Positions 1 through 64,000 of a stretch of DNA of 64,000 bases are shown here, piece after piece. Origin of the DNA: Promethearchaeota archaeon Loki_b32 (lineage in GTDB: Archaea; Asgardarchaeota; Lokiarchaeia; Sigyniarchaeales; SOKP01). A program made the translations under genes and the position numbers. How positions within the stretch are numbered: position 1 is the stretch's first letter; the number at the start of each line of letters is the position of its first letter. The stretch spans positions 46,316 through 110,315 of the forward strand of contig NJBH01000006.1 of assembly GCA_005223125.1 (NCBI GenBank), given 5' to 3'. Under the pieces are notes generated by a model. The model had not been told where the DNA came from. It worked only from the letters and a program-made list of their open reading frames with translations, and did not search any database.

Positions 1-14
1 TAGGATATTTTCCA

Positions 15-374
15 ATGATTATAGATGAAGATGTAGTTGGTAACATTACATTCATACATCAAAATTCAGGCAAAACTTACACTTTTAACTATACTATTAT
101 TGGATATTTAATGTATCAGAAAATGATATTTGATACAAGGATATGGTCTATGAACCCCGGTAAATATAATGTATCATGGGATAATAATTATAACCGATAT
201 GAATACTATTTCACAACATATGGATTATTTAATTTTTTTCCTAATGAGGATAAATATCCTACTAATATGGAAACAATTATGTTAATTGTTTCAATTTTTG
301 GTTTAGTAGCGCTTTTAATTGGGGCAATAAAAAAATACCATAAAACAAAACGAGATTATGCTTACTATAAATAG
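15..374 (+). CDS. hypothetical protein with C-terminal TM anchor; reading frame is open to the window edge, so it may be 5'-truncated
   Basis: ORF track; hydrophobic IMLIVSIFGLVALLIGAI near the C-terminus; no stop between position 3 and the ATG at 15 in this frame; no recognisable catalytic motif. Confidence 0.3.
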   Translation: MIIDEDVVGNITFIHQNSGKTYTFNYTIIGYLMYQKMIFDTRIWSMNPGKYNVSWDNNYNRYEYYFTTYGLFNFFPNEDKYPTNMETIMLIVSIFGLVALLIGAIKKYHKTKRDYAYYK

Positions 375-413
375 TTATTCTATAATTGTTTTATTTAATT
401 ATTAAATAATTTT

Positions 414-1547
414 CTATTTTCTTATTGACTCTAAAATATAATCAGTTATATATTTACTTTCTTTGTCCATTTGATTCTTATAATTAACATATCTAAAATT
501 AAAAACGCATAAAGGACAAGAGGACACAATTTCTTTTGTATCAATATTATTGAATAATTCTTTACCTATTTTAATACAAATGCTACTATCAACACCTCTA
601 ATTCCGGAACCTGATCCACAACAAGGAGATTCTTCTGGATTTGTAGTTAATTCTTTAAATTCTAACCCACATTTCTTTAAAAGCTCTCGAGGTTCAGAGT
701 AAAGAAGACCACTTTTATATTTTCTCCCAACTCGGCAAGGATCATGATAGGTAATTGGTTTATTCAACGGTTTTAAAGTAATTTTTCCTTCTTTTTCTAA
801 ATCATAAATAACATCAATAATATGTCTCACATTTACTTCAAAATCCTTAAAATATTTCCTGTAAACTTTGTAAAAGGCATATAAACATCCACCACATGTA
901 ACAATTAAGTTCTTTACTCCGATTTTTTTAAAGAGTTCAATGTTTTCCTGAAAAATCTTTTTAGCAACATCAAGATTTCCAGCGGAATATACATATTCTC
1001 CACAACATGGTTCCTTTTCTAAAATTTTAAAGTTATAACCAGCAAGTATTAAAATTTTATAGGGAGTAAGAGCACTTTCTTTCACACGAAACGAAGACAT
1101 GCATCCTAAAAATAACAGAGTATCTGAATCTTTCTTTTCAAATAATTCTTTTGTTTTATAACTTTCAGGTAACCAATTTAATCTCTCTTCTGGGTTTCCA
1201 CCAACAGAGTTGTCTTTTTCTATAATTCCTCTTATGATTTTATTGTGTATTTCTAGTGGTGCTTTATTTTCTTCTACAAGTCTAACTTTAGATGAATGAA
1301 TAATTTCCGATATTTGAATTTCTTGTTGACAAGTTAAATCACATAATGCACATAATGTACAAGTATATAGACTAATGCGTTCTTCTTCTGAGATCTGATT
1401 ATTAGAAAAAACTTTTTCAGCTATTTTTAATCTTCCGTTAGGTGATTTTAATTCATCGTTAGTAACCATGTAAGTGTCGCATATTTCCATACAATCCTTA
1501 CAGTCTATACATGAATTTATTTCGGTTAATAATTTATTAACGTCCAT
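414..1547 (-). CDS. (Fe-S)-binding oxidoreductase, HdrD/GlpC-like (2x[4Fe-4S] plus two CCG domains)
   Basis: CIDCKDCMEIC and CTLCALCDLTC (CxxCxxCxxxC) at the N-terminus; CCG-domain signatures EPCCGEY and SPCCGSGSG, plus TCGGC and SSCPLC. Confidence 0.75.
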   Translation of the reverse strand: MDVNKLLTEINSCIDCKDCMEICDTYMVTNDELKSPNGRLKIAEKVFSNNQISEEERISLYTCTLCALCDLTCQQEIQISEIIHSSKVRLVEENKAPLEIHNKIIRGIIEKDNSVGGNPEERLNWLPESYKTKELFEKKDSDTLLFLGCMSSFRVKESALTPYKILILAGYNFKILEKEPCCGEYVYSAGNLDVAKKIFQENIELFKKIGVKNLIVTCGGCLYAFYKVYRKYFKDFEVNVRHIIDVIYDLEKEGKITLKPLNKPITYHDPCRVGRKYKSGLLYSEPRELLKKCGLEFKELTTNPEESPCCGSGSGIRGVDSSICIKIGKELFNNIDTKEIVSSCPLCVFNFRYVNYKNQMDKESKYITDYILESIRK

Positions 1548-1676
1548 TTCAATATCATTTATCTTAATATTAGATTATATACTAATTTTTCTAACTTATA
1601 ATGACCAAATTTATATTAATCGCTTTATAAAAATAAGTAAATAGATTGAAAACATATAAATAATTCGGGAATTTTT

Positions 1677-4064
1677 ATGAAAAGGGTAGTAATAGTTGGA
1701 GGAGTTGCAGGCGGAGCTTCTGCAGCTGCTAGATTAAGACGTTTAAAGGAAGATTTTGAAATTATAATGTTGGATAAAGGTCCATATGTCTCATTTGCAA
1801 ATTGTGGATTATCTTATTATGTGGGGAATATAATAAAGGATCGTGAGTCTTTAGAGTTAGTTACACCAGAAAGCTTTCTTGAAAGATTCAATATTGATGT
1901 TAGGGTTAATAGTGAGGCCACTTTAATTGATAAAGTAAATAAACGAATCAAAGTAAAAGATTTAAGACAAAATAATGTGTACACTCTTGAATATGATTAT
2001 TTAATCTTAGCAACAGGGTCAAAACCAATAGTACCTCCATTTGTAGGGCTTGAATATGTTCCTTATTTTACGGTATGGACTATTCCTGATGCTGTAAAAA
2101 TAAGAGATTATGTTGAAAAATATCATATAAAAAACGCAGTTATCGTTGGTGGTGGTTTTATTGGATTAGAAATGGCAGAAAACTTAGTAGAGAAAGGAGT
2201 GAAAGTAAAAATTGTTGAAATGCGGAATCAAGTTATGCCTCCAATTGATAAAGAAATAGCACAATTTATTCATCAAGAATTATTACTGAATGGAGTTTGT
2301 CTTGTTTTAGAAGATCCAGTAGATTCCTTCGGGAGGACAGAAAAAGATAAGCCGTTTGTTAAGACAAAAAGTGGTCGAATAATAGAAACAGATTTAATTA
2401 TTTTATCTATTGGTATTAGACCAGAAAGTACTTTAGCTAAAAATACTGATTTAGACTTGACAGAGAGAGGATATGTTATTGTTAATAACAAAATGCAGAC
2501 TTCTGATCCGAATATTTATGCTGTAGGTGATATAGTTCAAGTTCAACATTTTCAAACTAAAAAGCCGATATCAATAGCTTTAGCAGGCCCAGCAAATAAA
2601 CAAGGTAGAATAGCAGCAGATAATATTGCTGGAAGAAATTCTGAATATAAGGGTGTTATGGGAGCATCCGTTGTTAAGGTTTTCGATGTAACAGTCGCGT
2701 CTGTGGGTTTAACAGAAAAACAATTAAAAAATTTAGAAATCAATTATAATAAAATATATATTCACCCTAATAATCATGCAGGGTACTATCCTGGAGCTAT
2801 CCCTATAACACTCAAATTAATTTTTGAAGTTCCTAGTGGTAAAATTCTTGGGGCTCAAGCTGTTGGAGGACCAGGTACAGAAAAAAGAATTGATGTCATC
2901 TCCGCTGTAATCAAATTTGATGGCACCGTATTTGATTTGGAAGAATTAGAATTAACTTATGCCCCTCCATATGGTTCTGCAAAAGATCCGGTTAATATGG
3001 CTGGATTCGTTGCAGCTAATTATCTTAGAGAGGATATGCCCATTTGGCACTGGCATGAATTAACTAATGTGAAAACTAACGGTGCACTTTTATTAGATGT
3101 TAGAACAAAAGAAGAATTTGCTGCTAGAACCATTGATGGCTCATTAAATATTCCAATTGAGGAACTCAGAAAGCGATTAGATGAAATTCCTAAGGATCAA
3201 TCAATATATGTTTACTGCGAAGTTGGATATAGGAGTTATTTAGCATTGAGAATTCTACTGCAAAGTGGGTTTAATGAAGTCTATGAATTAACTGGGGGGT
3301 TTAAAATTTTCGAGATGGCAAATGCTACTACAGAAGAAATAATGGCTGCCTGTGGTGGTTCCGAGTATGTTATTGAAGAATTTGTTCATGAAAAAGCTAC
3401 TGAAAGTGAAGATTATATAGAAGTCGATGCGTGTGGATTATCTTGTCCAGGTCCTCTCAATGCATTAATTAAGTCTCTTGATACTTTACCTGAAAATAAA
3501 AAATTAAAGATTTACACCACTGACCCGGGATTTAAATCTAGTGTTGAGGCATATTCTAAACTAAATGATGCTGTAAAATTGTTAAGTTTAGGAAAAGAAC
3601 GAGGCAAATTAGTCGCTACTTTAATAAAAATCCAACCCACAGTGGAAATAATAACACCTGTTAAAAAGAAATCCAGAAAAGAATTAAGATCTCCGGATGC
3701 ACCTTCAATTTCAGATATTAACGCTGATGAACTATTTGAGCGCATTAGTACTGAGGATGAGCCACCACTTATGATTGATGTTCGAACGCCTCAAGAATAT
3801 AATGGGCAACATGGTTATATAAAAAATACGAAATTAATTCCTTTAGGTGAATTATTAAATAATCCAGATGCCATAAAAGATTATAAAAGTGAAGAAATCA
3901 TAGCAATTTGTCACTCTGGTTCGCGTTCGATGATGGCAGCTCAAATTTTAGCTCAAGCGGGATTTAAAGATATTAGAAATTTAACTGGTGGAATGATGGC
4001 GTGGCATAGAAAAGGTTTTCCTGTGGAGTTAAAAATAAGAGGAATGACAGAAACTTATTATTAA
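1677..4064 (+). CDS. CoA-disulfide/persulfide reductase-like flavoprotein fused to rhodanese, TusA/SirA-like and a second rhodanese domain
   Basis: GGVAGGASAA FAD loop; SFANCGLSYY redox Cys typical of CoADR/Nox; GGGFIGLE NAD loop; rhodanese loops CEVGYRS and CHSGSRS; TusA-type CGLSCPGPL. Confidence 0.8.
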   Translation: MKRVVIVGGVAGGASAAARLRRLKEDFEIIMLDKGPYVSFANCGLSYYVGNIIKDRESLELVTPESFLERFNIDVRVNSEATLIDKVNKRIKVKDLRQNNVYTLEYDYLILATGSKPIVPPFVGLEYVPYFTVWTIPDAVKIRDYVEKYHIKNAVIVGGGFIGLEMAENLVEKGVKVKIVEMRNQVMPPIDKEIAQFIHQELLLNGVCLVLEDPVDSFGRTEKDKPFVKTKSGRIIETDLIILSIGIRPESTLAKNTDLDLTERGYVIVNNKMQTSDPNIYAVGDIVQVQHFQTKKPISIALAGPANKQGRIAADNIAGRNSEYKGVMGASVVKVFDVTVASVGLTEKQLKNLEINYNKIYIHPNNHAGYYPGAIPITLKLIFEVPSGKILGAQAVGGPGTEKRIDVISAVIKFDGTVFDLEELELTYAPPYGSAKDPVNMAGFVAANYLREDMPIWHWHELTNVKTNGALLLDVRTKEEFAARTIDGSLNIPIEELRKRLDEIPKDQSIYVYCEVGYRSYLALRILLQSGFNEVYELTGGFKIFEMANATTEEIMAACGGSEYVIEEFVHEKATESEDYIEVDACGLSCPGPLNALIKSLDTLPENKKLKIYTTDPGFKSSVEAYSKLNDAVKLLSLGKERGKLVATLIKIQPTVEIITPVKKKSRKELRSPDAPSISDINADELFERISTEDEPPLMIDVRTPQEYNGQHGYIKNTKLIPLGELLNNPDAIKDYKSEEIIAICHSGSRSMMAAQILAQAGFKDIRNLTGGMMAWHRKGFPVELKIRGMTETYY

Positions 4065-4175
4065 TCTAATCTCCTTTAGATTTTTCTTTAAATTATAAGT
4101 AAAAAAGTTAAAAAAAAGGCGAAATAATATAAATCCAGATATATTCATATATAACGAATTTCCAATTTATAAAAT

Positions 4176-4181
4176 GGAGGT
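4176..4181 (+). promoter_or_regulatory. Shine-Dalgarno-like GGAGGT 8 nt upstream of the rubrerythrin ATG
   Basis: aaaatGGAGGTtaaaaactATG read directly from the sequence. Confidence 0.5.
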
Positions 4182-4189
4182 TAAAAACT

Positions 4190-4780
4190 ATGAAAGAAAC
4201 TGCTAAAAAATTATATACTGCATATGTTGGAGAATCACAAGCTAGAAATAGATACAATTATTTTTCTAAAATTGCTAAAAAAGAAGGATATGCAATTATA
4301 TCTAAAATTTTTGACGAGACATCGGATCAAGAGAAAGAACATGGCAGCTGGTTTTATAAAATGCTACAACAGTTCAAAAAAGAAGAACCATTTGATGAAA
4401 TGAAAGTACTTCCCGATGCAGCATTTCCAACAACCCATGGAACCACAATTGAAAATTTAAAATCTGCAATAGCAGGAGAAGACTTGGAATGGCAAACACT
4501 TTATCCTGATATCGCTGAAACGGCAGAAAAAGAGGGGTATCCTGATATTGCGACAAGAGTACGTGCAATCATGGTTGCTGAAAAACATCATTCAGAACGA
4601 TATGGGAAACTCTTGAAATTAGTTGGTGATGATGCATTCTTCAAACGTGGATCAAAAGTCGTTTGGATATGCATGGAATGTGGTTATGAAGTAGAAATGG
4701 ATGAATTACCCAAAGATTTTGTATGTCCAAGTTGTTCACATCCCCGAGCATATTACAAAAAGAAAAGTGAGGATTTCTAA
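4190..4780 (+). CDS. rbr: rubrerythrin
   Basis: Diiron ligand pattern E...EKEH...E...EKHH in a ferritin-like domain, plus C-terminal rubredoxin-like CMECGY...CPSCSHP. Confidence 0.9.
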   Translation: MKETAKKLYTAYVGESQARNRYNYFSKIAKKEGYAIISKIFDETSDQEKEHGSWFYKMLQQFKKEEPFDEMKVLPDAAFPTTHGTTIENLKSAIAGEDLEWQTLYPDIAETAEKEGYPDIATRVRAIMVAEKHHSERYGKLLKLVGDDAFFKRGSKVVWICMECGYEVEMDELPKDFVCPSCSHPRAYYKKKSEDF

Positions 4781-4871
4781 GAATACCAATGAATTTTTAA
4801 TTTAAAATCAAAATGATTAAATATTAAATTAAATGATTTAAAAAACAAAAAAATAGAATATGTGAAGAAAA

Positions 4872-5258
4872 ATGAAACAGAAAGAGATTTATAAATGCAC
4901 AATATGCGGAAAGGTAATAGAAATATTGAATCCAGGTGTTCCCGAAACAATCTGTTGCGGTCAGCCAATGAAACTTATGGAGGAACAAACTGCTGAATGG
5001 AAATCAGAGAAACATGTTCCCAAGATTACGATTGATGGTAATAAGGTTACTGTTGATGTTGGAATCTCAATGGGAACACCTCATCCTATGACTGATGAGC
5101 ACTACATTATGTGGATTGAAATAATTTGTAAAGATGGATGTTACGAAAGAAGGTTTTTAAAGCCTGGAGCCGAACCTAAAGCAACCTTTACTGTTGCTAG
5201 TCCAGAAGGACTCTGGGCACGAGAATATTGTAATCTCCACTTCTTATGGAAAAGTTAA
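4872..5258 (+). CDS. dfx: desulfoferrodoxin (2Fe superoxide reductase)
   Basis: N-terminal desulforedoxin-like CTICG...CCGQPM; EKHVPKI; HPMTDEHYIMWIE; CNLHFLW centre II ligands. Confidence 0.85.
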   Translation: MKQKEIYKCTICGKVIEILNPGVPETICCGQPMKLMEEQTAEWKSEKHVPKITIDGNKVTVDVGISMGTPHPMTDEHYIMWIEIICKDGCYERRFLKPGAEPKATFTVASPEGLWAREYCNLHFLWKS

Positions 5259-5381
5259 ATTTGAAATCAATTATTTTTCTTTTTTTTTTATTTATTTGCT
5301 TTAAAATAATGAAATTTTAAGAGTTTAAAACACATTTAGTAATATCAAAATCAATTAAACAATGCTTATTCAAAAGTAATA

Positions 5382-6737
5382 ATGAATATCTTTTTACAAT
5401 TATTTGTAATCTTCTGTTTTGGTATTGTTATTGTAGCACTTTTTCGTGAAAAGACTGATTTTTTAACTTATAGTGTAGTAGCTATGCTAGCAGCAGCTAC
5501 AGCTACATTCCTTTTTACTCCAGAGCCTTTTTCTATTGAAGAATTTATTTTAGCAATAGAATGGCCTGTTATTTTTTTCTTAATTTCTTTATTTACAATT
5601 GTTGTTATTTTAGAAGAACAGCTTATTTTTCAAGAAATTGCATTGAGAATAACAAAGAAATTCCATACAAACACCCGAAAGTTTTTTTGGGTAATTTGTT
5701 TAATTTCAACCTTAAGTGCGGCTTTTATTGAAGATGTTTCAGTGGCAATTATATTTATTCCTATGATTATTAGTACAAGTGAAAAAATGAGAATTAATCC
5801 TACACCAATACTTCTCGGAATGACAATATGTATTAATCTTGCCTCAACTCTGACCCCTTTTGGGTCAGCTGAGAATATTTTAATAGCAAATAGATTTAAT
5901 CTTTCAGCAACCTGGTTTTTTAGGAATCTAGCAGTTTATTTTATTATCGGTACTTTACTAACTTTATTTCTTTTGGACTATTTTGTTCTCAGAAAGCATT
6001 TAAATGATATTTGGGTTCCCCATTGTGAGGAATATAATGAACCTCTAGAAAATCAACATATAGAAGAACATGAGTTAGTGATTCTTGAAGATTCAATTAA
6101 TCATAAGGTTTTTTATCGTAATTTAGGGATGTTATTTATATTTTTTATATTGTTAATTATTATTCCAGATATCTTATTTGTTGGGCTTTTAGGAATGCTA
6201 TTATTTGTATTTATTAATCCGCGTAGAGATGAAGCGGGTAAGAAGAAACCAGATATATCATATTATTTTACGAAAGTAGATTTTAAATTACCATTCTTTT
6301 TTATTAGTCTATTTGTTCTTGTATTTTGTTTTGAGAAAGTAGGTTTGATTAATATTATTGAACATTTCGTTATATCAATTACTCCAAGTAATCTGTTTTT
6401 ATTAAGTATTTCAATATTAATTATTACATCACTTCTATCAGGCTTTCTCGATAATGTTCCAGTGACTGTTCTTTTCATACCGATTATGCAAGTTTTAATA
6501 AGCACTGGTTTTTCATCAGTCCCGCTTTTAATTGCTTTCATTTTAGGGATAAATTTAGGTGGCAATTTTCTACCTCAGGGTAGTGCTGCAGATATGATGA
6601 CATTAGATTTATCAACTAAATATTGTGTTGAAGGAATGAATTATAAGAAACTGTTAAAAATAGGAGGATTATTTGCCTTCTTGCATATAATTTTAGGAAT
6701 TGCATATCTTGCAATTATAATTTTTATATTCTTTTGA
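5382..6737 (+). CDS. ArsB/NhaD/SLC13-type (CitMHS-like) ion permease
   Basis: Polytopic membrane protein with a central hydrophilic loop; clear paralog of 42541..43836 (shared AFIEDxS, LTPxxS, GGNFLPQGSAxD segments). Confidence 0.6.
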   Translation: MNIFLQLFVIFCFGIVIVALFREKTDFLTYSVVAMLAAATATFLFTPEPFSIEEFILAIEWPVIFFLISLFTIVVILEEQLIFQEIALRITKKFHTNTRKFFWVICLISTLSAAFIEDVSVAIIFIPMIISTSEKMRINPTPILLGMTICINLASTLTPFGSAENILIANRFNLSATWFFRNLAVYFIIGTLLTLFLLDYFVLRKHLNDIWVPHCEEYNEPLENQHIEEHELVILEDSINHKVFYRNLGMLFIFFILLIIIPDILFVGLLGMLLFVFINPRRDEAGKKKPDISYYFTKVDFKLPFFFISLFVLVFCFEKVGLINIIEHFVISITPSNLFLLSISILIITSLLSGFLDNVPVTVLFIPIMQVLISTGFSSVPLLIAFILGINLGGNFLPQGSAADMMTLDLSTKYCVEGMNYKKLLKIGGLFAFLHIILGIAYLAIIIFIFF

Positions 6738-6781
6738 GTTTAAATTATCCCTAGATGAAAAAAGGGTGAGTTTAATAAAAA

Positions 6782-7330
6782 ATGACCAAAAATAAAGCAA
6801 TTATTTTGGATAGGGATGGTGTGTTAATTGAAGATAAAGATTACGCTTATAAGATTGAAGATTTTGAATTGTTACCTGGTGTAATTGATGGGTTAAAATT
6901 ACTTAATAAAAAATTTCTCTTTTTTATAGTAACAAATCAATCAGGTATAGGGAGAGGCTATTATACTATTGAAGATTTCCATAATTTTAATAATTATTTA
7001 ATAGAGATATTAAAACAGAAAAAAATTGAAATTCTAAAAACTTATTTTTGTCCTCATATAAGAGAGGATAACTGTGATTGTAGGAAACCAAAAACAAAAT
7101 TTGTTGATGAAATTACTAAGGAATTTAATGTTGACATGAAAAGATCATGGATGATTGGTGATCATCCATCAGACATACAGTTTGGAATAAATGCAGGTTG
7201 TAAAACAATTTTTCTCACTACTGGGCACGGTGACAAACACATTGATGAATTAGAAACAGTGAAAATTAAGCCAACCATGATATGTAATAATTTCTTTATA
7301 GCAGCAAAAGAAATTATGAGAAGGCTATAA
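6782..7330 (+). CDS. HAD-IIIA phosphatase, GmhB / histidinol-phosphatase-like
   Basis: DRDGVLIED, TNQSGIGRGYY, zinc-loop CPH...CDCRKPK, GDHPSDIQFGINAGC. Confidence 0.75.
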   Translation: MTKNKAIILDRDGVLIEDKDYAYKIEDFELLPGVIDGLKLLNKKFLFFIVTNQSGIGRGYYTIEDFHNFNNYLIEILKQKKIEILKTYFCPHIREDNCDCRKPKTKFVDEITKEFNVDMKRSWMIGDHPSDIQFGINAGCKTIFLTTGHGDKHIDELETVKIKPTMICNNFFIAAKEIMRRL

Positions 7331-7480
7331 ATGAAGTAAATTTACTTTAGTGAATTGTTTGGTAATTAATTTTTATAATCGATATTATAAAACTTACTAT
7401 GACTTTCTAAACAAGAAAAAACAAAATCAGTTAATAATTAAAAAATAATAAGGAAAGAAAATTAAGATTGTTCTAAAATT

Positions 7481-8659
7481 TTAAGTACGTTTTTTTCCAA
7501 GGTAAGGCATTGCATGCTCATATCTTTTCATGACAAATCGAGAAATCACAATTCTTTGAATTTCACTTGTACCTTCATATATTTGGTATAATTTTGCATC
7601 TCTAAATAGTTTTTCAACAGGATATGTTCTCAAGTAACCATAGCCTCCAAAGATTTGTACTGCTTCTGTTGTAACGTTCATAGCAACGTCCGAAGCAAAA
7701 GCTTTGGCTATTGCGGAACTCAAATTATTATCCATACCTTGATCAGCTTCCCAAGCTGCTTTATATGTTAATAAACGTGCGGCTTCAATATCTTTATACA
7801 TATTGGCTATTTTTTCTTGAATTACTTGATAATTTCCAATTGGTCTTCCAAAAGTTTCTCTCTTTTGGGCATAATCGATAGAATATTCCATTGCAGAACG
7901 AGCACATCCAACTGCAAATGCACCAATTGCTGGACGTGTGTGAGCAAAAGTTTGCATACCTAAGACAAATCCTCGTCCTGGTTTGGCAAGAACATTTTCT
8001 TTAGGGATTCTCACATCTTTTAAACCAATTGATACAGTATTTGATGATCTCTGACCTAATTTAGGAATATGCTTACCCAATTTTACTCCTTCGTATTTAG
8101 TATCTACTATAAAAGCAGCAATCCCTTTATGTTTTTTCTCGGGATCAACCGTTGCAAATACAGTAATATAATCAGCATATCCCCCGTTAGTAATCCAAAA
8201 CTTATTTCCATTTAATATGTATTCATCTCCATCTTTTTCTGCCTTACATTTCATTCCTGCGACGTCAGACCCCATCGTTGGTTCAGACGTTGCAAAAGCA
8301 ATCAGTTTAAACTCATTAACTAATTCCGATAATATCCTTTGCTTTTGTTCTTCATTTCCACCAATAACTATTGGTTCAGCACCAAGATTATTATCAAAAA
8401 TAGAAGTAGCAATACCTGGACATGCAGATGAGATTTCCTCAACGACAATACAGGAGTTTACTAAACCAAAACCAGGACCCCCATACTGTTTAGGGATTCC
8501 TAAATTTAATAAATTTTCTTCCCAGGCTTTTTTTATAACAGGCAAAGGAAATTCTTCAGATTCATCATATTTCCTTGCAACTGGTAATACTTCTCTGATA
8601 GCAAACTCTCTTGCTTTTTTCTGTAGAGCCTTTTGTTCTTCTGAAAGTAAAAAATCCAT
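7481..8659 (-). CDS. acyl-CoA dehydrogenase (short/butyryl-chain-like)
   Basis: TEPTMGSDVAG, KFWITNGG and YEGTSEIQRIVISR, canonical ACAD segments. Confidence 0.9.
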   Translation of the reverse strand: MDFLLSEEQKALQKKAREFAIREVLPVARKYDESEEFPLPVIKKAWEENLLNLGIPKQYGGPGFGLVNSCIVVEEISSACPGIATSIFDNNLGAEPIVIGGNEEQKQRILSELVNEFKLIAFATSEPTMGSDVAGMKCKAEKDGDEYILNGNKFWITNGGYADYITVFATVDPEKKHKGIAAFIVDTKYEGVKLGKHIPKLGQRSSNTVSIGLKDVRIPKENVLAKPGRGFVLGMQTFAHTRPAIGAFAVGCARSAMEYSIDYAQKRETFGRPIGNYQVIQEKIANMYKDIEAARLLTYKAAWEADQGMDNNLSSAIAKAFASDVAMNVTTEAVQIFGGYGYLRTYPVEKLFRDAKLYQIYEGTSEIQRIVISRFVMKRYEHAMPYLGKKRT

Positions 8660-8663
8660 AATT

Positions 8664-9869
8664 TTAACCCATTTTTTTAATTAATTTATCTACAATTTCC
8701 TTAAAGTTTAAATCCTCTGGTTTAGGAACAAACTTAATTTCTATAGTTTCTTCCATAACATCTATCTTAGCGGCTTTCATTTGTTCAACAATTTCTTTTA
8801 CCGCACCTCCGCCCCATCCAAATGAACCAAATGCTAAGCCAACCTTATTCATAGGTTTTAAGCCCTTTTGATAAGATAAATATTCTGCTACAGTTGGATA
8901 TAACCCGTTATTTAGGGTAGGACTTCCCACTAAGATAGCTCTTGTCTTCATAGCTTCTGTTATTACATCTGAATAATCAGCACTAGTTAATCTATACCTT
9001 TTTACCGAAATTCCTCTATGTTTTATCTCTTCTGTTAAGGCTTTAGCAATTTTAGCGGTACTCTCCCACATTGTGTCATAAACAATTAGAACACTATTCT
9101 CATCAATTTCTCCTTTACACCATTTAGTATATTTTTCAATTATTTCTGGAATATGACTTCTCCAGCATATGCCATGAGATGTACAAATGATTTCAATTGG
9201 TAACGCTCCAACCTTGGGTAATGTTTTTACTATTAATCCAGAAAGATGAAGTAGAATATTAGCATAATACTTTTCTGCTTCTTGAAAAACCTCAGTTAAA
9301 TCATTTTCATCATCCCAACGCTTAGATGTTGCATAATGTTGTCCAAAAGCATCATTTGAAAATAAGACATTTTTACCATTATCATCTGTCATAAAGGAAA
9401 CCATCGAATCAGGCCAGTGAATCATCGGTATAGGCACAAACGTAAATTTTTTACCATTACCTATCTCTAAAGTATCTCCTTCATTAACAGCTCTAATTTT
9501 ATTAAACAATTCTTCTTCAACTTCCCCATGATAATGGGCTTTTAAAATATCAACTCCTCTCTTCGAAGCAATTAATTCTGCATTTGGTAGATGTTTAAGA
9601 ATTAATGGAAATGAACCAGAATGATCCATCTCAACATGATCCATAATTAAGTAATCAATCTCAAAAGGATCGCACACATCTTTAATGCTTTTTAGAAAAT
9701 ATTCAAAGTATGGACGCTTAACTGTATCAATTAGCACGGTTTTCTCTCCTTTTACAATATATGCATTATAAGAACTACCTCGATTAGTCGAGTACCCATG
9801 GAAATTCCTTACTTCCCAATCCACATAGCCAACATAATAGATGTCTTTCATCAATTCTAAATGTGTCAT
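8664..9869 (-). CDS. fprA: flavodiiron protein (rubredoxin:O2/NO oxidoreductase, FprA/ROO type)
   Basis: Metallo-beta-lactamase-like domain with HVEMDH (HxExDH) diiron motif, followed by a C-terminal flavodoxin-like domain (LVGSPTLNNG). Confidence 0.9.
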   Translation of the reverse strand: MTHLELMKDIYYVGYVDWEVRNFHGYSTNRGSSYNAYIVKGEKTVLIDTVKRPYFEYFLKSIKDVCDPFEIDYLIMDHVEMDHSGSFPLILKHLPNAELIASKRGVDILKAHYHGEVEEELFNKIRAVNEGDTLEIGNGKKFTFVPIPMIHWPDSMVSFMTDDNGKNVLFSNDAFGQHYATSKRWDDENDLTEVFQEAEKYYANILLHLSGLIVKTLPKVGALPIEIICTSHGICWRSHIPEIIEKYTKWCKGEIDENSVLIVYDTMWESTAKIAKALTEEIKHRGISVKRYRLTSADYSDVITEAMKTRAILVGSPTLNNGLYPTVAEYLSYQKGLKPMNKVGLAFGSFGWGGGAVKEIVEQMKAAKIDVMEETIEIKFVPKPEDLNFKEIVDKLIKKMG

Positions 9870-10013
9870 TTCAATTTCACCTCTATTTATTAGGATTTAA
9901 TTATTTCGTAATATTAATATAAATCAAGTTAAAAACTTATATTCTATTTAATATAAAATTTCTCAGAAATTAAGCAATAAAAAAAAAATTAAAAAGAAGT
10001 AAAATTTTTTTAG

Positions 10014-10160
10014 TTATTCAATTTTTTCAAACATATCCTTTCCTACACCACAGACTGGACAAGTCCAATCATCCGGTAAATCTTCAAATTTAGTTCCCTC
10101 AGCTTCCTCATCGTAGATATATCCACACGCGGTGCATTCCCATTTTCCCAAACTAAACAC
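10014..10160 (-). CDS. rub: rubredoxin (48 aa; absent from the ORF track because it is short and has a non-ATG start)
   Basis: Manual minus-strand translation: (V/M)[47 protein letters not shown]-stop. Classic CxxCG...CPxCG. GTG at 10160 is the first start after an in-frame TAA; TTG at 10151 is an alternative. Confidence 0.8.
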
Positions 10161-10402
10161 ATCCTTATAATTTTAAATTGAAGTAATTGACGTTATAGAT
10201 TGAAATTGAAAATATATTAAATATATTAATTTAATATTTTATAAATTAATCCAATTAGATTTAAGAAGCAATGAACCAATTCAAAATAATAATTAAAATC
10301 TGTTAAAAAAAATAAGGAATAAATAAAAAAAATTAGAGGTTAAGTTCTATAATTTTCTCTTGGTGTATCTTTTGCATCTATATATTGAAAATTTTTATCA
10401 AC

Positions 10403-11755
10403 TTATTCATTATTTTTTTTCTTAAACTCTTCTTTAGGTCCTTTACAACCAGGACATTTGAAATCACCGGGTAGATCTTTAAAGAGGACTCCCATTTTAG
10501 ATTCATCATATTCTTTTCCGCAATTGTTGCATATATAAGTATATAATTCTAATAACTTTTTCAACTCATCAATGTCTACATCTTGTTCCATCTTGCTGTA
10601 TACATAAGACATAGCTTTATTTTCACCAAATAAGATAGCTCCTTTAAGTTTACTTTCTTTAAGAATTATTTTTTGATAACAACAATCTTTTTTATCAGCT
10701 TTTTTCAAAATTTCCCAAGCGCCACCTTCTTCCTTTGAAGGATCTATAATCCCTATCGAAGTTAATTCTAATCCAACAATTTTGAGTGTACTTTTAGGAG
10801 TTGTTCCTTTATAATCAACTTTTTTTAATCCAAGTACAGAAGAAGCAACAATTTTTGATTGTTCCATACACGCTGGAATAATGCCCCAGATTTGATTTTT
10901 ATATTCTATACAATCCCCAACAGCAAAGATATCTTTTTCGCTGGTTTCTAAAAATTTATTAACAATAATTCCCCTTTTTGTATCTAAATTTGCATCTTTA
11001 GCTAATTCATTCGTAGGCCTAATACCTGCTTGAATTAATATGATATCTCCTTTTATTATTTCCCCTCCTTTTAACATAATTCCAGATACTGTTCCATTTC
11101 CTATTATCTCTTCAGTGGTAGCATCTAAAACAACTTTAATTCCTCTACTTTCAATTTCATTTCTTAACATTCCACCACATTCTATATCTAACTGTCTTGG
11201 CAATAAACGAGGGAAAAATTCTACAACTGTTGTGTTTAAATTGTTATTATTCATTTGATTTGCTAATTCTAACCCAAGCAATCCACCACCAATTATGATT
11301 GCTTTTTTAGCATTTTTACTCTTAATAAAATCTTTTATCTCTAAAGCATCATCAATACTTCGTAAAGTAAATAAACCGGTCCTTTTATCTTTCATTTCAA
11401 CAGCATTCTTAATAGGAGGAATATTGGGGGTACTTCCGAGAGCTAAAACAAGTTTATCATATGCAATAGGGTCATCTTTACCCTCAATTTGAATTGTTTT
11501 ATTATTTGGATTGATTTTATTGATTTTTTTGTTTAAATGTAAATTTAACCGCTTGTTTTTATACCAATCTTCTTTAAAAACAATTAAATCATCAATAGTT
11601 ACTTTTTCAGATATCAATTCTGGTAAATTGACTCTTGTATAGTAAGGATATTTCTCTTGTGTATATATATCGATTTTTACATCATTATTGAGAGATCTTA
11701 TATTTTGAGCAGTAAAAGTCCCAGCTACATTATTCCCTATTATTACAACTTTCAT
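10403..11755 (-). CDS. NAD(P)H:rubredoxin oxidoreductase-like flavoprotein with fused C-terminal rubredoxin domain
   Basis: VVIIGNNVAG and IIGGGLLGLE dinucleotide loops, AVGDC; C-terminal CNNCG...CPGCKGPKEEF rubredoxin-type knuckles. Confidence 0.8.
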   Translation of the reverse strand: MKVVIIGNNVAGTFTAQNIRSLNNDVKIDIYTQEKYPYYTRVNLPELISEKVTIDDLIVFKEDWYKNKRLNLHLNKKINKINPNNKTIQIEGKDDPIAYDKLVLALGSTPNIPPIKNAVEMKDKRTGLFTLRSIDDALEIKDFIKSKNAKKAIIIGGGLLGLELANQMNNNNLNTTVVEFFPRLLPRQLDIECGGMLRNEIESRGIKVVLDATTEEIIGNGTVSGIMLKGGEIIKGDIILIQAGIRPTNELAKDANLDTKRGIIVNKFLETSEKDIFAVGDCIEYKNQIWGIIPACMEQSKIVASSVLGLKKVDYKGTTPKSTLKIVGLELTSIGIIDPSKEEGGAWEILKKADKKDCCYQKIILKESKLKGAILFGENKAMSYVYSKMEQDVDIDELKKLLELYTYICNNCGKEYDESKMGVLFKDLPGDFKCPGCKGPKEEFKKKNNE

Positions 11756-11951
11756 AGAATAACTAGTTTGTAGATCTTATTTTAAAGTTATTATTATATA
11801 ATGTAATCTTTAAGGATAATCTCTATGTACCTGTACGAAATTATAATTATATTATAATCTATATACTCATTCATTGTAACAATATCAAAAAAACAAAGGT
11901 TAAAAGTCCCTAAAATTAAGAAGTAATAAAAAAATAGAAATAATTAAAATT

Positions 11952-12338
11952 TTAATCAAGAAGTCTTTTTTCTCCTTTTAGAGTTTGTATTTTACTAATT
12001 TCTTGAGTTACTTCCAGTGTTCCTAAGTAATTTCCTTCACTATCTCTTACAGGAAAATATCGAATATATAAGAATAAATCGCCTAAAGGAATCCAAAACT
12101 CAGCAAAATCTCTTGTATTTTCTTTAAATCCCTTCAATATCTCATTTACCTTATCAAGGCTTTTAGGCGGATGACAATTTTGAATTTTTTTTCCTATTAC
12201 AGCTGGAGTTCGTTTAAAAATTCTCTTATCTCCTTTGCTATAATATTTTACTTTATCCTCTGCATCAATAAAAGACATTTCAAGAGGTAAAGTATCAATA
12301 ATTAATTCTATTAACTCAATTGGTAAGTTTTCTAACAA
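11952..12338 (-). CDS. PAS-like sensor domain protein (COG2461 / DUF438-associated type)
   Basis: RTPAVIGKKIQNCHPPKSLDKVNEILKGFKENTRDFAEFWI matches, from memory, the conserved core of the PAS module found with DUF438/hemerythrin proteins. Confidence 0.5.
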   Translation of the reverse strand: MLENLPIELIELIIDTLPLEMSFIDAEDKVKYYSKGDKRIFKRTPAVIGKKIQNCHPPKSLDKVNEILKGFKENTRDFAEFWIPLGDLFLYIRYFPVRDSEGNYLGTLEVTQEISKIQTLKGEKRLLD

Positions 12339-12452
12339 TTCTTCTTCACTGGTATAATTATTAAGTTGATATAATTTAGTTTAGCATTTTATATATTTTA
12401 AATGAACATGTTCGAAATTAAAATTATATAATCACTTCCATTTGATTTAATC

Positions 12453-13238
12453 ATGACTGAAGCAAAACAAAATAAAATAATAAAAAGAAAAATCATTGAG
12501 ATTGATGAAGATCTTTGTACAGGATGCGGAAATTGTGTTGTAGATTGTGCAGAGGGAGCTTTAAAAGTAATCGATGGAAAAGCTAGGGTTGTAAATGAAG
12601 TTTTCTGCGATGGTCTCGGTGCTTGTATTTCTGGTTGCCCTGAAGGCGCACTTGAAATAATCGAAAGAGAAGCTTTAGAGTTTAATGAGGAGGCTGTCGA
12701 GAAACATTTAGAGTCTATGAACCATAATGAACAGGTTGAAACGGAACAAATAAAGCAGATTGTTAATGAACATGCACATCAATGTGGGTGCCCTTCAGCT
12801 CAAACAATGATTTTTAATGAACCTGAGGTACAAACAGAAGTAGCGGGAAAGATTCCTTCAGCTCTACGACAGTGGCCTGTTCAAATGCATTTAATCAATC
12901 CTCGAGCACCATATTATCAAGGGGCAGATGTATTGCTCGCGGCTGATTGTGTTGGTTTTTCCTATGGTGATTTTCATAGAGATTTCTTGAAAGAAAAGTC
13001 GATAGCGATTGCCTGTCCTAAACTTGACCAAGGGAAAGACATTTACATAGAAAAAATTAAATCCTTGATTGATGACGCGAAAATAAACACATTAACAGTT
13101 GTTATGATGGATGTTCCATGCTGTTCAGGCTTATTAGCTTTAGCTCAAGAAGGTGCAAAACGGGCAAGCAGAAAAGTTCCTATTAAATTCGTAGTTGTAG
13201 GCATACAAGGAAATATTATAAAAGAAGAATGGATATAA
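12453..13238 (+). CDS. 4Fe-4S dicluster domain protein with Cys-rich C-terminal domain
   Basis: CTGCGNCVVDC and CDGLGACISGCP; C-terminal ADCVGF...ACPKLD...DVPCCSGL. Confidence 0.6.
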   Translation: MTEAKQNKIIKRKIIEIDEDLCTGCGNCVVDCAEGALKVIDGKARVVNEVFCDGLGACISGCPEGALEIIEREALEFNEEAVEKHLESMNHNEQVETEQIKQIVNEHAHQCGCPSAQTMIFNEPEVQTEVAGKIPSALRQWPVQMHLINPRAPYYQGADVLLAADCVGFSYGDFHRDFLKEKSIAIACPKLDQGKDIYIEKIKSLIDDAKINTLTVVMMDVPCCSGLLALAQEGAKRASRKVPIKFVVVGIQGNIIKEEWI

Positions 13239-13260
13239 TTTTTTTATAATTTTTATTTAA

Positions 13261-13914
13261 TTATTTTTCGAATAAGACTTTCTTTTTAATGATTTTTCTA
13301 AGCATCACTGATAGTGCTGATTTAGATTTACCCATCTTGTTAGCTAATTCTTCTAGAGAAATTTTTCGAGGAATTTCAAAAAATCCTAAAGAGATTGCTT
13401 TATCAAGTATATTTGATTCATTATAAGTTAACTTGTTTTTATCATCTTCAATATTATATGGAGAAATTCCAATTCTGAGTAATTCAAATTTAATATTTTT
13501 CTGTTCAAAAATGGTTAATAATTGATCTATCCGATCTCTGCTTGATATTAACCTCCAATATGCAAATCCGTCTTCTACTCTTACTGGGAAGTCCACAAGA
13601 ACTCCACATTTTATAATAGCATATAGCAAATAAGGATCTTTTGTTTTTACATTAAAAACTGCTTTATTTTCTTCCATTTCTAAAATACTTAGCTCAAAAA
13701 CAGAAGAATGATTTCTAATGACTTCTAATATAGAGTCTAAATTGTAATGTTTTATTTCAATTACGCTATTACCAATGGATCTCTCAAGATCATAGGGAAG
13801 AAAATGTGAAATTTCCATTTTTATATCAGGAAAGTGATTAAAAATTTCAGAGATCCATATTTGTTTTGGAAACTTAATCTTGATTCTTGCTAAACTCGCT
13901 TTACTTGAATCCAT
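13261..13914 (-). CDS. HTH_10 (Bat-like) DNA-binding regulator
   Basis: C-terminal LTYNESNILDKAISLGFFEIPRKISLEELANKMGKSKSALSVMLRKIIKK fits the LTxxQxxxLxxAxxxGYFxxPR HTH_10 pattern. Confidence 0.6.
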   Translation of the reverse strand: MDSSKASLARIKIKFPKQIWISEIFNHFPDIKMEISHFLPYDLERSIGNSVIEIKHYNLDSILEVIRNHSSVFELSILEMEENKAVFNVKTKDPYLLYAIIKCGVLVDFPVRVEDGFAYWRLISSRDRIDQLLTIFEQKNIKFELLRIGISPYNIEDDKNKLTYNESNILDKAISLGFFEIPRKISLEELANKMGKSKSALSVMLRKIIKKKVLFEK

Positions 13915-14000
13915 CTTTAAATATTAGTATTTTAGCCTTTAAAACTTTTTTTTATTCAATAATGATTAATTATTAATAAAAACAAGTTAAATGCATTATT

Positions 14001-14603
14001 ATGGTAGAAAGAAAGAATCTTTTACTTGGAATTTGTGGAAGTCCTAGAAAACAGGGAACTGAATATGCGGTTCAATATGCCTTGAACTATGCAGCGGAAA
14101 AATTTGAATTTGATACTGAGTTTTGGAGTGTCAGAAATAAACAAATTAACTTTTGTCTTCATTGTGATTATTGCATTCGAGAAAAAAAAGGGTGTGTTAG
14201 TAAAGATGACATGGAGGAGCTTTATAGCAAATTGGAAGAAGCTAAATTTCTTCTTTTTGGTACCCCAATTTTTCAAGGTAATTTATCGGGTCAACTGAAA
14301 ACTTTAATGGATCGCTGTCGTGCTATGATTGCTAAGAATCCGGATGTATTTAAAAACAAAATCGGGGCAGCTCTGGCAATTGGGGGAGATCGAAGTGGAG
14401 GACAAGAAATTGGAATCAGAAGTATTTTAGATTTCTTTCAGCAAAATCATGTAATAACTGTATCTGGTGGTGCTTTTGGAGCTAATCTTGGTGCAAGCTT
14501 ATGGAGTAGAGATATGGGAAAACAAGGTATCGAAGAAGACGAAGATGGTTTGAGAACAATCCGAAAAGTAATAAAAAGAATGGTAGAATTTAAAAAAAAT
14601 TAA
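14001..14603 (+). CDS. iron-sulfur flavoprotein (Isf) / NADPH-dependent FMN reductase family
   Basis: GICGSPRKQG flavodoxin-like loop and compact cluster motif CLHCDYCIREKKGC (CxxCxxCx6C). Confidence 0.75.
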   Translation: MVERKNLLLGICGSPRKQGTEYAVQYALNYAAEKFEFDTEFWSVRNKQINFCLHCDYCIREKKGCVSKDDMEELYSKLEEAKFLLFGTPIFQGNLSGQLKTLMDRCRAMIAKNPDVFKNKIGAALAIGGDRSGGQEIGIRSILDFFQQNHVITVSGGAFGANLGASLWSRDMGKQGIEEDEDGLRTIRKVIKRMVEFKKN

Positions 14604-14616
14604 ATTTTAGAAATAA

Positions 14617-14913
14617 CTATTTAACTCCAAATAATTTCTTTGCTTCTTTCTCTCTAAGTCCGGAGATACCCCAGAGCTCCTTAAACCAGTATTTTCCTTT
14701 ATGTATAACAACAGGGGTATTCACAATACAGCCATCAGCGTCACAGAATGTCTTTAAGAAATTATCATCATGTAATAGCTCGTGTACAAATTCCTCATCA
14801 TTTATATCTCGTTCAATGTATCTAACGTTGCGTTCATTTAACCATTCTTTTAGTTCGTGGCATCTGTGGCAATTCTCCTTTGTTATCACTAAGGGAGTCT
14901 TTGATTCAGCCAA
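14617..14913 (-). CDS. glutaredoxin/NrdH-like thioredoxin-fold protein
   Basis: CHRCHELKEWLNERNVRYIERDI: CxxC followed by the typical Grx beta-alpha-beta context. Confidence 0.65.
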   Translation of the reverse strand: MAESKTPLVITKENCHRCHELKEWLNERNVRYIERDINDEEFVHELLHDDNFLKTFCDADGCIVNTPVVIHKGKYWFKELWGISGLREKEAKKLFGVK

Positions 14914-15068
14914 TTATTATCATCTCATTTTTATTGTTTCTTTAAAGGTTATCTTTAAAATAAATAAAAGGTATAAAAAATATTTAGATTCTAATTTATA
15001 AAAAAATTGATTATATTTTTTATTAGATATCTTAAAAAATTAATCAATGGTTTGATAATATAAAAAAA

Positions 15069-15263
15069 TTATTTGTAATTCTCTGGTCTTTTTCTCTTTA
15101 GACTATCCTTATATGAGAGTAACATTTGTTCAAACAATTCTGGACCCAAGAATAATTGATAACATGTTTTCCAAACCACCTTTTGGGTTTTCTTATCAAT
15201 TTTTCTTTTTCTATTTATATTAATATTATTTGGGATCTGATAGAGATCAACAATTTCCTTCAA
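15069..15263 (-). pseudogene. probable out-of-frame 3' continuation of the LAGLIDADG domain of the upstream ORF
   Basis: This frame stays open upstream across the TAA of 15281..17158. Its length and pattern fit the missing second half of LAGLIDADG domain 2. Confidence 0.45.
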
Positions 15264-15280
15264 AAAGCATTTCTTTGTAT

Positions 15281-17158
15281 TTAAAATCTTGCCGACATAC
15301 CTCCATGATGATTTCCATCCCCATCATAAAATCCCATTAAAAAATTCAATGCTAATCGCCCATCCTCTGTTAGTATTAATTTCCCATCTGGATTTGCTTT
15401 TCTGGCTTGACTTATAAGATCTTTTATAATATATGGAACATGGCCTTTATACTTAAACTTAAGAATTCCAAGTTTTACTAAATCAAACCACATTGGCTTG
15501 CAGCCGAAAAAAACTCTTGAACTAAGTATGGTTCTTAACTCTCCATTTTCATCTTTATATAAGTAAGTTTCATCAAAAATTCGATCCTGTTCATACCCTA
15601 CAGCGGTAGCAAATTTTTCTACCACAATTCGATCTTTTCTTTTTAATTTAAGTTGTATTTGGTAATGTTTGTTGCCATATTGAGAAACCCATCCATCTGA
15701 GCACAACCATCCAAACCAATACATTATTTGAGGATCTTTGTTTATATCACTGAAGAAATTAGGTTTCGTTATAGTATATTTCTGGTTAGCATAATCTGGT
15801 ATTTCAGGATTGCAATTTTCATATTTTTCAACTAATTTTATAACTTTTTTAGCTTTATTACCTAAAAATAATTTTAAATTATCTCTTATTATTGACAATC
15901 TTCTTTTCGTTAATATAAAATTTTTATTTCCTCGAATGTATCCCATCATTCGATATCCATATCCGAAAATTAAAGCAATATCTCCAAGTGTAGTTGTAAC
16001 ACTCTTAGAAATCTTTCCTAACTCATTTCGAAGTTTTTTGATAAGTAAATCAAGAGATATATGACATTCTTTATGAGAATTTATTAATTCATAACAGAAA
16101 TTAGCTTTATTTCCAAATTTCTTTCTTATTTTTTTTTCCAATTCATTGAGATTTTTTTCAGGAAGGATGTATTTTGAGTTTTTCTTATGATATTGCAGTC
16201 TTTCTGAAACATATCCGTCATGGTGTCCCCATAATTTCGAGAGATCTTTCAAAGTAAATCCACTATGACCTCTTAAAACTCTATTTGGATTTAAATTATA
16301 CATTTCTTTTGGATAATTATTTAATATATTCAACAATTCATCTATGAAATTTTTTACATTGTACTCCATAGAATCAATTTCTTCTTCAAATGGCAGACCA
16401 TCTTCTCCCATTTTAATGTTTTTAGTGTCTTTACCATAATATAGTAAATAAAAAGGATAATGTTTTAGATCTTTTAGAATAGTTGCTTGAAATTTGGGAA
16501 GATTTTTCATTTCCCACATATCAGAGACTAACCTAAACACTAATTTTGTTAACCATAATAAATAGATTATAAAATGCTTTCGATACTCTTGAATTGAACG
16601 TAATTTTGTTTGTAATAGTTTCAACCATTCCTCAAATTCCTCAGTTGTTAACTCATGTAGATTCTCTAAATAAGAACTATGTATTCGCTTGTCTATTATA
16701 GGTTTAACTTTTTTTGTAAGAGTGATGAGAATGGATTGCGTTAAACCTACTTGATGTATATTTACATCATTATCTTGCTCCCATTCTCTTATATTCTTAT
16801 AAATTAAACGAGAAATTACAACAATTAAATTTTCTTTAAAGATTTTAGGGAAGCCTTTATCTCCCATAATCACATTTACAGAATACTTTTTGGTTTTTGT
16901 CAGTTTACTGATACTTTTAACTATAGACTTTTTCTTTTTTTTAACTTTATCTTTAGAATTTGAGGTTCTCTCATAGTTCTCTTTAATAATTCCCTCTTGA
17001 GGACTAATACTCGAAATATTAATCTCTATTCCACAGAATTCACAGACTGCAGATTCTTGTTCTTTAATTATTTTTTGAATAATATCATTTTGAAATTCCC
17101 AACCACAATATTTACAAGAATTTGAAGGACTCTTCTGATTTTCAATCATATAAAACAA
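15281..17158 (-). CDS. Zn-ribbon protein with C-terminal double LAGLIDADG homing-endonuclease-like domain (truncated or frameshifted)
   Basis: N-terminal CKYCGWEF...CEFCGIEI; motifs FGWLCSDGWV and LMGFYDGDGN about 125 aa apart; the ORF stops only 12 aa after the second motif. Confidence 0.6.
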   Translation of the reverse strand: MFYMIENQKSPSNSCKYCGWEFQNDIIQKIIKEQESAVCEFCGIEINISSISPQEGIIKENYERTSNSKDKVKKKKKSIVKSISKLTKTKKYSVNVIMGDKGFPKIFKENLIVVISRLIYKNIREWEQDNDVNIHQVGLTQSILITLTKKVKPIIDKRIHSSYLENLHELTTEEFEEWLKLLQTKLRSIQEYRKHFIIYLLWLTKLVFRLVSDMWEMKNLPKFQATILKDLKHYPFYLLYYGKDTKNIKMGEDGLPFEEEIDSMEYNVKNFIDELLNILNNYPKEMYNLNPNRVLRGHSGFTLKDLSKLWGHHDGYVSERLQYHKKNSKYILPEKNLNELEKKIRKKFGNKANFCYELINSHKECHISLDLLIKKLRNELGKISKSVTTTLGDIALIFGYGYRMMGYIRGNKNFILTKRRLSIIRDNLKLFLGNKAKKVIKLVEKYENCNPEIPDYANQKYTITKPNFFSDINKDPQIMYWFGWLCSDGWVSQYGNKHYQIQLKLKRKDRIVVEKFATAVGYEQDRIFDETYLYKDENGELRTILSSRVFFGCKPMWFDLVKLGILKFKYKGHVPYIIKDLISQARKANPDGKLILTEDGRLALNFLMGFYDGDGNHHGGMSARF

Positions 17159-17504
17159 TAAATCCTATTTATATTTAAATAAAAAATGTCAAAATTGAAT
17201 TCATAATAATTTTAAAATCTAGGTATTTAAAGCAAAAAGAAGAAGTACTCTGGATTTTTATCTTTTGTTAATGTATTGATCTACACTGTATGTTCGCCCT
17301 CCTCCCCCTATGTGAACTTACAAAAGAAAAACGATATCCAATGAAGATAAATTCTTATAAAAAATATTTTAAAATTATCTATGGAAACTATTGAAAATAA
17401 AAATAAAACACAACTTTTCACATTCCTTTTTACTTTATTTTCGGTAATTTTTAATAATTTATTATGATCAGATTCTTATTTTTTATTCTTATTCTTATCT
17501 TAAG

Positions 17505-17954
17505 ATGGATCAAAAAACTCAAAATGAAGCATTTAATAGCTATGTAAAAATTCTATTTAATAGTTTGGGTTGGAAAGAGAGAGCTTTCGCTGCTCAAAAT
17601 CTTGGTCAACTAAAAGAAGGGAGAGCAACTAACATTTTAGCTAGAGCTTTGAAATCGGAGAAAGATGATGTTGTTATTAACCGTATAATTGAGGCTATGG
17701 GTGAGATTAAAGATCCAAAAGCTACAATGCTAATAGTCAATTTTTTAAAACAAGAGTTAGAAAAGCCTGAAGAAGATCAAAATAAAACAAGATTATTTAT
17801 AGTTATAGAAAGCCTTATGAAAATTGGAGATAAAAGAGCACTAGAGCATTTAGGCATATTATTAGATTCCTGTCATAGTGATATCAGAAAACTTACAGAA
17901 GAAGCTTTTGAGTGTATCGATCCAAAATGGAAACTAAATATAAAATCTGTTTGA
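17505..17954 (+). CDS. HEAT/PBS-lyase-like repeat protein
   Basis: Repeats of the type RAFAAQNLGQLKEGRATNILARALKSE..VVINRIIEAMGEIKDPKA. Confidence 0.65.
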   Translation: MDQKTQNEAFNSYVKILFNSLGWKERAFAAQNLGQLKEGRATNILARALKSEKDDVVINRIIEAMGEIKDPKATMLIVNFLKQELEKPEEDQNKTRLFIVIESLMKIGDKRALEHLGILLDSCHSDIRKLTEEAFECIDPKWKLNIKSV

Positions 17955-17992
17955 ATCAAAAACTTTTTTAAAAATGAGGAAAAAATAAAATT

Positions 17993-18304
17993 ATGTCTGA
18001 ACTTATTGAAAAACTAGCACAATCTGTTGAGGGTTCTAAGAAAAATAGAGATATTACAATACTCACCTTGTCTACGTGTATGTGGTGCAAAAAATGTAAA
18101 ACTTGGTTGAAAGAACGTGATGTACAATATAAATATGTCGATGTAGATCAAATTGATTTTAAAGAAAAATCAAAAATAATAGATTATTTAAGAGATAAAT
18201 ATCAAAGTAGAATTTCATATCCGTTTATGATCTGTGATGATGAGTTTGTAGTAGGTTATAATCCAAATAGATATGAAGAATTAATGAAAACTGGAGGGGA
18301 TTAG
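17993..18304 (+). CDS. glutaredoxin-like protein
   Basis: CMWCKKCKTWLKERDVQYKYVDVD; 1-nt gap to the FTR-like gene. Confidence 0.65.
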   Translation: MSELIEKLAQSVEGSKKNRDITILTLSTCMWCKKCKTWLKERDVQYKYVDVDQIDFKEKSKIIDYLRDKYQSRISYPFMICDDEFVVGYNPNRYEELMKTGGD

Positions 18305-18305
18305 A

Positions 18306-18671
18306 ATGGATATGAAAACAAAAGATGGAATGCTGGAATATTGTAATAAAGTTTGTGATACAAATAATTGGATATTGAATAAAGATCAAGAAACTCTAAA
18401 TAATTTGATTGAAGGTTTAGTGGATAATAAAAATAATCTCGGATATCAATCATGCCCATGTCGTCTTGCCTCTGGTAATCGAGATTTAGACCGAGATTTA
18501 ATATGCCCTTGTGATTATGCTCCGTTAGATATAAATGATTATGGCACGTGTTATTGTAATTTATACTTCCGTTCTGATTTCTATGAAACTGTTGGAGAAT
18601 TATTTGTTCTTGTTCCAGAAAGAAGGCCTGTTGAGAAAGAAAAAGCTGTTTTAGAACATTTTAAAAAATAA
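18306..18671 (+). CDS. ferredoxin:thioredoxin reductase catalytic-subunit-like protein
   Basis: CPC...CPC...CYC arrangement (SCPCRLASG...LICPCDY...GTCYCNLY), equivalent to the FTRc CPC/CPC/CHC cluster-disulfide motif. Confidence 0.8.
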   Translation: MDMKTKDGMLEYCNKVCDTNNWILNKDQETLNNLIEGLVDNKNNLGYQSCPCRLASGNRDLDRDLICPCDYAPLDINDYGTCYCNLYFRSDFYETVGELFVLVPERRPVEKEKAVLEHFKK

Positions 18672-19074
18672 TTTTTGTTTCTAAATTTCTTTTTTTCTAT
18701 TAAATTAAATTATTTAATTTGAACTTCATTTTTTATTTATAAATAAAATCCTTAAATAGTACAGTTACTCTTTGTAAATTATGACAGATAATGAAATAAC
18801 TGATGATGAATTAGAAGAAGAACTCGATAAATCTTTTAGAGAAAATGAAGCTAAAAGAGACTGGTGTGGTAAACCTATGCCAAGCTCACGTGAAACAGGA
18901 GTCCAAAGAACAAATGTCAAACTTAAAAAAGATTAATATTTTTCTTTTTCTTAAATTTTTCAGGATAGTATTCAAATACATTAAATTTTAAAACTTGTTT
19001 TTGACATCAAATATCAATTCAGTATGGTAGATCTTATGGTCAAAGAGAGAATATGTGCAAATTATTAATGTAGT

Positions 19075-20724
19075 TTATTTAGAGATTTTAATTTCTGGAA
19101 TTTCTACGATGAAATTACTTCCTTTAGTATAATCATTTTCTAAACGATTTTCAACCCAAATTTTACCATGATAACTTTCAATAATCTTTTTCACAAGTGA
19201 TAAGCCAATCCCCATTCCTCTTATATTATTATCTTTATTGTGTCCCTTTTGAAAAATGGATTTCTTTTTTTTGTCAATAATACCAAAACCATTATCTTTG
19301 AATTCCATTTTAACATAATTTTTCTTATCAAGAAGGGCTTTAGTAATATCAACTTGGATTTTAACAGACTCATTTTGGTTATATTTTATTGCATTATGTA
19401 AGATATTTTCAAACACATCTAATAGAAATTCATTAGCATCGACGTATAATTCATTATTAACTTTTTTGATTTGGATATCTAATTTCTTTTCTTGAGCACT
19501 TTTATTCGCAAATTGTATTGCTTCATCTAAAATCCCATTAATCTCAACTGGTTTTAATGAAATTTCTGATTCTTCAAGTTTAGAAAGTTTGCGTACATTA
19601 TTAATTAATTTGACCCCTCTATCAATTTGATTATCAATTATTTGAAAAAATTCGTCTAAATTATCAAAACTTTCTGATTTTTCTTTCAATATTGAGATTA
19701 ATTCTGCTGAGGATTTAATATTATGAAAAATATTGTTTATATCATGCGTAAAAATATCTTTAAAGAATTCTGCTCTCTCATATGCCTCTCGATATCTATT
19801 TTCAGATTTTCTTAATTCTTGTTCAGCATGTTGATGTTCAGTAATATCTTTAAAGCTCCACACACGTCCTACTCTCTCTTCATCTTGGATTAATGGACAA
19901 GAATATTGTTCGAATATTCTTCCATCCTTAAAAAAAATCATATCATAACCATCCTTGGATGATTTTTCAAGATTTCTAAGTTTTAATAAGAATTTATCTG
20001 GATCATTAAGTTGATCCAAGATATAATTTAATAACTTAGTGAAATCTTTCTGATCAATGACTTCATCTGGAATACGCCACATATAAATGAACCTTTCATT
20101 TAAATGCGTAATAACATTATTTATATCAACAACAAGAATTCCATCTGCTGTCGCTTCGAATGTGGCTCTTAATAATTCTTGACTCTCCTTTAATGCTTTT
20201 TCAGCATTTAATAGTTCAATAGTATCACCTAAGCTTTGACCAAATATCCGCAAAATCACAAAATCCTTACCTTTCCATTGAATTTTCTCTTTAATTTTAC
20301 TAAAACACACAAATCCAGTTATCGCTCTGCTAATATAGATGGGAAAAGCTAAAAAAGATTGGATACTTTGTATTTCCATAAATTTCTTTACTGATTGAGC
20401 TCCATTTGGTAAATTAGAAACATCTCGAATATTAATAAAACTAATTTTCTTAACTTGATTTATCCACCAGGAAATTATTCTAATATCTACTTTTTGAAGA
20501 TTTTTAAGTTGGGAATTAATCCCTTCTGAACACCATTCATGGGTATTTCCAAAAAATTTTTTGTTATCATCAAAAAGAAAAAGAGTAACTCGATCTGCTT
20601 TTGATACAATTCCCATGTCTTCAAAGGATGAATTAATCGCTTCATCAAGATTTACTCTACCTACAAATCGAGAAGAGATACTTGAAATTACTTTTTCAAA
20701 ATTTAATCTACTTTCAAGCGACAC
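19075..20724 (-). CDS. cytoplasmic sensor histidine kinase (GAF-PAS-HisKA-HATPase)
   Basis: H-box FTHDINNIFHNI; N/G boxes NILHNAIKYN and GMGIGLSLVKKI; PAS-like ADGILVVD...RVWSFKDITEH. Confidence 0.8.
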   Translation of the reverse strand: MSLESRLNFEKVISSISSRFVGRVNLDEAINSSFEDMGIVSKADRVTLFLFDDNKKFFGNTHEWCSEGINSQLKNLQKVDIRIISWWINQVKKISFINIRDVSNLPNGAQSVKKFMEIQSIQSFLAFPIYISRAITGFVCFSKIKEKIQWKGKDFVILRIFGQSLGDTIELLNAEKALKESQELLRATFEATADGILVVDINNVITHLNERFIYMWRIPDEVIDQKDFTKLLNYILDQLNDPDKFLLKLRNLEKSSKDGYDMIFFKDGRIFEQYSCPLIQDEERVGRVWSFKDITEHQHAEQELRKSENRYREAYERAEFFKDIFTHDINNIFHNIKSSAELISILKEKSESFDNLDEFFQIIDNQIDRGVKLINNVRKLSKLEESEISLKPVEINGILDEAIQFANKSAQEKKLDIQIKKVNNELYVDANEFLLDVFENILHNAIKYNQNESVKIQVDITKALLDKKNYVKMEFKDNGFGIIDKKKKSIFQKGHNKDNNIRGMGIGLSLVKKIIESYHGKIWVENRLENDYTKGSNFIVEIPEIKISK

Positions 20725-20933
20725 TGAAATGCTCCTTAATGAAAAGAACTGAAATTAAATCCCTTATGTTATTTAAATATAATAGAGAAAGCTGAATCTA
20801 CAAATATGATAAATTAGATATTTTTAAATTTATGGAAAGGGAAAAAGCAGATCTCTATGTGTAAAATAACTGCTAAATTCCAAATTTGTGTTTCAATTTA
20901 TGAAATTTATAAAATTTAGTACTTTTAATATAT

Positions 20934-22094
20934 TTGATTGATTTGGAATGCAACAATATTACATTTGAAAAAGAATCTGAAAAGAATCATAAAAAATTTA
21001 CTTTAAGAGAATTTGGAGGAGCCTTTGGAGATTGGGGTACATTAGTACCATTTATAATTGGATATATATCAATAGTAGGTTTAAATCCCGCAGGAATTTT
21101 CCTTACACTAGGAATAACAAATATCATTTTAGGGATAAAATTTAATCTTCCGCTTCCTGTACAACCACAGAAGACGATTGGTACAGTGGCTATATCAAAA
21201 GGATGGGATCCTAATATGGTTATTTCCACCGGTTTTGGAACGGGGGTCGTATGGTTTCTACTTGGCTTCTCAAAAAAGCTTAATAAAATCGTAAGTAAAG
21301 TTCCAATTGTAGCAGTAAGAGGAATCCAACTTGGTTTAGCATTAATATTAGGCTGGACAGGATTAAAGTTATTTAGTGAAAATTTATTTCTTGGTTTTAT
21401 ATCGATTGCAATCATCTTAATTTTAATAAAGAATAAGCCGATCCCTTCAGCTATTATTCTTACTTTTGGGGGGATTTTAATCATGTTTTTTACACAGACC
21501 ATTTTTATTTCAGAATTAGAATTTGGTTTTCCATTATTAACGTTTCAAATACCTACATGGGATAATTTTTTACTTGGAATGGTGTACGCGGGGTTTGCAC
21601 AATTATTTTTAACTTTAACAAATGTTATGGTTGCTACTGTTGTTTTAATTAAAGAGTTGTTTCCTGATAGGGAAGGGATAGACGCTAATACTTTAGCTTT
21701 CAATATGGGCGCTATGAATTTAATTAATCCTTTTTTGGTGGGAATGCCATTATGCCATGGATCAGGAGGATTAATGGCACAATATGCTTTTGGAGCTAGA
21801 ACGGGAGGTTCCATGATAATGGAGGGCGTAATGGAATTGATTCTCGGATTATTTTTTTCTGAAGCTTTACTTATACTTTTTACAGAGTTTCCTATGGCTA
21901 TTTTAGGTGCTATGCTTATTTATACCGCCTTTTTATTAGGAAAAATTGCACTCAGCGATTTTAATATAAAAGTATTCCCAATAATCTTAACCTCTGCAAT
22001 TATTTGCTTTTCTATTAATATTGCAATTGGTTTTCTGATTGGATTAATAATTTATTTATTTTTTACTAAAGTAATTGAAAAAACTGATAGTTAA
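20934..22094 (+). CDS. sulfate/molybdate-transporter-like membrane protein (MOT/SulP-related); TTG start
   Basis: Polytopic; N-terminal LREFGGAFGDWGTLVPFIIGY resembles the putative sulfate/molybdate transporter family, from memory. Confidence 0.5.
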   Translation: MIDLECNNITFEKESEKNHKKFTLREFGGAFGDWGTLVPFIIGYISIVGLNPAGIFLTLGITNIILGIKFNLPLPVQPQKTIGTVAISKGWDPNMVISTGFGTGVVWFLLGFSKKLNKIVSKVPIVAVRGIQLGLALILGWTGLKLFSENLFLGFISIAIILILIKNKPIPSAIILTFGGILIMFFTQTIFISELEFGFPLLTFQIPTWDNFLLGMVYAGFAQLFLTLTNVMVATVVLIKELFPDREGIDANTLAFNMGAMNLINPFLVGMPLCHGSGGLMAQYAFGARTGGSMIMEGVMELILGLFFSEALLILFTEFPMAILGAMLIYTAFLLGKIALSDFNIKVFPIILTSAIICFSINIAIGFLIGLIIYLFFTKVIEKTDS

Positions 22095-22234
22095 GCTTTA
22101 AATTAATCTTTTGAAATATTAGTATAATTTTATAAGATTTTATTCAAAAACGATTCATAACTAATTTTTTTTATATTTTAAACAAAAAATTATTTTAAGT
22201 GTGAAAGCAAATATTCATAATAGATTGAATTGTA

Positions 22235-22939
22235 ATGGGTGATTTTATGTTATTTTCACAAAATGAAATGGATAATGTCAAAAGAGAAATGGCTAAGTTA
22301 AAGGATAATGTTGTTTTAAAGCTATTTACTGATTTCAAAACCCAAGAAGATGGAACAAAACTAAGAAAATGCATGGCATGTGAGGGTACGTATGAGTTAT
22401 TAAAAACTTTAGAAGAACTTTCTAATGGAAAATTAAAAATTGATGAAATATCTATTGAAGAAAATGAAGAAGAAGCAAAAAAATTCAATGTTACTAAAAT
22501 TCCAGCCATATTGTTTGTAGATCAAAATGATAAAGAAATAATCCGATATTTAGCACATCCAACTGGATCTGAATTTGTACCTTTTCTTAATAGTATTCAA
22601 TATTTTTCAGGAGTAAGACCTTACTATGCGGATCAAATCCTTACTCATCTTAAAAAGATAGATAAGTCAAAAATGAAAATTTTTATAACTCCGACATGCC
22701 CTTACTGTCCGGCCACAGTTCCTGTTTTAACCCTCTTTGCTATCGTTTCTAAGGGAAAAGTTACGGCGGAAGTGATTGATGTTAACTTGAACCCGGATTT
22801 AGGAATGAAATATCAAGTACAAGGAGTACCTCATACAGTTGTCAATGAGAAAGACCACATATATGGAATGTTTAGTCCCCAAGATTTATTAGATAAATTA
22901 ACTAAGGGACAGAGAGATTTTGGTGGAATGTATGCATAG
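22235..22939 (+). CDS. protein disulfide oxidoreductase (PDO, double thioredoxin-fold)
   Basis: Two units with CMACEG and CPYCP redox motifs; paralog of the next gene; start uncertain (ATGs at 22235, 22247, 22268). Confidence 0.75.
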   Translation: MGDFMLFSQNEMDNVKREMAKLKDNVVLKLFTDFKTQEDGTKLRKCMACEGTYELLKTLEELSNGKLKIDEISIEENEEEAKKFNVTKIPAILFVDQNDKEIIRYLAHPTGSEFVPFLNSIQYFSGVRPYYADQILTHLKKIDKSKMKIFITPTCPYCPATVPVLTLFAIVSKGKVTAEVIDVNLNPDLGMKYQVQGVPHTVVNEKDHIYGMFSPQDLLDKLTKGQRDFGGMYA

Positions 22940-22943
22940 GAAA

Positions 22944-22949
22944 GGTGAT
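22944..22949 (+). promoter_or_regulatory. Shine-Dalgarno-like GGTGAT 8 nt upstream of the PDO-2 ATG
   Basis: aaaGGTGATtcataaaaATG. Confidence 0.5.
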
Positions 22950-22957
22950 TCATAAAA

Positions 22958-23641
22958 ATGTCTTCAGACGATCGATATAAGGAAATAATTAGACGTGAAA
23001 TGTCTAAATTAAAAAAGCCTGTTAAACTGAAGGTTTTTACTTCACAAAGAATAGGACCAAATGGAACTCAAATAAGAGCTTGTATGGATTGTGGTGAATT
23101 TATGGCTTTATTAAGGATTTATGAAGAAAATTCAAACGGTATGCTGACAATTGAAGAACTTTCAATAGATGATAACCCAGAATTCGCAAAAAAGTTTGAC
23201 ATTAATCGAGTCCCAACAATACTTTTTATAGATGATAATGGTCGAGAGATAATCAGATATTTAGCAGCTCCAAAAGGGGGAGAGATCCAACCTTTCATCC
23301 AGGCTATATTTAACTTTGCAGGAACTCCCAATTATTATGAGGCTACAATAAAAAAAAATCTAGATAGGATACAACCATCTACTATTAAGGTAATGATGAC
23401 AGAGACGTGCCCCTATTGTCCTCAAGTAATTGCTATAAGTAATTCCTTCGCAATTGCTTCTGAGGGGAAGATTAGAACCGTAATTATCGATATCGCGGCA
23501 AATCCTGATATAGGTCAATATTATGATGCTGCTGGTGTTCCATATACTATTATTAATGATCAAAAGACTTTAGTGGGAATGGTTGGGCCAAATGAAATTT
23601 TAAGCGCCTTGATTGGAGGGAATATTCGTGTTCAATATTGA
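22958..23641 (+). CDS. protein disulfide oxidoreductase (PDO) paralog
   Basis: CMDCGE and CPYCP motifs; collinear similarity to 22235..22939. Confidence 0.75.
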   Translation: MSSDDRYKEIIRREMSKLKKPVKLKVFTSQRIGPNGTQIRACMDCGEFMALLRIYEENSNGMLTIEELSIDDNPEFAKKFDINRVPTILFIDDNGREIIRYLAAPKGGEIQPFIQAIFNFAGTPNYYEATIKKNLDRIQPSTIKVMMTETCPYCPQVIAISNSFAIASEGKIRTVIIDIAANPDIGQYYDAAGVPYTIINDQKTLVGMVGPNEILSALIGGNIRVQY

Positions 23642-23642
23642 T

Positions 23643-24572
23643 ATGGAAGCTATAGATTTCGAAAAAACTTATGATCTAATTGTATTAGGGGGTGGACCCA
23701 CTGCGATTGGATGTGCCATTTATGCTGCTCGATTCGCGATGGATGTACTGGTTGTTGGAAAAACTTTTGGTGGATTGATAGCGACTACTCATATTGTTGA
23801 AAATTATCCTGCAATTACATCCATAAGTGGTCAAGGATTAATGGATATGTTTAAAGATCATATGGACTCACTTAGTATCCCATATATATCAGATCAGATA
23901 CGCAGTATTGATAAAGTTGATGATTATTTTGAACTTCGTTCCTTCTTTCAGAAATTTAAAGCACATTCAATTTGCATAGCAACTGGTTCAGAAAGACGGA
24001 AATTAGGTATACCTGGAGAAGAGGAATATACTGGTCGAGGTGTTTCATATTGTGCCACTTGTGATGGTCCCTTTTACAAAAATAAAGTAGTATGTGTAAT
24101 AGGAGGAAGTGATTCTGCTGCTAAAGAAGCGCTGTTTTTAGCACAAAACACCAAAAAAGTATATATTATTTATCGGGGAGAAGATATTAGAGCTGAACCT
24201 ATAAACAAAAAACGTGTATTTGAAAATGAAAAAATAGAAATTATCTACAAAACTAATGTTGTTGAAATAAAAGGGGAAGGGAATGTAAAATCTGTAGTTT
24301 TTGATAATGATATCGAACTCGTTGTTGATGGTGTGTTTGTTGAGATTGGTTCAATTCCTAATTCTGATTTAGCAAAACGTATTGGTGTAGAAACAAATGA
24401 AAAAGGAGAAATTAAAATAAATCGTAAGTCAGAAACAAATATTACTGGTATTTTTGCTGCAGGAGATGTTGCTGATGCCCCTTTTAAGCAAGCAATTACA
24501 GGAGTTTCTGAAGGAGTAATAGCTGCATACTCTGCTTTTGATTATGTTAAAGAAATGAATATAGAATATTAG
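23643..24572 (+). CDS. trxB: thioredoxin reductase
   Basis: GGGPTAIGCAIYAAR, redox CATCDG, GGSDSAAKEA, AAGDV. I chose the ATG at 23643, 1 nt after the PDO-2 TGA, over the overlapping TTG at 23613 in the ORF track. Confidence 0.85.
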   Translation: MEAIDFEKTYDLIVLGGGPTAIGCAIYAARFAMDVLVVGKTFGGLIATTHIVENYPAITSISGQGLMDMFKDHMDSLSIPYISDQIRSIDKVDDYFELRSFFQKFKAHSICIATGSERRKLGIPGEEEYTGRGVSYCATCDGPFYKNKVVCVIGGSDSAAKEALFLAQNTKKVYIIYRGEDIRAEPINKKRVFENEKIEIIYKTNVVEIKGEGNVKSVVFDNDIELVVDGVFVEIGSIPNSDLAKRIGVETNEKGEIKINRKSETNITGIFAAGDVADAPFKQAITGVSEGVIAAYSAFDYVKEMNIEY

Positions 24573-24632
24573 TAGTATTTTTTTCTTTTGATTTTTAGTT
24601 AAACTTTAAAAAAGAGTGAAAAAAAAGGAAAT

Positions 24633-24947
24633 TTATTCAATATTTATTTCAATACTATGAAATTCGGGCTCTTTGAACGGTACTTCAATCTTTAAAAGTC
24701 CATTTTTATAAATTGCTTTTGTTTCTTCTGGTTTAATTAGACAGCAAACACCATAGGAACCTATATAAACAGTGTCTTCAGTTTCTCCTTTAATGAAAAA
24801 ACTGTCATCATGCATTTTAAGCTTAATTGATTCTTTCTCTACTCCAGGCAGTTGTATTTCAATTTTATAAATGTTTTGTTCATCATCAGCCCAAGAACAC
24901 ACTTCTGGTGACATTAAATACTTTTCTTCTTCTTTTACTTCAGACAT
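24633..24947 (-). CDS. hsp20: Hsp20/alpha-crystallin small heat-shock protein
   Basis: alpha-crystallin domain YKIEIQLPGVEKESIKLKMHDDSFFIKGE...YKNGLLKIEVP; the internal ATG (MSEVKEEE) is preferred over the track's TTG at 25001. Confidence 0.8.
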   Translation of the reverse strand: MSEVKEEEKYLMSPEVCSWADDEQNIYKIEIQLPGVEKESIKLKMHDDSFFIKGETEDTVYIGSYGVCCLIKPEETKAIYKNGLLKIEVPFKEPEFHSIEINIE

Positions 24948-25130
24948 ATTTTTCACTTCAAAGTTAAAATTATATTTAGATTTAATTATTACTTCAACCA
25001 AAATAACCGATTTAAAAGTTCTTTCTATGGAATATTAAAGAAGGAGTGAATTTTCCTTAAAAATTAAATTGAAAATTTGTTTTTCCTTTAATTTAAAAAT
25101 TTTTAAAAAATATTGAATCGAGGGACGCTT

Positions 25131-26042
25131 TTATTGAGGATTAAGTGTAGGAGATCTAGCTGACATAAGTTCTAATATTTTCTCCCAATATTCTTTTATT
25201 TCCCAGTTTTGTTTTGTTTTTATTTTTTCAGAGACTTCCTTTAATAATTCCCTAATTTTAAGTGAATCAAAATAAGTTAAAATTGGGGCAATCACAGATA
25301 ACATATATTGTTTTTCTCCATATCTTTCATTTTTATCCGGAAATGAATCAAAAAATAGATAACCTTTTTTATCAATATTCTCAATATTAAGTAAAATACT
25401 TTGAGCTTTTGTGATTTTATCGTGTCCATAAATCGAAGTTGCAGCGTGGAACAATTGCTTGCCAATAGTGTTAATAGATAGGGTACAATTTTCTTCAGAG
25501 GGATAACTCTGTTTTAATATTGGTCCTGCAACATCATCCCAATATACCATTAATAAACATAATGATGGTTGATCTTTATTAATAATTGATGGATGCATTT
25601 CTATATTCAAGGATGAGAATATTTGTTTAATTTCCTCATCAATTTGATTGGATTTTTTATATCGAGCAATTTTACCAGAGATTGAAGCTAATAAATCTTC
25701 CTTTTTAAAAGGTTTTGTTATATAATCATCTACTCCTAACATTTTACCCAATCGAATATCTTCAGGAGTAGATTTTGCGGTTAGAAATAAGAAAGGAATA
25801 CGACTCAATTTTGAGTTAGATGAAACAGCAGCAAAAAACTCATAGCCATTCATGACTGGCATCATTATATCGCTTATTATTATATCAGGAACTTTCTCTA
25901 ATGTCAAAAGCATTTTAAGTGCTGTTTTACCACTAATTGCTGTGATTATATTGTAGTCACTTGCTTCAAGAATAAGTTTTAGATTAAATAAAATATCCTC
26001 GTTATCATCAACAACCATTAACAAGGGCTTTGAATCTGACAT
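25131..26042 (-). CDS. response regulator: receiver domain plus an uncharacterised ~160-aa C-terminal domain
   Basis: VVDDNEDI, phospho-acceptor context IIISDIMMP, LTAKS, ITKPF; the C-terminal half has no HTH or enzymatic motif. Confidence 0.8.
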   Translation of the reverse strand: MSDSKPLLMVVDDNEDILFNLKLILEASDYNIITAISGKTALKMLLTLEKVPDIIISDIMMPVMNGYEFFAAVSSNSKLSRIPFLFLTAKSTPEDIRLGKMLGVDDYITKPFKKEDLLASISGKIARYKKSNQIDEEIKQIFSSLNIEMHPSIINKDQPSLCLLMVYWDDVAGPILKQSYPSEENCTLSINTIGKQLFHAATSIYGHDKITKAQSILLNIENIDKKGYLFFDSFPDKNERYGEKQYMLSVIAPILTYFDSLKIRELLKEVSEKIKTKQNWEIKEYWEKILELMSARSPTLNPQ

Positions 26043-26115
26043 AGGGGAATTTCATCTATATTACTGATATCAATAATATTGATCCAATCAATATTTATAA
26101 TTTTTTTAGATCAAT

Positions 26116-28638
26116 TTAGTATGGTAGAAATAGATGAAATGTCGTTCCTTTCCCTAATTCACTCTCCACAATGATACTTCCTTTATGAGCATCAATTATA
26201 TCTTTTGCGATTGCTAATCCTAATCCTGTGCCAGCAATTTCAATTACATTGCTTGAACGGAAAAATCGTTCAAAAATGTGAGGTAAATCTTCCTTGGAGA
26301 TCCCACGACCACTATCTTTAAATTGTAAGAGAACTCCTGATTTTCCATTTAAATTATATTTACCCTGGTAATTATCAATAGATTTTATTTTTACTTTTGA
26401 ATATTCTTCTGAATATTTAATAGTATTATCGATAATAATTCGGAAAACTTGATCAATCCTTTTTGGATCCCCTCTTAAAAGAATGTTATCATCCACATTA
26501 ACTTCAAAATCTATATTCTTTTCCTGACCTATTGGTTCCATGAGATATAAGATTTCATTAATAATCTCTAAAGGTTTATATTCTTTCCATTCCAATTCTA
26601 ATCGATTTTCATCAATTCTTGAAATTGTTAATATATCCTCTGCTAAATCATTAAGTAGATGAATATTTTTTGAGATTCCATCCATTAATTTCTCTTCTAA
26701 ATCTTCGTTGAGAACATCTTTATGTTTAGTTAAATATTCCATCGACATTAATAAGACTGTAATTGGAGTCCGTAATTCATGTGAAACAGTTGAAATTAAT
26801 TGTGATAATCTCTCTTCTGCTCTTTTACGTTCTGTTATATCCAATCCATAAATATTTACATAATCCACATTTTTTACGGGAGTAACAACCAAAGTGTAAG
26901 TTCGACCATTTAAATTTACTTCAAGATCTATATTCACTTTTTTACTTAGAACTCTATTAATAGAGTCCTTTAATATTTTAGGGGTTGGACTTCCTTCTTC
27001 AATATTGAATAGCTCTCTACCCATTTTATTAGTGTAGATTACCAGTTTATTATTTATTCGCAAAACGGGGTTAGGATTTTCAGATGGGAACTTTGATAAA
27101 TTTCTAATTTTTTCTTCAGCTTTTTTTCTTTCAGTGATGTCTCTAAATGTCGATTGAAAAAATATCCTTCCAGATAATTTTATAACTTTTGCTGTTACAA
27201 AAACATCTATTATTTCTCCATTTTTTCTACGGAATTTTGTTTCAAAATCATCTCTACCTTCTCTCAATAATTTTTCTACATGAGCTTTTGTCTCTTCTGT
27301 GTTTTCTGTCATATCATAGTCATTTATTTGTAATTTTTGGAATTCATCACGCGAATATCCTAAAATATTACATACTACATCGTTAAATTCAACTGCTCTG
27401 AAAGTTTCAGGATCTAAAATAACAATACCATCAGGAAACTGTTCAAAAGTTGTACGATAACGAAGTTCAGCTTCTTGAAGTAGTGATTCAGATTTTATTT
27501 TCTCAGTAATATCTGTGGCAACACTAAGAAGAGCGGAATATTTTGCATCAACATCTTCTATTGGTTGTTCAACTATCCAATATGTCTTTCTACCAGCATG
27601 TAAATCAAAAGTTCGTTGATATGCTCGACTGGTCCCATTATTAATTGATTCACGATTACTAATTAAAAATTCATTAGCAATTTTTTCAGGGAACACATCA
27701 TGTAGAGTTTTTCCAATGAAATCTTCTGGATTTCCACCTAATTCCTCTGCAGCCTTTTTATTTACTAATAAATAGGTGCCTTTTTTATCAATCATTGTAA
27801 TACCTGCTCCAGAATGCTTAATAATATTTCTTAGTTCTAATTCACTTCTCTTGATTTTTCTAAATAATAGATCAAATGGTTCCTCGATTCCAATTTGAAT
27901 AATAGCTTTATATAAAAGGAAAAATGCGATTATTTTAAAGATATGTCCAATAAAATTAGGAAATTCATAAGCCCCGAAATAAAATGTGAACGCTAATTCG
28001 GCGATCATCGTTGCTATGATTGAGGTGATTATAAGATAGAAGACTTTTTTATCAAAATCCACTCTATTTTTAATAATAATCAAAAGACAAGTTAAAAGTA
28101 TGAAATTTATAACATATTCACTTACAATTTTAAACGACGTTAATCCAATACCATCAATATAACAAATTGGAAAAGAATTTGTAAAAATAAGTACTATTAA
28201 AATTATTGATATTATCAAATAAAAAATAGGAAGAAAAATTGATTTTACACTCCTTTTAATCATTAATGAAGCGAAGACACAAGATCCTGCTTGAAGATAT
28301 CTGGCTGCTATCCATAAAGATGTCGCAAGATTTGTCCCCCAATCCTCAAAAATCGGCAAACCAGGATAAGCAAGAGTATGAATTACGTCAATAATTCCGA
28401 TAAAAAGTGAGGATACTCCAAGAATTGAAAAAAAGGAATTTTTCATATATTTACGGGAGTTCCACCCAACTAAAAATACGCCTCCTGCAATTACAATACT
28501 AAATATCTCCGCGATACTATGAAATAGTAAGTAATCATAGAGACTTGTAAGGTAGACTAATAAGATTCCTATAAGAAGAACAGAAATTTCTATAATTTCT
28601 AGATTCAGTTTATGTGAAGATTTATGTTCTTTTGACAT
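26116..28638 (-). CDS. membrane sensor histidine kinase (multi-TM N-terminus, several PAS domains, HisKA, HATPase)
   Basis: ~250-aa polytopic N-terminus; three PAS-like blocks each ending in a DITE(R/K)K-type segment (TDITEKIK, RDITERKK, LDITERKR); H-box VSHELRTPIT; GTGLGLAIAKDI. Confidence 0.85.
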   Translation of the reverse strand: MSKEHKSSHKLNLEIIEISVLLIGILLVYLTSLYDYLLFHSIAEIFSIVIAGGVFLVGWNSRKYMKNSFFSILGVSSLFIGIIDVIHTLAYPGLPIFEDWGTNLATSLWIAARYLQAGSCVFASLMIKRSVKSIFLPIFYLIISIILIVLIFTNSFPICYIDGIGLTSFKIVSEYVINFILLTCLLIIIKNRVDFDKKVFYLIITSIIATMIAELAFTFYFGAYEFPNFIGHIFKIIAFFLLYKAIIQIGIEEPFDLLFRKIKRSELELRNIIKHSGAGITMIDKKGTYLLVNKKAAEELGGNPEDFIGKTLHDVFPEKIANEFLISNRESINNGTSRAYQRTFDLHAGRKTYWIVEQPIEDVDAKYSALLSVATDITEKIKSESLLQEAELRYRTTFEQFPDGIVILDPETFRAVEFNDVVCNILGYSRDEFQKLQINDYDMTENTEETKAHVEKLLREGRDDFETKFRRKNGEIIDVFVTAKVIKLSGRIFFQSTFRDITERKKAEEKIRNLSKFPSENPNPVLRINNKLVIYTNKMGRELFNIEEGSPTPKILKDSINRVLSKKVNIDLEVNLNGRTYTLVVTPVKNVDYVNIYGLDITERKRAEERLSQLISTVSHELRTPITVLLMSMEYLTKHKDVLNEDLEEKLMDGISKNIHLLNDLAEDILTISRIDENRLELEWKEYKPLEIINEILYLMEPIGQEKNIDFEVNVDDNILLRGDPKRIDQVFRIIIDNTIKYSEEYSKVKIKSIDNYQGKYNLNGKSGVLLQFKDSGRGISKEDLPHIFERFFRSSNVIEIAGTGLGLAIAKDIIDAHKGSIIVESELGKGTTFHLFLPY

Positions 28639-28712
28639 TATTTAAATATCTTTTCTATTATATTTTTAAATTTCCAACCTATTTAAAATTGAAACTAACT
28701 TACCAAAATTAT

Positions 28713-29261
28713 TTAGAAAACTGGAGATTTTTCAAAGAGAGCATATATCGTTGTTTTATATAATGTATAAATAAAACCTGGTGGTATGATATCTTTTATT
28801 TTTATAATAAGTTCATCAATGACCTTTTCAGTTAAATTTCGATCAAATGTTAAATCTGGATCAAATTTATGTAAAAAGATAGAAAAATCAATACCGTTTT
28901 TTATTTCAATTGAGTTTATCACTTTCTTCATGTATTCTAGCGCGATATGATAACGCTTAACGTCTTGGATATCAATTACATATATAATTTTACTTGTTCC
29001 CTTTATATACTTATTAAAATCGTTGAAATAATCATCAAGATACGCTTGCTGACCCCCAAGATCCCAAATAGAATATTTTGAATTTAAGACTTCAAAATCT
29101 TGCACATCAGGACCTTTCGTAGGCATTGGAGTGTTAAAAGCAGAGATACCCTTGATACCCTTCAAACAATTTAATATCGTTGTTTTCCCACTATTATCTA
29201 ATCCAATTAATACAATTTTAATTGAATCGACTCTTGATTCATTGGTTTTTAAAGTTTTCAT
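28713..29261 (-). CDS. Arf/Sar/Rag-like small GTPase
   Basis: G1 GLDNSGKTT (Arf-like GLDxAGKT), G3 WDLGGQ, G4 variant LHKFD. Confidence 0.8.
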   Translation of the reverse strand: MKTLKTNESRVDSIKIVLIGLDNSGKTTILNCLKGIKGISAFNTPMPTKGPDVQDFEVLNSKYSIWDLGGQQAYLDDYFNDFNKYIKGTSKIIYVIDIQDVKRYHIALEYMKKVINSIEIKNGIDFSIFLHKFDPDLTFDRNLTEKVIDELIIKIKDIIPPGFIYTLYKTTIYALFEKSPVF

Positions 29262-29300
29262 AATTAATCAAAAATATGTTTGAGCATTTTTTTTTAAGAG

Positions 29301-29639
29301 CTATGTTAATGTATCATGTATATCAACATCTCTTATATCTTTGAATTTCTCTTTATATATTTCAGCTACAAGTGAATTTATTCTGTTAAGCAAATTAAAG
29401 ATACTTAGATTTTTAATTTTGTAGTATTTTATATTGTTTTTTTTCTCATATTCGATGAGATTGTTATCATAAAGCATGTTTAAATGCTTTGAGATAGTTG
29501 ATTGTGATTTATTTAAATTTTTTTTAATTTCTAATGAGCTCTTCTCACTTCCCTTTAAGAGATCTAAAATATCTAATCTTGTAGGATCTCCTATGATCTT
29601 TAGGAACTCAATAACACCTCTTCTAAATTCGCTCATCAA
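29301..29639 (-). CDS. ArsR-family winged-helix regulator
   Basis: LKIIGDPTRLDILDLL...SQSTISKHLNMLYDNNLI. Confidence 0.75.
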   Translation of the reverse strand: MMSEFRRGVIEFLKIIGDPTRLDILDLLKGSEKSSLEIKKNLNKSQSTISKHLNMLYDNNLIEYEKKNNIKYYKIKNLSIFNLLNRINSLVAEIYKEKFKDIRDVDIHDTLT

Positions 29640-29768
29640 ATACCAGAAGCATGTTTTATTAAAATTTTATTTTTATAACTTTTTAAACCTTATTTTAATA
29701 GTTTATTAATATTTCATTATTAATACGAAAATCACAAAGATTTAAATATTATGCTATCGTTATATTGT

Positions 29769-29788
29769 TATATCGCTATATCGCGATA
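29769..29788. promoter_or_regulatory. tandem TATATCGC x2 overlapping the perfect palindrome TATCGCGATA; candidate operator
   Basis: Read directly from the sequence; lies 44-63 nt upstream of the preferred ATG (29832) of the first Lrp-like gene, as a GC-containing island in AT-rich spacer. Confidence 0.25.
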
Positions 29789-29831
29789 CATGAATATTGA
29801 TCTTTTTTTTATCAAAAGATGGAGAAAGAAA

Positions 29832-30344
29832 ATGATAAGTGAAAAAATAGGAATGGATGATATTGATTGTAGAATTATGGATTTAATTCAAAGAGAACCA
29901 AGTCTTACACATACTCAGATTGCAGAACATGTGAATCGCAGTCAACCTACCGTAGGAATGCGGGTCAAAAAGCTGGAGAAGTTAGGGGTTTTGAAATATC
30001 AGGCTGGTGTAAATATCAAAACAGCAGATCTATATTTTGCTAGGATTGATCTTCAAACAAAGAACCCAAAAAGGATATTTTCTATGGTGGAAAACTGTCC
30101 ATTCATGCTCACCGCGTTCAGACTGAGCGGAAGTACAAATATTAGTATTTTAGTAGCAGGTTCATCCTTAAAGGACCTCGATCATGTAGTAAATCATCAT
30201 CTTCGAGGTGATCCAGAAGTTATTACTGTCCATATGGATATTATTGAAGATGTTGCAGGAGATCTTGTTTTACCAATAGATTTAAACCTTGGTTATAGTA
30301 AAATCGATTTAGAAAATTACTGTTGTGGCAAATGTAAAGATTAA
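29832..30344 (+). CDS. Lrp/AsnC-like regulator with Cys-containing C-terminal tail (paralog 1)
   Basis: HTH IDCRIMDLIQREPSLTHTQIAEHVNRSQPTVGMRVKKLEKLGVL plus a RAM-like domain; the ATG at 29832 with GGAG 7 nt upstream is preferred over the track start 29751. Confidence 0.7.
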   Translation: MISEKIGMDDIDCRIMDLIQREPSLTHTQIAEHVNRSQPTVGMRVKKLEKLGVLKYQAGVNIKTADLYFARIDLQTKNPKRIFSMVENCPFMLTAFRLSGSTNISILVAGSSLKDLDHVVNHHLRGDPEVITVHMDIIEDVAGDLVLPIDLNLGYSKIDLENYCCGKCKD

Positions 30345-30383
30345 TTTACATACAATCTATTTTTCTTTAATAGGATTATTTTT

Positions 30384-30623
30384 TTAATCTATTATTAATA
30401 CTTTTAATTTACATGCTGTAGTACAGATGTGACATTTAACACATCTGTCTTCGCGATCTTCCACCACGATACATTTAGGGATAGAGTCTTTATTAATAAC
30501 CGTGTAAATTCCTCTAAAGCATGCTTCTTCGCAAGAAAAATCTTTACATTGCGCACACTTAGAGGATTCAATATGATGAAATTTATAACTTTCAATAGTG
30601 TCTCGATTGTCTGCTTCACTCAT
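30384..30623 (-). CDS. small 2x[4Fe-4S]-type ferredoxin
   Basis: CAQCKDFSCEEAC and CVKCHICTTAC. Confidence 0.7.
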   Translation of the reverse strand: MSEADNRDTIESYKFHHIESSKCAQCKDFSCEEACFRGIYTVINKDSIPKCIVVEDREDRCVKCHICTTACKLKVLIID

Positions 30624-30715
30624 TAATAATTAATCATATTAAAAACATCATTTATTCATTTGTTTTATATTATATAACATAATTTTTTAATTCCAGTAAA
30701 AATCAATTATTATCA

Positions 30716-31384
30716 ATGACTTCAGAAAAACAACCGATACTTGAGATACCCAACTTAATGAAAGAATTGTTTGTATCACGTCCTAATCGCTTTGTTGGTG
30801 AAATAAAATACAAAGGAAAGATAGAGTCTGCTCATATTCATGACCCCGGAAGATTGAAAGAATTACTTATTGAAGGGGCTGAAGTGCTATTTACACACTC
30901 ACGAGGAAAGTTAAAATATTATATTAAAGCTGTTTATGATGATGATGAATGGGTTCTTATAGACACCGCTTTACACTCAAATATTGCTCAAAAAGTTTTT
31001 GAACTTTTACCAGAGTTTTCTAAAGTGAAAGAAATAAGAAGAGAAGTAAAACTAGGGAATAGTAGGATAGATTTTCTTCTTGATGATGTACCATTAGAAG
31101 TAAAGGGTGTGACTCTAGTTAAGGAAGGTATAGCACTGTTTCCGGATGCTCCTACTGAACGAGGAGCTAGACATGTCAGAGAAATTATTGAACATAATGG
31201 AATTATATTTTTCTTAATCTTTCGTAAAGCAAGGTGTTTTTCTCCAAATTTAGAGATGGATCCCAAGTTTTCCAAAAATTTAAGCGAAGCAAGAAAAAAA
31301 GGTATTAAAATTTTGGCAGTTCAGATTAGCTTTGATGGAAAAACAGTTTATTACGAGGGGAAAGTAGATCTGATGTTATTTTAA
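30716..31384 (+). CDS. sfsA: SfsA-family nuclease (sugar fermentation stimulation protein homolog)
   Basis: SRPNRFVGEI...AHIHDPGRLKELL...RIDFLL...EVKGVTL...FPDAPTERGARH. Confidence 0.85.
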   Translation: MTSEKQPILEIPNLMKELFVSRPNRFVGEIKYKGKIESAHIHDPGRLKELLIEGAEVLFTHSRGKLKYYIKAVYDDDEWVLIDTALHSNIAQKVFELLPEFSKVKEIRREVKLGNSRIDFLLDDVPLEVKGVTLVKEGIALFPDAPTERGARHVREIIEHNGIIFFLIFRKARCFSPNLEMDPKFSKNLSEARKKGIKILAVQISFDGKTVYYEGKVDLMLF

Positions 31385-31510
31385 AACACCTTCAATATTA
31401 GCTTTTAGAACAGAAAATAAAGAAGACTAATTTTTTATAAATTCACCCTAATATTTTATAATTTGTAAAAATTGTTACTTAATTAGTAAAAAAAATTTAA
31501 CGAGAATATT

Positions 31511-32050
31511 ATGATATCGGATAAATTAAAGCTTGATGAAGTTGACAAGCAAATAATTGCTCTTGTTCAAGAGGATCCTAACCTTACACATACAGAAATC
31601 GCTTCAAAAATAAACAGATCGCAACCAACCGTTGGTATGCGTATAAAAAAGCTGGAAAAAAATGGTATTCTCCAATTCCAACCCGGTATCAATTTTAAGA
31701 AAGTTGATTTGTACCTCGCAACGGTTGAGTTAAAAACTAAAAATCCGGATGAAATTATGGATATGGCTAAACACTGCCCATTCATGTTAAACGCATTTCG
31801 CTTGAGCGGGGAACACAATATTTGCATATTACTTGCAAGTTCTAAGCTTCAGAAACTTGATAATATTGTTAATTATCATTTTCGAAATAATCCTCAAATA
31901 AGCAGTGTTTCATTGGAAATTGTCCTTGATATTGCTAAGGATTTCATTTTACCGATTGATTTTGATTCAGAAGATCATGACCCTACACTCGAGGATGGAT
32001 GCGGGGAGAAGTGTCGTTGGAAACTTGCAAAAAATAAGAAACTAGGGTAG
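31511..32050 (+). CDS. Lrp/AsnC-like regulator with Cys-containing C-terminal tail (paralog 2)
   Basis: VDKQIIALVQEDPNLTHTEIASKINRSQPTVGMRIKKLEKNGIL; collinear with paralogs 1 and 3. Confidence 0.7.
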   Translation: MISDKLKLDEVDKQIIALVQEDPNLTHTEIASKINRSQPTVGMRIKKLEKNGILQFQPGINFKKVDLYLATVELKTKNPDEIMDMAKHCPFMLNAFRLSGEHNICILLASSKLQKLDNIVNYHFRNNPQISSVSLEIVLDIAKDFILPIDFDSEDHDPTLEDGCGEKCRWKLAKNKKLG

Positions 32051-32067
32051 CCCAATTCCTTTTTATA

Positions 32068-32634
32068 CTAGGTTTCTTTTTCAATATTAAATTTAAATTT
32101 AGGAATTTCATCTTGAAGCAAGCAATCTGGCCCACAATATCTCCCATCAAAGTTTTCGATTTGAAAATCTATGGGAACAACAAAATCATGGATTGATTCA
32201 ATTAAAATATTGGTTTTAACATTAATAACATTATCATCACGTCTGAAACACAAATCTACGAGTTTTTCAATGGTTTGAAGATTTGATGCTGCGATAAAGC
32301 ATAGTACGTTAAATTCCCCCGAGGTTTTAAATGCATGGTTAATAAACGGACAATTTACAATTTTCTTAACAATTGCTTCAACATCTTTAGTAGAAAGATA
32401 AACTATAGCAACTTTGATATCAACTTTTTTAATATTGAAGCCTACTTGTTTTGTAAGCAGGTGTTTTCTTTCTAATTTTAGGATTCGAGCCCCCACAGCA
32501 GGTTGAGATTTTTCAATTTCCTTAGCTATATCACTGTGAGTGATACCAGGGTTCTCCTCAATCATTTCAATGATTTTCTTGTCGGCCTCATCTATAGAAA
32601 GCAGATCTGAAAAATTTTTCTTCTTCATATCCAT
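32068..32634 (-). CDS. Lrp/AsnC-like regulator with Cys-containing C-terminal tail (paralog 3)
   Basis: ADKKIIEMIEENPGITHSDIAKEIEKSQPAVGARILKLERKHLL; collinear with paralogs 1 and 2. Confidence 0.7.
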   Translation of the reverse strand: MDMKKKNFSDLLSIDEADKKIIEMIEENPGITHSDIAKEIEKSQPAVGARILKLERKHLLTKQVGFNIKKVDIKVAIVYLSTKDVEAIVKKIVNCPFINHAFKTSGEFNVLCFIAASNLQTIEKLVDLCFRRDDNVINVKTNILIESIHDFVVPIDFQIENFDGRYCGPDCLLQDEIPKFKFNIEKET

Positions 32635-32820
32635 ACTATTTCAATTTTTTTTTTTTTTTTCATGTCTAAGCCCTTCAAAACAAGACATTAATTTAAATGT
32701 AATTTCAATGAATTTAAATATTTATAAAGAGAACAATTATCGAAATTAAGAATATTTAGTCAATATATTTTTTTTTATAAGTCTAATTTTTCTTTAATAA
32801 ATGGAAGATGATCGCCTTCT

Positions 32821-33783
32821 TTATAATACATTAGTAAAAATATTAATGATAATTATTACTACAGCGAAACCTACTAAGCCAATAAGGAATTTCAATGGAT
32901 CTCCTTTTTCTTTTTCTGGTATCACTTCCCTTACTATAACGTATAAAATGACTCCAGAAATGAAAGAATAAAATAGAAATAAGAGTTCGATATTATCTGG
33001 TAAGAGTGAGTTAACTAATAGCCCAATTATAATGCCGGTTGGAGCGGCGGCATATGATAAATACTTAATAAGAGGTTCTTCTTCAAATTTATTATCTTCA
33101 TAGATTTCTAAGTCAGTGAATGCAAGATGTGCTTCAGATCGTTTAGTTACAACAGTTCTAAACAAGGCATATATGAAAAAGAGAATACCTCCTATTAATT
33201 CAATGCGTAATAATCCAACTAAAATAATTCCTACGAGAAAATGGTAAATGTAATCTGTAATAAATCGGAAATTTGTTAATTCTTTATTAATATGATTTTG
33301 AATCTTTATTTTATAGTTATTTATTTCAATTTTCATTCCCTCCTCTTGTTTATTTAATGCAGAGAGTGTCTGGGCTATTTCTCTTAGAACAGCTTCATCT
33401 AGATTTTCGTGTGTTAATTCCTTTGTGAGAATTTTTTCCATATTGCGTTCCACACTTTCTAAAATTTTCTCTTTTTTGAGCAATTTTCTCATTTTTCTTT
33501 GTGTTTTCACTTCAACTTTCTGCAAAATTAATTTTTCAGAGATGTGAACAAAAGAAAAACCAATTAGGACAAAAAGATATTCAAATAATTTTAAATCAAA
33601 AGGGAATACTGGTAATCTTTCAGCAATTTCTGGAAGGACAATCAAGAAAAAATAAGCTACTGATATACCAGCAATTAATGAGGCATGTACTTGAATGAGA
33701 TTTTGCTCAAAATGTTCTGTGATAAAAAATAAGATACCAAAAGCTAATGCAAGAATAACAACTATTATTAAATCAACACTCAT
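32821..33783 (-). CDS. polytopic membrane protein with central charged coiled-coil loop (ZIP-like topology, degenerate motifs)
   Basis: 3 TM, then a ~90-aa K/E-rich loop, then 4-5 TM; C-terminal GVILYVIVREVIPE is reminiscent of ZIP TM8; canonical HNxxDG/HExPE motifs not seen. Confidence 0.35.
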   Translation of the reverse strand: MSVDLIIVVILALAFGILFFITEHFEQNLIQVHASLIAGISVAYFFLIVLPEIAERLPVFPFDLKLFEYLFVLIGFSFVHISEKLILQKVEVKTQRKMRKLLKKEKILESVERNMEKILTKELTHENLDEAVLREIAQTLSALNKQEEGMKIEINNYKIKIQNHINKELTNFRFITDYIYHFLVGIILVGLLRIELIGGILFFIYALFRTVVTKRSEAHLAFTDLEIYEDNKFEEEPLIKYLSYAAAPTGIIIGLLVNSLLPDNIELLFLFYSFISGVILYVIVREVIPEKEKGDPLKFLIGLVGFAVVIIIINIFTNVL

Positions 33784-33938
33784 TAATATTGAAAATAGAT
33801 TTAAAATTTAATAAAGTTGTAGTAATAAGCAAAGCTATAAAATTCATATGAATTTCAATAAATATATAGACATTTAAGGTTCATAGGTGATATTTAATCG
33901 AGTTTCTAATTATAACATCAACTGAAGATAAAGCATCA

Positions 33939-34772
33939 ATGAATATAAGAGAGAATTTTTTAAATTCTAAAGTTCATAATTTCGAAGAAACAGATATTAG
34001 GTGGCATAAAAATCCAATATTTAAATTAAAAGGGAATTTTAAAGAAAATGAAATATTTTTAGGTTTAACAAAAGAGCCATTAATTTTTCTGAATGATTTA
34101 AGATTAGATGAGTCAGAGTTAAATCCCGATTTACTTATTTTTGCAAGTCGACACACTTCAAAGACTGCTCGACCAGCATTTTTAGTCCATACTACAGGAA
34201 ATTGGGGTGAAGATGCAGATTTTGGTGGCAATTCTCAAGATTTATCAAAAACAAGCGCTTTACTTCACAAGGCAGGATTTGTTTCATTGATTGAACAAGA
34301 ACTTTCGCCCCAATTAGCAGAGTTTTCGATTGATGTTGAAGTTACTCATCATGGGCCTACAATATTAGAAAAACCCTTAATATTCATGGAATTAGGGAGT
34401 AGTAAGGGAGAGTGGATTATTAGTAATGCGGGAGAACTTCTTGCCAATGTAATAATTAACACAATCTTCAAATACTTAGAATTTAATGAAAAAAAAAGTG
34501 ATATAATAGGTTTGGGTTTTGGAGGAACACACTATGCTCCAAATTTTAATAGACTTATTCGAAACAAGAATATTGCAATGTCTTTTATTTGTCCCAAATA
34601 TTATGTTCAACAATTGAATGTAGAGTTGATATCAAAAATGATTAATAATACGCTTGAAAAAGTTGATTATTTCATTGTTGATTGGAAAGGGACCAATTCT
34701 GAAAATAAAAAGCATCTAATTCCTCTTTTGGAAGAATTTAAAATCCCAATAAAAAAGACAAAAGAGTTTTAA
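33939..34772 (+). CDS. dtdA: D-aminoacyl-tRNA deacylase, archaeal type (DTD2)
   Basis: FASRHTSKTARPAFLVHTTGNWG and VEVTHHGPT segments, and a size typical of the family. Confidence 0.75.
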   Translation: MNIRENFLNSKVHNFEETDIRWHKNPIFKLKGNFKENEIFLGLTKEPLIFLNDLRLDESELNPDLLIFASRHTSKTARPAFLVHTTGNWGEDADFGGNSQDLSKTSALLHKAGFVSLIEQELSPQLAEFSIDVEVTHHGPTILEKPLIFMELGSSKGEWIISNAGELLANVIINTIFKYLEFNEKKSDIIGLGFGGTHYAPNFNRLIRNKNIAMSFICPKYYVQQLNVELISKMINNTLEKVDYFIVDWKGTNSENKKHLIPLLEEFKIPIKKTKEF

Positions 34773-34802
34773 TGTTCCAGTATTTAGAAAATTGAGCTAA
34801 AC

Positions 34803-35672
34803 CTAATTTGGTTCTTCCTTTATTTTTTCATAGTATTTAACTAAATTTTTAAAAACAAAATTAGTAGGAGAAAATCCTTGAGTTGCGGTTTTTAGCAGAA
34901 TTTTCTGAAGAAAATCATGATATTTTATATTCTGATCTAAAGTCACATTTAATTCTCTGATGTTAAAGAAGCTACGAAAAAATAACGTTGGCCAATCTAC
35001 CAAAGATTGTAGTAATTGAGTATAAACTAATTTTCCATCCTTGGTTAATGCTATTTCCTTATTTAAATAGTAGTAATTAGTTTTCCCCTTCTTTTCTACA
35101 ATAACAATTCCTTCTGCCTCAATTTCTTTCATAAGGTTATTTACATCAGCTAGTTCTATACCTTTCATATTTAATTTCTTTAAACTATACAAAATTTCCA
35201 AATCTGATAGACCTTGTAATTTAATCAATGTATAATTTCTGCCAATTATGTTGTATTTCAATGGAACAGATTCATGATCTAATTTATTATATTGTATTAA
35301 ATTGCCCAAAATTTCTTTTGCTATGAAATATTTTAAAATTAATTGATCCTCTTCAGAGAAATCTTTCTTAAATAATTCTGAATCGAAATAAGAACTATAT
35401 AAGGTGTGCAATAATGTTTTTGTAGAATAAAATCCATCCACCGTAGCTTGTTCAACGTTTTTTAAAACATCAATCCTGTAATCAATATCCTTTAAGAATT
35501 TAGTTTTGTCAAGAGGTATTTGGCGGACAATATGAGGTTTTTCATCAAAAGGTTTTAAGTATTCATCCCATTTTTTTTTGAAACGAGGGGATTGAGTTTT
35601 TACTATTTTGGAGAGTTTGTATACTACCTCAAAAAGTTTATTTAGAAATTCAGTTTCAGAAACCTTAGTCAT
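34803..35672 (-). CDS. hypothetical protein with possible winged-helix module
   Basis: LSDLEILYSLKKLNMKGIELADVNNLMKEIEAEGIVIVEKKGKTNYYYL resembles a wHTH; otherwise no motif. Confidence 0.3.
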   Translation of the reverse strand: MTKVSETEFLNKLFEVVYKLSKIVKTQSPRFKKKWDEYLKPFDEKPHIVRQIPLDKTKFLKDIDYRIDVLKNVEQATVDGFYSTKTLLHTLYSSYFDSELFKKDFSEEDQLILKYFIAKEILGNLIQYNKLDHESVPLKYNIIGRNYTLIKLQGLSDLEILYSLKKLNMKGIELADVNNLMKEIEAEGIVIVEKKGKTNYYYLNKEIALTKDGKLVYTQLLQSLVDWPTLFFRSFFNIRELNVTLDQNIKYHDFLQKILLKTATQGFSPTNFVFKNLVKYYEKIKEEPN

Positions 35673-35867
35673 CCTTGAAATACCTTAGCCTTAATCCATT
35701 TTTTTTTTTCCTTCTATTAATAATATTATGACCTAAATATTTTTAAATTTTAGATAAAAAAACGAATGCGATCATACAATTAGAGCACAGATTTTAATTT
35801 ATAAAAATTTAAATAAAAAAAATATAATTATTGAAAATTTGTTATTTAACACGATGAAGGTTATTTA

Positions 35868-36326
35868 TTAACCCTCTTTTCTGAATTTCATATATGAAAC
35901 TATACATAATGAGAATATTATTATATAGAGCGTCATGAGAATTGTTAATAATATGCTAAATTCACCTGCACTGGCAAATAAAGCTATAGCACGAATAGAT
36001 AATATAATGCTTATTGCTGTGAAGACATTGCATATAATACTTACTGTTTTAAATTTTCTCAAGGCAATTTGAAGTATACCTAAAACAACATAAATTATAA
36101 CAGCAATTACAGTACCAATAATAGTCATTAATAAAGCAAATATAACAATTGCAATACCTTCAAATAAACTCACCGCTTCATCGAGATCAATAATGAAGGC
36201 AGAATAAATCACTGTTGCATTTATATCAAGAAAGAAGGTAACAATTCGCAATATTGCAACTAAAATACATAAATTCCCCGCAACGATTCTTAAAATTTTA
36301 TTAATTTCCATATTAGATTCTCCCAA
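35868..36326 (-). CDS. small integral membrane protein (4 TM), hypothetical
   Basis: Hydrophobicity pattern only. Confidence 0.4.
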   Translation of the reverse strand: MGESNMEINKILRIVAGNLCILVAILRIVTFFLDINATVIYSAFIIDLDEAVSLFEGIAIVIFALLMTIIGTVIAVIIYVVLGILQIALRKFKTVSIICNVFTAISIILSIRAIALFASAGEFSILLTILMTLYIIIFSLCIVSYMKFRKEG

Positions 36327-36422
36327 AATTATAATTTTAATTTATTAATTAATATTAACTTAAATATTTTAAAAAATATTCTTCTTATTTGCCTATAAAT
36401 AATTGTGAAACGAGAAGAAAAA

Positions 36423-36812
36423 ATGAAAATTGAGCATGTAGCTGTAGGACACAATTCTGAATTAGAAGCGGATATGTTTTTTATCGAATTACTTGGAATG
36501 AAAAAAACGCGATCAAAATCAGTTCCCGCTGATTTAATGGAAAAGTTTTTTAGTGTGAAAAGAGAACATACACTTCTAGTTTATGAATATGCAGATTTGA
36601 ATTTTGAAGTGTTTATTACTGATGATAAAAGTAAAGCAAGTGATATGTTTACTCATTGTTGCTTATTGATTGATAATAGAGATGAGTTTGTTGATAAAGC
36701 ATCCTCAATGGGATATGACGTAGTGAAAGTTCCTAGAGATGTTAGCAATGGATATTATCTTTTTATAAGAGATTCCTTTCACAACATTTATGAAATTAAG
36801 GAAAATATGTAA
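36423..36812 (+). CDS. glyoxalase/VOC-family protein
   Basis: MKIEHVAVG...FFIELLGM N-terminal beta-alpha-beta-beta-beta module; ATG at 36423 preferred over the GTG at 36405. Confidence 0.6.
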   Translation: MKIEHVAVGHNSELEADMFFIELLGMKKTRSKSVPADLMEKFFSVKREHTLLVYEYADLNFEVFITDDKSKASDMFTHCCLLIDNRDEFVDKASSMGYDVVKVPRDVSNGYYLFIRDSFHNIYEIKENM

Positions 36813-36892
36813 ATTGATTAATCTGATTTTTTTAAAATCCCTGAATTTTTAATGATTTCCATATGGTCAAACGCTAATTTTAAAGAAGAGAC

Positions 36893-37246
36893 TTATGTTA
36901 AGGGTACCAGTTCTAATTCAGCCGCATCATCTTTGGCTTTTGGTTTTTCCTTTTTTGTCTTCGGTTTACATAAGAAAGCAATAGAAACAGTATGTCCCCT
37001 CGGATCACGTTTAGGATCGGAAAAAACTCCAATTACATTGATAATGTTCACATTTATGTTTGTTTCTTCAAAAGCTTCCCTAATACACGCTTCTTCTACA
37101 GTTTCTCCTATATCTACAAAACCTCCTGGCAGTGCTAAATCCCTCATGAAAGGAGGGTTTTTTCTCCGAATCAGAACTAAATCTCTTTTGTTATTAACCA
37201 AAATGACTGCATCAACAGTTAATAAGGGAGTTAATGGTTTAGGCAT
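36893..37246 (-). CDS. NUDIX hydrolase
   Basis: Nudix box GGFVDIGETVEEACIREAFEETNI; the ATG at 37246 lies 1 nt after the upstream gene's TAA. Confidence 0.8.
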   Translation of the reverse strand: MPKPLTPLLTVDAVILVNNKRDLVLIRRKNPPFMRDLALPGGFVDIGETVEEACIREAFEETNINVNIINVIGVFSDPKRDPRGHTVSIAFLCKPKTKKEKPKAKDDAAELELVPLT

Positions 37247-37247
37247 A

Positions 37248-38069
37248 TTATTCATCCCATACTTCTGATGCAAGTAAATGCTCTATCCTTGTTTTCCTAG
37301 GTCTAATAAATTCTGTATGATGTTCCTTACGTTCCACTAATAAACTTTTCTCAAGATTAATTGAATTAACTATGTAGACTTCTAAATCCCCTTCATTAAG
37401 AAAAATATGATTAAAACTAGGCGAATCATCAGCGCGGACTTTATTTGAAGTTGAAGTACCACAATAAAGAAATGTTGTACTTGAAGAATTCTTCCAAGAA
37501 ATTGTATAAGCATGAGGAACATGGCGATGACCCATTAATACTAAATCTATTTCAAATAAATTAGTAAACTCTAGAATTTCTCCAGCATCTCGAACAGTTG
37601 TAAATTTTTGTCCAGACATTGGAATAGGAATTAAATGGTGATGTAATGCAATTACTCTATCTTCTAAATTCCTGTTAAATTGGCGTGCTAACCAATCGAG
37701 TTGCTCGTCACCGATTTCGCCAGACGCGATATCATCTTTCGCAGAGCAAACACCTACTATTATGGCATCTTTTTCATTTAGAACCACTCTAGACCTTCTT
37801 GGTCCAATTATTTTCTCAAAAAATACGAGACCAGAATTTTTGGCATCATGATTGCCGGGTACTGCCATGAATTTAGTAATATCTTTTATTCTTTTAATAT
37901 ATTGAACTACATTTTTAAATTGAACAACCCTTCCCTTATGTACAATATCTCCCGTACATATCACTATATCAGGGCGAATTTCATCAATGTAACTAATAAT
38001 ATTTTCGAATAGGTCTTCTCTAAACTCACTTCCATAATGTAAATCACTGATTTGTATGATTTCTACCAA
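37248..38069 (-). CDS. calcineurin-like metallophosphoesterase
   Basis: ISDLHYG, TGDIVHKG, PGNHD, ALHHH, GHRHVPH. Confidence 0.8.
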   Translation of the reverse strand: MVEIIQISDLHYGSEFREDLFENIISYIDEIRPDIVICTGDIVHKGRVVQFKNVVQYIKRIKDITKFMAVPGNHDAKNSGLVFFEKIIGPRRSRVVLNEKDAIIVGVCSAKDDIASGEIGDEQLDWLARQFNRNLEDRVIALHHHLIPIPMSGQKFTTVRDAGEILEFTNLFEIDLVLMGHRHVPHAYTISWKNSSSTTFLYCGTSTSNKVRADDSPSFNHIFLNEGDLEVYIVNSINLEKSLLVERKEHHTEFIRPRKTRIEHLLASEVWDE

Positions 38070-38310
38070 TATTTCAGCACACCATCATATTAAGTTTAAT
38101 TTTTAAGAGAGAATTTCTATAATTTATAAATTTAATAATTAGTACTAAATTTAAAATGTTTTTGATGAGATAAAAATCTTAAACAAAAAAGATTAGATTA
38201 TGAATATTTAAGTTAAATAAAAGCTAAAAAATATTTAGTTGTAGTTCTCTACATTGAAAGAATGAATTGTCATAGCAAGTTGCTGTAATTTGCGTTGAAA
38301 AATAGTAGGT

Positions 38311-41277
38311 TTAAATGTTCTTTATTTTACCTTTAATACAAGTTTTAACATCATCAATACTTATTTCCTTATCATTGATAAAACCCTGCCCATAATCTTT
38401 TTTACCTCCACCCTTTCCATTAAACATGATCACAACATCTTTAACAAAGGTACCCACATTAAACTCAGATTCTTGAGCAGGTTTAGAACCTATCATTCCC
38501 AATACCATGATTCCTTTTTCAGTTTTATTTGTAAAAATAGCAATAACATCATTAGAATATTTCATCACTCTAACTGAGAAGTTTTTCAGATCATCTTGAG
38601 ATAAACCATCAAAAGATTCTATAATCAACTTGTAGTGTTTAAATGTTTGAGCGTTATTGACAAGATCCTCAATATAATCGTCACTAAGAAGGTTTTTCAT
38701 CTGCTTGATCTTTTTTATTCCCTCAGCCCATTCACTATAAAACTTTTGAATTTTACTTGGTACATCATCTTTTTTAACACTTAAAAATTGAGAAATTTCG
38801 GATAGAACATCTACTTCAAATGTTTCATTAGATGTTAGTTGTAGATCTCTCTCATTTATTATACCGGACTTAAGAGTTTTATTTACATTTTTCCATTTTT
38901 CGAATAACTCTACTACCCGGTTGACGAGTTGTTTGCGTTCAACTTTTAAAATTCTTTTTAATTCATCAAGAATTCTTTTATGTTTTTCTTTTAACTTATT
39001 TGTTGCTTCCCCGGCAACAAATGTAAGTCTGACAATACCATCTTGTATCTTTTGTGATTTAGTGATATGTATATATCCAGTTTCTGAAGTGTTATTTAGA
39101 TGTGTACCACCACAAGCCTCAACGTCAACCCCGGGAATCTCAACGATTCTTAAATTTTTTCCGGGTACAGCTCCTCCTTGATAAATTGCCATACCATATT
39201 TTTGTTCTGCTTCAGTACGAGGTATGAAGTCTAGATGAAGATCTATGCCTTTTTCGACTATCTGATTTGCTCTCTTTTCAATTTCCAGAATTTTTTCTCT
39301 AGGAATTTGTTCATAATGTGTAATATCCAAATGAGAATTTTTTAACGTTTTTTTAGCCCCTGCTTGATTTATATGACTTCCTAAAACATCTCGTGCTACC
39401 GCATTAACAATATGAGTAGCAGTGTGATGTTGTGAGAGCTGAGTACGCCAATTTTTATCAACTTCTACGTTAACAATATCTCCCTCATTAAAAGTAAGAT
39501 TCTCATCTAAAACATGAACGGTATAATTACCTTGTTTAAAAACATCAGAAAATTTTTGTCCATTAATTGTTCCTACATCATGAAGTTGCCCTCCAGAGGT
39601 AGGATATGCAACGGTTTTATCCAAAATAACCATTTTATCAATGATTTTTAGAACCGTCGCTTTATTTGAAATCTCAGTATAATCATAATAATAAAGTGAT
39701 TTTGTTTCAGGGATTCCTCCTAAATCCAATTCAATTTCTTTTATTGTTGCATGAATTTGCTCGTTTATTTCATGTCTTTCAACTACTAAATGATAAAAAT
39801 CGTCAGGAATATTTACTTTTACACCATAATTTTTAGCTGCTGTTTTTACCATATCAGGGCTTATACCATTAGAATCATATAATTCTATTAGAGTTTCAGT
39901 AGAAATTTCACCTTTTTTTAAGATTTTTTCTAGAATTTTTCCTGCTTTTTTCTTAGTAGCATAAAATTTCTCTTTTTCAACATCTAAGATTTCGCGAATT
40001 TCATCTAAATGTTCTGAAACTTCAGGAAATATACCTTCCAGTTCTTTAGCATGCCAAGTACACACATCAGCCATATTAATATCCCAATTGAATTTATCGA
40101 TAAAACTTATAGCTCGTCGAAATATTACTCTTAAATTATATCCTCCACCAACATTTGAGGGAAGCTTTCCATCATTTATCGCAAAAAGTAAGCTACGCGC
40201 ATGCTCAGCAATAGAATATAGTGCCGTCATCGGTAAAACTTTTTGTTTTAATTCCTTTACTCCAATCTCTAATTCTTTAGCAACGCGATTCCAAGCTTCA
40301 TCCATATTGTCTACTTCATCCACATTTAGATAAGCAGAATATTGTGAAAAACGATTATATAACTCTAAGTCTAACTCGATTTTAGTGATTACTCTTAATT
40401 TTGACAAAACAAAAGGAAATATAGCCTCGTACATGTTAGGTGTGCCTTGTGAAAACCATGCTACACGCTCTTGACCAAGTCCCATATCAAGAACTTTAAG
40501 TTTAAGTTCACGTGGGCCTTCAGGAGTTTGTTCAAACATAGTATAAACTTGATTAAATAGCTCTACACCTCTACTGAAGAATTCAAGACTACAACCAAAG
40601 GAACCTCCTCCAGCCCAAGAGTCTTCATGTATTGTTATTTCTTCTTTTGGTAAACCTACACCCTTATGAATAAAATCATGTATATCCATAAATAGTTCAC
40701 CTTGATTCCATTCTTCGGGGGATACAAACGAATGTTGCCCAATCATTACGAAACCAGTGTTGTGTGAACCTGTTATCCCCACGTTTTCAATGTCATTAAA
40801 CCTTAAACAAAACTGGGGGATTACTAGCTTTTTAGCGGGAGGTTCTACTTCTCCCGTAATAACATAGGGTTGGAATGCAGATATTGAAGCAATTGTAAAT
40901 TCCGAAGTTGGATTCCATCGAGCTACGCAGGGATATCTTTTTATGGGAAGGTAACCTCGGGGTTCTAAAATCTCTACGATTTTTTCCCAAACTCCAATAA
41001 AGGACAATTCTACTTTAGAGGGATTATTAATAACAACTTGAAATCCTCCTGAACATGTGGGATCTCCACAAACTTCTCTGTTTTTAAGTGTAGTCCAGAA
41101 ATAAGTGCCACAACATTCACAATTTTTTCTCATATATCCTAATTCTCTGAGTTCAGTAGTAGGAAAATAAGCATCAGGATTTCTTGAGGCTATTTTTTTG
41201 AAATTTTGTTTTAACTCTTTATCTGTGTGAGCATCCTTAAATTCCAACTTTTCTTTATCTGAGAGCACTATAATCAA
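38311..41277 (-). CDS. alaS: alanine--tRNA ligase, archaeal type (TTG start in track)
   Basis: CECCGTYFWT N-terminal Zn element, FEMLGQ-like IGQHSF region, editing-domain HHTATH and CGGTHL, C-terminal DHHA1-like GGGKKDYGQG. Confidence 0.95.
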   Translation of the reverse strand: MIIVLSDKEKLEFKDAHTDKELKQNFKKIASRNPDAYFPTTELRELGYMRKNCECCGTYFWTTLKNREVCGDPTCSGGFQVVINNPSKVELSFIGVWEKIVEILEPRGYLPIKRYPCVARWNPTSEFTIASISAFQPYVITGEVEPPAKKLVIPQFCLRFNDIENVGITGSHNTGFVMIGQHSFVSPEEWNQGELFMDIHDFIHKGVGLPKEEITIHEDSWAGGGSFGCSLEFFSRGVELFNQVYTMFEQTPEGPRELKLKVLDMGLGQERVAWFSQGTPNMYEAIFPFVLSKLRVITKIELDLELYNRFSQYSAYLNVDEVDNMDEAWNRVAKELEIGVKELKQKVLPMTALYSIAEHARSLLFAINDGKLPSNVGGGYNLRVIFRRAISFIDKFNWDINMADVCTWHAKELEGIFPEVSEHLDEIREILDVEKEKFYATKKKAGKILEKILKKGEISTETLIELYDSNGISPDMVKTAAKNYGVKVNIPDDFYHLVVERHEINEQIHATIKEIELDLGGIPETKSLYYYDYTEISNKATVLKIIDKMVILDKTVAYPTSGGQLHDVGTINGQKFSDVFKQGNYTVHVLDENLTFNEGDIVNVEVDKNWRTQLSQHHTATHIVNAVARDVLGSHINQAGAKKTLKNSHLDITHYEQIPREKILEIEKRANQIVEKGIDLHLDFIPRTEAEQKYGMAIYQGGAVPGKNLRIVEIPGVDVEACGGTHLNNTSETGYIHITKSQKIQDGIVRLTFVAGEATNKLKEKHKRILDELKRILKVERKQLVNRVVELFEKWKNVNKTLKSGIINERDLQLTSNETFEVDVLSEISQFLSVKKDDVPSKIQKFYSEWAEGIKKIKQMKNLLSDDYIEDLVNNAQTFKHYKLIIESFDGLSQDDLKNFSVRVMKYSNDVIAIFTNKTEKGIMVLGMIGSKPAQESEFNVGTFVKDVVIMFNGKGGGKKDYGQGFINDKEISIDDVKTCIKGKIKNI

Positions 41278-41513
41278 ATTATATTAATCAAAACTATTTC
41301 ATATAATAATTAAAAGAATTACGATTCTCCTATAATAATTTCATTTTATATTTTATTTCTTAACAATTTTATTATATATTTTCTGAATTTAACTTCTAAT
41401 AAAAAACAGTAACGTTATCTATACTACTCCGCTGATAAAGCTTTTAAACTATAAAATTAATTTTTACTTACAAAAATATCTAATTTAGAATTATATAGAG
41501 AGGTAGAAATCAA

Positions 41514-41816
41514 ATGGCTCATATGTTAGTTACAGGTTGGTATCCACCAAATAAAGCTCAAGAATTACTGAAAGTGTTTATGTCAAAGGATAAACCAGCA
41601 TACCCCGATTTCGTAAAAAAAATCCATCACTGGACAGTAGTGTCTTCAGATGGTTATTATAAAACATATGCCGTATATGAATTTCCAGATGATAAAATAA
41701 TAGAAACACAGAAAGCACTTGGTAAAAGATATATTTTATATGCCACAGTGGAGGGCTACAGATACTATCCTGAATTATTAATGGATGCTGAAGAAGCGAT
41801 CAAACTTCTTCTTTAA
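41514..41816 (+). CDS. hypothetical small protein
   Basis: ORF only; preceded by gagaGGTAGaaatcaaATG. Confidence 0.35.
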   Translation: MAHMLVTGWYPPNKAQELLKVFMSKDKPAYPDFVKKIHHWTVVSSDGYYKTYAVYEFPDDKIIETQKALGKRYILYATVEGYRYYPELLMDAEEAIKLLL

Positions 41817-41840
41817 TTTTAATAACTTTTTAATTTTTTT

Positions 41841-42287
41841 TTATAATTCTAAAACCTGAAGTCTTGAGTATCCGTCTTTTATAAAATCATAATCAAGAAG
41901 TTCTATTTTTTCAGGTATAATTTTTAATATTAGTTTTCTTCTTCCTCGCACAATTTTTTGAGCTTTTTCGAATTCTGTATCTCCTTCTTTTAAAAGCATT
42001 AACCTATTTTTGCCAGAAGCAGTAATTTGCATTCCTTGGATTTTACCCTCAGATAATGGTGTATATATACCAATACTGATATTAGGATTTTGTTCTATAT
42101 TTTTAACTTTCCTTCCAGGAGCAGGGCCAACATAAATATTAAAACTATCCTTTTCTGTATAAAAATCCATCGGAGTTGCGCGAGGAATATTATTATTGCA
42201 AGTACAGAGAACTAATACTTTCCTCTTATCCAAATATTCACGAATTTGTTTTTTAAGTTCTTCTTTAGGCATTTCTTTTTCATTCAT
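41841..42287 (-). CDS. pyridoxamine 5'-phosphate oxidase-like FMN-binding split-barrel protein
   Basis: KVLVLCTCNNNIPRATPMDFY..., size and pattern typical of the family. Confidence 0.55.
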   Translation of the reverse strand: MNEKEMPKEELKKQIREYLDKRKVLVLCTCNNNIPRATPMDFYTEKDSFNIYVGPAPGRKVKNIEQNPNISIGIYTPLSEGKIQGMQITASGKNRLMLLKEGDTEFEKAQKIVRGRRKLILKIIPEKIELLDYDFIKDGYSRLQVLEL

Positions 42288-42540
42288 TTTTGAAATCTCA
42301 AATTAATCTCATTTAGATTATTTATTACAAATGAATAAATGAAGATAAATTTTTGAAAAGTAGTGATAAAATACTTAGTTTTTTTATAATCCATCTTTAA
42401 CAGAATTACCAGAAACGAGATAATTTCACAAAATTGTAAAATACATGATGAAATTGAAAAAGATCCTGAAGATCAAGTTTCTTTTCTTGTTGGGGTAATT
42501 TAAGTGATACTTTTTAAGATAAAAACCATTTTTTTATTGA

Positions 42541-43836
42541 ATGAACTTACCTGCAATACTATTGATTTTGGTTTTATTTGCCATTTTGATGGCTTTTTTT
42601 TCTCAAGATAAGATCGATTATTTCCCTATTGCATTAATCATCGGAGCCATCGCAGTAGTTTCAATGCTCACAATTTTTAATGTTGGAGAGGAAGAAATTA
42701 TTGGATTTATTGATTTTAACACGTTAATCTTCATATTTGCTATGCAGATAATTATCTATTATGCAACTAATGACCGAGTTTTGGAATATATCGCAGTTAA
42801 ATTGATTCATATCACGAAAGGGAATAACCGGTTATTCTTCTATATGATTTGCCTGTTTACAGGTACTTTAGTTGCTTTTATCGAGGATTTAACCCTCTCG
42901 TTGATACTAATTCCATTAATCTACAGAACATGCCGAATATTAGAGATACGTCCAGGTACTTACATGATGGGGATGACCATTACTATAAATATCGGGGCAA
43001 TACTCACACCTGTCTCGAGTTTAAAAAATTTGATAATCGGTGAGGAATTTGGGTGGGGTTTTGGTCAATATCTTGCCAATATGGGTATTTTATTTATAAT
43101 TACGTTAGTATCCACCATTTTCTTAATGGATTGGTTCATACTGAAAAAAGAAGAAAAACCAACTGAACGAAATAAGAAGATATTATTGGAAATACTGGAC
43201 CCGGGAATTGTGATCCAGAATAAAAAGTACTTTTTAATGACAATTGTCATTGTTCTATCCACTTTTGTGTTCATGTTCTTAGGATTCGCCCCTGCTCTTG
43301 TCGCGATCATATCTGCAGCTATTCTTCTCCTTATCCACTCTAAGAATTCTAAATTCTCGGATATTAAAGACGATATCCCATTGAGAATCATCATTATATT
43401 TGCGATTTTGTTCATTCTTTCAAATTCTTTATCACGATTTGGCTTTTCAGAGTTGATCTCCACAGGTCTGGTAAACATGTCAAATAATAACATTTATCTA
43501 GCCGTATTGATAACATTAAGTCTCTCGTCTCTCTTGTCCGCTTTTCTAGCGGGTACACCCGTTACCATCATCCTTCTTCCGATTTTTTCGACACTCATAG
43601 GAGAGGGTTTCTTTCCTAACCCGATCATTATTGCTTTCATAAGCGGGGTTAACATGGCAGGTAATTTTTTACCGCAGGGTTCTGCTTGTGATCTTCTCAC
43701 CCTTTCATTAGCAAAAAAATACAAAGTGGTGAATTTGGATTACAAGCGTTTATTAAAAAATGGCGCGGTTTTCGCTATGATGCACTTCCTCATTATATTG
43801 GCTTATACAATGGTCTATACTTTAATTTTAAGTTAA
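42541..43836 (+). CDS. ArsB/NhaD/SLC13-type ion permease (paralog of 5382..6737)
   Basis: AFIEDLTLSLILIP, LTPVSS, GNFLPQGSACD shared with the paralog. Confidence 0.6.
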   Translation: MNLPAILLILVLFAILMAFFSQDKIDYFPIALIIGAIAVVSMLTIFNVGEEEIIGFIDFNTLIFIFAMQIIIYYATNDRVLEYIAVKLIHITKGNNRLFFYMICLFTGTLVAFIEDLTLSLILIPLIYRTCRILEIRPGTYMMGMTITINIGAILTPVSSLKNLIIGEEFGWGFGQYLANMGILFIITLVSTIFLMDWFILKKEEKPTERNKKILLEILDPGIVIQNKKYFLMTIVIVLSTFVFMFLGFAPALVAIISAAILLLIHSKNSKFSDIKDDIPLRIIIIFAILFILSNSLSRFGFSELISTGLVNMSNNNIYLAVLITLSLSSLLSAFLAGTPVTIILLPIFSTLIGEGFFPNPIIIAFISGVNMAGNFLPQGSACDLLTLSLAKKYKVVNLDYKRLLKNGAVFAMMHFLIILAYTMVYTLILS

Positions 43837-43960
43837 GAAATTCATATTTTTTACCCAATCACGTTATGAGTGAATATACTTGTGAAATCAGATTTAGAGA
43901 GATTAAGATAATTTTATTTAAATCTTTGAAATCCTGTAGAAACGATACTAATTGTTTATC

Positions 43961-45106
43961 TTAAAACCCAACAATGTTTGTATTTCCAAAATCAATATCT
44001 GAATCTACAGCAGTTCGCACGTATGGAGATACAGGTCCATTTGCTAGAACCATTATCTTTATTTTGGAACCCATATCAGGTTTATTTTGAACTCCAAATT
44101 TTAGTTGAGCATCTTCTGGAATCCCATTTGAAATAGTAGAAATTACTTTATCAACTTTTGATAATGTTAATGTATGATCACCGGTGACCGAAACCAAACA
44201 TCTATTCACTTGACTTGGATCTGGCTTCAATAAAGGATTATTTAAGGCTAATTTTGCCTTTTCAATTAAATCTGACTCATCTCCTAAACATTCCGCTATA
44301 CCAATTAAACCAGAAGGATATTTACCAGTTGGATTTTCCAGTAGAGTCTTTTTCACATCTGCAAAATCTATATTGACTAAACCACAATTATTAATCAAAT
44401 TTACAACTTCACCTATATTTCTTATTAGAATTTCATCCATAATTTTAAATCCTGTTATCATAGGGATTTTTCCAACAATTCCGAGCAGATTATCATTTGG
44501 AATTGGAATTAGAAAATCAGAGTATTTAGCAAGGTTTTTTAACCCTAAACTTGCTCTAGCAGATCTTTGTTTACCTTCAGATTTAAACGGAAGTGAGCAA
44601 AAAGTTGCAACAATGGCATTATTCTTTTTTGCTTCTTCTGCAATAATGGGAGCTGCTCCAGTACCTGTACCCCCGCCTAAACCACATGTTAAAAAGATAA
44701 TATCTCCATTTAACGTTTGATTTAGCCTTTCACGGTCTTCTTCAGCAGCTTCTGCACCGACATGGGGGTCATTTCCTGAACCTAACCCATTACAAAGCTC
44801 TTTTCCAATTAAGATTTTATGTTTTGAATTTGAGTAATACAAATCATGGGCATCAGTATTTATTGTAATTGTTTCAGCATGATTGAGGCCCATATCCTCT
44901 AATCGTGAAACAGTGTTATTTCCTGCTCCTCCGACACCAACCACATATGTCTTAATTTTTAATACTTTCAATAAGTCAGCCAAATACTTATCATCGTCGC
45001 AATTTGGATTTGAATTGGGATTTTGGTTATGTTGAGCTATTTCATTAAACCTCTCTCTTACCGATGATCGCTTTTTGGCTAAATCTAAAATATCGTCAAC
45101 ACTCAT
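43961..45106 (-). CDS. ftsZ: cell-division GTPase FtsZ
   Basis: GVGGAGNNTV, tubulin signature GLGGGTGTGAAPIIAE, NTDAHDL (T7-like). Confidence 0.9.
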   Translation of the reverse strand: MSVDDILDLAKKRSSVRERFNEIAQHNQNPNSNPNCDDDKYLADLLKVLKIKTYVVGVGGAGNNTVSRLEDMGLNHAETITINTDAHDLYYSNSKHKILIGKELCNGLGSGNDPHVGAEAAEEDRERLNQTLNGDIIFLTCGLGGGTGTGAAPIIAEEAKKNNAIVATFCSLPFKSEGKQRSARASLGLKNLAKYSDFLIPIPNDNLLGIVGKIPMITGFKIMDEILIRNIGEVVNLINNCGLVNIDFADVKKTLLENPTGKYPSGLIGIAECLGDESDLIEKAKLALNNPLLKPDPSQVNRCLVSVTGDHTLTLSKVDKVISTISNGIPEDAQLKFGVQNKPDMGSKIKIMVLANGPVSPYVRTAVDSDIDFGNTNIVGF

Positions 45107-45350
45107 GATATATCATCTAAAAAATTAGGTTATTATAATACGACAACGATATCAGTATAATATAACTAAATAATATGAAGATAATATTGGCGAAATATTC
45201 AACATAACCAAATGTTTTTGTAATAAGTGTAAGTCGTTAATTTTATTATTATATCAATTTTTTCGTTTGAAATAAAGGACAAATCATTGCAGAATAAAAT
45301 TTATAAGTCTAAATTATCATGATTATCATGGCTTAAGGGTATAACAAAAT

Positions 45351-45590
45351 ATGGAAATTGATAATACAAAAACTAGCAGTAATGAGTCATTGGATGGCTC
45401 AAAACATGATGATTTAATTAAAGTTAGGGCTACAATTTCTTGTCCGAATGGCGATTACAAGAAGATATTTAGAAATCAATTTCTAAGAAAAGAAATAGAA
45501 ATGATGATTGTTACCTTCAAAGTGTTTGATTGGTTAACATGCAATAAATGTGGGGAACTCTTAAAGTTAGATTTGGAGTTTTCTATTTAA
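45351..45590 (+). CDS. hypothetical small protein
   Basis: ORF only; one CNKCG knuckle. Confidence 0.25.
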   Translation: MEIDNTKTSSNESLDGSKHDDLIKVRATISCPNGDYKKIFRNQFLRKEIEMMIVTFKVFDWLTCNKCGELLKLDLEFSI

Positions 45591-45670
45591 GATGTTAAAA
45601 ATTCTATATAACACATTTACCTTTACTTATTTTTGGTTATAAGAATAACTGTTAAGAATTTGATTTTTCC

Positions 45671-46981
45671 TTATATTTTAAGATTAATTTGACCATACGT
45701 ACCACCACCTCCAGGAGTATATTCAATTTCATTGTTTCTAAAAGCTCGTATAACTGAGGCAATAGTTGGATCAAATTTTTCAATTTTACTAATTGGGAGA
45801 TTGATTAAAATTTCAAATTCAGGTCCAAGTTCGCTTATTATTTTGTTATATTCATTTAAAACCGTTTTACTTGTTGAGCTTTTAATATTTTTGATGGAAC
45901 GGATAATATCAATTAATGGAACGGCGTTTATATAATTAGGTCTATGATCTGGATGAATAGGATTTTCCGATGTAGAAATAACATCTATTCTTTCACTTAC
46001 ACCTAACTTTACTTTAAAATTTTTACCAAATTCTTCCTTACATGCAGGACATACTATTTTATTATCTGCTACTTGCTTTATATATTGATTTTTAGCTGTT
46101 TGAGGATTACTCGAAAATATCGCAATGAAATTTTCAGTAATCGAATATTGGTTAAATACATTTTGGATGGTTTTTTTTGCTTTCTTAAAAATAATTCTCC
46201 TTCGGCACTTATTACAAAACATTTTGTAGTATTTTCCAAGTTTAGGATGTAAGCCTACATTTAATGATATTTTTCTCCCATCTTTTCGTTTAAGCGCTAA
46301 TAAGATTTCTTCAAAAGAGGGATTATCAATATCAAATCTATTAAATTCCCTGCCTAGAGAACGTGGGTTTTGAGAATGTGCATCACTATTACTTAAAAAA
46401 GTTACATCTTTTAGACATTTCAATCTGTCTGCGAGATGAGTATTGGCAGATAATCCTAATTCTATAAAGAATATATTTTTTGTAGCATCCTGGTAGCAAT
46501 CTTTAAGAGTTTTAAACTTATTCTGTCGGAATATTGCTTTAAAGGGTGTAAAAGCATGAGCGGGTCCAATTATAGCACCCTCATCGGAGATAATATCAAC
46601 TAATTCTGGTGGAGATAAATTAACCCTAGGACGCCCACCCCATTCACCTAAAATATTGGTTGAGTAGGGTACTAATTTCTTTTGAATATTTTTTACCATA
46701 TCAAAATCTTCAAAAAAAACAACTTCATGTACACTTTCTTGATCTTCAATTTCAGTTTGAAGAATAAAATAAATATCCTTATAACAATACGCTCCATCTT
46801 TATCTTTTTCTAATTTGTTCTCTAAGTATTTCAACCAATCTGGTTGCAATACATCTCCTGTACCTAAAATGTTTAAACCTTTTTTTTTACAGGTTTCTAA
46901 CATCGTGTCCAAATTCAACGTTTTTGATACTGCAATTGAATGAGGGGAGTGTATATGTAGGTCGGCATTGAAGATATTCAT
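45671..46981 (-). CDS. PHP-domain endonuclease Q-like protein
   Basis: ADLHIHSPHS PHP start, SDAHS, internal Zn finger CNKCRRR...CPACKEE; size ~430 aa as for archaeal EndoQ. Confidence 0.7.
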   Translation of the reverse strand: MNIFNADLHIHSPHSIAVSKTLNLDTMLETCKKKGLNILGTGDVLQPDWLKYLENKLEKDKDGAYCYKDIYFILQTEIEDQESVHEVVFFEDFDMVKNIQKKLVPYSTNILGEWGGRPRVNLSPPELVDIISDEGAIIGPAHAFTPFKAIFRQNKFKTLKDCYQDATKNIFFIELGLSANTHLADRLKCLKDVTFLSNSDAHSQNPRSLGREFNRFDIDNPSFEEILLALKRKDGRKISLNVGLHPKLGKYYKMFCNKCRRRIIFKKAKKTIQNVFNQYSITENFIAIFSSNPQTAKNQYIKQVADNKIVCPACKEEFGKNFKVKLGVSERIDVISTSENPIHPDHRPNYINAVPLIDIIRSIKNIKSSTSKTVLNEYNKIISELGPEFEILINLPISKIEKFDPTIASVIRAFRNNEIEYTPGGGGTYGQINLKI

Positions 46982-47053
46982 TTTTTTCGAAATTAAATAG
47001 TAATTTTATACATTACATTAATTTCAATTTAATTAAGATTCTTTTATTTTTCC

Positions 47054-48100
47054 CTAAATAATGATCAATTTATCTTGAATTGGATCATTTAGTAAAATCC
47101 TATAATATTCCATATCATCTTTAAACCTTGCTTTTTCTAATTTACCTTCAACTATTACCTTTTCACTTTTTTTTACATGCTCACAAAAACGACCTCTAAA
47201 TGAATTAATTTCATTTATGTCTCTCATATCTATATCTTTTGCATTAAAATTGCTTTTAAGAATTTTTATGGGATTTATTTTATATGAACAAGGAGTAAAA
47301 ATTGAATCTTTTGAATCTAAAATATCGGCTTTGAGTCTAATTCTTCCAATATTTTTATATTGATAATCATAAAAATTGCCATTCCAATCTTTAGGACTTT
47401 TAATATATCTTATAAAAAAATCATGGTTCATATGCTTGCCTTGATGTAACTTGCGTTGTTCACTCCTAAGAAAATCATTAAAAGGAATATCAGATCCACC
47501 AACTCTCCACTCATAATGAGATTTATACTCATCTAGGTTATACTTCCGACAGTCATTTAATTCATTAAATATTTTTACTAATTTCTCTTGAAATTTTAAA
47601 CTTGTTTCTGTACCGTATATTATTATATCAATATCAGATTTTTCAGTATTTAATCCTACCATTGTTGATCCTGTTATACCTATTGATTTTTCAGGAAGAT
47701 TGCCTTCAGTTATAAATAAATTACATAAATTTTTAGAACATGTTTCTATGTATGATAAATTATCTTTATCTAATAGGGTCTTAAAGAAACTTCGTGGAGT
47801 ATAAATTTTTTTAATTTCTTGTATTTTGACTCCTTGGACTTCTAAGTCAATTTCTTTAGAATAAAAAAGGTAATCGGGATAATTCTCTCTCAAAAAGGAA
47901 TATCGTTCATATAATTTATAGACTTTTTTAAAATGGATGCCTTTTTTTATCCTTTCTCCATCTGGATGGGGATAAAATCGTAAAAAGCAGATGATATAAT
48001 CATTTGGATGTAGTAACCCTTTTACATCAAAAAACAAATTATCATTTTTTGTTTCTATATAATCTCCTTCAATTCCTTCAATATTTTTCATGAATTTCAC
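47054..48100 (-). CDS. Pol-beta-superfamily nucleotidyltransferase (archaeal COG1665-like)
   Basis: GITGSTMVGLNTEKSDIDIIIYG (GS...DxD) in mid-protein. Confidence 0.55.
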   Translation of the reverse strand: MKFMKNIEGIEGDYIETKNDNLFFDVKGLLHPNDYIICFLRFYPHPDGERIKKGIHFKKVYKLYERYSFLRENYPDYLFYSKEIDLEVQGVKIQEIKKIYTPRSFFKTLLDKDNLSYIETCSKNLCNLFITEGNLPEKSIGITGSTMVGLNTEKSDIDIIIYGTETSLKFQEKLVKIFNELNDCRKYNLDEYKSHYEWRVGGSDIPFNDFLRSEQRKLHQGKHMNHDFFIRYIKSPKDWNGNFYDYQYKNIGRIRLKADILDSKDSIFTPCSYKINPIKILKSNFNAKDIDMRDINEINSFRGRFCEHVKKSEKVIVEGKLEKARFKDDMEYYRILLNDPIQDKLIII

Positions 48101-48111
48101 AATATTAGTAA

Positions 48112-49266
48112 TTAATACTTTGAAGGCGTCTTAGTTTTAATTTTTGAGGGAGTCTTCGATTTAATTTTTCTTAAATCTCTTTCAAATTGTCTTTTTTCAT
48201 TTAGAAATCGTTGCTTATCTTTTTCTAATTTATTTCTTTCACGTTTAATAATATTTTTTTCGCTTTCTAAGTTTGATTTTCGTTTTTCTAATTGTCTATA
48301 TTCATTATTTAATCGTTTAAACTTTTCCTCTAAATTGGGAATTTTCCGGTTTAAGGACTGATACTTATTTTCTGCAGCTGGAACTTTTCTTTGTAATTCT
48401 TTTAATCTTGCCTCTTGTTGGCGTCTTCTTTTCTCCAACTCATTTGCATTTCTATCAGCTTTTTCTCTGGTCTTTTTTAGATCAACTTTTTTCTTGTTAA
48501 TCTCACGAGCTTTTAGATCTAAGTCTTGTTTTTTATATCGAGTTTTTTCTCTTTCTTCTTTTAATTTTTTCTTTTCATCAGAAATACGATTTTTTTCATC
48601 AATAATCTCTCTCCTTAAGCTATTGATTTCCCTATTTAAACGATCTCTTTCTTTATTTAGATCTTTAATTTCATTTCTTAAATCCATTAATTTATCTTCC
48701 AAATCATTAGTAGTTCTGTTCAAGGCATTTTCTCTTCTTTCCATACCAGGAAGTTTCGTTTTAATTTCCTTTAAGCGATCTTCTGTTCTTGCCTTTTCTT
48801 TCTCTAAATATTTTTTTTCATTTCCAATTTCTTCTCTAAGTTTATCTAATTTATCTTGAAATCTTTCCAATTCAGCATTTTTTTGATCTAATTCATCATT
48901 CTTTCTTCTGATTTTATCTTTAAATTGCCGTTCTTTTACATTTAACTCGTTTTTTTGTTGTTCTATTTCATTTTTCGCCACTTTTAATTCATTTCGCAGA
49001 TTATCTCGTTGTTCAAGAAGATTTTTAACTTCAAATTCTCTATCCTTTCTTTTTCTTTCAAGATCCTCAATATTATACTTATAAGCCTCAATTTGATTAA
49101 TTATTTTTTCCCATTCACTCTTCTCTTTATCCAGTTTGATTCTTTCTTTTTTTATTTTCTTAAGTAATTTTTTTTCTGGAATTGTTTCAAGTTCTTCCTC
49201 AGGTGTTTTTTCCCGAATTTCATATTTAGGAATTGGTTTGTCATCCATGTTATTTCTACAATTCAC
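48112..49266 (-). CDS. K/E/R-rich coiled-coil protein (archaeal coiled-coil protein type)
   Basis: Almost entirely heptad-like charged sequence, with an internal duplicated module RLKE(I/L)..K(L/V)P..E....LNR; the first ATG is at 49248 (track start is a GTG at 49266). Confidence 0.5.
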   Translation of the reverse strand: MNCRNNMDDKPIPKYEIREKTPEEELETIPEKKLLKKIKKERIKLDKEKSEWEKIINQIEAYKYNIEDLERKRKDREFEVKNLLEQRDNLRNELKVAKNEIEQQKNELNVKERQFKDKIRRKNDELDQKNAELERFQDKLDKLREEIGNEKKYLEKEKARTEDRLKEIKTKLPGMERRENALNRTTNDLEDKLMDLRNEIKDLNKERDRLNREINSLRREIIDEKNRISDEKKKLKEEREKTRYKKQDLDLKAREINKKKVDLKKTREKADRNANELEKRRRQQEARLKELQRKVPAAENKYQSLNRKIPNLEEKFKRLNNEYRQLEKRKSNLESEKNIIKRERNKLEKDKQRFLNEKRQFERDLRKIKSKTPSKIKTKTPSKY

Positions 49267-49454
49267 TTTATTTTTTAATTAAATTATATAATTATTGACT
49301 CTAAAGTGTTTGCATTCAAATTGCAATATTTAACTTTTTCTAACTGTTAAATCCATTTATATATTATAGTTTCTATTATTTTCATACTTAAAGTACTTAA
49401 AACTATAAAAATTCTCTATATTATAAATAAACCTATAATAACAGTGGTTATATT

Positions 49455-49877
49455 ATGAGTTTTGATGAAGAGGAAGAGTTTGACGAGGAATTCGACGAAG
49501 AAGATCTCGATGAAGAGTTAGATGAGCAGGATGAAGAAGAATTTGAGGATGAATTAGAAGAACCTTCTATAGTAGCATCTACTGAAGAGCCTGAATCTAA
49601 AACTCCAGCAACTAAAGTAATAGCTGAAGGGAAAAAAATTTCAGTCTATTTTATGTCAACTATAGGTCCCGGTGAAAAAAAACAAAAACTAGTTATAAAT
49701 ACAGGATATAGTGTTGGAGATATTAAGGAAACAGTAGCAAATTTATTTGGATTAGATCCTGCTGATTTTCATTTATCATCAAGTGGAATTACAATGGATG
49801 AGAGCTCATCTTTAAGAGATTATAATATAAGTGATGGAGACGATATACTTCTAATTCCCGCTAGTACAGCGGGCTAA
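49455..49877 (+). CDS. ubiquitin-like beta-grasp protein with acidic N-terminal extension, C-terminus ...IPASTAG-stop
   Basis: C-terminal ~80 aa collinear with 51741..52076; terminal Gly directly precedes the stop; D/E-rich first ~45 aa. Confidence 0.75.
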   Translation: MSFDEEEEFDEEFDEEDLDEELDEQDEEEFEDELEEPSIVASTEEPESKTPATKVIAEGKKISVYFMSTIGPGEKKQKLVINTGYSVGDIKETVANLFGLDPADFHLSSSGITMDESSSLRDYNISDGDDILLIPASTAG

Positions 49878-49927
49878 ATTTCTAGAAAAAGTAAAATTTT
49901 CAAAGCAAGGTTTTATTTTCTTCACTT

Positions 49928-50716
49928 TTATTTTTTTTTTAAGGGAATCAGCGCAATTTCATCATCATCATCAATTTTATAATCTTTAATTTGTGAGTTT
50001 TCATTTAATAATATCCCCCCAGAAGAGAGAAGAAAGTCTTCTAAATTATAATCAAATAATCTCCCAATTCTCTCTTTAATTGGCTTTATTATCTCAGTTG
50101 TATCGAGTATAATTATCTTTGTTTTCTCGCCTGGTTCAAGTAAAGATCTTACATAAACACGGATCCGGTCTTCCATTTCAATCAGTTTCATAGGTTGTGT
50201 ATAAAATACCTCCTCATCAGTGTTATCTCTGGTCTTCAACATATTTTCGATTAACGTTTTTCTCTCATTTTCATCGAAATATAACATTTCCCGGATAAAC
50301 AAGATTTTGTCCACTTTTGATAAATCTAATAGGTTTATTTTATCTAATTCTTCTTGACTAAAAACTGAAAAGATATATTTATCGATTATTGGTATATCCT
50401 TATAGGACTCGCTGGATTCAGTATAATCTTCTATTAAAGGTATGGCATCAATGTAATCTTCAATGATATCAACTTGTTTCCGTTTAATTAATTTTGAATC
50501 AGGTAAGATTTTTTTTTTCTTTATTTTTTCATCCCAACTACCTTTAGACTGTATAACTGTATATACTGTACTAGTAGATAAGATCGCAACGCTACCTACT
50601 GTTAGAATGAGAAATAAGAAGGAATTTTCTATACTGAATAAGAAAAATAGGAAATAGACCAAAATACAAACAGTATAAAGAGCGATGACACTTAAAATTC
50701 TATATTTATTTCTCAT
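49928..50716 (-). CDS. membrane-anchored protein with C-terminal ubiquitin-like domain (no terminal Gly)
   Basis: Two N-terminal TM helices. The C-terminal segment IKERIGRLFDYNLEDFLLSSGGILLNENSQIKDYKIDDDDEIALIP aligns with the free Ubls (LF..DF.LSSGGI..EN...DY..D.D.I.LIP) but ends LKKK. Confidence 0.6.
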   Translation of the reverse strand: MRNKYRILSVIALYTVCILVYFLFFLFSIENSFLFLILTVGSVAILSTSTVYTVIQSKGSWDEKIKKKKILPDSKLIKRKQVDIIEDYIDAIPLIEDYTESSESYKDIPIIDKYIFSVFSQEELDKINLLDLSKVDKILFIREMLYFDENERKTLIENMLKTRDNTDEEVFYTQPMKLIEMEDRIRVYVRSLLEPGEKTKIIILDTTEIIKPIKERIGRLFDYNLEDFLLSSGGILLNENSQIKDYKIDDDDEIALIPLKKK

Positions 50717-50795
50717 AACTTTTTAATTAGATTATTTTCTGAATTTAAAATATATATTTTTTCTTATAAAGATCTATGGAATAATTTTGGAGTTT

Positions 50796-51473
50796 TTAAT
50801 GTGACACACCCTGAATTGATTTTCTAACTTTAGAATAGTTTTTTGTATCTAATTGGAATACAATACGATTTTTAATTTTTTCAATTTTTATTAATTTCAA
50901 ATCTGTTAAAATGTCTATGTATTTTTTGATGGTACTATGATTCTTTTTCAAGCTGTTTGCAATTTCTGTAATTTTTAATGTTTTATTTTCTTTTTTCATA
51001 AAGTTAATTATTTTTTGGACAATTTTCTTTTTTAAATAATAATACAACTCGTCAAGTTCTGGATTTGAATCAAATTTAAAGAAGATTCTATGATTGTTAA
51101 TTTGTTTTGATCTTACAAATAGGAATTTTTCTAAACATGATAAATGCCATAAAGCTTGATTACTTCCCATATTTAGAGCTCTCATTATCTCATTAATATT
51201 AGAAGGATTCTTTTTTATATAGTTATAAATCTCATTTCGTTTTGGATGTTCAATAATATTATTTTTCATTAATCTTGTTCCTGGGATAATAACACGTTTT
51301 TTTATTAAATCTTTTAAAATTAATTCAATTCTATTCTCATTTATATTTGGATTATATCTAACTCTATTATTTATATACGATATGATTTCTTTGATTGAAA
51401 AGAACGTTTTTTTTGTTAAATACTCTTTTACTAATTCAAGAACGACAGATTTTGCATTATCCAGAGAACTCAT
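50796..51473 (-). CDS. tandem winged-helix protein (ArsR-like wHTH x2)
   Basis: KRNEIYNYIKKNPSNINEIMRALNMGSNQALWHLSCLEKFLFV and LKITEIANSLKKNHSTIKKYIDILTDLKLI. Confidence 0.55.
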   Translation of the reverse strand: MSSLDNAKSVVLELVKEYLTKKTFFSIKEIISYINNRVRYNPNINENRIELILKDLIKKRVIIPGTRLMKNNIIEHPKRNEIYNYIKKNPSNINEIMRALNMGSNQALWHLSCLEKFLFVRSKQINNHRIFFKFDSNPELDELYYYLKKKIVQKIINFMKKENKTLKITEIANSLKKNHSTIKKYIDILTDLKLIKIEKIKNRIVFQLDTKNYSKVRKSIQGVSH

Positions 51474-51740
51474 GAGCCTATACTTGTATTATGTTGATTT
51501 TTCTTGTTAAGTAATTATATATTCTCTCTAAAACAACATTTTTTGATTAATATATATTAATAGGCATTCATACAATTTATAATATAATTTCTAAAGAATC
51601 CTAATTTGCTCCTTCTCTTATTTTTGATAAAACCATTAAAAACTTCAAAATCATTCCAAAGGGTTTTATTATATCTTTTTAATGCGATTTTATTAAGTTT
51701 ACAAAAATAAAAAAATAAAAAAAAAAAGGATGTGTAATAA

Positions 51741-52076
51741 ATGAGTTTTGAAAATGAATTTGATGAGGATTTAGTTGGGAAGGAGCCTGTAAAATCTAAA
51801 ACTCCCGCATCTAAAACCCCTTCAACAGGAAAGAAATTGACTTTGTATTTCATGTCTACTATTGGACCCGGTGAAAAGAAGGAAAAATTAACAGTAAATA
51901 ACAATAATCGTGTGAGTGATATTAAACAAACACTTGGAAATTTATTTGGACTTAATCCAAACGATTTTCATTTATCATCTGGAGGTATTACAATGGATGA
52001 AAATAGCTACTTAAACGATTATAGTGTAAGTGATGGCGATGATATTCTTTTGATCCCTGCGAGTACTGCGGGGTAA
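51741..52076 (+). CDS. ubiquitin-like beta-grasp protein, C-terminus ...IPASTAG-stop
   Basis: Paralog of 49455..49877; first gene of the Ubl-E1-E2-JAMM-RING string. Confidence 0.8.
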   Translation: MSFENEFDEDLVGKEPVKSKTPASKTPSTGKKLTLYFMSTIGPGEKKEKLTVNNNNRVSDIKQTLGNLFGLNPNDFHLSSGGITMDENSYLNDYSVSDGDDILLIPASTAG

Positions 52077-52108
52077 ACTTATATAATTTTCTTCATAAAC
52101 TATAATAT

Positions 52109-52140
52109 AAGGGCGCTAAGCCCTTTAATTTTTTTTATTT
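52109..52140 (+). terminator. 6-bp GC-cored hairpin (AAGGGC-gctaa-GCCCTT) followed by a T-rich tract
   Basis: Read directly from the sequence, 33 nt after the Ubl stop and ahead of the E1 gene. Confidence 0.4.
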
Positions 52141-52155
52141 TTTTAATAATTATAA

Positions 52156-53391
52156 TTGGTGATTATATTGGGAAAGAGTTCAGATTTTTTTAGTAGAGGC
52201 CTGACATCGGAAGAGAGAAATTTATACGACCGCCAATTTAGGCTTGAGGGATGGTCTCAGAAACTAGTAAAAAACACTCGAGTTTTGATAGTTGGAGTTG
52301 GGGGATTAGGTTGCGAAATCGCAAAAAATCTGGCAATGTTAGGAATAGGACATTTAGATTTAGTAGATTTAGATATTATTGAACATTCAAACTTAAATCG
52401 CCAAATTTTATTTACGGGTGCTAAATTGGGGGAACCTAAAGCAATCGTGGCGGCAAAAAAATTAACTGAAATAAATCCAAATATTAATGTAAATGGTTAT
52501 CATACTTCCTTAGAGCGCCTAGATCCTGCAATATATAGAGCTGCTGACGTTATTATTGGAGGTCTTGACTCCATGAACGCTCGATTGAATTTAAACGCTC
52601 AATGTGTAAGATTTAGGAAACCACTAGTAGATGGAGGTGTGTCAGGTTATCATGGTCATGTCTACACGATTTTTCCATTCAAAAATGCATGTTATGAATG
52701 TAACCCGCTCCCTATAGCTGAAAGTGATGAGATGGCTGCATGTACTGTAGTAGGAATACCAAGAAAGAGGATTCACTGCATTTTTAAAGGAGATATGGCC
52801 TTTAAAGAAAAATTCGATAGGGATCCTAATCCAAAAAGTGTTGTTGATATTAAATTCATTCAAAAAGTTGCTAATGAATTAGTAAATAAACATAATTTTC
52901 TCCCGGAATATACTCAAGATGATATTGTAAAGATTATCGATAGACATGATCCAGGAATAATTACCATAAATGCTGTCATTTCAGCATTACAATCTCATGA
53001 AGCTATAAAAATCCTTCATTGGAAAAAAGGACATATAGGTTTAGGTGAACCAATAAAAACCTATGTTATTTTCAATGCAATGACAATGATGTTTTATCAT
53101 ATTGAAAAAAAAAGAAATCCAGAATGTTCCCAATGTGGAAAAAAAGTTCGAAGATTTGTCGTGAAATTAAGAGCACGTTCTCCATGTATTAATATAATCA
53201 AAGTATTAGAAAAACATGGTTTTAAGTTAGATCCTGATCTCGAACCCGTAATAACATTATTGGATTTTAATGATATTAAGATGATTGATCTAGAACAGAA
53301 TCCAATTGAAAATGGTTTAAGAAATTACGAATTTATGACTGCTGCAGGGTTTAAAGATGGAGAAATTTTTGTAACCTTAAAATTAAAATAA
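52156..53391 (+). CDS. ubiquitin-activating E1-like enzyme (ThiF/MoeB/Uba family); non-AUG start
   Basis: YDRQ..., VGVGGLGCEIAKNLAMLGIG, DLDIIEHSNLNRQ, Zn pairs CYEC / CSQC, candidate catalytic Cys in MAACTVVG. No in-frame ATG precedes the nucleotide loop (TTG 52156, GTG 52159 or TTG 52168). Confidence 0.85.
   Translation: MVIILGKSSDFFSRGLTSEERNLYDRQFRLEGWSQKLVKNTRVLIVGVGGLGCEIAKNLAMLGIGHLDLVDLDIIEHSNLNRQILFTGAKLGEPKAIVAAKKLTEINPNINVNGYHTSLERLDPAIYRAADVIIGGLDSMNARLNLNAQCVRFRKPLVDGGVSGYHGHVYTIFPFKNACYECNPLPIAESDEMAACTVVGIPRKRIHCIFKGDMAFKEKFDRDPNPKSVVDIKFIQKVANELVNKHNFLPEYTQDDIVKIIDRHDPGIITINAVISALQSHEAIKILHWKKGHIGLGEPIKTYVIFNAMTMMFYHIEKKRNPECSQCGKKVRRFVVKLRARSPCINIIKVLEKHGFKLDPDLEPVITLLDFNDIKMIDLEQNPIENGLRNYEFMTAAGFKDGEIFVTLKLK
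52158..52163 (+). promoter_or_regulatory. GGTGAT Shine-Dalgarno-like element at the E1 start region
   Basis: ataattGGTGATtataTTG; it overlaps the first two candidate starts and lies 4 nt before the TTG at 52168. Confidence 0.35.
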
Positions 53392-53473
53392 AAAATTAAT
53401 CTAAAAATGTTTTAAATAAAAAAGATTAATTGAAAAAAAATATTAATTATAATAAAAAAAAAGGGTTGAGAAT

Positions 53474-54001
53474 ATGAGTATAAGAAGTAGTAGAATCTCG
53501 CAAGATTTTGCGGGATTAAAAAAATTGTATAAACAAGGAACTATTATTCAGTTAAAACCATTTAATCCAAAAAGAAAGAGTATTGATCATTTAGCAATTA
53601 CTATTAAAGGACCTAAAGGTACTGTTTATGCAGGTGGTCTTTTTAAATTAGAAATGAAATTCCCTGCTCAGTATCCTAGACAACCACCTTTTGTAAGACT
53701 GCATACTCCAATCTGGCATCCAAATTTTTGGGCAAAACCAAGTGAATATAAAGGACAAAGAAATATTTGTTTAGCATTAGTAGATCCCTCCCTAACTGGT
53801 AAAAGAGGAGGGTGGAGTCCATCAAAAACAGCGGTTACCGTTGTTCAAGCAATAATTGCTATGTTAAACACACGAGGTAAATATGTAAATCCTACCGATG
53901 TTTTTAATAAAAAAGCTGCGATAGAGATGATGAAAAATCAGAAGTTTTTTGAGAAAAAAGTGAAGAATCTCGTGAAAAAGTATGCAAATAAAAAATGGTG
54001 A
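53474..54001 (+). CDS. ubiquitin-conjugating E2 (UBC fold)
   Basis: IKGPKGTVYAGGLFKLEMKFPAQYPRQPPFVRLHTPIWHPNF (HPN), catalytic Cys in GQRNICLAL, WSP, conserved C-terminal helices. Confidence 0.9.
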   Translation: MSIRSSRISQDFAGLKKLYKQGTIIQLKPFNPKRKSIDHLAITIKGPKGTVYAGGLFKLEMKFPAQYPRQPPFVRLHTPIWHPNFWAKPSEYKGQRNICLALVDPSLTGKRGGWSPSKTAVTVVQAIIAMLNTRGKYVNPTDVFNKKAAIEMMKNQKFFEKKVKNLVKKYANKKW

Positions 54002-54002
54002 T
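53997..54002 (+). promoter_or_regulatory. GGTGAT Shine-Dalgarno-like element embedded in the E2 stop region, 7 nt before the JAMM ATG
   Basis: aaaaaTGGTGAttactttaATG; the TGA of E2 is inside the element. Confidence 0.5.
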
Positions 54003-54009
54003 TACTTTA

Positions 54010-54822
54010 ATGGAGAATAAAGAATTAGCCAATAGTTCAATCAAAGACGTAATTAAAAAGAAGATAAAAGAAAAAATAAAACAAGAATTACTAGATGAAA
54101 TATGTGAAGAACTTAAATTAGAGGAAGAAGAATTAACAGAAGAGATTTGTTCAATGCTTACTAAAAAAACCTCTGCCAAACCAATAATAAAACTTTCTAA
54201 GATACCTACCGTCAAAATAGAAGAGAAAAAGCATGTTGAAATACAAATAGAAGAGGAAATACAAAAAGAAGTTTATATTTCAGTAAAAAGTATACTTAAA
54301 ATAGCAAGTCATGCGCTTAAATATGCAAATTCTAAGATTCGAAGAGAGAATTGGGTGGAAGTTATTGGGCTTCTAGCAGGAAAATTAGATAAAAACGAAA
54401 TACTCCATATTGAAGATGCTTACCCAATGGGGCATGGAACGGCTGTATATGCCGAAATTAAAGATTATAAGAATTATGTGAGGGCATTTAAAGATATTAA
54501 AAAACAGAGATTATTTATATGTGGATGGTATCATAGTCATCCTTCATATGGTCTTTTTATGAGTAATGAAGATATGGGCACTCAAGCAAGATATCAAACA
54601 CTTTGGGATAAAGCAGTTGCTCTTGTTGTTGATCCATACCTAATTGACGGTACTTCACCAGGCTTTGAGATTTATAGCGCTAATTTGAAATCAAAAACAT
54701 GGTATCCATTATTATACGGGATTAAAGGGTCATTAGATGTAAGAATGTTACCTGAAATATTGAAATTTATGCATCCCCTCATTGAAGGAAAGCCAGTATA
54801 TCTTGAATATGATGAAGATTAA
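54010..54822 (+). CDS. JAB1/MPN/Mov34 (JAMM) metalloprotease, Rpn11/CSN5-like deubiquitinase with charged N-terminal extension
   Basis: EVIGLLAG (Glu), GWYHSHPSYGLFMSNED (HxHx7Sx2D). ATG 54010 is preferred because of the SD; the track start 53995 is in frame and also possible. Confidence 0.85.
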   Translation: MENKELANSSIKDVIKKKIKEKIKQELLDEICEELKLEEEELTEEICSMLTKKTSAKPIIKLSKIPTVKIEEKKHVEIQIEEEIQKEVYISVKSILKIASHALKYANSKIRRENWVEVIGLLAGKLDKNEILHIEDAYPMGHGTAVYAEIKDYKNYVRAFKDIKKQRLFICGWYHSHPSYGLFMSNEDMGTQARYQTLWDKAVALVVDPYLIDGTSPGFEIYSANLKSKTWYPLLYGIKGSLDVRMLPEILKFMHPLIEGKPVYLEYDED

Positions 54823-54836
54823 AACAGAAGAATTTT

Positions 54837-54842
54837 GGTGAT
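54837..54842 (+). promoter_or_regulatory. GGTGAT Shine-Dalgarno-like element 8 nt upstream of the membrane RING-like gene
   Basis: ttttGGTGATtttagactATG. Confidence 0.5.
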
Positions 54843-54850
54843 TTTAGACT

Positions 54851-56041
54851 ATGGCAAAATTTAAATCGGTAGTAATTTTTCTAGCGATATTTTGCTTAAT
54901 TGGTATAATCCATGGTGCTCTTCTAAATTCAATTAATGTTTTTGTAACTTGGTTGTTAATTGGAATTTGGTTAATTTATTCTTTCAAAGTTCTAAAAAAT
55001 ATCAAACAATATCGTGAATTTAATTCTCCTCATAATACTGCTTTTTTTACCATTGGTCCTGTTTTAATGGGAATTTTTTATTCAGTGTGGAGTAATTTCA
55101 CAGGTTTATTAGGAGAAAATCTTTTAGAAAGTACAGATTTATATTTAAGTTGGTGGAGTATACTATTTGGATTTCCCTATATATTATATGGTTCGATTTC
55201 TTTATACCGTTGTTTTAAAAAGTATAATGTAATACATTTTAGAAGGAAATCAATAAAAGCACGCACATTTGGTTTTATTTTAGGAATCTCCATTCTCCTG
55301 TTTATAATTATATACTGGATAAGTTTTTATTCAATTATAGACTTTTATGAATCTTTAATAACACCTCTCCATTTTTTAATAGATCTCAATCTATTAATAT
55401 TACTTATCAGTACTATACTACTATTAATAGTCCCTGGCTTGTTTGGTGCTCAAACTCCATTACCTCAACTAACTAGAGATTACATAGCAAGACGTACAAG
55501 CAGATTAAACAATTTAACATCACCCACCCCTAATCGACAAAGACAAACTGTTCGTACTACAACTAGATCATCTCCAACACCTTCAACAAGAACAGTTGCT
55601 CGCACAACAAGATCAGTTTCTCGTTCTGCAAGATCAACGCCTACAACAAATAGATATTCTACAAGCTCTAGAGAAAAAAAAACTACTCAAACTGTAGGCA
55701 GAAGAGCAACAGGACCAGTGCGAAGAAAAAAAACTGTTACAAAAATAAGCAATTTCAATTTATATAAACCAAAAGCAGCACGTCTTTCAACAGAGGATTT
55801 TAAATGTATTTTTTGTTTTAAGTTACCAGAATATCCTAAAGATAATGGTAGAGGAATAATATTGTGTCCAAAATGTAAATACCCCGCTCATGCTGACGAA
55901 TTTAAAGATTGGCTTCAAAGTTCTAACCTATGTTCTCGGTGTAATACACCAATTCCCTCAAGCTTTAGAAGAAATCCTAAAACCATAAGTGTAAAAAATT
56001 ATATAATCGTCATTAAGCATTTTGTAAGTAATAGGAGATGA
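54851..56041 (+). CDS. polytopic membrane protein with R/S/T/P-rich linker and C-terminal RING-like zinc finger (candidate E3)
   Basis: ~6 TM helices; ~80-aa low-complexity basic linker; CIFC-x16-CPKC-x4-H-x13-CSRC. Confidence 0.65.
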   Translation: MAKFKSVVIFLAIFCLIGIIHGALLNSINVFVTWLLIGIWLIYSFKVLKNIKQYREFNSPHNTAFFTIGPVLMGIFYSVWSNFTGLLGENLLESTDLYLSWWSILFGFPYILYGSISLYRCFKKYNVIHFRRKSIKARTFGFILGISILLFIIIYWISFYSIIDFYESLITPLHFLIDLNLLILLISTILLLIVPGLFGAQTPLPQLTRDYIARRTSRLNNLTSPTPNRQRQTVRTTTRSSPTPSTRTVARTTRSVSRSARSTPTTNRYSTSSREKKTTQTVGRRATGPVRRKKTVTKISNFNLYKPKAARLSTEDFKCIFCFKLPEYPKDNGRGIILCPKCKYPAHADEFKDWLQSSNLCSRCNTPIPSSFRRNPKTISVKNYIIVIKHFVSNRR

Positions 56042-56074
56042 AATAGGAAAAAGGATTTAAATATATTATTTTTT

Positions 56075-57010
56075 TTATTTTAACTTTTGTTTTAACGCCC
56101 CAATAGTAGTTTTTAATTCAGCATAAACATTAAAAATATGAATTGATTCAAAACTTTCAATTTTAAATTTGATTTCGAAATTATCTTCAATGTTAGGAAA
56201 ATCTCTTAACATGAAGTTTTTTGCCATTTCTCTAATCACATCTTCTGAAAATAACGGTTTTAGATGAGCGCTTCTTACTAATTCAGCTTCTTCAGGTCTT
56301 TTTAACACAGATTGTATTTTCCCACTCATTGAGTCTTCTATTACTTCAATAATATCTAAAACATCAATTTTATGGCCTGTTAAATCCTTTATTTGGACAA
56401 TTATTGATCCAATAGATCTTTGATTATGTGAGGAAAAAGGAAGTATATTTATTAATTTCTTAAGATCTTCTTCGCTAACATTTATATCTTTTCTTGTTTT
56501 AATTATTTCTTCGGCATATTCTTGAGACATTTCTTTAGCACAGGGACATACAGTTATCCCGACTGCGCTCGCACCCACAAAATAGTTAAAATCAATCTTT
56601 CCAGCTTCATCTCTTTTAGCTCTTACAAAAGAACTAATATTATAAGATTTTTGGATATTTCTGGAATTATTTTCTCTTACCTGAACAATTATTTTTCCTT
56701 CTAATTTAACTTCCGCTTTTGATGAATATGGATGTCTTTCTAAGAGTTTTTTAACGATTCTATCACCTACTAATTCAATTGTAGGCGTTGGTTTGTAAAT
56801 TACTTCATTTATAACTTCCTCTATTGTTTCAGAAGTACGCGACATATGTATTCCACGCTGTTTTGCGGGAAGATTAATCAGTGCTGAGATCGTGGGGTAA
56901 AATGAGTATTTTTTATTTTCTTGTACGATTTCAACTTTTTTCTCTAGTTCTACTATTCCAACTTTATCAATTGCAATGTCAATTGCTGAACCGGAATCCT
57001 GTAAATCCAT
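56075..57010 (-). CDS. mptA: GTP cyclohydrolase MptA (FolE2/type IB family)
   Basis: KQRGIHMSRTSE and ITVCPCAKEMSQE family signatures. Confidence 0.8.
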   Translation of the reverse strand: MDLQDSGSAIDIAIDKVGIVELEKKVEIVQENKKYSFYPTISALINLPAKQRGIHMSRTSETIEEVINEVIYKPTPTIELVGDRIVKKLLERHPYSSKAEVKLEGKIIVQVRENNSRNIQKSYNISSFVRAKRDEAGKIDFNYFVGASAVGITVCPCAKEMSQEYAEEIIKTRKDINVSEEDLKKLINILPFSSHNQRSIGSIIVQIKDLTGHKIDVLDIIEVIEDSMSGKIQSVLKRPEEAELVRSAHLKPLFSEDVIREMAKNFMLRDFPNIEDNFEIKFKIESFESIHIFNVYAELKTTIGALKQKLK

Positions 57011-57120
57011 TTTAAACTCGTGAATTTTAAATCACCAGAATTAAAAAATAATTTTATTTTGTTCTATTCATAAAGAAGATTAGATAAAATATAAAATAAT
57101 TTGAATTTTTCAAGAACTAA

Positions 57121-58290
57121 ATGCCTAATAAAAGTATTTTCAGCAAATTTGCATTAATAGGAGAAGATTTAGAACTTAAGCAAGATGTTTTATTAGAAAT
57201 CGATGAAGAAGGAAAGATAATTAACATCACAGATAATAATCCAGATATACACATCGAAATTTTTAAAAACGGTCAAAATTATTTGCTAATACCAGGCTTT
57301 ATTAATTCTCATACACATATAGGTGATAATTTTGCGAAAGAAGTTGGTTTTAATAAAGATTTGGTGGAGGTAGTTGCCCCACCATTTGGTCTTAAACATA
57401 AATTATTAAGACAAATCCCTGAACACATTAAAATTAAAGGAATTCAAAACGCAGTTTTAGAAATGCTTTCAAATGGTATTATATTTTTCATTGATTTTAG
57501 AGAGGGAGGTATTGAAGGTGTAAATCTTCTAAAAAAAGCACTTATTAAGAGTCCAATTAACTATATAATCTTAGGGCGATTTATGGATGAAAGTGAAATA
57601 GATTCTTATTTTGATTTAGCAGATGGAGTTGGATTATCTAGTTATAAACAAATTACTTCATCAAATGAAAAATATATTATAGCAGCCAAACAGAAATATA
57701 AAAAAATCATTGCTTGTCATTGTGCTGAAAAAACTCGCATTGATCTTTTAATAAATAAAATGTTTAATGAGAATCTTGTTGATGTCATCGTTCATGGTAC
57801 TAAATTTATCAAAAAAGATTTAGAAAAATTGATAGAAAATAAAAAATCTCTTGTTTTATGTCCTCGTTGTAATGGATATTTTGGAACTGGATTTCCACCC
57901 ATTAATGAAATTATAAAATTAGGAATTCCCTTATCATTAGGAACAGATAATTTAATGGTAAATAATCCCGATTTATTTGAAGAAATACGATATTTTTATC
58001 GGATTTCGAGAGTATTATGTAGTTATGATAAAGAACTTCAGTTTACTTCTAAAGATTTATTGAAAATGGTAACAATAAACGCCGCAAAAAATTTTAATCT
58101 TGAAAATGAGTTTGGTTCAATTTCAAAAGGAAAATTTGCTGATCTTTTTATAGTCGATCTCAATTGTCCAAATCTTTTTTCTTCTATATTAGATTCTAAT
58201 AATATATATAATTTAATTACTCAAAGAGTAAAATCAGAAAATATAATTAAGACCTATATTAAAGGAGAATTAGTGTTTGAAAGAAAGTAA
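57121..58290 (+). CDS. amidohydrolase-superfamily deaminase/chlorohydrolase-like protein (COG0402-like)
   Basis: PGFINSHTHIGD metal-binding start, HCAE, VHGT, GTDN. Confidence 0.7.
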   Translation: MPNKSIFSKFALIGEDLELKQDVLLEIDEEGKIINITDNNPDIHIEIFKNGQNYLLIPGFINSHTHIGDNFAKEVGFNKDLVEVVAPPFGLKHKLLRQIPEHIKIKGIQNAVLEMLSNGIIFFIDFREGGIEGVNLLKKALIKSPINYIILGRFMDESEIDSYFDLADGVGLSSYKQITSSNEKYIIAAKQKYKKIIACHCAEKTRIDLLINKMFNENLVDVIVHGTKFIKKDLEKLIENKKSLVLCPRCNGYFGTGFPPINEIIKLGIPLSLGTDNLMVNNPDLFEEIRYFYRISRVLCSYDKELQFTSKDLLKMVTINAAKNFNLENEFGSISKGKFADLFIVDLNCPNLFSSILDSNNIYNLITQRVKSENIIKTYIKGELVFERK

Positions 58291-58942
58291 CAAGCCCTAT
58301 GTCATTTTAAGCGCTGCAATGACTATTGATGGTAAAATCGCCACTAAGAAGGGCGATTCAGAATTATCCGATAAAGCGGATTGGAAAGAAGTACATAAAC
58401 TCCGAACTCAAGTTGATGCTATAATGGTAGGTAAGGGGACTATTTTAAAAGACAATCCAAAATTGCATATTAAATATTATAATCATCGAGGATATTATAG
58501 ACTTGTTCTAGACAGTAATTTAACGATTCCATTAGATTCCAATGTCATATCTTTTCAACAAGAAATTTATCCTACAATTATTTGTACCACTGAAAATGTA
58601 CCATTGGATAAAATAAAAAAGTATGAAGATAAAGGTGTTAAAATTATAAATGTTGGAGATGACAAACGCGTGAGTCTAATAAAACTTTTACCTATCCTAA
58701 AAAATTTAGGAATAAATACCATATTACTGGAAGGTGGTGGCAATTTGAATTGGAGTTTTATAGAAAATAATTTAATTAATGAAATACGGTTAACTATAGC
58801 TCCCTGGATTGTTGGTGGAAAGGAAGCAACAAGCCTAGTAGAAGGAATAGGATTTGAAAAGATAGTAAGTGCACCTAGATTTGAGCTTTTTGATGTTAAA
58901 GTTAGAACTTATTACATTACTCTAAGATATAAAAGGAAGTAG
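58277..58942 (+). CDS. 2,5-diamino-6-ribosylamino-4(3H)-pyrimidinone 5'-phosphate reductase (RibD C-terminal-domain type, archaeal)
   Basis: YVILSAAMTIDGKIATKKGDSELS...HKLRTQVDAIMVGKGTILKDNPKL...LLEGGGNLNWSF; TTG start overlapping the amidohydrolase by 14 nt. Confidence 0.8.
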   Translation: MKESNKPYVILSAAMTIDGKIATKKGDSELSDKADWKEVHKLRTQVDAIMVGKGTILKDNPKLHIKYYNHRGYYRLVLDSNLTIPLDSNVISFQQEIYPTIICTTENVPLDKIKKYEDKGVKIINVGDDKRVSLIKLLPILKNLGINTILLEGGGNLNWSFIENNLINEIRLTIAPWIVGGKEATSLVEGIGFEKIVSAPRFELFDVKVRTYYITLRYKRK

Positions 58943-58944
58943 TG

Positions 58945-60051
58945 ATGAGGGAAAATAAAATCACACAGTTAAAAAACCTGAAATTTAATAAAATAAGAGA
59001 AAAGGTTAAAGAAATAAAAACTGAATTATCTGAACAAGAACGTAGTGTGATTACTTACTCGAGAAATTTCACACTTTCTCTTTCAAACTATTGTGTTAAT
59101 CAGTGTGGATATTGTTATTATAATTATAAAATTCCTAAGCTAAATAGTGAAGATAATGTAATATTGCTTAGGAATGAGCAAATTGTGTCATATATTCAAG
59201 AAGCTCTTCAATATAATTGTAAAGAAGCCCTGATTATGTCTGGAGAACGCCCTGGAAGTTTTCAAGAAGTTAAAGAAGAATTGAAAAAAAGAAATTGTTC
59301 AGATTTTATAGAGTATGTAAAAAACGTTTGTACATATTTACTTGATTCTAAAATTCTACCTCATTCAAATTTAGGATTTTTAACTTATGATGAATTAATG
59401 GATTTAAAAAAATACAATGCTAGTATGGGGTTGATGCTTGAGGGTACTAGCATGAAACTTTTTAAAAAAGGGGAAGTTCATGAACATTCTCCTGGAAAAT
59501 TACCAAAAAAGAGAATAAAGCACATTACTGATGCCGGAAAATTAAAAATTCCGCTTACTACGGGATTATTGGTCGGTATTGGAGAGGTAATTGCAGATAT
59601 CATAGAAGATTTACATTTAATAAAAAATATCCATAAAAAATATGGACATATTCAAGAAGTTATTATTCAGAATTTTGTAAGGAAAGATAAGATTCCATAT
59701 CAACCTAAAAAGCCAATTGCCATCGAAGAGGTGCTAAGAATAACTGGAATAGCTCGAATTATTTTAGAAAATGAAATTGCGATTCAAGTTCCGCCTAACC
59801 TCATAGCTGGTTTTGAAAAGCATTTTCTCGATATGGGAGTTGATGATTTTGGAGGTATTTCTCCGTTTACATTAGATTATATAAATCCTAAAAAAATTTG
59901 GCCTCAAATTGATAATTTGAATAAAATTTGTAACGATAAAGGTTTTACACTCAAAGAGAGACTCCCTATATATGATAAGTTTGTAAATAAAGAAGGATTT
60001 TGCTCAGAAAATATTAAAAAAATAATTGATAATATAAATCTAGATGACTAA
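58945..60051 (+). CDS. cofG: FO (7,8-didemethyl-8-hydroxy-5-deazariboflavin) synthase subunit CofG, radical SAM
   Basis: CVNQCGYCYY cluster motif, size, and position before a CofH-like gene. Confidence 0.75.
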   Translation: MRENKITQLKNLKFNKIREKVKEIKTELSEQERSVITYSRNFTLSLSNYCVNQCGYCYYNYKIPKLNSEDNVILLRNEQIVSYIQEALQYNCKEALIMSGERPGSFQEVKEELKKRNCSDFIEYVKNVCTYLLDSKILPHSNLGFLTYDELMDLKKYNASMGLMLEGTSMKLFKKGEVHEHSPGKLPKKRIKHITDAGKLKIPLTTGLLVGIGEVIADIIEDLHLIKNIHKKYGHIQEVIIQNFVRKDKIPYQPKKPIAIEEVLRITGIARIILENEIAIQVPPNLIAGFEKHFLDMGVDDFGGISPFTLDYINPKKIWPQIDNLNKICNDKGFTLKERLPIYDKFVNKEGFCSENIKKIIDNINLDD

Positions 60052-61174
60052 TTCGCAATTTTTTGAACATATTAAATCAAATATAAAAGCGATTTTACAG
60101 AAGGCTTTAAATTCAGAGGAATTAAGCTCAGATGAAGCGCTAGAGTTATTAAAAGTAAAGGGAAAAGAATTCTTTGCCCTTCAGTATGTAGCTGATCAGA
60201 TCTGCTTTGAAAAAATGCAAAATATTGTAACCTTCGTAATAAATAGAAATATTAACTTTACAAATATTTGCTATCAGCATTGTAAATTCTGTTCTTTCAG
60301 TTTGCCAGCAACCCACACTAACGCATTCTTACTCACTATTGAACAAATTAGTGAAAAAGTAATTGAGGCAAAAAAAATTGGATGTACTGAAGTTTGTATT
60401 CAAGGAGGTATAAATCCAGATTTAAAGTTTGAATTTTATTTAGATATACTTAAAATTGTTAAGAAAATAGATCCAAATATTCATATTCATGCTTTTTCTC
60501 CACAAGAATTATTTTACATGTCAAAATTGTATGAGAACTCAATAGAAGATACTTTAAAGGAATTAAAAAAAGCGGGATTAGATTCAATTCCAGGAACAGC
60601 AGCAGAGATTTTAGTAGATGATATTCGGAAAATTATATGTCCTAATAAAGTTTCTACTCTACAATGGATTAACATCATTACTACTGCCCATAATTTGGGA
60701 ATCCCAACGACATCGACAATAATGTACGGGCATATAGAATCATTAAATGATCGAGTTACACATTTAGATGTTTTAAGAGAAATTCAAAAAGAAACTAAAG
60801 GCTTTACTGAACTTGTACCTTTACCTTTTGTAAAAGAAAACCCTATGTTATCTAAACTTGAAGATTTTCCGTTAAATCCAACCTATGGAATGGATGATTT
60901 AAAATTATTTTGTGTATCTCGGATATTTTTAAATGATTATATTGATAATATACAATGCAGTTGGGTAAAATTAGGTCCAAAATTTGCTCAGGTGTCTTTA
61001 AATTTTGGAGTAAACGATTTCTCAGGAACATTAATGGAAGAAAATATATCAAGAAGCGCTGGAGCAGAATTTGGTCAATATTTACCACCCGAAGAAATAA
61101 TTAATATAGTTAAAGCTGCTGGAAAGAAACCTACACAAAGGGATACTCTATATAATATATTGAAATATTATTAA
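60044..61174 (+). CDS. cofH: FO synthase subunit CofH, radical SAM
   Basis: NRNINFTNICYQHCKFCSF; overlaps cofG by 8 nt. MqnC/MqnE cannot be strictly excluded without a search. Confidence 0.7.
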   Translation: MTNSQFFEHIKSNIKAILQKALNSEELSSDEALELLKVKGKEFFALQYVADQICFEKMQNIVTFVINRNINFTNICYQHCKFCSFSLPATHTNAFLLTIEQISEKVIEAKKIGCTEVCIQGGINPDLKFEFYLDILKIVKKIDPNIHIHAFSPQELFYMSKLYENSIEDTLKELKKAGLDSIPGTAAEILVDDIRKIICPNKVSTLQWINIITTAHNLGIPTTSTIMYGHIESLNDRVTHLDVLREIQKETKGFTELVPLPFVKENPMLSKLEDFPLNPTYGMDDLKLFCVSRIFLNDYIDNIQCSWVKLGPKFAQVSLNFGVNDFSGTLMEENISRSAGAEFGQYLPPEEIINIVKAAGKKPTQRDTLYNILKYY

Positions 61175-61176
61175 AA

Positions 61177-63033
61177 TTAATGACTTTGTAGATATTCTAG
61201 AATATAGCGTTGTGCTATTAGATCCGAATTAACCATACCCAAAACTTTTCCCTGTTCTACTACTGGCATTGCAGAAATTTGGTATTGCTCTAATTCACGA
61301 ACTATGTCTATAATGGAAAAATCTGGAGATGCTATAACAACATCCTTAGTTATTACTTTATCAAGAATGACATCACAACTATTAGAGGCGACCGCGGCAG
61401 TTATATCCCAATCTGTTACAACTCCTACAAGTTTGTTCTCAGAAAGTACTGCAATTATTCCACTTTTATTTTGTATCATTAATGCAGCAGCCTCCTGTAT
61501 TTTACTTTTTACATCAATTGTTGGTATTGGAATCATTATGTCTTTTGCTGTACGTTCCCTTTCCTTAACAGTTAAACGTTGAAGACTGATACGTTCAGCT
61601 GCCGTGCATGGAAGCATATCAGGGTGTGCTGCTAATAAATCAACTAATTCACTCATATTACGATGAATTACATCTTCCCTATATTCCTCACCTGCTTTTA
61701 AACGTTGTTTTGAAAGCTCAATAAACTCTTTTGAATAACCTTTTAACCATTTTTCTACTGCTTTACGATCTCCTAATATTTCTTCCGGTATTTGTAATTG
61801 ATCCGGAGATTTAATGATATGTTCTTGAGCAGCAAAAATTACACCTCCAGAATTTACAAGGTAATCGTTAGCAATCATTACTCCTTTTTCTCCGTATACA
61901 ATTTGCTCCATTCGAGTTCGTGCCGCCTTTCGATTAGGATCTGGAGAATAGGTATTTGCTCCTTCTATAATCACAACCCATTTTCCCATACGATCCACGG
62001 TTATCGATGGATTTTCAGAAGCTCTTACACCTAGATAGTTGAATATTGGAGCTGCAGGAACTAAGCAAAAAGCATTTTCGAGAAGTAAATTATTTCTATT
62101 AGTAGAAAATTTTGTAGGGTGTTTATATCCCTCTGAAAAAATCTTTTCTTTAAAAAAAATATTAGTAACTAAACGTTTTTCTTCCCATATTTTAAAAAGT
62201 TCCCTAATCGGTAACCCTGACTCATTATACAAATAGCCTTCCAAATCACTTACACCTATTACTTTAGCATCAGGAATTCTTTCATATAATATACGTGCTG
62301 CATGAGCCCCAACAGCTCCGAAACCTTGAATCAAAATTTTAAGATCTTTGGTTTCTGGAATTTCTAAGTTAACAAATTGGGGAAGAACTCTTAATCTCGG
62401 CATTATCTCTAATAACGTTTGCAAAGCAATTACAACACCTCCTGCTGCTGCGCCGAGTTCATCAATCCGATTTCCTCCCATATCTGCAGGTTTAGAAAGA
62501 ACACTATCTATACCATTCTCAATTGCAATGGTCTTCATATCAGCATCATTAGTACCAACATCTGGCCCTGGAAGATAAATATTACTATATCGCTTAATTA
62601 AGCGCGCAAAGCCACCAATTACTTTATCATGTTCCTCTAGCGAGAGATCTCTTTCAGCAACAATCCCAGATTTTCCACCACCATATGGAAGATTAGCTGC
62701 TGCGTTTTTTAGCGTCATACCTCTAGCTAAATTATGAATATCTGAAGGTACTATATCTGGGAGCATTCTTATCCCTCCCATTGATGGAGAACCCATAGAC
62801 AGGTTGTCAACTACTAAATATCCCCCAATTTCTAACTCTGATGTTTCATCCCATAAGCAAGCAACAAGATGAGGCCCTAATTTATCAACAACAATCCCGA
62901 TTCGAGATAAAAGGTGCTCATCTATATTACTAAACTCTAAATAACATTTACCATTATCTTTTTTAAGTCGGGTTTTGAGCGTTGCTTCTGGGAGACGCTC
63001 ATGAAGAAATGATTTCATTTTTTTTGGTATCAT
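61177..63033 (-). CDS. Glu/Leu/Phe/Val-family (glutamate) dehydrogenase fused to a C-terminal CBS pair
   Basis: GGIRMLPD, LPYGGGKSGI, IQGFGAVGAHAA; two CBS modules in the last ~125 aa. Confidence 0.8.
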   Translation of the reverse strand: MIPKKMKSFLHERLPEATLKTRLKKDNGKCYLEFSNIDEHLLSRIGIVVDKLGPHLVACLWDETSELEIGGYLVVDNLSMGSPSMGGIRMLPDIVPSDIHNLARGMTLKNAAANLPYGGGKSGIVAERDLSLEEHDKVIGGFARLIKRYSNIYLPGPDVGTNDADMKTIAIENGIDSVLSKPADMGGNRIDELGAAAGGVVIALQTLLEIMPRLRVLPQFVNLEIPETKDLKILIQGFGAVGAHAARILYERIPDAKVIGVSDLEGYLYNESGLPIRELFKIWEEKRLVTNIFFKEKIFSEGYKHPTKFSTNRNNLLLENAFCLVPAAPIFNYLGVRASENPSITVDRMGKWVVIIEGANTYSPDPNRKAARTRMEQIVYGEKGVMIANDYLVNSGGVIFAAQEHIIKSPDQLQIPEEILGDRKAVEKWLKGYSKEFIELSKQRLKAGEEYREDVIHRNMSELVDLLAAHPDMLPCTAAERISLQRLTVKERERTAKDIMIPIPTIDVKSKIQEAAALMIQNKSGIIAVLSENKLVGVVTDWDITAAVASNSCDVILDKVITKDVVIASPDFSIIDIVRELEQYQISAMPVVEQGKVLGMVNSDLIAQRYILEYLQSH

Positions 63034-63215
63034 AATATCAACCTATTGAAGGCAATTTCACTAGTAAAAGTATGATATATAAGTATAATAATTATTTAAA
63101 TTTCAACTCATTAACTTCTAATAAAATTTAGTTAATGCAATTTTTTATTGAATTAACAATTTTATTAATTATCTTATTAAAAATCAAAATTAATATTAAA
63201 ATTATAAAGAAACAA

Positions 63216-63515
63216 ATGGTGGTTGTAATTCCAATAACCTTAATTGCTACAGTTCGAGTGAAAAATGGAAGTATGGAAAAGGCAATTGAAGCCTTAAAAG
63301 AAGTTGTACCTAAAATAAAAGAATCAGAACCAGGATGTTTACAATACATTCCTCACACAATAAAGGGAGAGGAAAATTCAATTATTTTTTATGAAGTATA
63401 TGCTGATTCTGATGCATTGAAACAACATAATAAAAATTTAGGTAAGAACATGGCAAAACTAGGTCCACTTTTAGAACCTGGAATCGATGTAAAGAAATGT
63501 CATGAAATTGTTTAA
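63216..63515 (+). CDS. ABM-domain (antibiotic biosynthesis monooxygenase-like) protein
   Basis: IATVRVKNGSMEKAIEALKEV...GCLQY...IIFYEVYADSDALKQH; the internal ATG at 63216 is preferred over the low-complexity track start at 63135. Confidence 0.55.
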   Translation: MVVVIPITLIATVRVKNGSMEKAIEALKEVVPKIKESEPGCLQYIPHTIKGEENSIIFYEVYADSDALKQHNKNLGKNMAKLGPLLEPGIDVKKCHEIV

Positions 63516-63531
63516 TACATAATTTTTTTTT

Positions 63532-63999
63532 TTATTCATCTTGGATATAAGGTTTTCCAAAAAATATGCAAATTTCTGCTTTTTTCAATTCTCTACCTAA
63601 ATAATTTAAATGATATACATCTTGCGTCAATTTAGATTGAATTATCTTTTTACTTAGTGCTTCAGAATTATCTCCAATAAAAGTCTGGAGTAAAATATCA
63701 TCATTTGTATAGAAGAGAACATAAATTTTTCTTAAATAATGATTTACATAAATCCTAAAATAACCGTTTTCATCAGGAGTATATTCAGGAATTAATTCAT
63801 TTACTAATATTGCTCTTTTGTCATTAAATTTTGGTGTTTTTTCATTTATTTTTCCCTTGGCTCTGAAAACTGAAATGCCTTGATTTATAGGAGGTGTTTT
63901 TTTGTGTTTAGCTACAAAATTTAACTTTACACTTTCTTTTAGTTCTCTTACTCCTCCCATCAATTTTGTACTATGTTCAACAGTAAAAAGAACGCCCAT
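63532..63999 (-). CDS. DUF4346-like domain protein; may continue beyond the window edge
   Basis: C-terminal GYFRIYV...HLNYLGRELKKAEICIFFGKPYIQDE resembles, from memory, the domain found with pterin-binding / MtrA-like proteins. Confidence 0.35.
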   Translation of the reverse strand: MGVLFTVEHSTKLMGGVRELKESVKLNFVAKHKKTPPINQGISVFRAKGKINEKTPKFNDKRAILVNELIPEYTPDENGYFRIYVNHYLRKIYVLFYTNDDILLQTFIGDNSEALSKKIIQSKLTQDVYHLNYLGRELKKAEICIFFGKPYIQDE

Positions 64000-64000
64000 A

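What the first reader, a model, noticed from the sequence alone, without database searches (positions are those of the whole stretch)
49455..52076. Two paralogous free Ubls end in Ala-Gly and carry N-terminal extensions
Both free Ubls terminate ...DDILLIPASTAG-stop, so they are made in mature form and need no C-terminal processing. The tail is Ala-Gly rather than the Gly-Gly of ubiquitin, NEDD8, SUMO, Urm1 and SAMPs. This resembles the single-Gly tails of UFM1 (Val-Gly) and ATG8/ATG12. Unlike 76-aa ubiquitin, both have N-terminal extensions. In 49455..49877 this is a ~45-aa almost purely Asp/Glu tract (FDEEEEFDEEFDEEDLDEELDEQDEEEFEDELEE). In 51741..52076 it is a short Lys/Thr/Pro linker. If these are conjugated, the extension travels with the modifier, so the acidic tail could itself be the signal.
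Basis: seen in the sequence. Interest (0 to 1): 0.65.

Follow-up and report, generated by a model that had tools for sequence, protein, structure and literature searches.

The report
Lokiarchaeal Ala-Gly-tailed ubiquitin-like modifier pair
Two neighbouring genes of an Asgard (Lokiarchaeia) archaeon encode ubiquitin-like tags that end in Ala-Gly instead of ubiquitin's Gly-Gly and carry conserved disordered N-terminal extensions; they sit beside their own E1, E2, protease and probable membrane E3, so they look like an undescribed variant of the archaeal ubiquitin system.

Summary
Ubl1 (49455-49877, 140 aa) and Ubl2 (51741-52076, 111 aa) are 64% identical beta-grasp proteins that both end ...GDDILLIPASTAG-stop. 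The Ala-Gly tail is a family hallmark, not a local mutation: 272 of 276 relatives have AG at that position, down to 38% identity. About 80% end exactly at AG. The rest carry 1-12 extra residues or are tandem poly-Ubls, so processing persists in the family. The genes lie in a cluster conserved in more than 50 species: Ubl1 | membrane-Ubl, wHTH | Ubl2-E1-E2-JAMM-membrane zinc-finger protein. The E1 and E2 are canonical types (best match SAE2/UBA1/UBA3; HPN plus Cys), not UBA5/UFC1, so the UFM1 resemblance is confined to the tail. The N-terminal extensions are disordered but conserved and under purifying selection. Each has an acidic-aromatic N-terminus, expanded to net charge about -18 in Ubl1, and a [ST]KTP motif. 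In these loci that motif occurs otherwise almost only at the C-terminus of the adjacent coiled-coil protein. Most likely these are two flavours of one conjugatable modifier, distinct from the Gly-Gly 'Loki ubiquitin' used in published work. Conjugation itself is inferred, not shown. I rate it a new variant of a known kind, of moderate to high interest.

The parts
49455..49877 (+). Ubl1: 140-aa free ubiquitin-like protein. Residues 1-64 form a disordered, strongly acidic extension containing ESKTP. Residues 65-140 form the beta-grasp core, ending PASTAG-stop.
   Evidence: ORF; Pfam ubiquitin; AF2 gives a beta-grasp over 61-135 at pLDDT about 90 and an extension mostly near or below 50 (10-residue block means 41-59); best Foldseek hit is Caldiarchaeum ubiquitin; 120 orthologues share the acidic extension.
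49596..49607 (+). S-K-T-P motif in the Ubl1 extension (residues 48-51).
   Evidence: K49 and P51 are at least 90% conserved in alignment A1.
51741..52076 (+). Ubl2: 111-aa paralogue. It has a short acidic-aromatic N-terminus (MSFENEFDEDL), two SKTP motifs and the same core and tail.
   Evidence: 833 homologues were found; of the best 120, 108 end AG-stop.
51795..51821 (+). Two tandem [ST]KTP motifs in Ubl2 (KSKTPASKTPS).
52109..52135 (+). Terminator-like GC hairpin followed by a T-run, between Ubl2 and E1. It may act as an attenuator that gives more modifier than enzymes.
   Evidence: The number of such sites in the region is not above chance, so only its position is suggestive.
52156..53391 (+). 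E1-like activating enzyme: ThiF adenylation domain, CxxC...CxxC zinc motif and a catalytic-Cys segment (AACTVVGIP).
   Evidence: Pfam ThiF at 1e-61. Best PDB matches are SAE2/UBA2 (1.8e-40), UBA1 and UBA3, with the Cys aligned to UBA2's CTIRNTP; UBA5 scores only 1e-16.
53474..54001 (+). E2 conjugating enzyme with an HPN motif and catalytic Cys (NICLAL).
   Evidence: Pfam UQ_con at 3.6e-26. PDB matches are Ubc15, UBE2R and UBC9, with the Cys aligned. It is the orthologue of Lokiarchaeum GC14_75 A0A0F8VF99, listed in the source data of PMC9192718.
53995..54822 (+). JAMM/MPN+ metalloprotease with an intact E...HSHPx7SxxD motif. It overlaps the E2 gene by 7 nt.
   Evidence: Pfam JAB at 1.5e-15; motif read from the sequence.
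54851..56041 (+). Membrane protein with six predicted TM helices, a Ser/Thr/Arg-rich linker and a C-terminal zinc finger (CxxC-x14-CxxC-x4-H..E..W..CxxC). It is a candidate RING-like E3.
   Evidence: Invariant ligands in 22 orthologues. AF2 confidence is low, though it shows a beta-beta-alpha element. Foldseek finds only non-significant RING/U-box hits. No Pfam hit.
49928..50716 (-). Membrane-anchored Ubl-domain protein whose C-terminus lacks the Gly (ends ...IALIPLKKK), so it cannot be conjugated.
   Evidence: Present in 70 of 77 related loci. Orthologues are P0292, P0301 and P0307.
50796..51473 (-). Tandem winged-helix (ArsR/HTH_5-like) protein, divergent from Ubl2. Probably the cluster's regulator.
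   Evidence: Present in 67 of 77 loci.
48112..49266 (-). 384-aa coiled-coil protein that ends in the repeated motif IKSKTPSKIKTKTPSKY (about 48115-48168).
   Evidence: 68 of 70 orthologues end with 1-3 copies of IK[ST]KTPS.Y.

Best explanation
Ubl1 and Ubl2 are two paralogous modifiers of a dedicated ubiquitin-like conjugation system found in Lokiarchaeia and close relatives.

Proposed mechanism (inferred):
1. The single E1 adenylates the terminal Gly of the shared PASTAG tail and forms a thioester on its catalytic Cys.
2. The Ubl passes to the HPN/Cys E2.
3. A membrane-anchored RING-like protein directs it to targets.
4. The JAMM protease removes conjugates. In relatives that carry propeptides or tandem repeats, it also cuts after Ala-Gly to mature the Ubl.

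The Ala-Gly tail is the fixed ancestral state of this family. It replaces LRLRGG with a small, uncharged PASTAG of the same length. It probably keeps the pathway separate from the Gly-Gly ubiquitin that Lokiarchaeia also encode.

The two paralogues have nearly identical cores and identical tails, so the same enzymes should handle both. They differ in the disordered N-terminal extension that stays attached after conjugation: short and near-neutral in Ubl2, and an expanded acidic-aromatic tract in Ubl1. That gives two flavours of tag.

Both extensions contain a Lys-bearing [ST]KTP motif shared with the C-terminus of the neighbouring coiled-coil protein. It is most likely an acceptor or docking motif of the system.

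Shown here: the sequences, fold, conservation, synteny and catalytic motifs. Inferred: conjugation, shared enzymes, E3 identity, and the roles of the extension and the motif.
For: - Fold: beta-grasp at pLDDT about 90. The best structural match is the experimentally validated Caldiarchaeum ubiquitin. hhalign against ubiquitin gives probability 89%. All 62 diverse family members hit Pfam ubiquitin.
- Tail: A139 and G140 are invariant in 62 sequences down to 38% identity. AG occurs in 272 of 276 relatives. 227 of 285 end at AG, 55 have short propeptides and 3 are internal or tandem. The triple Ubl P0241 was seen on two independent contigs.
- Selection: the last 13 codons of the two paralogues differ only synonymously.
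- Enzymes: E1 with an aligned catalytic Cys, E2 with HPN and Cys, and an intact JAMM motif.
- Synteny: Ubl2-E1-E2-JAMM-memZnF and the whole 14-gene neighbourhood recur in 50-73 of 77 species-representative loci. Divergent lineages keep Ubl(s)-E1-E2-JAMM with AG tails (L052 Sifarchaeum, L077, L078).
- Extension: pN/pS is 0.37-0.44 against 0.18-0.20 in the core. The acidic-aromatic start is present in 234 of 236 close homologues and K[TVI]P in 233 of 236. Mean net charge is -2 in the short form and -18 in the long form.
- Motif: of 266 [ST]KTP occurrences in 1.17 Mb of loci, all but one lie in Ubl1, Ubl2 or the coiled-coil protein's C-terminus.
Against: - There is no biochemical or proteomic evidence of conjugation for this family, and no usable RNA data.
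- All well-studied canonical E1s act on Gly-Gly tails (my own knowledge), so activation of Ala-Gly is an extrapolation.
- The E3 assignment rests on a ligand pattern only. The AF2 model is poor and Foldseek hits are not significant.
- The homologues are mostly 60-90% identical Lokiarchaeia, so the counts partly reflect shared ancestry.
- Synteny among close relatives does not prove functional linkage with the coiled-coil protein.
- Some long 'fusion' relatives may be gene-calling artefacts.
Confidence: 0.7

Rival explanations
1. They are the Asgard counterparts of UFM1: a single-Gly modifier homologous to eukaryotic UFM1. They may be the 'Ufm1 homologues' reported in Asgard archaea by structural modelling.
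For: Tail architecture is similar: beta5-Pro-x3-small-Gly, IIPRDRVG in UFM1 against LIPASTAG here. hhalign aligns the two end to end. PMC12962969 reports Asgard Ufm1 homologues with partial-length hits, multiple hit regions and long disordered termini. These features resemble this family's fusions, tandem forms and extensions.
Against: hhalign probability against UFM1 is 0.8%, compared with 89% for ubiquitin. None of 62 members hit Pfam Ufm1, while all 62 hit ubiquitin. UFM1 is absent from the top 60 PDB profile hits and the top 50 Foldseek hits. The E1 matches SAE2/UBA1/UBA3 at 1e-40 to 1e-36 but UBA5 at 1e-16. The E2 has the HPN motif that UFC1 lacks (the UFC1 point is my own knowledge). The protease is a JAMM, not a UFSP-type Cys protease.
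Confidence: 0.08
2. They are non-conjugated Ubl-domain adaptor proteins that bind partners through the beta-grasp and the extension. The AG terminus has no chemical role.
For: The cluster also encodes a Ubl that clearly cannot be conjugated, the membrane-Ubl ending LIPLKKK. Some fusion relatives have lost AG (P0296, P0302, P0350).
Against: The C-terminal Ala-Gly is invariant and lies exactly at, or within 12 residues of, the end. Tandem head-to-tail forms exist. The link to E1-E2-JAMM is tight and conserved. A Ubl always placed at the extreme C-terminus is the signature of a modifier.
Confidence: 0.1
3. They are sulfur-carrier proteins of the ThiS/MoaD/Urm1/SAMP type, activated by a MoeB-like E1.
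For: The E1 also matches MoeB/ThiF models. Two of 62 family members give weak ThiS hits.
Against: All NCBIfam MoeB/ThiF scores fall far below their cut-offs. The E1 has a eukaryote-type catalytic-Cys segment and no rhodanese domain. An E2, a JAMM and a RING-like protein are in the same operon. Sulfur carriers end in Gly-Gly (my own knowledge). No thiamine, molybdopterin or tRNA-thiolation genes are nearby.
Confidence: 0.03

Closest known systems
Caldiarchaeum subterraneum ubiquitin operon (Ub, E1-like, E2-like, small RING finger protein, Rpn11/JAMM; PMC5654768, PMC6043591)
   Same: It is a compact archaeal operon of a beta-grasp modifier with a canonical-type E1, a UBC E2, a zinc-finger E3 and a JAMM protease. 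Its ubiquitin is the best structural match to Ubl1.
   Different: - Its modifier ends TVGG and is made with a 9-residue propeptide that Rpn11 must remove. Here the tail is AG and mostly already mature.
- It has no N-terminal extension.
- It has one modifier, not two paralogues.
- Its E3 is small and soluble, whereas here it is a 6-TM membrane protein.
- It has no membrane-Ubl or KTP-tailed coiled-coil partner.
Gly-Gly-type Asgard ubiquitins (Lokiarch_37670, HeimAB125_14240, Helarchaeia pro-ubiquitin; PMC9192718, bioRxiv 10.1101/2023.07.25.550441)
   Same: They are Asgard beta-grasp modifiers associated with E1/E2/RING genes. The Helarchaeial one is conjugated in vitro.
   Different: They end in GG: Lokiarch_37670 ...ATQAGG-ISIIH, Heimdall ...TKGG, Hel GG-SPKN. 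They lack N-terminal extensions. They are only distantly related to this family (hhalign probability 56%). No copy lies in the window or the 77 loci. The AG family therefore looks like a second, separate pathway in Lokiarchaeia.
UFM1 (and ATG8/ATG12) single-glycine modifiers
   Same: The mature C-terminus is X-Gly rather than Gly-Gly. UFM1 shares the beta5-Pro-x4-Gly spacing.
   Different: They use non-canonical E1s (UBA5, ATG7), E2s without HPN (UFC1, ATG3/ATG10) and Cys proteases (my own knowledge). Here the E1, E2 and protease are ubiquitin/SUMO/NEDD8-like. There is no sequence-profile support for homology beyond the common fold.
SUMO
   Same: It has a flexible N-terminal extension that stays on the conjugate and, in SUMO2/3, carries the chain-forming Lys in a short consensus motif (my own knowledge). 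The E1's best PDB match is SAE2. 33 of 62 members give weak Rad60-SLD hits.
   Different: SUMO ends in GG and is matured by Cys proteases. The Rad60-SLD hits are weak; the one scored here fell below the gathering score. Any role of the KTP lysine as an acceptor is hypothetical.
Haloarchaeal SAMPs / Urm1
   Same: They are archaeal Ubls activated by an E1-like enzyme and removed by a JAMM desampylase. The JAMM here gives a weak desampylase hit.
   Different: SAMPs end in GG, need no E2 or E3, and double as sulfur carriers (my own knowledge). Here a full E2 and a putative E3 are present.

Membership tests
Ubiquitin superfamily (beta-grasp Ubl, Pfam PF00240) | Beta-grasp fold and a match to the ubiquitin profile | tested here: met
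   Pfam scores of 25.8 and 26.4 bits against a cut-off of 25.4. All 62 members hit it. AF2 gives a beta-grasp and Foldseek matches Caldiarchaeum Ub, NEDD8, ISG15 and SUMO at E 1e-6 to 7e-9. hhalign probability against ubiquitin is 89%.
Ubiquitin-type conjugatable modifier | C-terminal Gly-Gly exposed at, or a few residues before, the C-terminus | tested here: not met
   The tail is Ala-Gly. A139 is invariant, with 272 AG against 1 GG among relatives. The terminal Gly itself is invariant and terminal.
Ubiquitin-type conjugation operon (Caldiarchaeum/Asgard type) | E1 with an adenylation domain and a catalytic Cys | tested here: met
   ThiF at 1e-61. The Cys in AACTVVGIP aligns with UBA2's CTIRNTP.
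Ubiquitin-type conjugation operon (Caldiarchaeum/Asgard type) | UBC-fold E2 with HPN and an active-site Cys | tested here: met
   UQ_con at 3.6e-26. WHPNF and NICLAL align with Ubc15.
Ubiquitin-type conjugation operon (Caldiarchaeum/Asgard type) | RING-type E3 | tested here: inconclusive
   Cys/His ligands and a Trp are invariant and the spacing is RING-H2-like. There is no Pfam hit, PDB profile hits are at E of 0.016 or worse, AF2 pLDDT is 53, and Foldseek RING/U-box hits are at E > 2.
Ubiquitin-type conjugation operon (Caldiarchaeum/Asgard type) | JAMM/MPN+ protease with an intact metal site | tested here: met
   JAB at 1.5e-15. E...HSHPSYGLFMSNED was read in the sequence.
Ubiquitin-type conjugation operon (Caldiarchaeum/Asgard type) | ATP-dependent thioester and isopeptide formation | not testable with these tools
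   This needs biochemistry or proteomics.
UFM1 system | Modifier matches the Ufm1 family profile | tested here: not met
   None of 62 members hit Pfam Ufm1. hhalign probability is 0.8%. UFM1 is not among the top PDB or Foldseek hits.
UFM1 system | UBA5-type E1, UFC1-type E2 (no HPN) and a UFSP Cys protease | tested here: not met
   The E1 is much closer to SAE2/UBA1/UBA3 than to UBA5. The E2 has HPN. The protease is a JAMM.
UFM1 system | Mature tail is X-Gly with a single Gly | tested here: met
   Ala-Gly here against Val-Gly in UFM1, with the same Pro-x4-Gly spacing.
SUMO | Gly-Gly tail, a match to the SUMO/Rad60-SLD profile and a Ulp/SENP protease | tested here: not met
   The tail is AG. 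Rad60-SLD hits are weak in 33 of 62 members, and the one scored here fell below the gathering score (18 against 23.8 bits). No Ulp-type protease is in the cluster.
ThiS/MoaD/Urm1/SAMP sulfur carriers | GG tail, a MoeB/Uba4-type E1 (often with a rhodanese domain) and no E2 | tested here: not met
   The tail is AG. E1 scores fall far below the MoeB/ThiF/UbaA cut-offs. An E2 is present.

The most novel reading that the evidence does not exclude
Lokiarchaeia run a second Ubl pathway, separate from Gly-Gly ubiquitin, that is directed by a short consensus motif as SUMO conjugation is. In this reading the E2 (or E3) recognises the Lys in I-K-[ST]-K-T-P. That motif sits on a dedicated coiled-coil substrate encoded next to FtsZ and on the modifiers' own N-terminal extensions, where it would support chain building. 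The modifier is a 'cargo-carrying' tag whose N-terminal part is the functional payload delivered to targets. That payload can be an acidic tract or, in relatives, a HerA ATPase, CDC48_N-VWA, Roadblock or zinc-ribbon domain. The Ala-Gly tail would act as the specificity gate that keeps the two pathways apart.
Probability: 0.2. Interest if true: 0.85.

Novelty: new variant of a known kind. Interest (0 to 1): 0.62.

Why it matters
[quoted passage not shown] How one ancestral ubiquitin system split into parallel modifiers (ubiquitin, NEDD8, SUMO and others) is an open question. This cluster shows a prokaryote-grade system that has already duplicated its modifier, changed the normally invariant penultimate Gly and added a functional N-terminal extension, all with canonical-type E1 and E2 enzymes.
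- **A test of the Gly-Gly rule.** It offers a natural test of whether a canonical E1 needs Gly-Gly.
- **A consequence for proteomics.** Standard di-Gly remnant proteomics cannot see these conjugates. Trypsin would leave a 19-residue remnant for Ubl1 (+1930.92 Da) and a 49-residue remnant for Ubl2. Existing proteomes of cultured Lokiarchaeia would therefore have missed them.
- **A point for published work.** Published Loki 'ubiquitin' experiments used a different, Gly-Gly protein, Lokiarch_37670.

Tried and rejected
- **UFM1 homology:** tested with hhalign, Pfam on 62 members, a PDB profile search and Foldseek. Not supported.
- **Identity with the published Asgard 'Ufm1 homologues':** could not be settled. 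No accessions or supplements are held for either version of that work.
- **Sulfur-carrier reading:** rejected.
- **Structure of the putative E3:** The full-length AF2 model was poor, at pLDDT 53. Its Foldseek hits were not significant. The PDB profile search gave only weak IFT144/RNF24-type zinc-finger hits.
- **KTP-like motif in the JAMM N-terminus:** it occurs in one subclade only, so it was dropped.
- **Expression evidence:** the runs that hold the sequence are marine-sediment and cold-seep runs, mostly typed as DNA. The two metatranscriptomes listed hold none of it.
- **Viral copies:** none found.
- **NCBIfam:** no model names either Ubl.
- **Literature:** full-text search for the strings LLIPASTAG, STIGPGEK and IPASTAG found no paper. 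PMC4444528 (Spang 2015) is not held.
- **Promoter scan:** the sigma-70 scan is not meaningful for an archaeon, and only the terminator-like site was noted.
Full report
**1. Observation**

The window is about 30% G+C. Its closest relatives are metagenome-assembled genomes of Promethearchaeota/Lokiarchaeia from marine sediments and cold seeps.

- They are 64% identical.
- Both pass Pfam's ubiquitin threshold narrowly.
- Both end GCG-GGN-TAA, which reads Ala-Gly-stop.
- The final 13 codons encode the same peptide, GDDILLIPASTAG. Nine of the 13 codons differ and every difference is synonymous. The tail is therefore held by selection in both copies.

hhalign places the core in gapless register with ubiquitin, residues 75-134 against ubiquitin 11-70. 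G140 then corresponds to G76, A139 to G75, A136 to R72 and P135 to L71. The core is ubiquitin-sized, and PASTAG replaces LRLRGG at equal length. Of ubiquitin's lysines only K11 and K27 have equivalents, and I44 is an almost invariant Ser.

**2. The Ala-Gly tail is a family character**

- Of the best 120 homologues of Ubl2, 108 end AG-stop and 11 have AG followed by 1-3 residues.
- Of 120 homologues of Ubl1, 100 end [TIV]AG-stop.
- In an alignment of 62 members down to 38% identity, A139 and G140 are invariant.
- With a relaxed pattern the count is 272 AG, 1 GG, 1 AR and 2 others.
- Among the 50%-identity cluster representatives, 19 end at AG, 24 carry 1-12 extra residues and 3 have the motif internally.
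- The internal cases include a triple head-to-tail Ubl (P0241...STAG|SEY......STAG|ADD......STAGVL) and a double one (P0242). P0241 occurs on two independent contigs.

'No processing' is true of these two genes but not of the family, which explains the JAMM protease in the operon.

**3. Fold and family**

AF2 on the alignment gives a beta-grasp over residues 61-135 at pLDDT about 90. Residues 1-55 are mostly near or below 50, with 10-residue block means of 41-59.

The best Foldseek hits are the Caldiarchaeum subterraneum ubiquitin structures (E 7e-9), then NEDD8, ISG15, SUMO1, Hub1 and ubiquitin.

| Comparison of the family profile | Result |
|---|---|
| vs ubiquitin (hhalign) | probability 89%, E 2e-6 |
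| vs human UFM1 (sequence from my memory) | probability 0.8% |
| vs Lokiarch_37670 | probability 56% |

All 62 members hit Pfam ubiquitin, 33 hit Rad60-SLD weakly and none hit Ufm1.

**4. Context**

The surrounding genes are as follows.

| Coordinates | Strand | Gene |
|---|---|---|
| 43961-45106 | - | FtsZ |
| 45671-46981 | - | PHP-domain protein |
| 47054-48100 | - | nucleotidyltransferase |
| 48112-49266 | - | coiled-coil protein |
| 49455-49877 | + | Ubl1 |
| 49928-50716 | - | membrane protein with a C-terminal Ubl domain lacking the Gly |
| 50796-51473 | - | tandem wHTH |
| 51741-52076 | + | Ubl2 |
| 52156-53391 | + | E1 |
| 53474-54001 | + | E2 |
| 53995-54822 | + | JAMM |
| 54851-56041 | + | membrane zinc-finger protein |

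- **E1.** Its best matches are SAE2/UBA2 (1.8e-40), UBA1 and UBA3. Its AACTVVGIP...IHCI segment aligns with the catalytic-Cys segment of UBA2. UBA5 scores 1e-16.
- **E2.** It has WHPNF and the active-site Cys aligned with Ubc15. It is the orthologue of a Lokiarchaeum GC14_75 E2 listed in the source data of PMC9192718.
- **JAMM.** It has the full E...HxHx7SxxD site.
- **Last gene.** It has six predicted helices, a Ser/Thr/Arg-rich linker and an invariant CxxC-x14-CxxC-x4-H-x2-E-x3-W...CxxC domain. The spacing and the Trp fit a RING-H2-like finger, but every test of that was inconclusive.

**5. Conservation of the cluster**

A scan of one genome per GTDB species found 276 stretches that encode relatives. 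In the 77 loci kept, the whole arrangement recurs.

| Gene | Loci with it (of 77) |
|---|---|
| Ubl1 | 73 |
| coiled-coil protein | 71 |
| membrane-Ubl | 70 |
| wHTH | 67 |
| Ubl2 | 65 |
| E1 | 61 |
| E2 | 55 |
| JAMM | 53 |
| zinc-finger protein | 50 |

Most of the missing genes are at contig ends.

More divergent loci have a single short-type Ubl directly before E1-E2-JAMM-zinc finger (L052 'Sifarchaeum', L070, L077), and all have PASTAG tails. A still more distant operon (L078) has two tandem Ubls...HSTAG-stop and ...VSTAG-LL, before ThiF, UQ_con and JAB. The short form thus looks ancestral and the acidic Ubl1 looks like a later duplicate.

**6. The N-terminal extensions**

Close homologues share a two-part architecture.
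- **Acidic-aromatic start** (M[SG]F[DE]..FDE[DE]L): present in 116 of 117 short forms and 118 of 119 long forms.
- **K[TVI]P motif** 8-13 residues before strand beta-1: present in 117 of 117 short forms and 116 of 119 long forms.

The long form multiplies the hydrophobic-acidic unit (6.6 units against 2.1). That takes the mean net charge from -2 to -18. The Lys and Pro of the motif are at least 90% conserved across the diverse alignment.

pN/pS in the extension is 0.37-0.44, against 0.18-0.20 in the core. These are uncorrected values and the sets are partly mixed. They still show that the extension is translated and constrained, though less than the core.

The cores of Ubl1 and Ubl2 differ at 22 of 81 positions and the last 14 residues are identical. 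The main difference between the paralogues is the extension.

**7. An unexpected link**

- In the 64-kb window, [ST]KTP occurs in long ORFs only in Ubl1 (once), Ubl2 (twice) and the extreme C-terminus of the coiled-coil protein (twice: KIKSKTPSKIKTKTPSKY-stop), plus one short ORF.
- Across 1.17 Mb of related loci, all but one of 266 occurrences lie in these three genes.
- 68 of 70 coiled-coil orthologues end in 1-3 copies of IK[ST]KTPS.Y.
- Long fusion relatives keep the motif between the N-terminal domain and the Ubl, for example P0249 ...IKTKMPSEIKTKTPSKI....

The motif is therefore a specific short linear motif of this system. I infer that it is an acceptor or docking site. This has not been tested.

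**8. Family-wide architecture**

The Ubl with its AG end is always at the extreme C-terminus. Upstream there can be:
- an acidic tract;
- a HerA-like ATPase (P0254);
- CDC48_N plus VWA (P0270, P0275);
- a weak Roadblock domain (P0245);
- a zinc-ribbon/coiled-coil module (P0246 and others).

One zinc-ribbon fusion lies next to FtsZ in L010. Some of the long forms may be gene-calling artefacts.

**9. Comparison with the literature**

- The Caldiarchaeum operon is the closest characterised system. Its ubiquitin ends TVGG plus a 9-residue propeptide that Rpn11 removes before E1 activation (PMC5654768).
- A Helarchaeial pro-ubiquitin ends GG-SPKN and is conjugated in vitro (bioRxiv 10.1101/2023.07.25.550441).
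- The 'Lokiarchaeota ubiquitin' used in PMC9192718 is Lokiarch_37670, which ends ...ATQAGG-ISIIH. It is a different, distantly related protein and is absent from the window and the loci.
- That paper notes a discrete 'Ub region' in Loki genomes. Neither its text nor its supplements mention glycine tails.
- No held paper contains the family's signature strings.
- PMC12962969 reports Asgard 'Ufm1 homologues'. I could not determine whether they overlap this family. My tests do not support UFM1 membership.

**10. Verdict**

It is best read as a new variant of the archaeal ubiquitin-type conjugation system, with three distinguishing features:
- a fixed Ala-Gly tail on a canonical-type E1/E2 cascade;
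- two paralogous modifiers that differ in a conserved N-terminal extension;
- a system-specific KTP motif shared with a neighbouring protein.

Conjugation, the E3 identity and the roles of the extension and motif are inferences that need biochemistry.

Noticed in passing
window 48112-49266 (-), tail about 48115-48168: The coiled-coil protein next to Ubl1 ends in IKSKTPSKIKTKTPSKY. The same [ST]KTP motif occurs in both Ubl extensions. It is conserved in 68 of 70 orthologues with 1-3 copies, and is almost exclusive to these three genes across 1.17 Mb of related loci.
   Followed up: yes
window 49928-50716 (-): A third, membrane-anchored Ubl-domain protein has a C-terminus (IALIPLKKK) that lacks the Gly, so it cannot be conjugated. 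It is conserved in 70 of 77 loci. It may be a receptor, anchor or decoy for the system.
   Followed up: partly
window 52109-52135 (+): A GC hairpin (AAGGGCGCTAAGCCCTT) followed by a T-run lies between the Ubl2 stop and the E1 start. It could terminate or attenuate transcription so that the modifier is made in excess of the enzymes. Conservation was not checked.
   Followed up: no
window 53995-54001: The E2 and JAMM genes overlap by 7 nt, which suggests translational coupling.
   Followed up: no
proteins P0241, P0242 (loci L080, L081): These are tandem poly-Ubl proteins with three and two copies. Each copy has its own acidic/KTP extension and the copies are joined directly after ...STAG. They are an archaeal analogue of polyubiquitin precursors. 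P0241 was seen on two independent contigs.
   Followed up: partly
proteins P0254, P0270, P0275, P0245, P0246-P0256; L010 4176-4559: These proteins have an AG-tailed Ubl at the C-terminus of a HerA-like ATPase, CDC48_N+VWA, a weak Roadblock-like domain or a zinc-ribbon/coiled-coil module. In L010 one zinc-ribbon fusion lies beside FtsZ. Some may be gene-calling artefacts.
   Followed up: partly
supplement of PMC9192718 (Lokiarch_37670): The 'Loki ubiquitin' used in published ESCRT work is a different Gly-Gly pro-ubiquitin (...ATQAGG-ISIIH). Lokiarchaeia therefore probably have two separate Ubl types. Which E1 serves the Gly-Gly one is unknown.
   Followed up: partly
loci L055, L074 and several JBHL... 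loci: Contigs that carry this Lokiarchaeial cluster are labelled Nanopelagicaceae bacterium or Bacillota bacterium. Others are labelled Thor-, Odin-, Hod- or Hermodarchaeota despite near-identical synteny and FtsZ identity as high as about 90% in some. This probably reflects mis-binning or mislabelling.
   Followed up: no
window 43961-48100 (-): FtsZ, a PHP-domain protein (TIGR00375-like) and a Pol-beta-type nucleotidyltransferase are syntenic with the Ubl cluster in 52-66 of 77 loci. This could mean a functional link to cell division or just conserved gene order among relatives.
   Followed up: no
window 1677-4064 (+): A 795-aa fusion combines a pyridine-nucleotide-disulfide oxidoreductase, two rhodanese domains and TusA, so it is a sulfur-trafficking enzyme. 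It is 45 kb from the cluster and there is no sign that it is linked.
   Followed up: no
Ubl1 and Ubl2 C-terminal regions: No Lys or Arg lies near the tail. Trypsin would leave 19-residue (+1930.92 Da) and 49-residue remnants on targets, so standard di-Gly proteomics would miss any conjugates.
   Followed up: yes

Follow-up and report, generated by a model that had tools for sequence, protein, structure and literature searches.

A candidate membrane-integral RING-type E3 ligase encoded at the end of a lokiarchaeal Ubl-E1-E2-JAMM operon

The window, by which we mean the whole stretch of 64,000 nucleotides analysed, carries the genes of a Ubl cascade on its forward strand. A 111-residue Ubl (51741..52076, +; PF00240, E 6e-6), which is syntenic in related loci and whose C-terminus reads ...IPASTAG with the stop codon immediately after, is followed by an E1-like activating enzyme (52156..53391, +; ThiF, E 1.4e-61, with the Ube1 and SAMP-E1 models also matching), an E2 conjugating enzyme that carries both the HPN motif and the catalytic Cys (53474..54001, +; UQ_con, E 3.6e-26) and a JAMM/Rpn11-like deubiquitinase with the H-S-H...S..D motif (53995..54822, +; JAB, E 1.5e-15). 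The catalytic motifs of both the E2 and the JAMM enzyme read as intact in the sequence, and the E2 is 82–97% identical across species loci. After a gap of 28 nt from the end of the JAMM gene, an ORF with an ATG start (54851..56041, +) encodes a product of 396 aa plus stop, composed of a six-TM domain, a Lys-poor basic linker and a C-terminal RING finger. The first-pass annotation had placed this gene at the end of a Ubl-E1-E2-JAMM string, and the Pfam matches confirm the upstream order. A relaxed RING pattern run over six frames of the 64 kb found no other RING-like ORF in the window.

Homologues of the protein number 396 at E<=0.01; the best 120 of these are 57–97% identical and nearly all full-length, and their named entries are all "hypothetical protein" from Asgard MAGs. 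A genome scan located relatives in 137 stretches of a one-genome-per-species collection, and the labels on members are Lokiarchaeal/Promethearchaeal, Thor-, Hermod-, Odin-, Hod- and Helarchaeal. At 80 related Asgard (GTDB) species loci the gene lies directly 3' of Ubl-E1-E2-JAMM wherever the contig is long enough, and the conserved linkage is also present in a complete Promethearchaeota chromosome, in Hodarchaeales, in Helarchaeota and in one further MAG. The membrane RING gene occupies the E3 position of the archaeal Ub operon. Parts of the gene and operon are covered by close relatives in metatranscriptome contigs from four runs, an RNA signal that consists of assembled contigs of 93–99% similar relatives and could include DNA.

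The N-terminal half of the protein (aa 1–200; 54851..55450, +) is predicted to be a membrane domain of six TM helices with both termini in the cytoplasm. The first-pass estimate of about six helices is supported twice, by the hydropathy and charge pattern and by AlphaFold2, which places the helices at aa 2–25, 28–56, 64–80, 101–123, 137–165 and 179–198 (mean pLDDT 92.5, pTM 0.85). From the N-terminus onward the loops hold 2/0/4/0/8/0 K+R and the tail behind them is rich in Arg, a pattern which fits an N-in/C-in topology and would therefore put the RING in the cytoplasm, on the same side as the E2. DSSP on the AlphaFold2 model places a beta-hairpin (aa 127–136; 55229..55258, +) in the cytoplasmic loop that joins TM4 to TM5, and this loop is the most basic and best conserved of all (KY..Y...K...AR), with Y125, K133 and R138 retained in 72%, 67% and 60% of 60 diverse members. 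The conserved residues of the domain, R55, N58, P60, F66, P109, Y125 and K133, are found on both of its faces.

No Pfam family and no PDB sequence match were obtained for the TM domain, and the seven matches returned by Foldseek against the PDB were not convincing (best E 3.4, TM 0.23). In comparisons with the libraries as a whole, neither Foldseek nor HMM searches gave a signal of homology to Hrd1 or other membrane proteins. As modelled, the six-TM domain has a fold not seen among solved structures, which makes it a target for structure determination. A search for the TM domain outside this architecture gave TM+RING proteins only among its best 120 matches.

Between the membrane domain and the finger lies a basic linker rich in Arg, Ser, Thr and Pro (aa 201–299; 55451..55747, +), predicted from its composition to be disordered. 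This low-complexity tract is rich in the residues named in the first-pass annotation, with counts of T 23, R 18, S 14, P 7 and K 7, but its length is about 94–100 aa and not about 80. The linker is present in all distant members, which keep its composition and not its sequence. A Lys-free stretch of 139 residues (aa 137–275; 55259..55675, +) runs from TM5 through TM6 into the linker, most of which it covers, and its cytoplasmic part, aa 199–275, contains 15 Arg. Across 180 family members K/(K+R) is 0.22 in the linkers and 0.60 in the rest of the same proteins, and it is 0.70 in the window's long ORFs; the linker is a lysine desert within a Lys-rich genome, and a very clear prokaryotic case. 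A match of the query to AuxB was discarded as an artefact of the low-complexity tract.

The finger core, delimited by invariant columns and profile matches, runs from C319 to C364 (55805..55942, +). It reads C319-IF-C322, x16, C339-PK-C342, x4, H347, x13, C361-SR-C364, and the translation agrees exactly with the pattern CIFC-x16-CPKC-x4-H-x13-CSRC reported at first pass. The pattern is far beyond chance: a relaxed RING pattern occurs only once in the six frames of the 64 kb, and the spacing of the finger recurs in 119 of 120 close homologues. Alignment delimits a conserved C-terminal tail behind it (aa 365–396; 55943..56038, +), made of NPK.IS.K.Y and an amphipathic helix, and AlphaFold2 predicts a helix at aa 381–393. 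In the AlphaFold2 model of the finger (residue 1 = aa 299) the secondary structure is E38-40, E47-49 and H50-59, so that the predicted layout is that of a RING, with a beta-hairpin, a helix from ligand 5 and the last CxxC; the first Cys-x2-Cys knuckle has pLDDT <50 in this model.

Taken alone, the query sequence reaches no Pfam RING cut-off. Its Pfam/NCBIfam matches are limited to sub-threshold zf_UBZ, zf-RING_16 and Zn_ribbon_15 (E 0.14), and neither phmmer nor a close-family profile was significant against the PDB (IFT144 E 0.01); the PDB signal of the finger became significant only once distant members from an exhaustive search had joined the profile. With a profile of 27 diverse family fingers, RING-H2 domains of solved structure are matched directly, RNF24 at E 3e-6, RNF4 at E 3.5e-4, EL5 at E 4.6e-4 and the HRD1 RING at E 5e-3, with the Arkadia/RNF165 RING-H2 also among the significant matches. 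Of these fingers, 19 (best 3.7e-7) score against the Pfam model Prok-RING_1 at E<=0.01 and 15 (best 2.4e-7) against zf-RING_2. Comparison of the finger with soluble Asgard relatives by hhalign gave a probability of 99.4 and an E of 7e-22, and when eight of these relatives were run against Pfam, five cleared the zf-RING_2 cut-off. Foldseek on the finger model returned nearly exclusively RING/U-box E3 domains, every one at E >=0.015. These comparisons assign the finger, at the level of sequence profiles, to the RING superfamily and to its RING-H2/Prok-RING_1 type.

The first-pass annotation had considered the finger closest to the C4HC3 RING-CH variant of MARCH/Doa10. The RINGv spacing consensus is C-x-C-x(4-7)-H. 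MARCH/Doa10 are also membrane E3s with a C4-H-C3 order, but the resemblance is of pattern only: the spacing here is C-x2-C-x4-H-x2-E, the RING is C-terminal and not N-terminal, and RINGv is absent both from the families matched by the query at E<=1 and from the best 25 of the 32 families matched by the 27 members at E<=0.01. The ligand order stands, and a C4HC3-like configuration is typical of prokaryotic RING domains (review, PMC11354881), while the RING-CH affiliation gives way to RING-H2, Prok-RING_1 and zf-RING_2.

The complete list of invariant columns across the diverse family is D, C, C, C, C, H, E, W, C, C. The first-pass annotation had counted only seven ligands, with acidic residues in place of a Cys after the His. 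The conserved acidic residue is Glu350 (codon 55898..55900, +, from the translation), at His+3, a position which is Glu in 215 of 216 family members; Asp349, at His+2, varies. Aligned to RNF24 and EL5, Glu350 shares the column of their ligand-6 Cys. With an invariant Glu at ligand position 6, the count of seven is probably wrong in effect. Each of the eight candidate ligands (the seven Cys/His plus Glu350) falls in the expected column relative to RNF24 and EL5, and we propose that C319, C322, H347 and E350 would make up zinc site 1 and C339, C342, C361 and C364, the two knuckles, zinc site 2, making the finger a putative natural Cys-to-Glu variant of a RING ligand. Of 16 soluble Asgard relatives, 13 have His at ligand position 6 and three have Cys, Asp or Glu there. 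From C342 on, the spacing C-x-[H/Y]-x2-H-x2-[E] is identical to that of RING-H2, and 33 of 216 members retain a His at position 344.

Two of the positions expected to contact an E2 are conserved as well, with F/I/V/L at C1+2 in 214 of the 216 members and Trp at ligand 6+4 in all of them. At the third, after Cys7, the Pro of active RING E3s is present in only 13 members, with Ser in 196 and Ala in 7. An Arg precedes Cys8 by one residue in 205. On the other hand, none of the 216 members has Lys or Arg after the last Cys (N, D, S, G, E, A, T or L is found there), so that the family lacks the canonical linchpin, the residue by which E2~Ub is activated. Many active RING E3s work without a linchpin, and its absence therefore lowers, and does not exclude, the prospect of activity. 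In the operon E2, Arg is read at the site equivalent to UbcH5 Phe62, a RING-contacting residue, suggesting that the E2-RING interface may be atypical.

The searchable literature on archaeal Ub-operon RINGs describes small soluble RING E3s only (PMC5654768; bioRxiv 10.1101/2023.07.25.550441), in agreement with the first-pass annotation. These small RING proteins are active E3s, impaired by mutation of the equivalent Ile, Trp and Arg (PMC5654768). Both srfp of Caldiarchaeum subterraneum (PMC5654768) and a Helarchaeial RING E3 (bioRxiv 10.1101/2023.07.25.550441) likewise have a RING-H2-type finger beside Ub, E1, E2 and Rpn11/JAMM, and the srfp residues needed for activity, I30 and W58 (PMC5654768), correspond to the conserved post-Cys1 hydrophobic residue and the Trp of our family. 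Whereas the archaeal srfp/RING E3 type is small, soluble and C3H2C3 with a linchpin Arg (R69), the protein here has 396 aa, six TM helices, a long linker and no linchpin, and in its finger ligand 4 is shifted to the CPxC knuckle and ligand 6 is Glu. With Prok-RING_1 (PF14446) and the prokaryotic C4HC3 type it has the ligand order C-x2-C...C-x2-C-x4-H-x2-X...C-x2-C in common, although the query stays below the model cut-off and has Glu in place of the sixth ligand. We found no description of an archaeal membrane RING E3, or of this family, in the searchable literature; prokaryotic-RING work or the asCOG tables may mention a related architecture.

Among eukaryotic proteins, the ERAD ligases Hrd1/synoviolin and gp78/AMFR likewise combine a multi-spanning domain with a following cytosolic RING-H2-type finger and disordered regions, and the RING profile gives a weak match to AMFR. 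The membrane domain, however, shows no detectable likeness to that of Hrd1: its chains 5v6p, 6vjz and 8kes come up in the PDB sequence searches and are not among the seven Foldseek matches. Hrd1 has eight TM helices against six here, and its RING stands close behind the last of them, whereas a mostly Lys-free linker of about 100 aa intervenes in our protein. Common descent of the whole protein with Hrd1 is not supported. The best direct finger matches are RNF24 and the ATL-type EL5, with which the H-x2-C/E-[ILF]-x2-W-L helix is common, but these have canonical C3H2C3 ligands and are otherwise unrelated; both are anchored by a single N-terminal TM helix. The CPxC-x-[FY]-PA...C-x2-C signature is common also to the C-terminal zinc domain of IFT144/WDR19 (IFT-A) and to the RINGs of coat-like proteins such as GATOR2 WDR24/WDR59. 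IFT144/WDR19 is the best or near-best PDB match both in sequence (E 8e-4 to 0.014) and in fold (9a2d_F, E 0.015, rmsd 2.3 A). IFT144, however, has Ser or Leu in place of the His, and where our family has Glu one sequence has Gln and WDR19 keeps Glu; the domain belongs to a large soluble coat-like protein which is not known as an E3.

Based on these observations, we consider it probable that the gene encodes a membrane-integral E3 ligase of the adjacent Ubl-E1-E2-JAMM cascade. We infer E3 activity and E2 binding as follows. The six-helix membrane domain would serve as anchor, with the N- and the C-terminus of the protein facing the cytoplasm, and the C-terminal RING, presumably derived from RING-H2 and of the prokaryotic C4HC3 subtype, would be tethered by the flexible, basic, Lys-depleted linker of about 100 residues. 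The RING would dock the E2~Ubl thioester of the operon via F321 and the invariant Trp354 and promote Ubl transfer to lysines of membrane-embedded or membrane-associated proteins. Selecting or positioning these substrates would fall to the membrane domain with its conserved loops on the cytoplasmic side. The lysine desert could spare the tether of the ligase from self-modification, and the JAMM enzyme would reverse the Ubl mark.

The gene product could alternatively be a non-catalytic anchor or scaffold that binds E2, Ubl or JAMM, in the way that Cue1 anchors Ubc7, or carry a structural or interaction RING as found in coat and IFT proteins. The lack of a linchpin Lys/Arg throughout the 216 members, the closeness by sequence and fold to the IFT144/WDR19 zinc domain, and a weak signal of the ubiquitin-binding finger zf_UBZ at aa 359–371 would all agree with such a role, yet the UBZ match is only 13 residues long, active RING E3s without a linchpin are many, the hydrophobic C1+2 and the Trp at ligand 6+4 are strictly conserved as E2-contact positions, and the operon has no other E3 candidate; we regard this explanation as unlikely. 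Less probable still is that the membrane domain is the main actor, as a channel, transporter, receptor or enzyme with a regulatory RING tail, the protein being chiefly a Ubl target or sensor, or under control by self-modification, and not a general ligase. The searches of PDB, Pfam and Foldseek revealed no similarity to transporter, channel or enzyme families, the lysine desert speaks against self-modification of the tether, and the strict linkage to E1, E2 and the DUB is what one would expect of a pathway component, although the domain is well conserved and confidently folded, has conserved residues on both faces and never occurs without the RING among the best 120 matches.

As for the finger itself, the first-pass annotation had named a simple zinc ribbon without E2-binding surface as the reading that would speak against an E3, and a plain ribbon or pair of ribbons unrelated to RING now appears highly improbable. 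The query alone is sub-threshold in Pfam, Zn_ribbon_15 included, and the sites of the two Cys-x2-Cys knuckles look ribbon-like. Nevertheless, family profiles match RING-H2 at E 3e-6 to 5e-3 and ribosomal zinc ribbons only at E>0.03, most members match Pfam RING models, and the kinship to soluble zf-RING_2 proteins, the RING-specific His-x2-Glu-[F]-x2-Trp-Leu helix and the RING/U-box domains returned by Foldseek point in the same direction. The ribbon matches, eS27, eL37 and Zn_ribbon_15, are all weaker than the RING matches and non-significant.

The preferred reading, a membrane-integral E3, would provide a concrete and testable candidate enzyme for Ubl-marking of membrane proteins, encoded as a polytopic membrane RING within the main Ubl-E1-E2-JAMM operon, while the archaeal E3s reported to date are small, soluble RING proteins. 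Ubiquitylation at membranes, as in ERAD and in endocytic and ESCRT sorting, is considered a feature of eukaryotes, and ubiquitin binding by Asgard ESCRT proteins has already been shown. If the E3 reading is true, ubiquitin tagging would have taken place at membranes before eukaryotes arose. A bolder and more doubtful extension is that the protein belongs to an Asgard module for membrane-protein ubiquitylation that predates endomembranes, in which the six-TM domain would recognise or extract membrane or secreted proteins and the RING would mark them for handover to ESCRT, Cdc48 or the proteasome; such a module would be a functional forerunner of ERAD-type and endocytic-sorting E3s, with a membrane domain that is not homologous to that of Hrd1. 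A neighbouring membrane-anchored Ubl-domain protein may possibly help in the handover of the marked proteins. Members of the group that carries the family have been cultured, so that the prediction is testable in vivo.

The TM-RING gene (54851-56041, + strand) encodes a protein of 396 amino acids and starts 28 nt past the JAMM gene. As proposed in the first-pass annotation, it is the last gene of its string: the four genes upstream, all on the same strand, encode a ubiquitin-like protein (operon Ubl, 51741-52076; PF00240), an E1 (52156-53391; ThiF, E 1.4e-61), an E2 (53474-54001; UQ_con, E 3.6e-26; HPN motif and catalytic Cys present) and a JAMM/Rpn11-type protease (53995-54822; JAB, E 1.5e-15; H-S-H...S..D motif present). 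When one genome per GTDB species was scanned by pattern, 137 stretches encoding a relative emerged; the best 80 of these 137 loci were examined with tblastn. Among those 80, Ubl, E1, E2, JAMM and TM-RING follow one another on one strand wherever the contig extends, with a convergent GTP-cyclohydrolase gene downstream; the usual upstream extras are three conserved genes, one for a second Ubl, one for a Ubl-domain protein with a membrane anchor and one for an HTH regulator. The order is identical in a complete Promethearchaeota chromosome and is kept at much lower identity in one contig each from Hodarchaeales and Helarchaeota and in one further MAG, while a short contig carries E2, JAMM and TM-RING. 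Of the operon proteins, conservation is highest in the E2, with 82–97% identity across species versus 51–77% for TM-RING.

Searched in all six frames with a relaxed RING pattern, the window gives a single match, in TM-RING, and no second RING candidate. On the four contigs with gene calls and Pfam assignments, the genes called near the operon likewise lack any RING-family match. From its operon context, TM-RING therefore fills the slot of the small RING protein in the Caldiarchaeum operon and corresponds to the soluble archaeal srfp E3. One contig that carries the whole Asgard Ubl-E1-E2-JAMM-TM-RING operon at 54–89% protein identity (DATKTW010000176.1) has the label 'Candidatus Nanopelagicaceae bacterium' and is probably a mis-binned Asgard contig; the homologue RMG30731.1, labelled Euryarchaeota/Methanobacteriota, is likewise a probable mis-assignment.

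The N-terminal part of TM-RING consists of six hydrophobic helices, the number counted earlier, and an AlphaFold2 model computed from an alignment of 60 diverse family members places them at residues 2-25, 28-56, 64-80, 101-123, 137-165 and 179-198 (mean pLDDT 92.5, pTM 0.85), with a beta-hairpin (127-136) within the basic TM4-TM5 loop. From the N-terminus onward, the successive loops contain 2, 0, 4, 0, 8 and 0 Lys+Arg and are followed by an Arg-rich tail; acidic residues sit in the three K/R-free loops. The loop counts and tail form a clean positive-inside pattern of the N-in/C-in type, and thus the finger is predicted to share the cytoplasmic side of the membrane with the E1, E2 and JAMM enzymes. 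The tract after the helices has the Arg/Ser/Thr/Pro composition already described (T 23, R 18, S 14, P 7) but is longer than the ~80 residues assigned to it, at about 94–100. The finger, C319-x2-C322-x16-C339-x2-C342-x4-H347-x13-C361-x2-C364 (nt 55805-55942, +), reads as in the first-pass annotation, and its spacing is identical in 119 of the 120 closest homologues.

Alone, the TM-RING query stayed short of every Pfam cut-off, with zf_UBZ, zf-RING_16 and Zn_ribbon_15 each at E about 0.1, and a profile of the close family was too uniform to help because the finger is nearly invariant there. When 1.84 billion representative proteins were searched exhaustively by profile, 116 representatives were returned. 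About 100 are of the TM-RING kind, the full-length ones combining six TM helices, linker and finger with membrane-part identities down to 10–20%; the remaining tail comprises soluble or differently anchored Asgard-type proteins with the same finger. A profile of 27 diverse membrane-family fingers matches solved RING-H2 domains (RNF24, E 3e-6; RNF4, 3.5e-4; EL5, 4.6e-4; HRD1 RING, 5e-3), with ribosomal zinc ribbons at E>0.03. Scanned singly, these fingers match Prok-RING_1 (19/27, best 3.7e-7), zf-RING_2 (15/27, best 2.4e-7) and zf-RING_16 (10/27). RINGv is absent among the Pfam families listed for the 27, and the affinity to RING-CH that had been put forward is rejected in favour of homology with RING-H2/Prok-RING_1. 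The soluble relatives align with the membrane family at an hhalign probability of 99.4 (E 7e-22); their profile matches RNF24 at 3e-10, and 5 of the 8 scanned pass the zf-RING_2 cut-off.

The AF2 model of the C-terminal 98 residues is of moderate confidence (pLDDT 70.6; first knuckle below 50) and is laid out like a RING, with a beta-hairpin, a helix and a CxxC at the end. Foldseek places the IFT-A zinc domain first and then almost exclusively RING/U-box E3 domains, including LubX, Ring1b/Bmi1, HRD1, Rad18, TRIM32, RNF4 and RNF38; all E-values lie between 0.015 and 0.7, weak as expected for so small a domain. We are thus close to certain that the finger is a RING. That it is a plain zinc ribbon, as the Zn_ribbon_15 hit of the lone query could suggest, is highly improbable given the profile matches.

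The C-terminal zinc domain of IFT144/WDR19 shares with the finger the signature CPxC-x-[FY]-PA...CxxC (window 55865-55942). It is the best or near-best PDB match by sequence (8bda_I, 8bbf_A, 9a2d_F; E 8e-4 to 0.014, or 6.7e-6 using the soluble relatives) and ranks first by fold. A further match of the soluble relatives is to the GATOR2 WDR24/WDR59 RINGs. These are hints that the coat-protein C-terminal RINGs and this Asgard RING subtype are close.

In the diverse family the sole invariant columns are D316, C319, C322, C339, C342, H347, E350, W354, C361 and C364. Only seven ligands had been counted, with Asp/Glu at His+2 in place of a missing Cys. The Cys is indeed replaced by an acidic residue, but the conserved one sits at His+3, Glu in 215 of 216 family sequences, and His+2 is variable. 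In alignments with RNF24/EL5, H347 takes the place of RING-H2 ligand 5 and Glu350 that of ligand 6 (Cys there); the RING-H2 signature [ILF]-x2-W-L follows, and the spacing from C342 on is that of RING-H2, C-x-[H4]-x2-H5-x2-[6]. In 16 soluble-relative fingers the ligand-6 column holds His (13), Cys (1), Asp (1) and Glu (1), exactly the residues able to bind zinc. At the canonical ligand 4, position 344, 158 of the 216 sequences have Tyr and 33 still have His; C339, three residues upstream of C342, makes a CPxC knuckle, hence the 'C4HC3' look of the finger, a configuration described as typical of prokaryotic RING domains (PMC11354881). In our reading the finger would be fully binuclear, with site 1 formed by C319/C322/H347/E350 and site 2 by C339/C342/C361/C364, metal binding by Glu350 being putative and suggested by its conservation. 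The lone member with Ala at ligand 6 (HADAF), a metagenomic protein of 418 aa, may reflect a sequencing error or a degenerate copy.

In the biochemically reconstituted archaeal srfp E3, activity is impaired by mutation at any of three positions: the Ile that follows Cys1, the Trp that follows ligand 6 and the Arg behind the final Cys (PMC5654768). The equivalent hydrophobic residue (F321 in TM-RING) is present in 214 of 216 members and the Trp (W354) in all 216. Lys or Arg directly after the last Cys occurs in none, so the canonical linchpin is absent, although 205 members have Arg one position before that Cys; the position after Cys7 is mostly Ser instead of Pro. Two of the usual four E3 marks are therefore present. 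In the E2, inspection by eye places Arg at the RING-contacting Phe62 position of UbcH5 (YPRQPP versus YPFKPP), with a canonical loop 7 (W-S-P-S).

Of the internal evidence, the missing linchpin speaks most strongly against a canonical mechanism. A non-catalytic anchor or scaffold is a minority reading. Still less probable is a reading in which the membrane domain has the leading role. Within this domain the residues conserved best are R55, N58, P60, Y125, K133 and R138 in the cytoplasmic loops and F66, P70, F106 and P109 in TM3-TM4, and the best 120 matches of a TM-only profile are all of the TM+RING type. The domain has no Pfam family and no PDB sequence match, and Foldseek of its confident model against the PDB gave no match (best E 3.4, TM<0.25); Hrd1 chains, returned by PDB sequence searches, are unmatched by fold. 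Our preferred guess for its role is substrate selection. With the operon slot and the RING, we consider it fairly likely that TM-RING is the catalytic E3 of the operon; the first-pass annotation was largely right in placing a RING-type membrane protein there, and wrong only in its RING-CH label and its count of seven ligands.

Lys is absent over residues 137-275 (139 residues), and the cytoplasmic part of this stretch has 15 Arg. The linkers of 180 members have a K/(K+R) of 0.22, compared with 0.60 for the remainder of the family's proteins and 0.70 for long ORFs of the AT-rich window, at whose ratio 15 Arg and zero Lys have a probability near 1e-8 (arithmetic on basic residues). Linker composition is conserved and linker sequence is not. 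Selection against self-modification would be expected to produce a flexible tether without Lys beside a ligase domain.

Hrd1/gp78-type ligases resemble TM-RING in combining a multi-spanning domain with a cytosolic RING-H2, but their membrane domains are unrelated as far as detectable, and TM-RING is therefore kept out of that family. As presumed earlier, the archaeal RING E3s described in the searchable literature are soluble only (PMC5654768; bioRxiv 10.1101/2023.07.25.550441); the 2011 prokaryotic RING survey lies outside this scope, and a prior mention is possible. Among the matches listed, all source-named homologues are called 'hypothetical protein' and have no precomputed Pfam domain. 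We rate TM-RING as a putative RING E3 of a new form, integrated in the membrane, with a presumed Glu ligand and a lysine desert, and conserved across Asgard lineages.

Metatranscriptome assemblies (four runs, X25-X28, from two studies) contain contigs 93–99% similar to parts of the Ubl, E1, E2, JAMM and TM-RING genes, covering window 51700-54340 (Ubl, E1, E2, JAMM) and 54959-55885 (TM-RING), with the highest word depth in the Ubl start region. We regard them as supportive but weak evidence of operon expression.

The upstream Ubl (49455-49877, +) has a strongly acidic N-terminal extension of ~65 aa and the operon Ubl (51741-52076, +) a Lys/Pro/Ser/Thr-rich one of ~35 aa. Both conjugatable Ubls end in ...PASTAG then stop, with Ala-Gly, not Gly-Gly, and without a propeptide. 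The membrane-anchored Ubl-domain protein (49928-50716, −) ends in ...IPLKKK and is not conjugatable, as it has no terminal Gly; its synteny with the operon holds in most of the best 80 of 137 loci. Its position next to a membrane RING is, we presume, reminiscent of Herp/Usa1-type adaptors. Kept beside the operon in most loci, a double winged-helix protein (50796-51473, −; ArsR-type HTH_5, E 3e-8, plus a second wHTH) is a candidate regulator.
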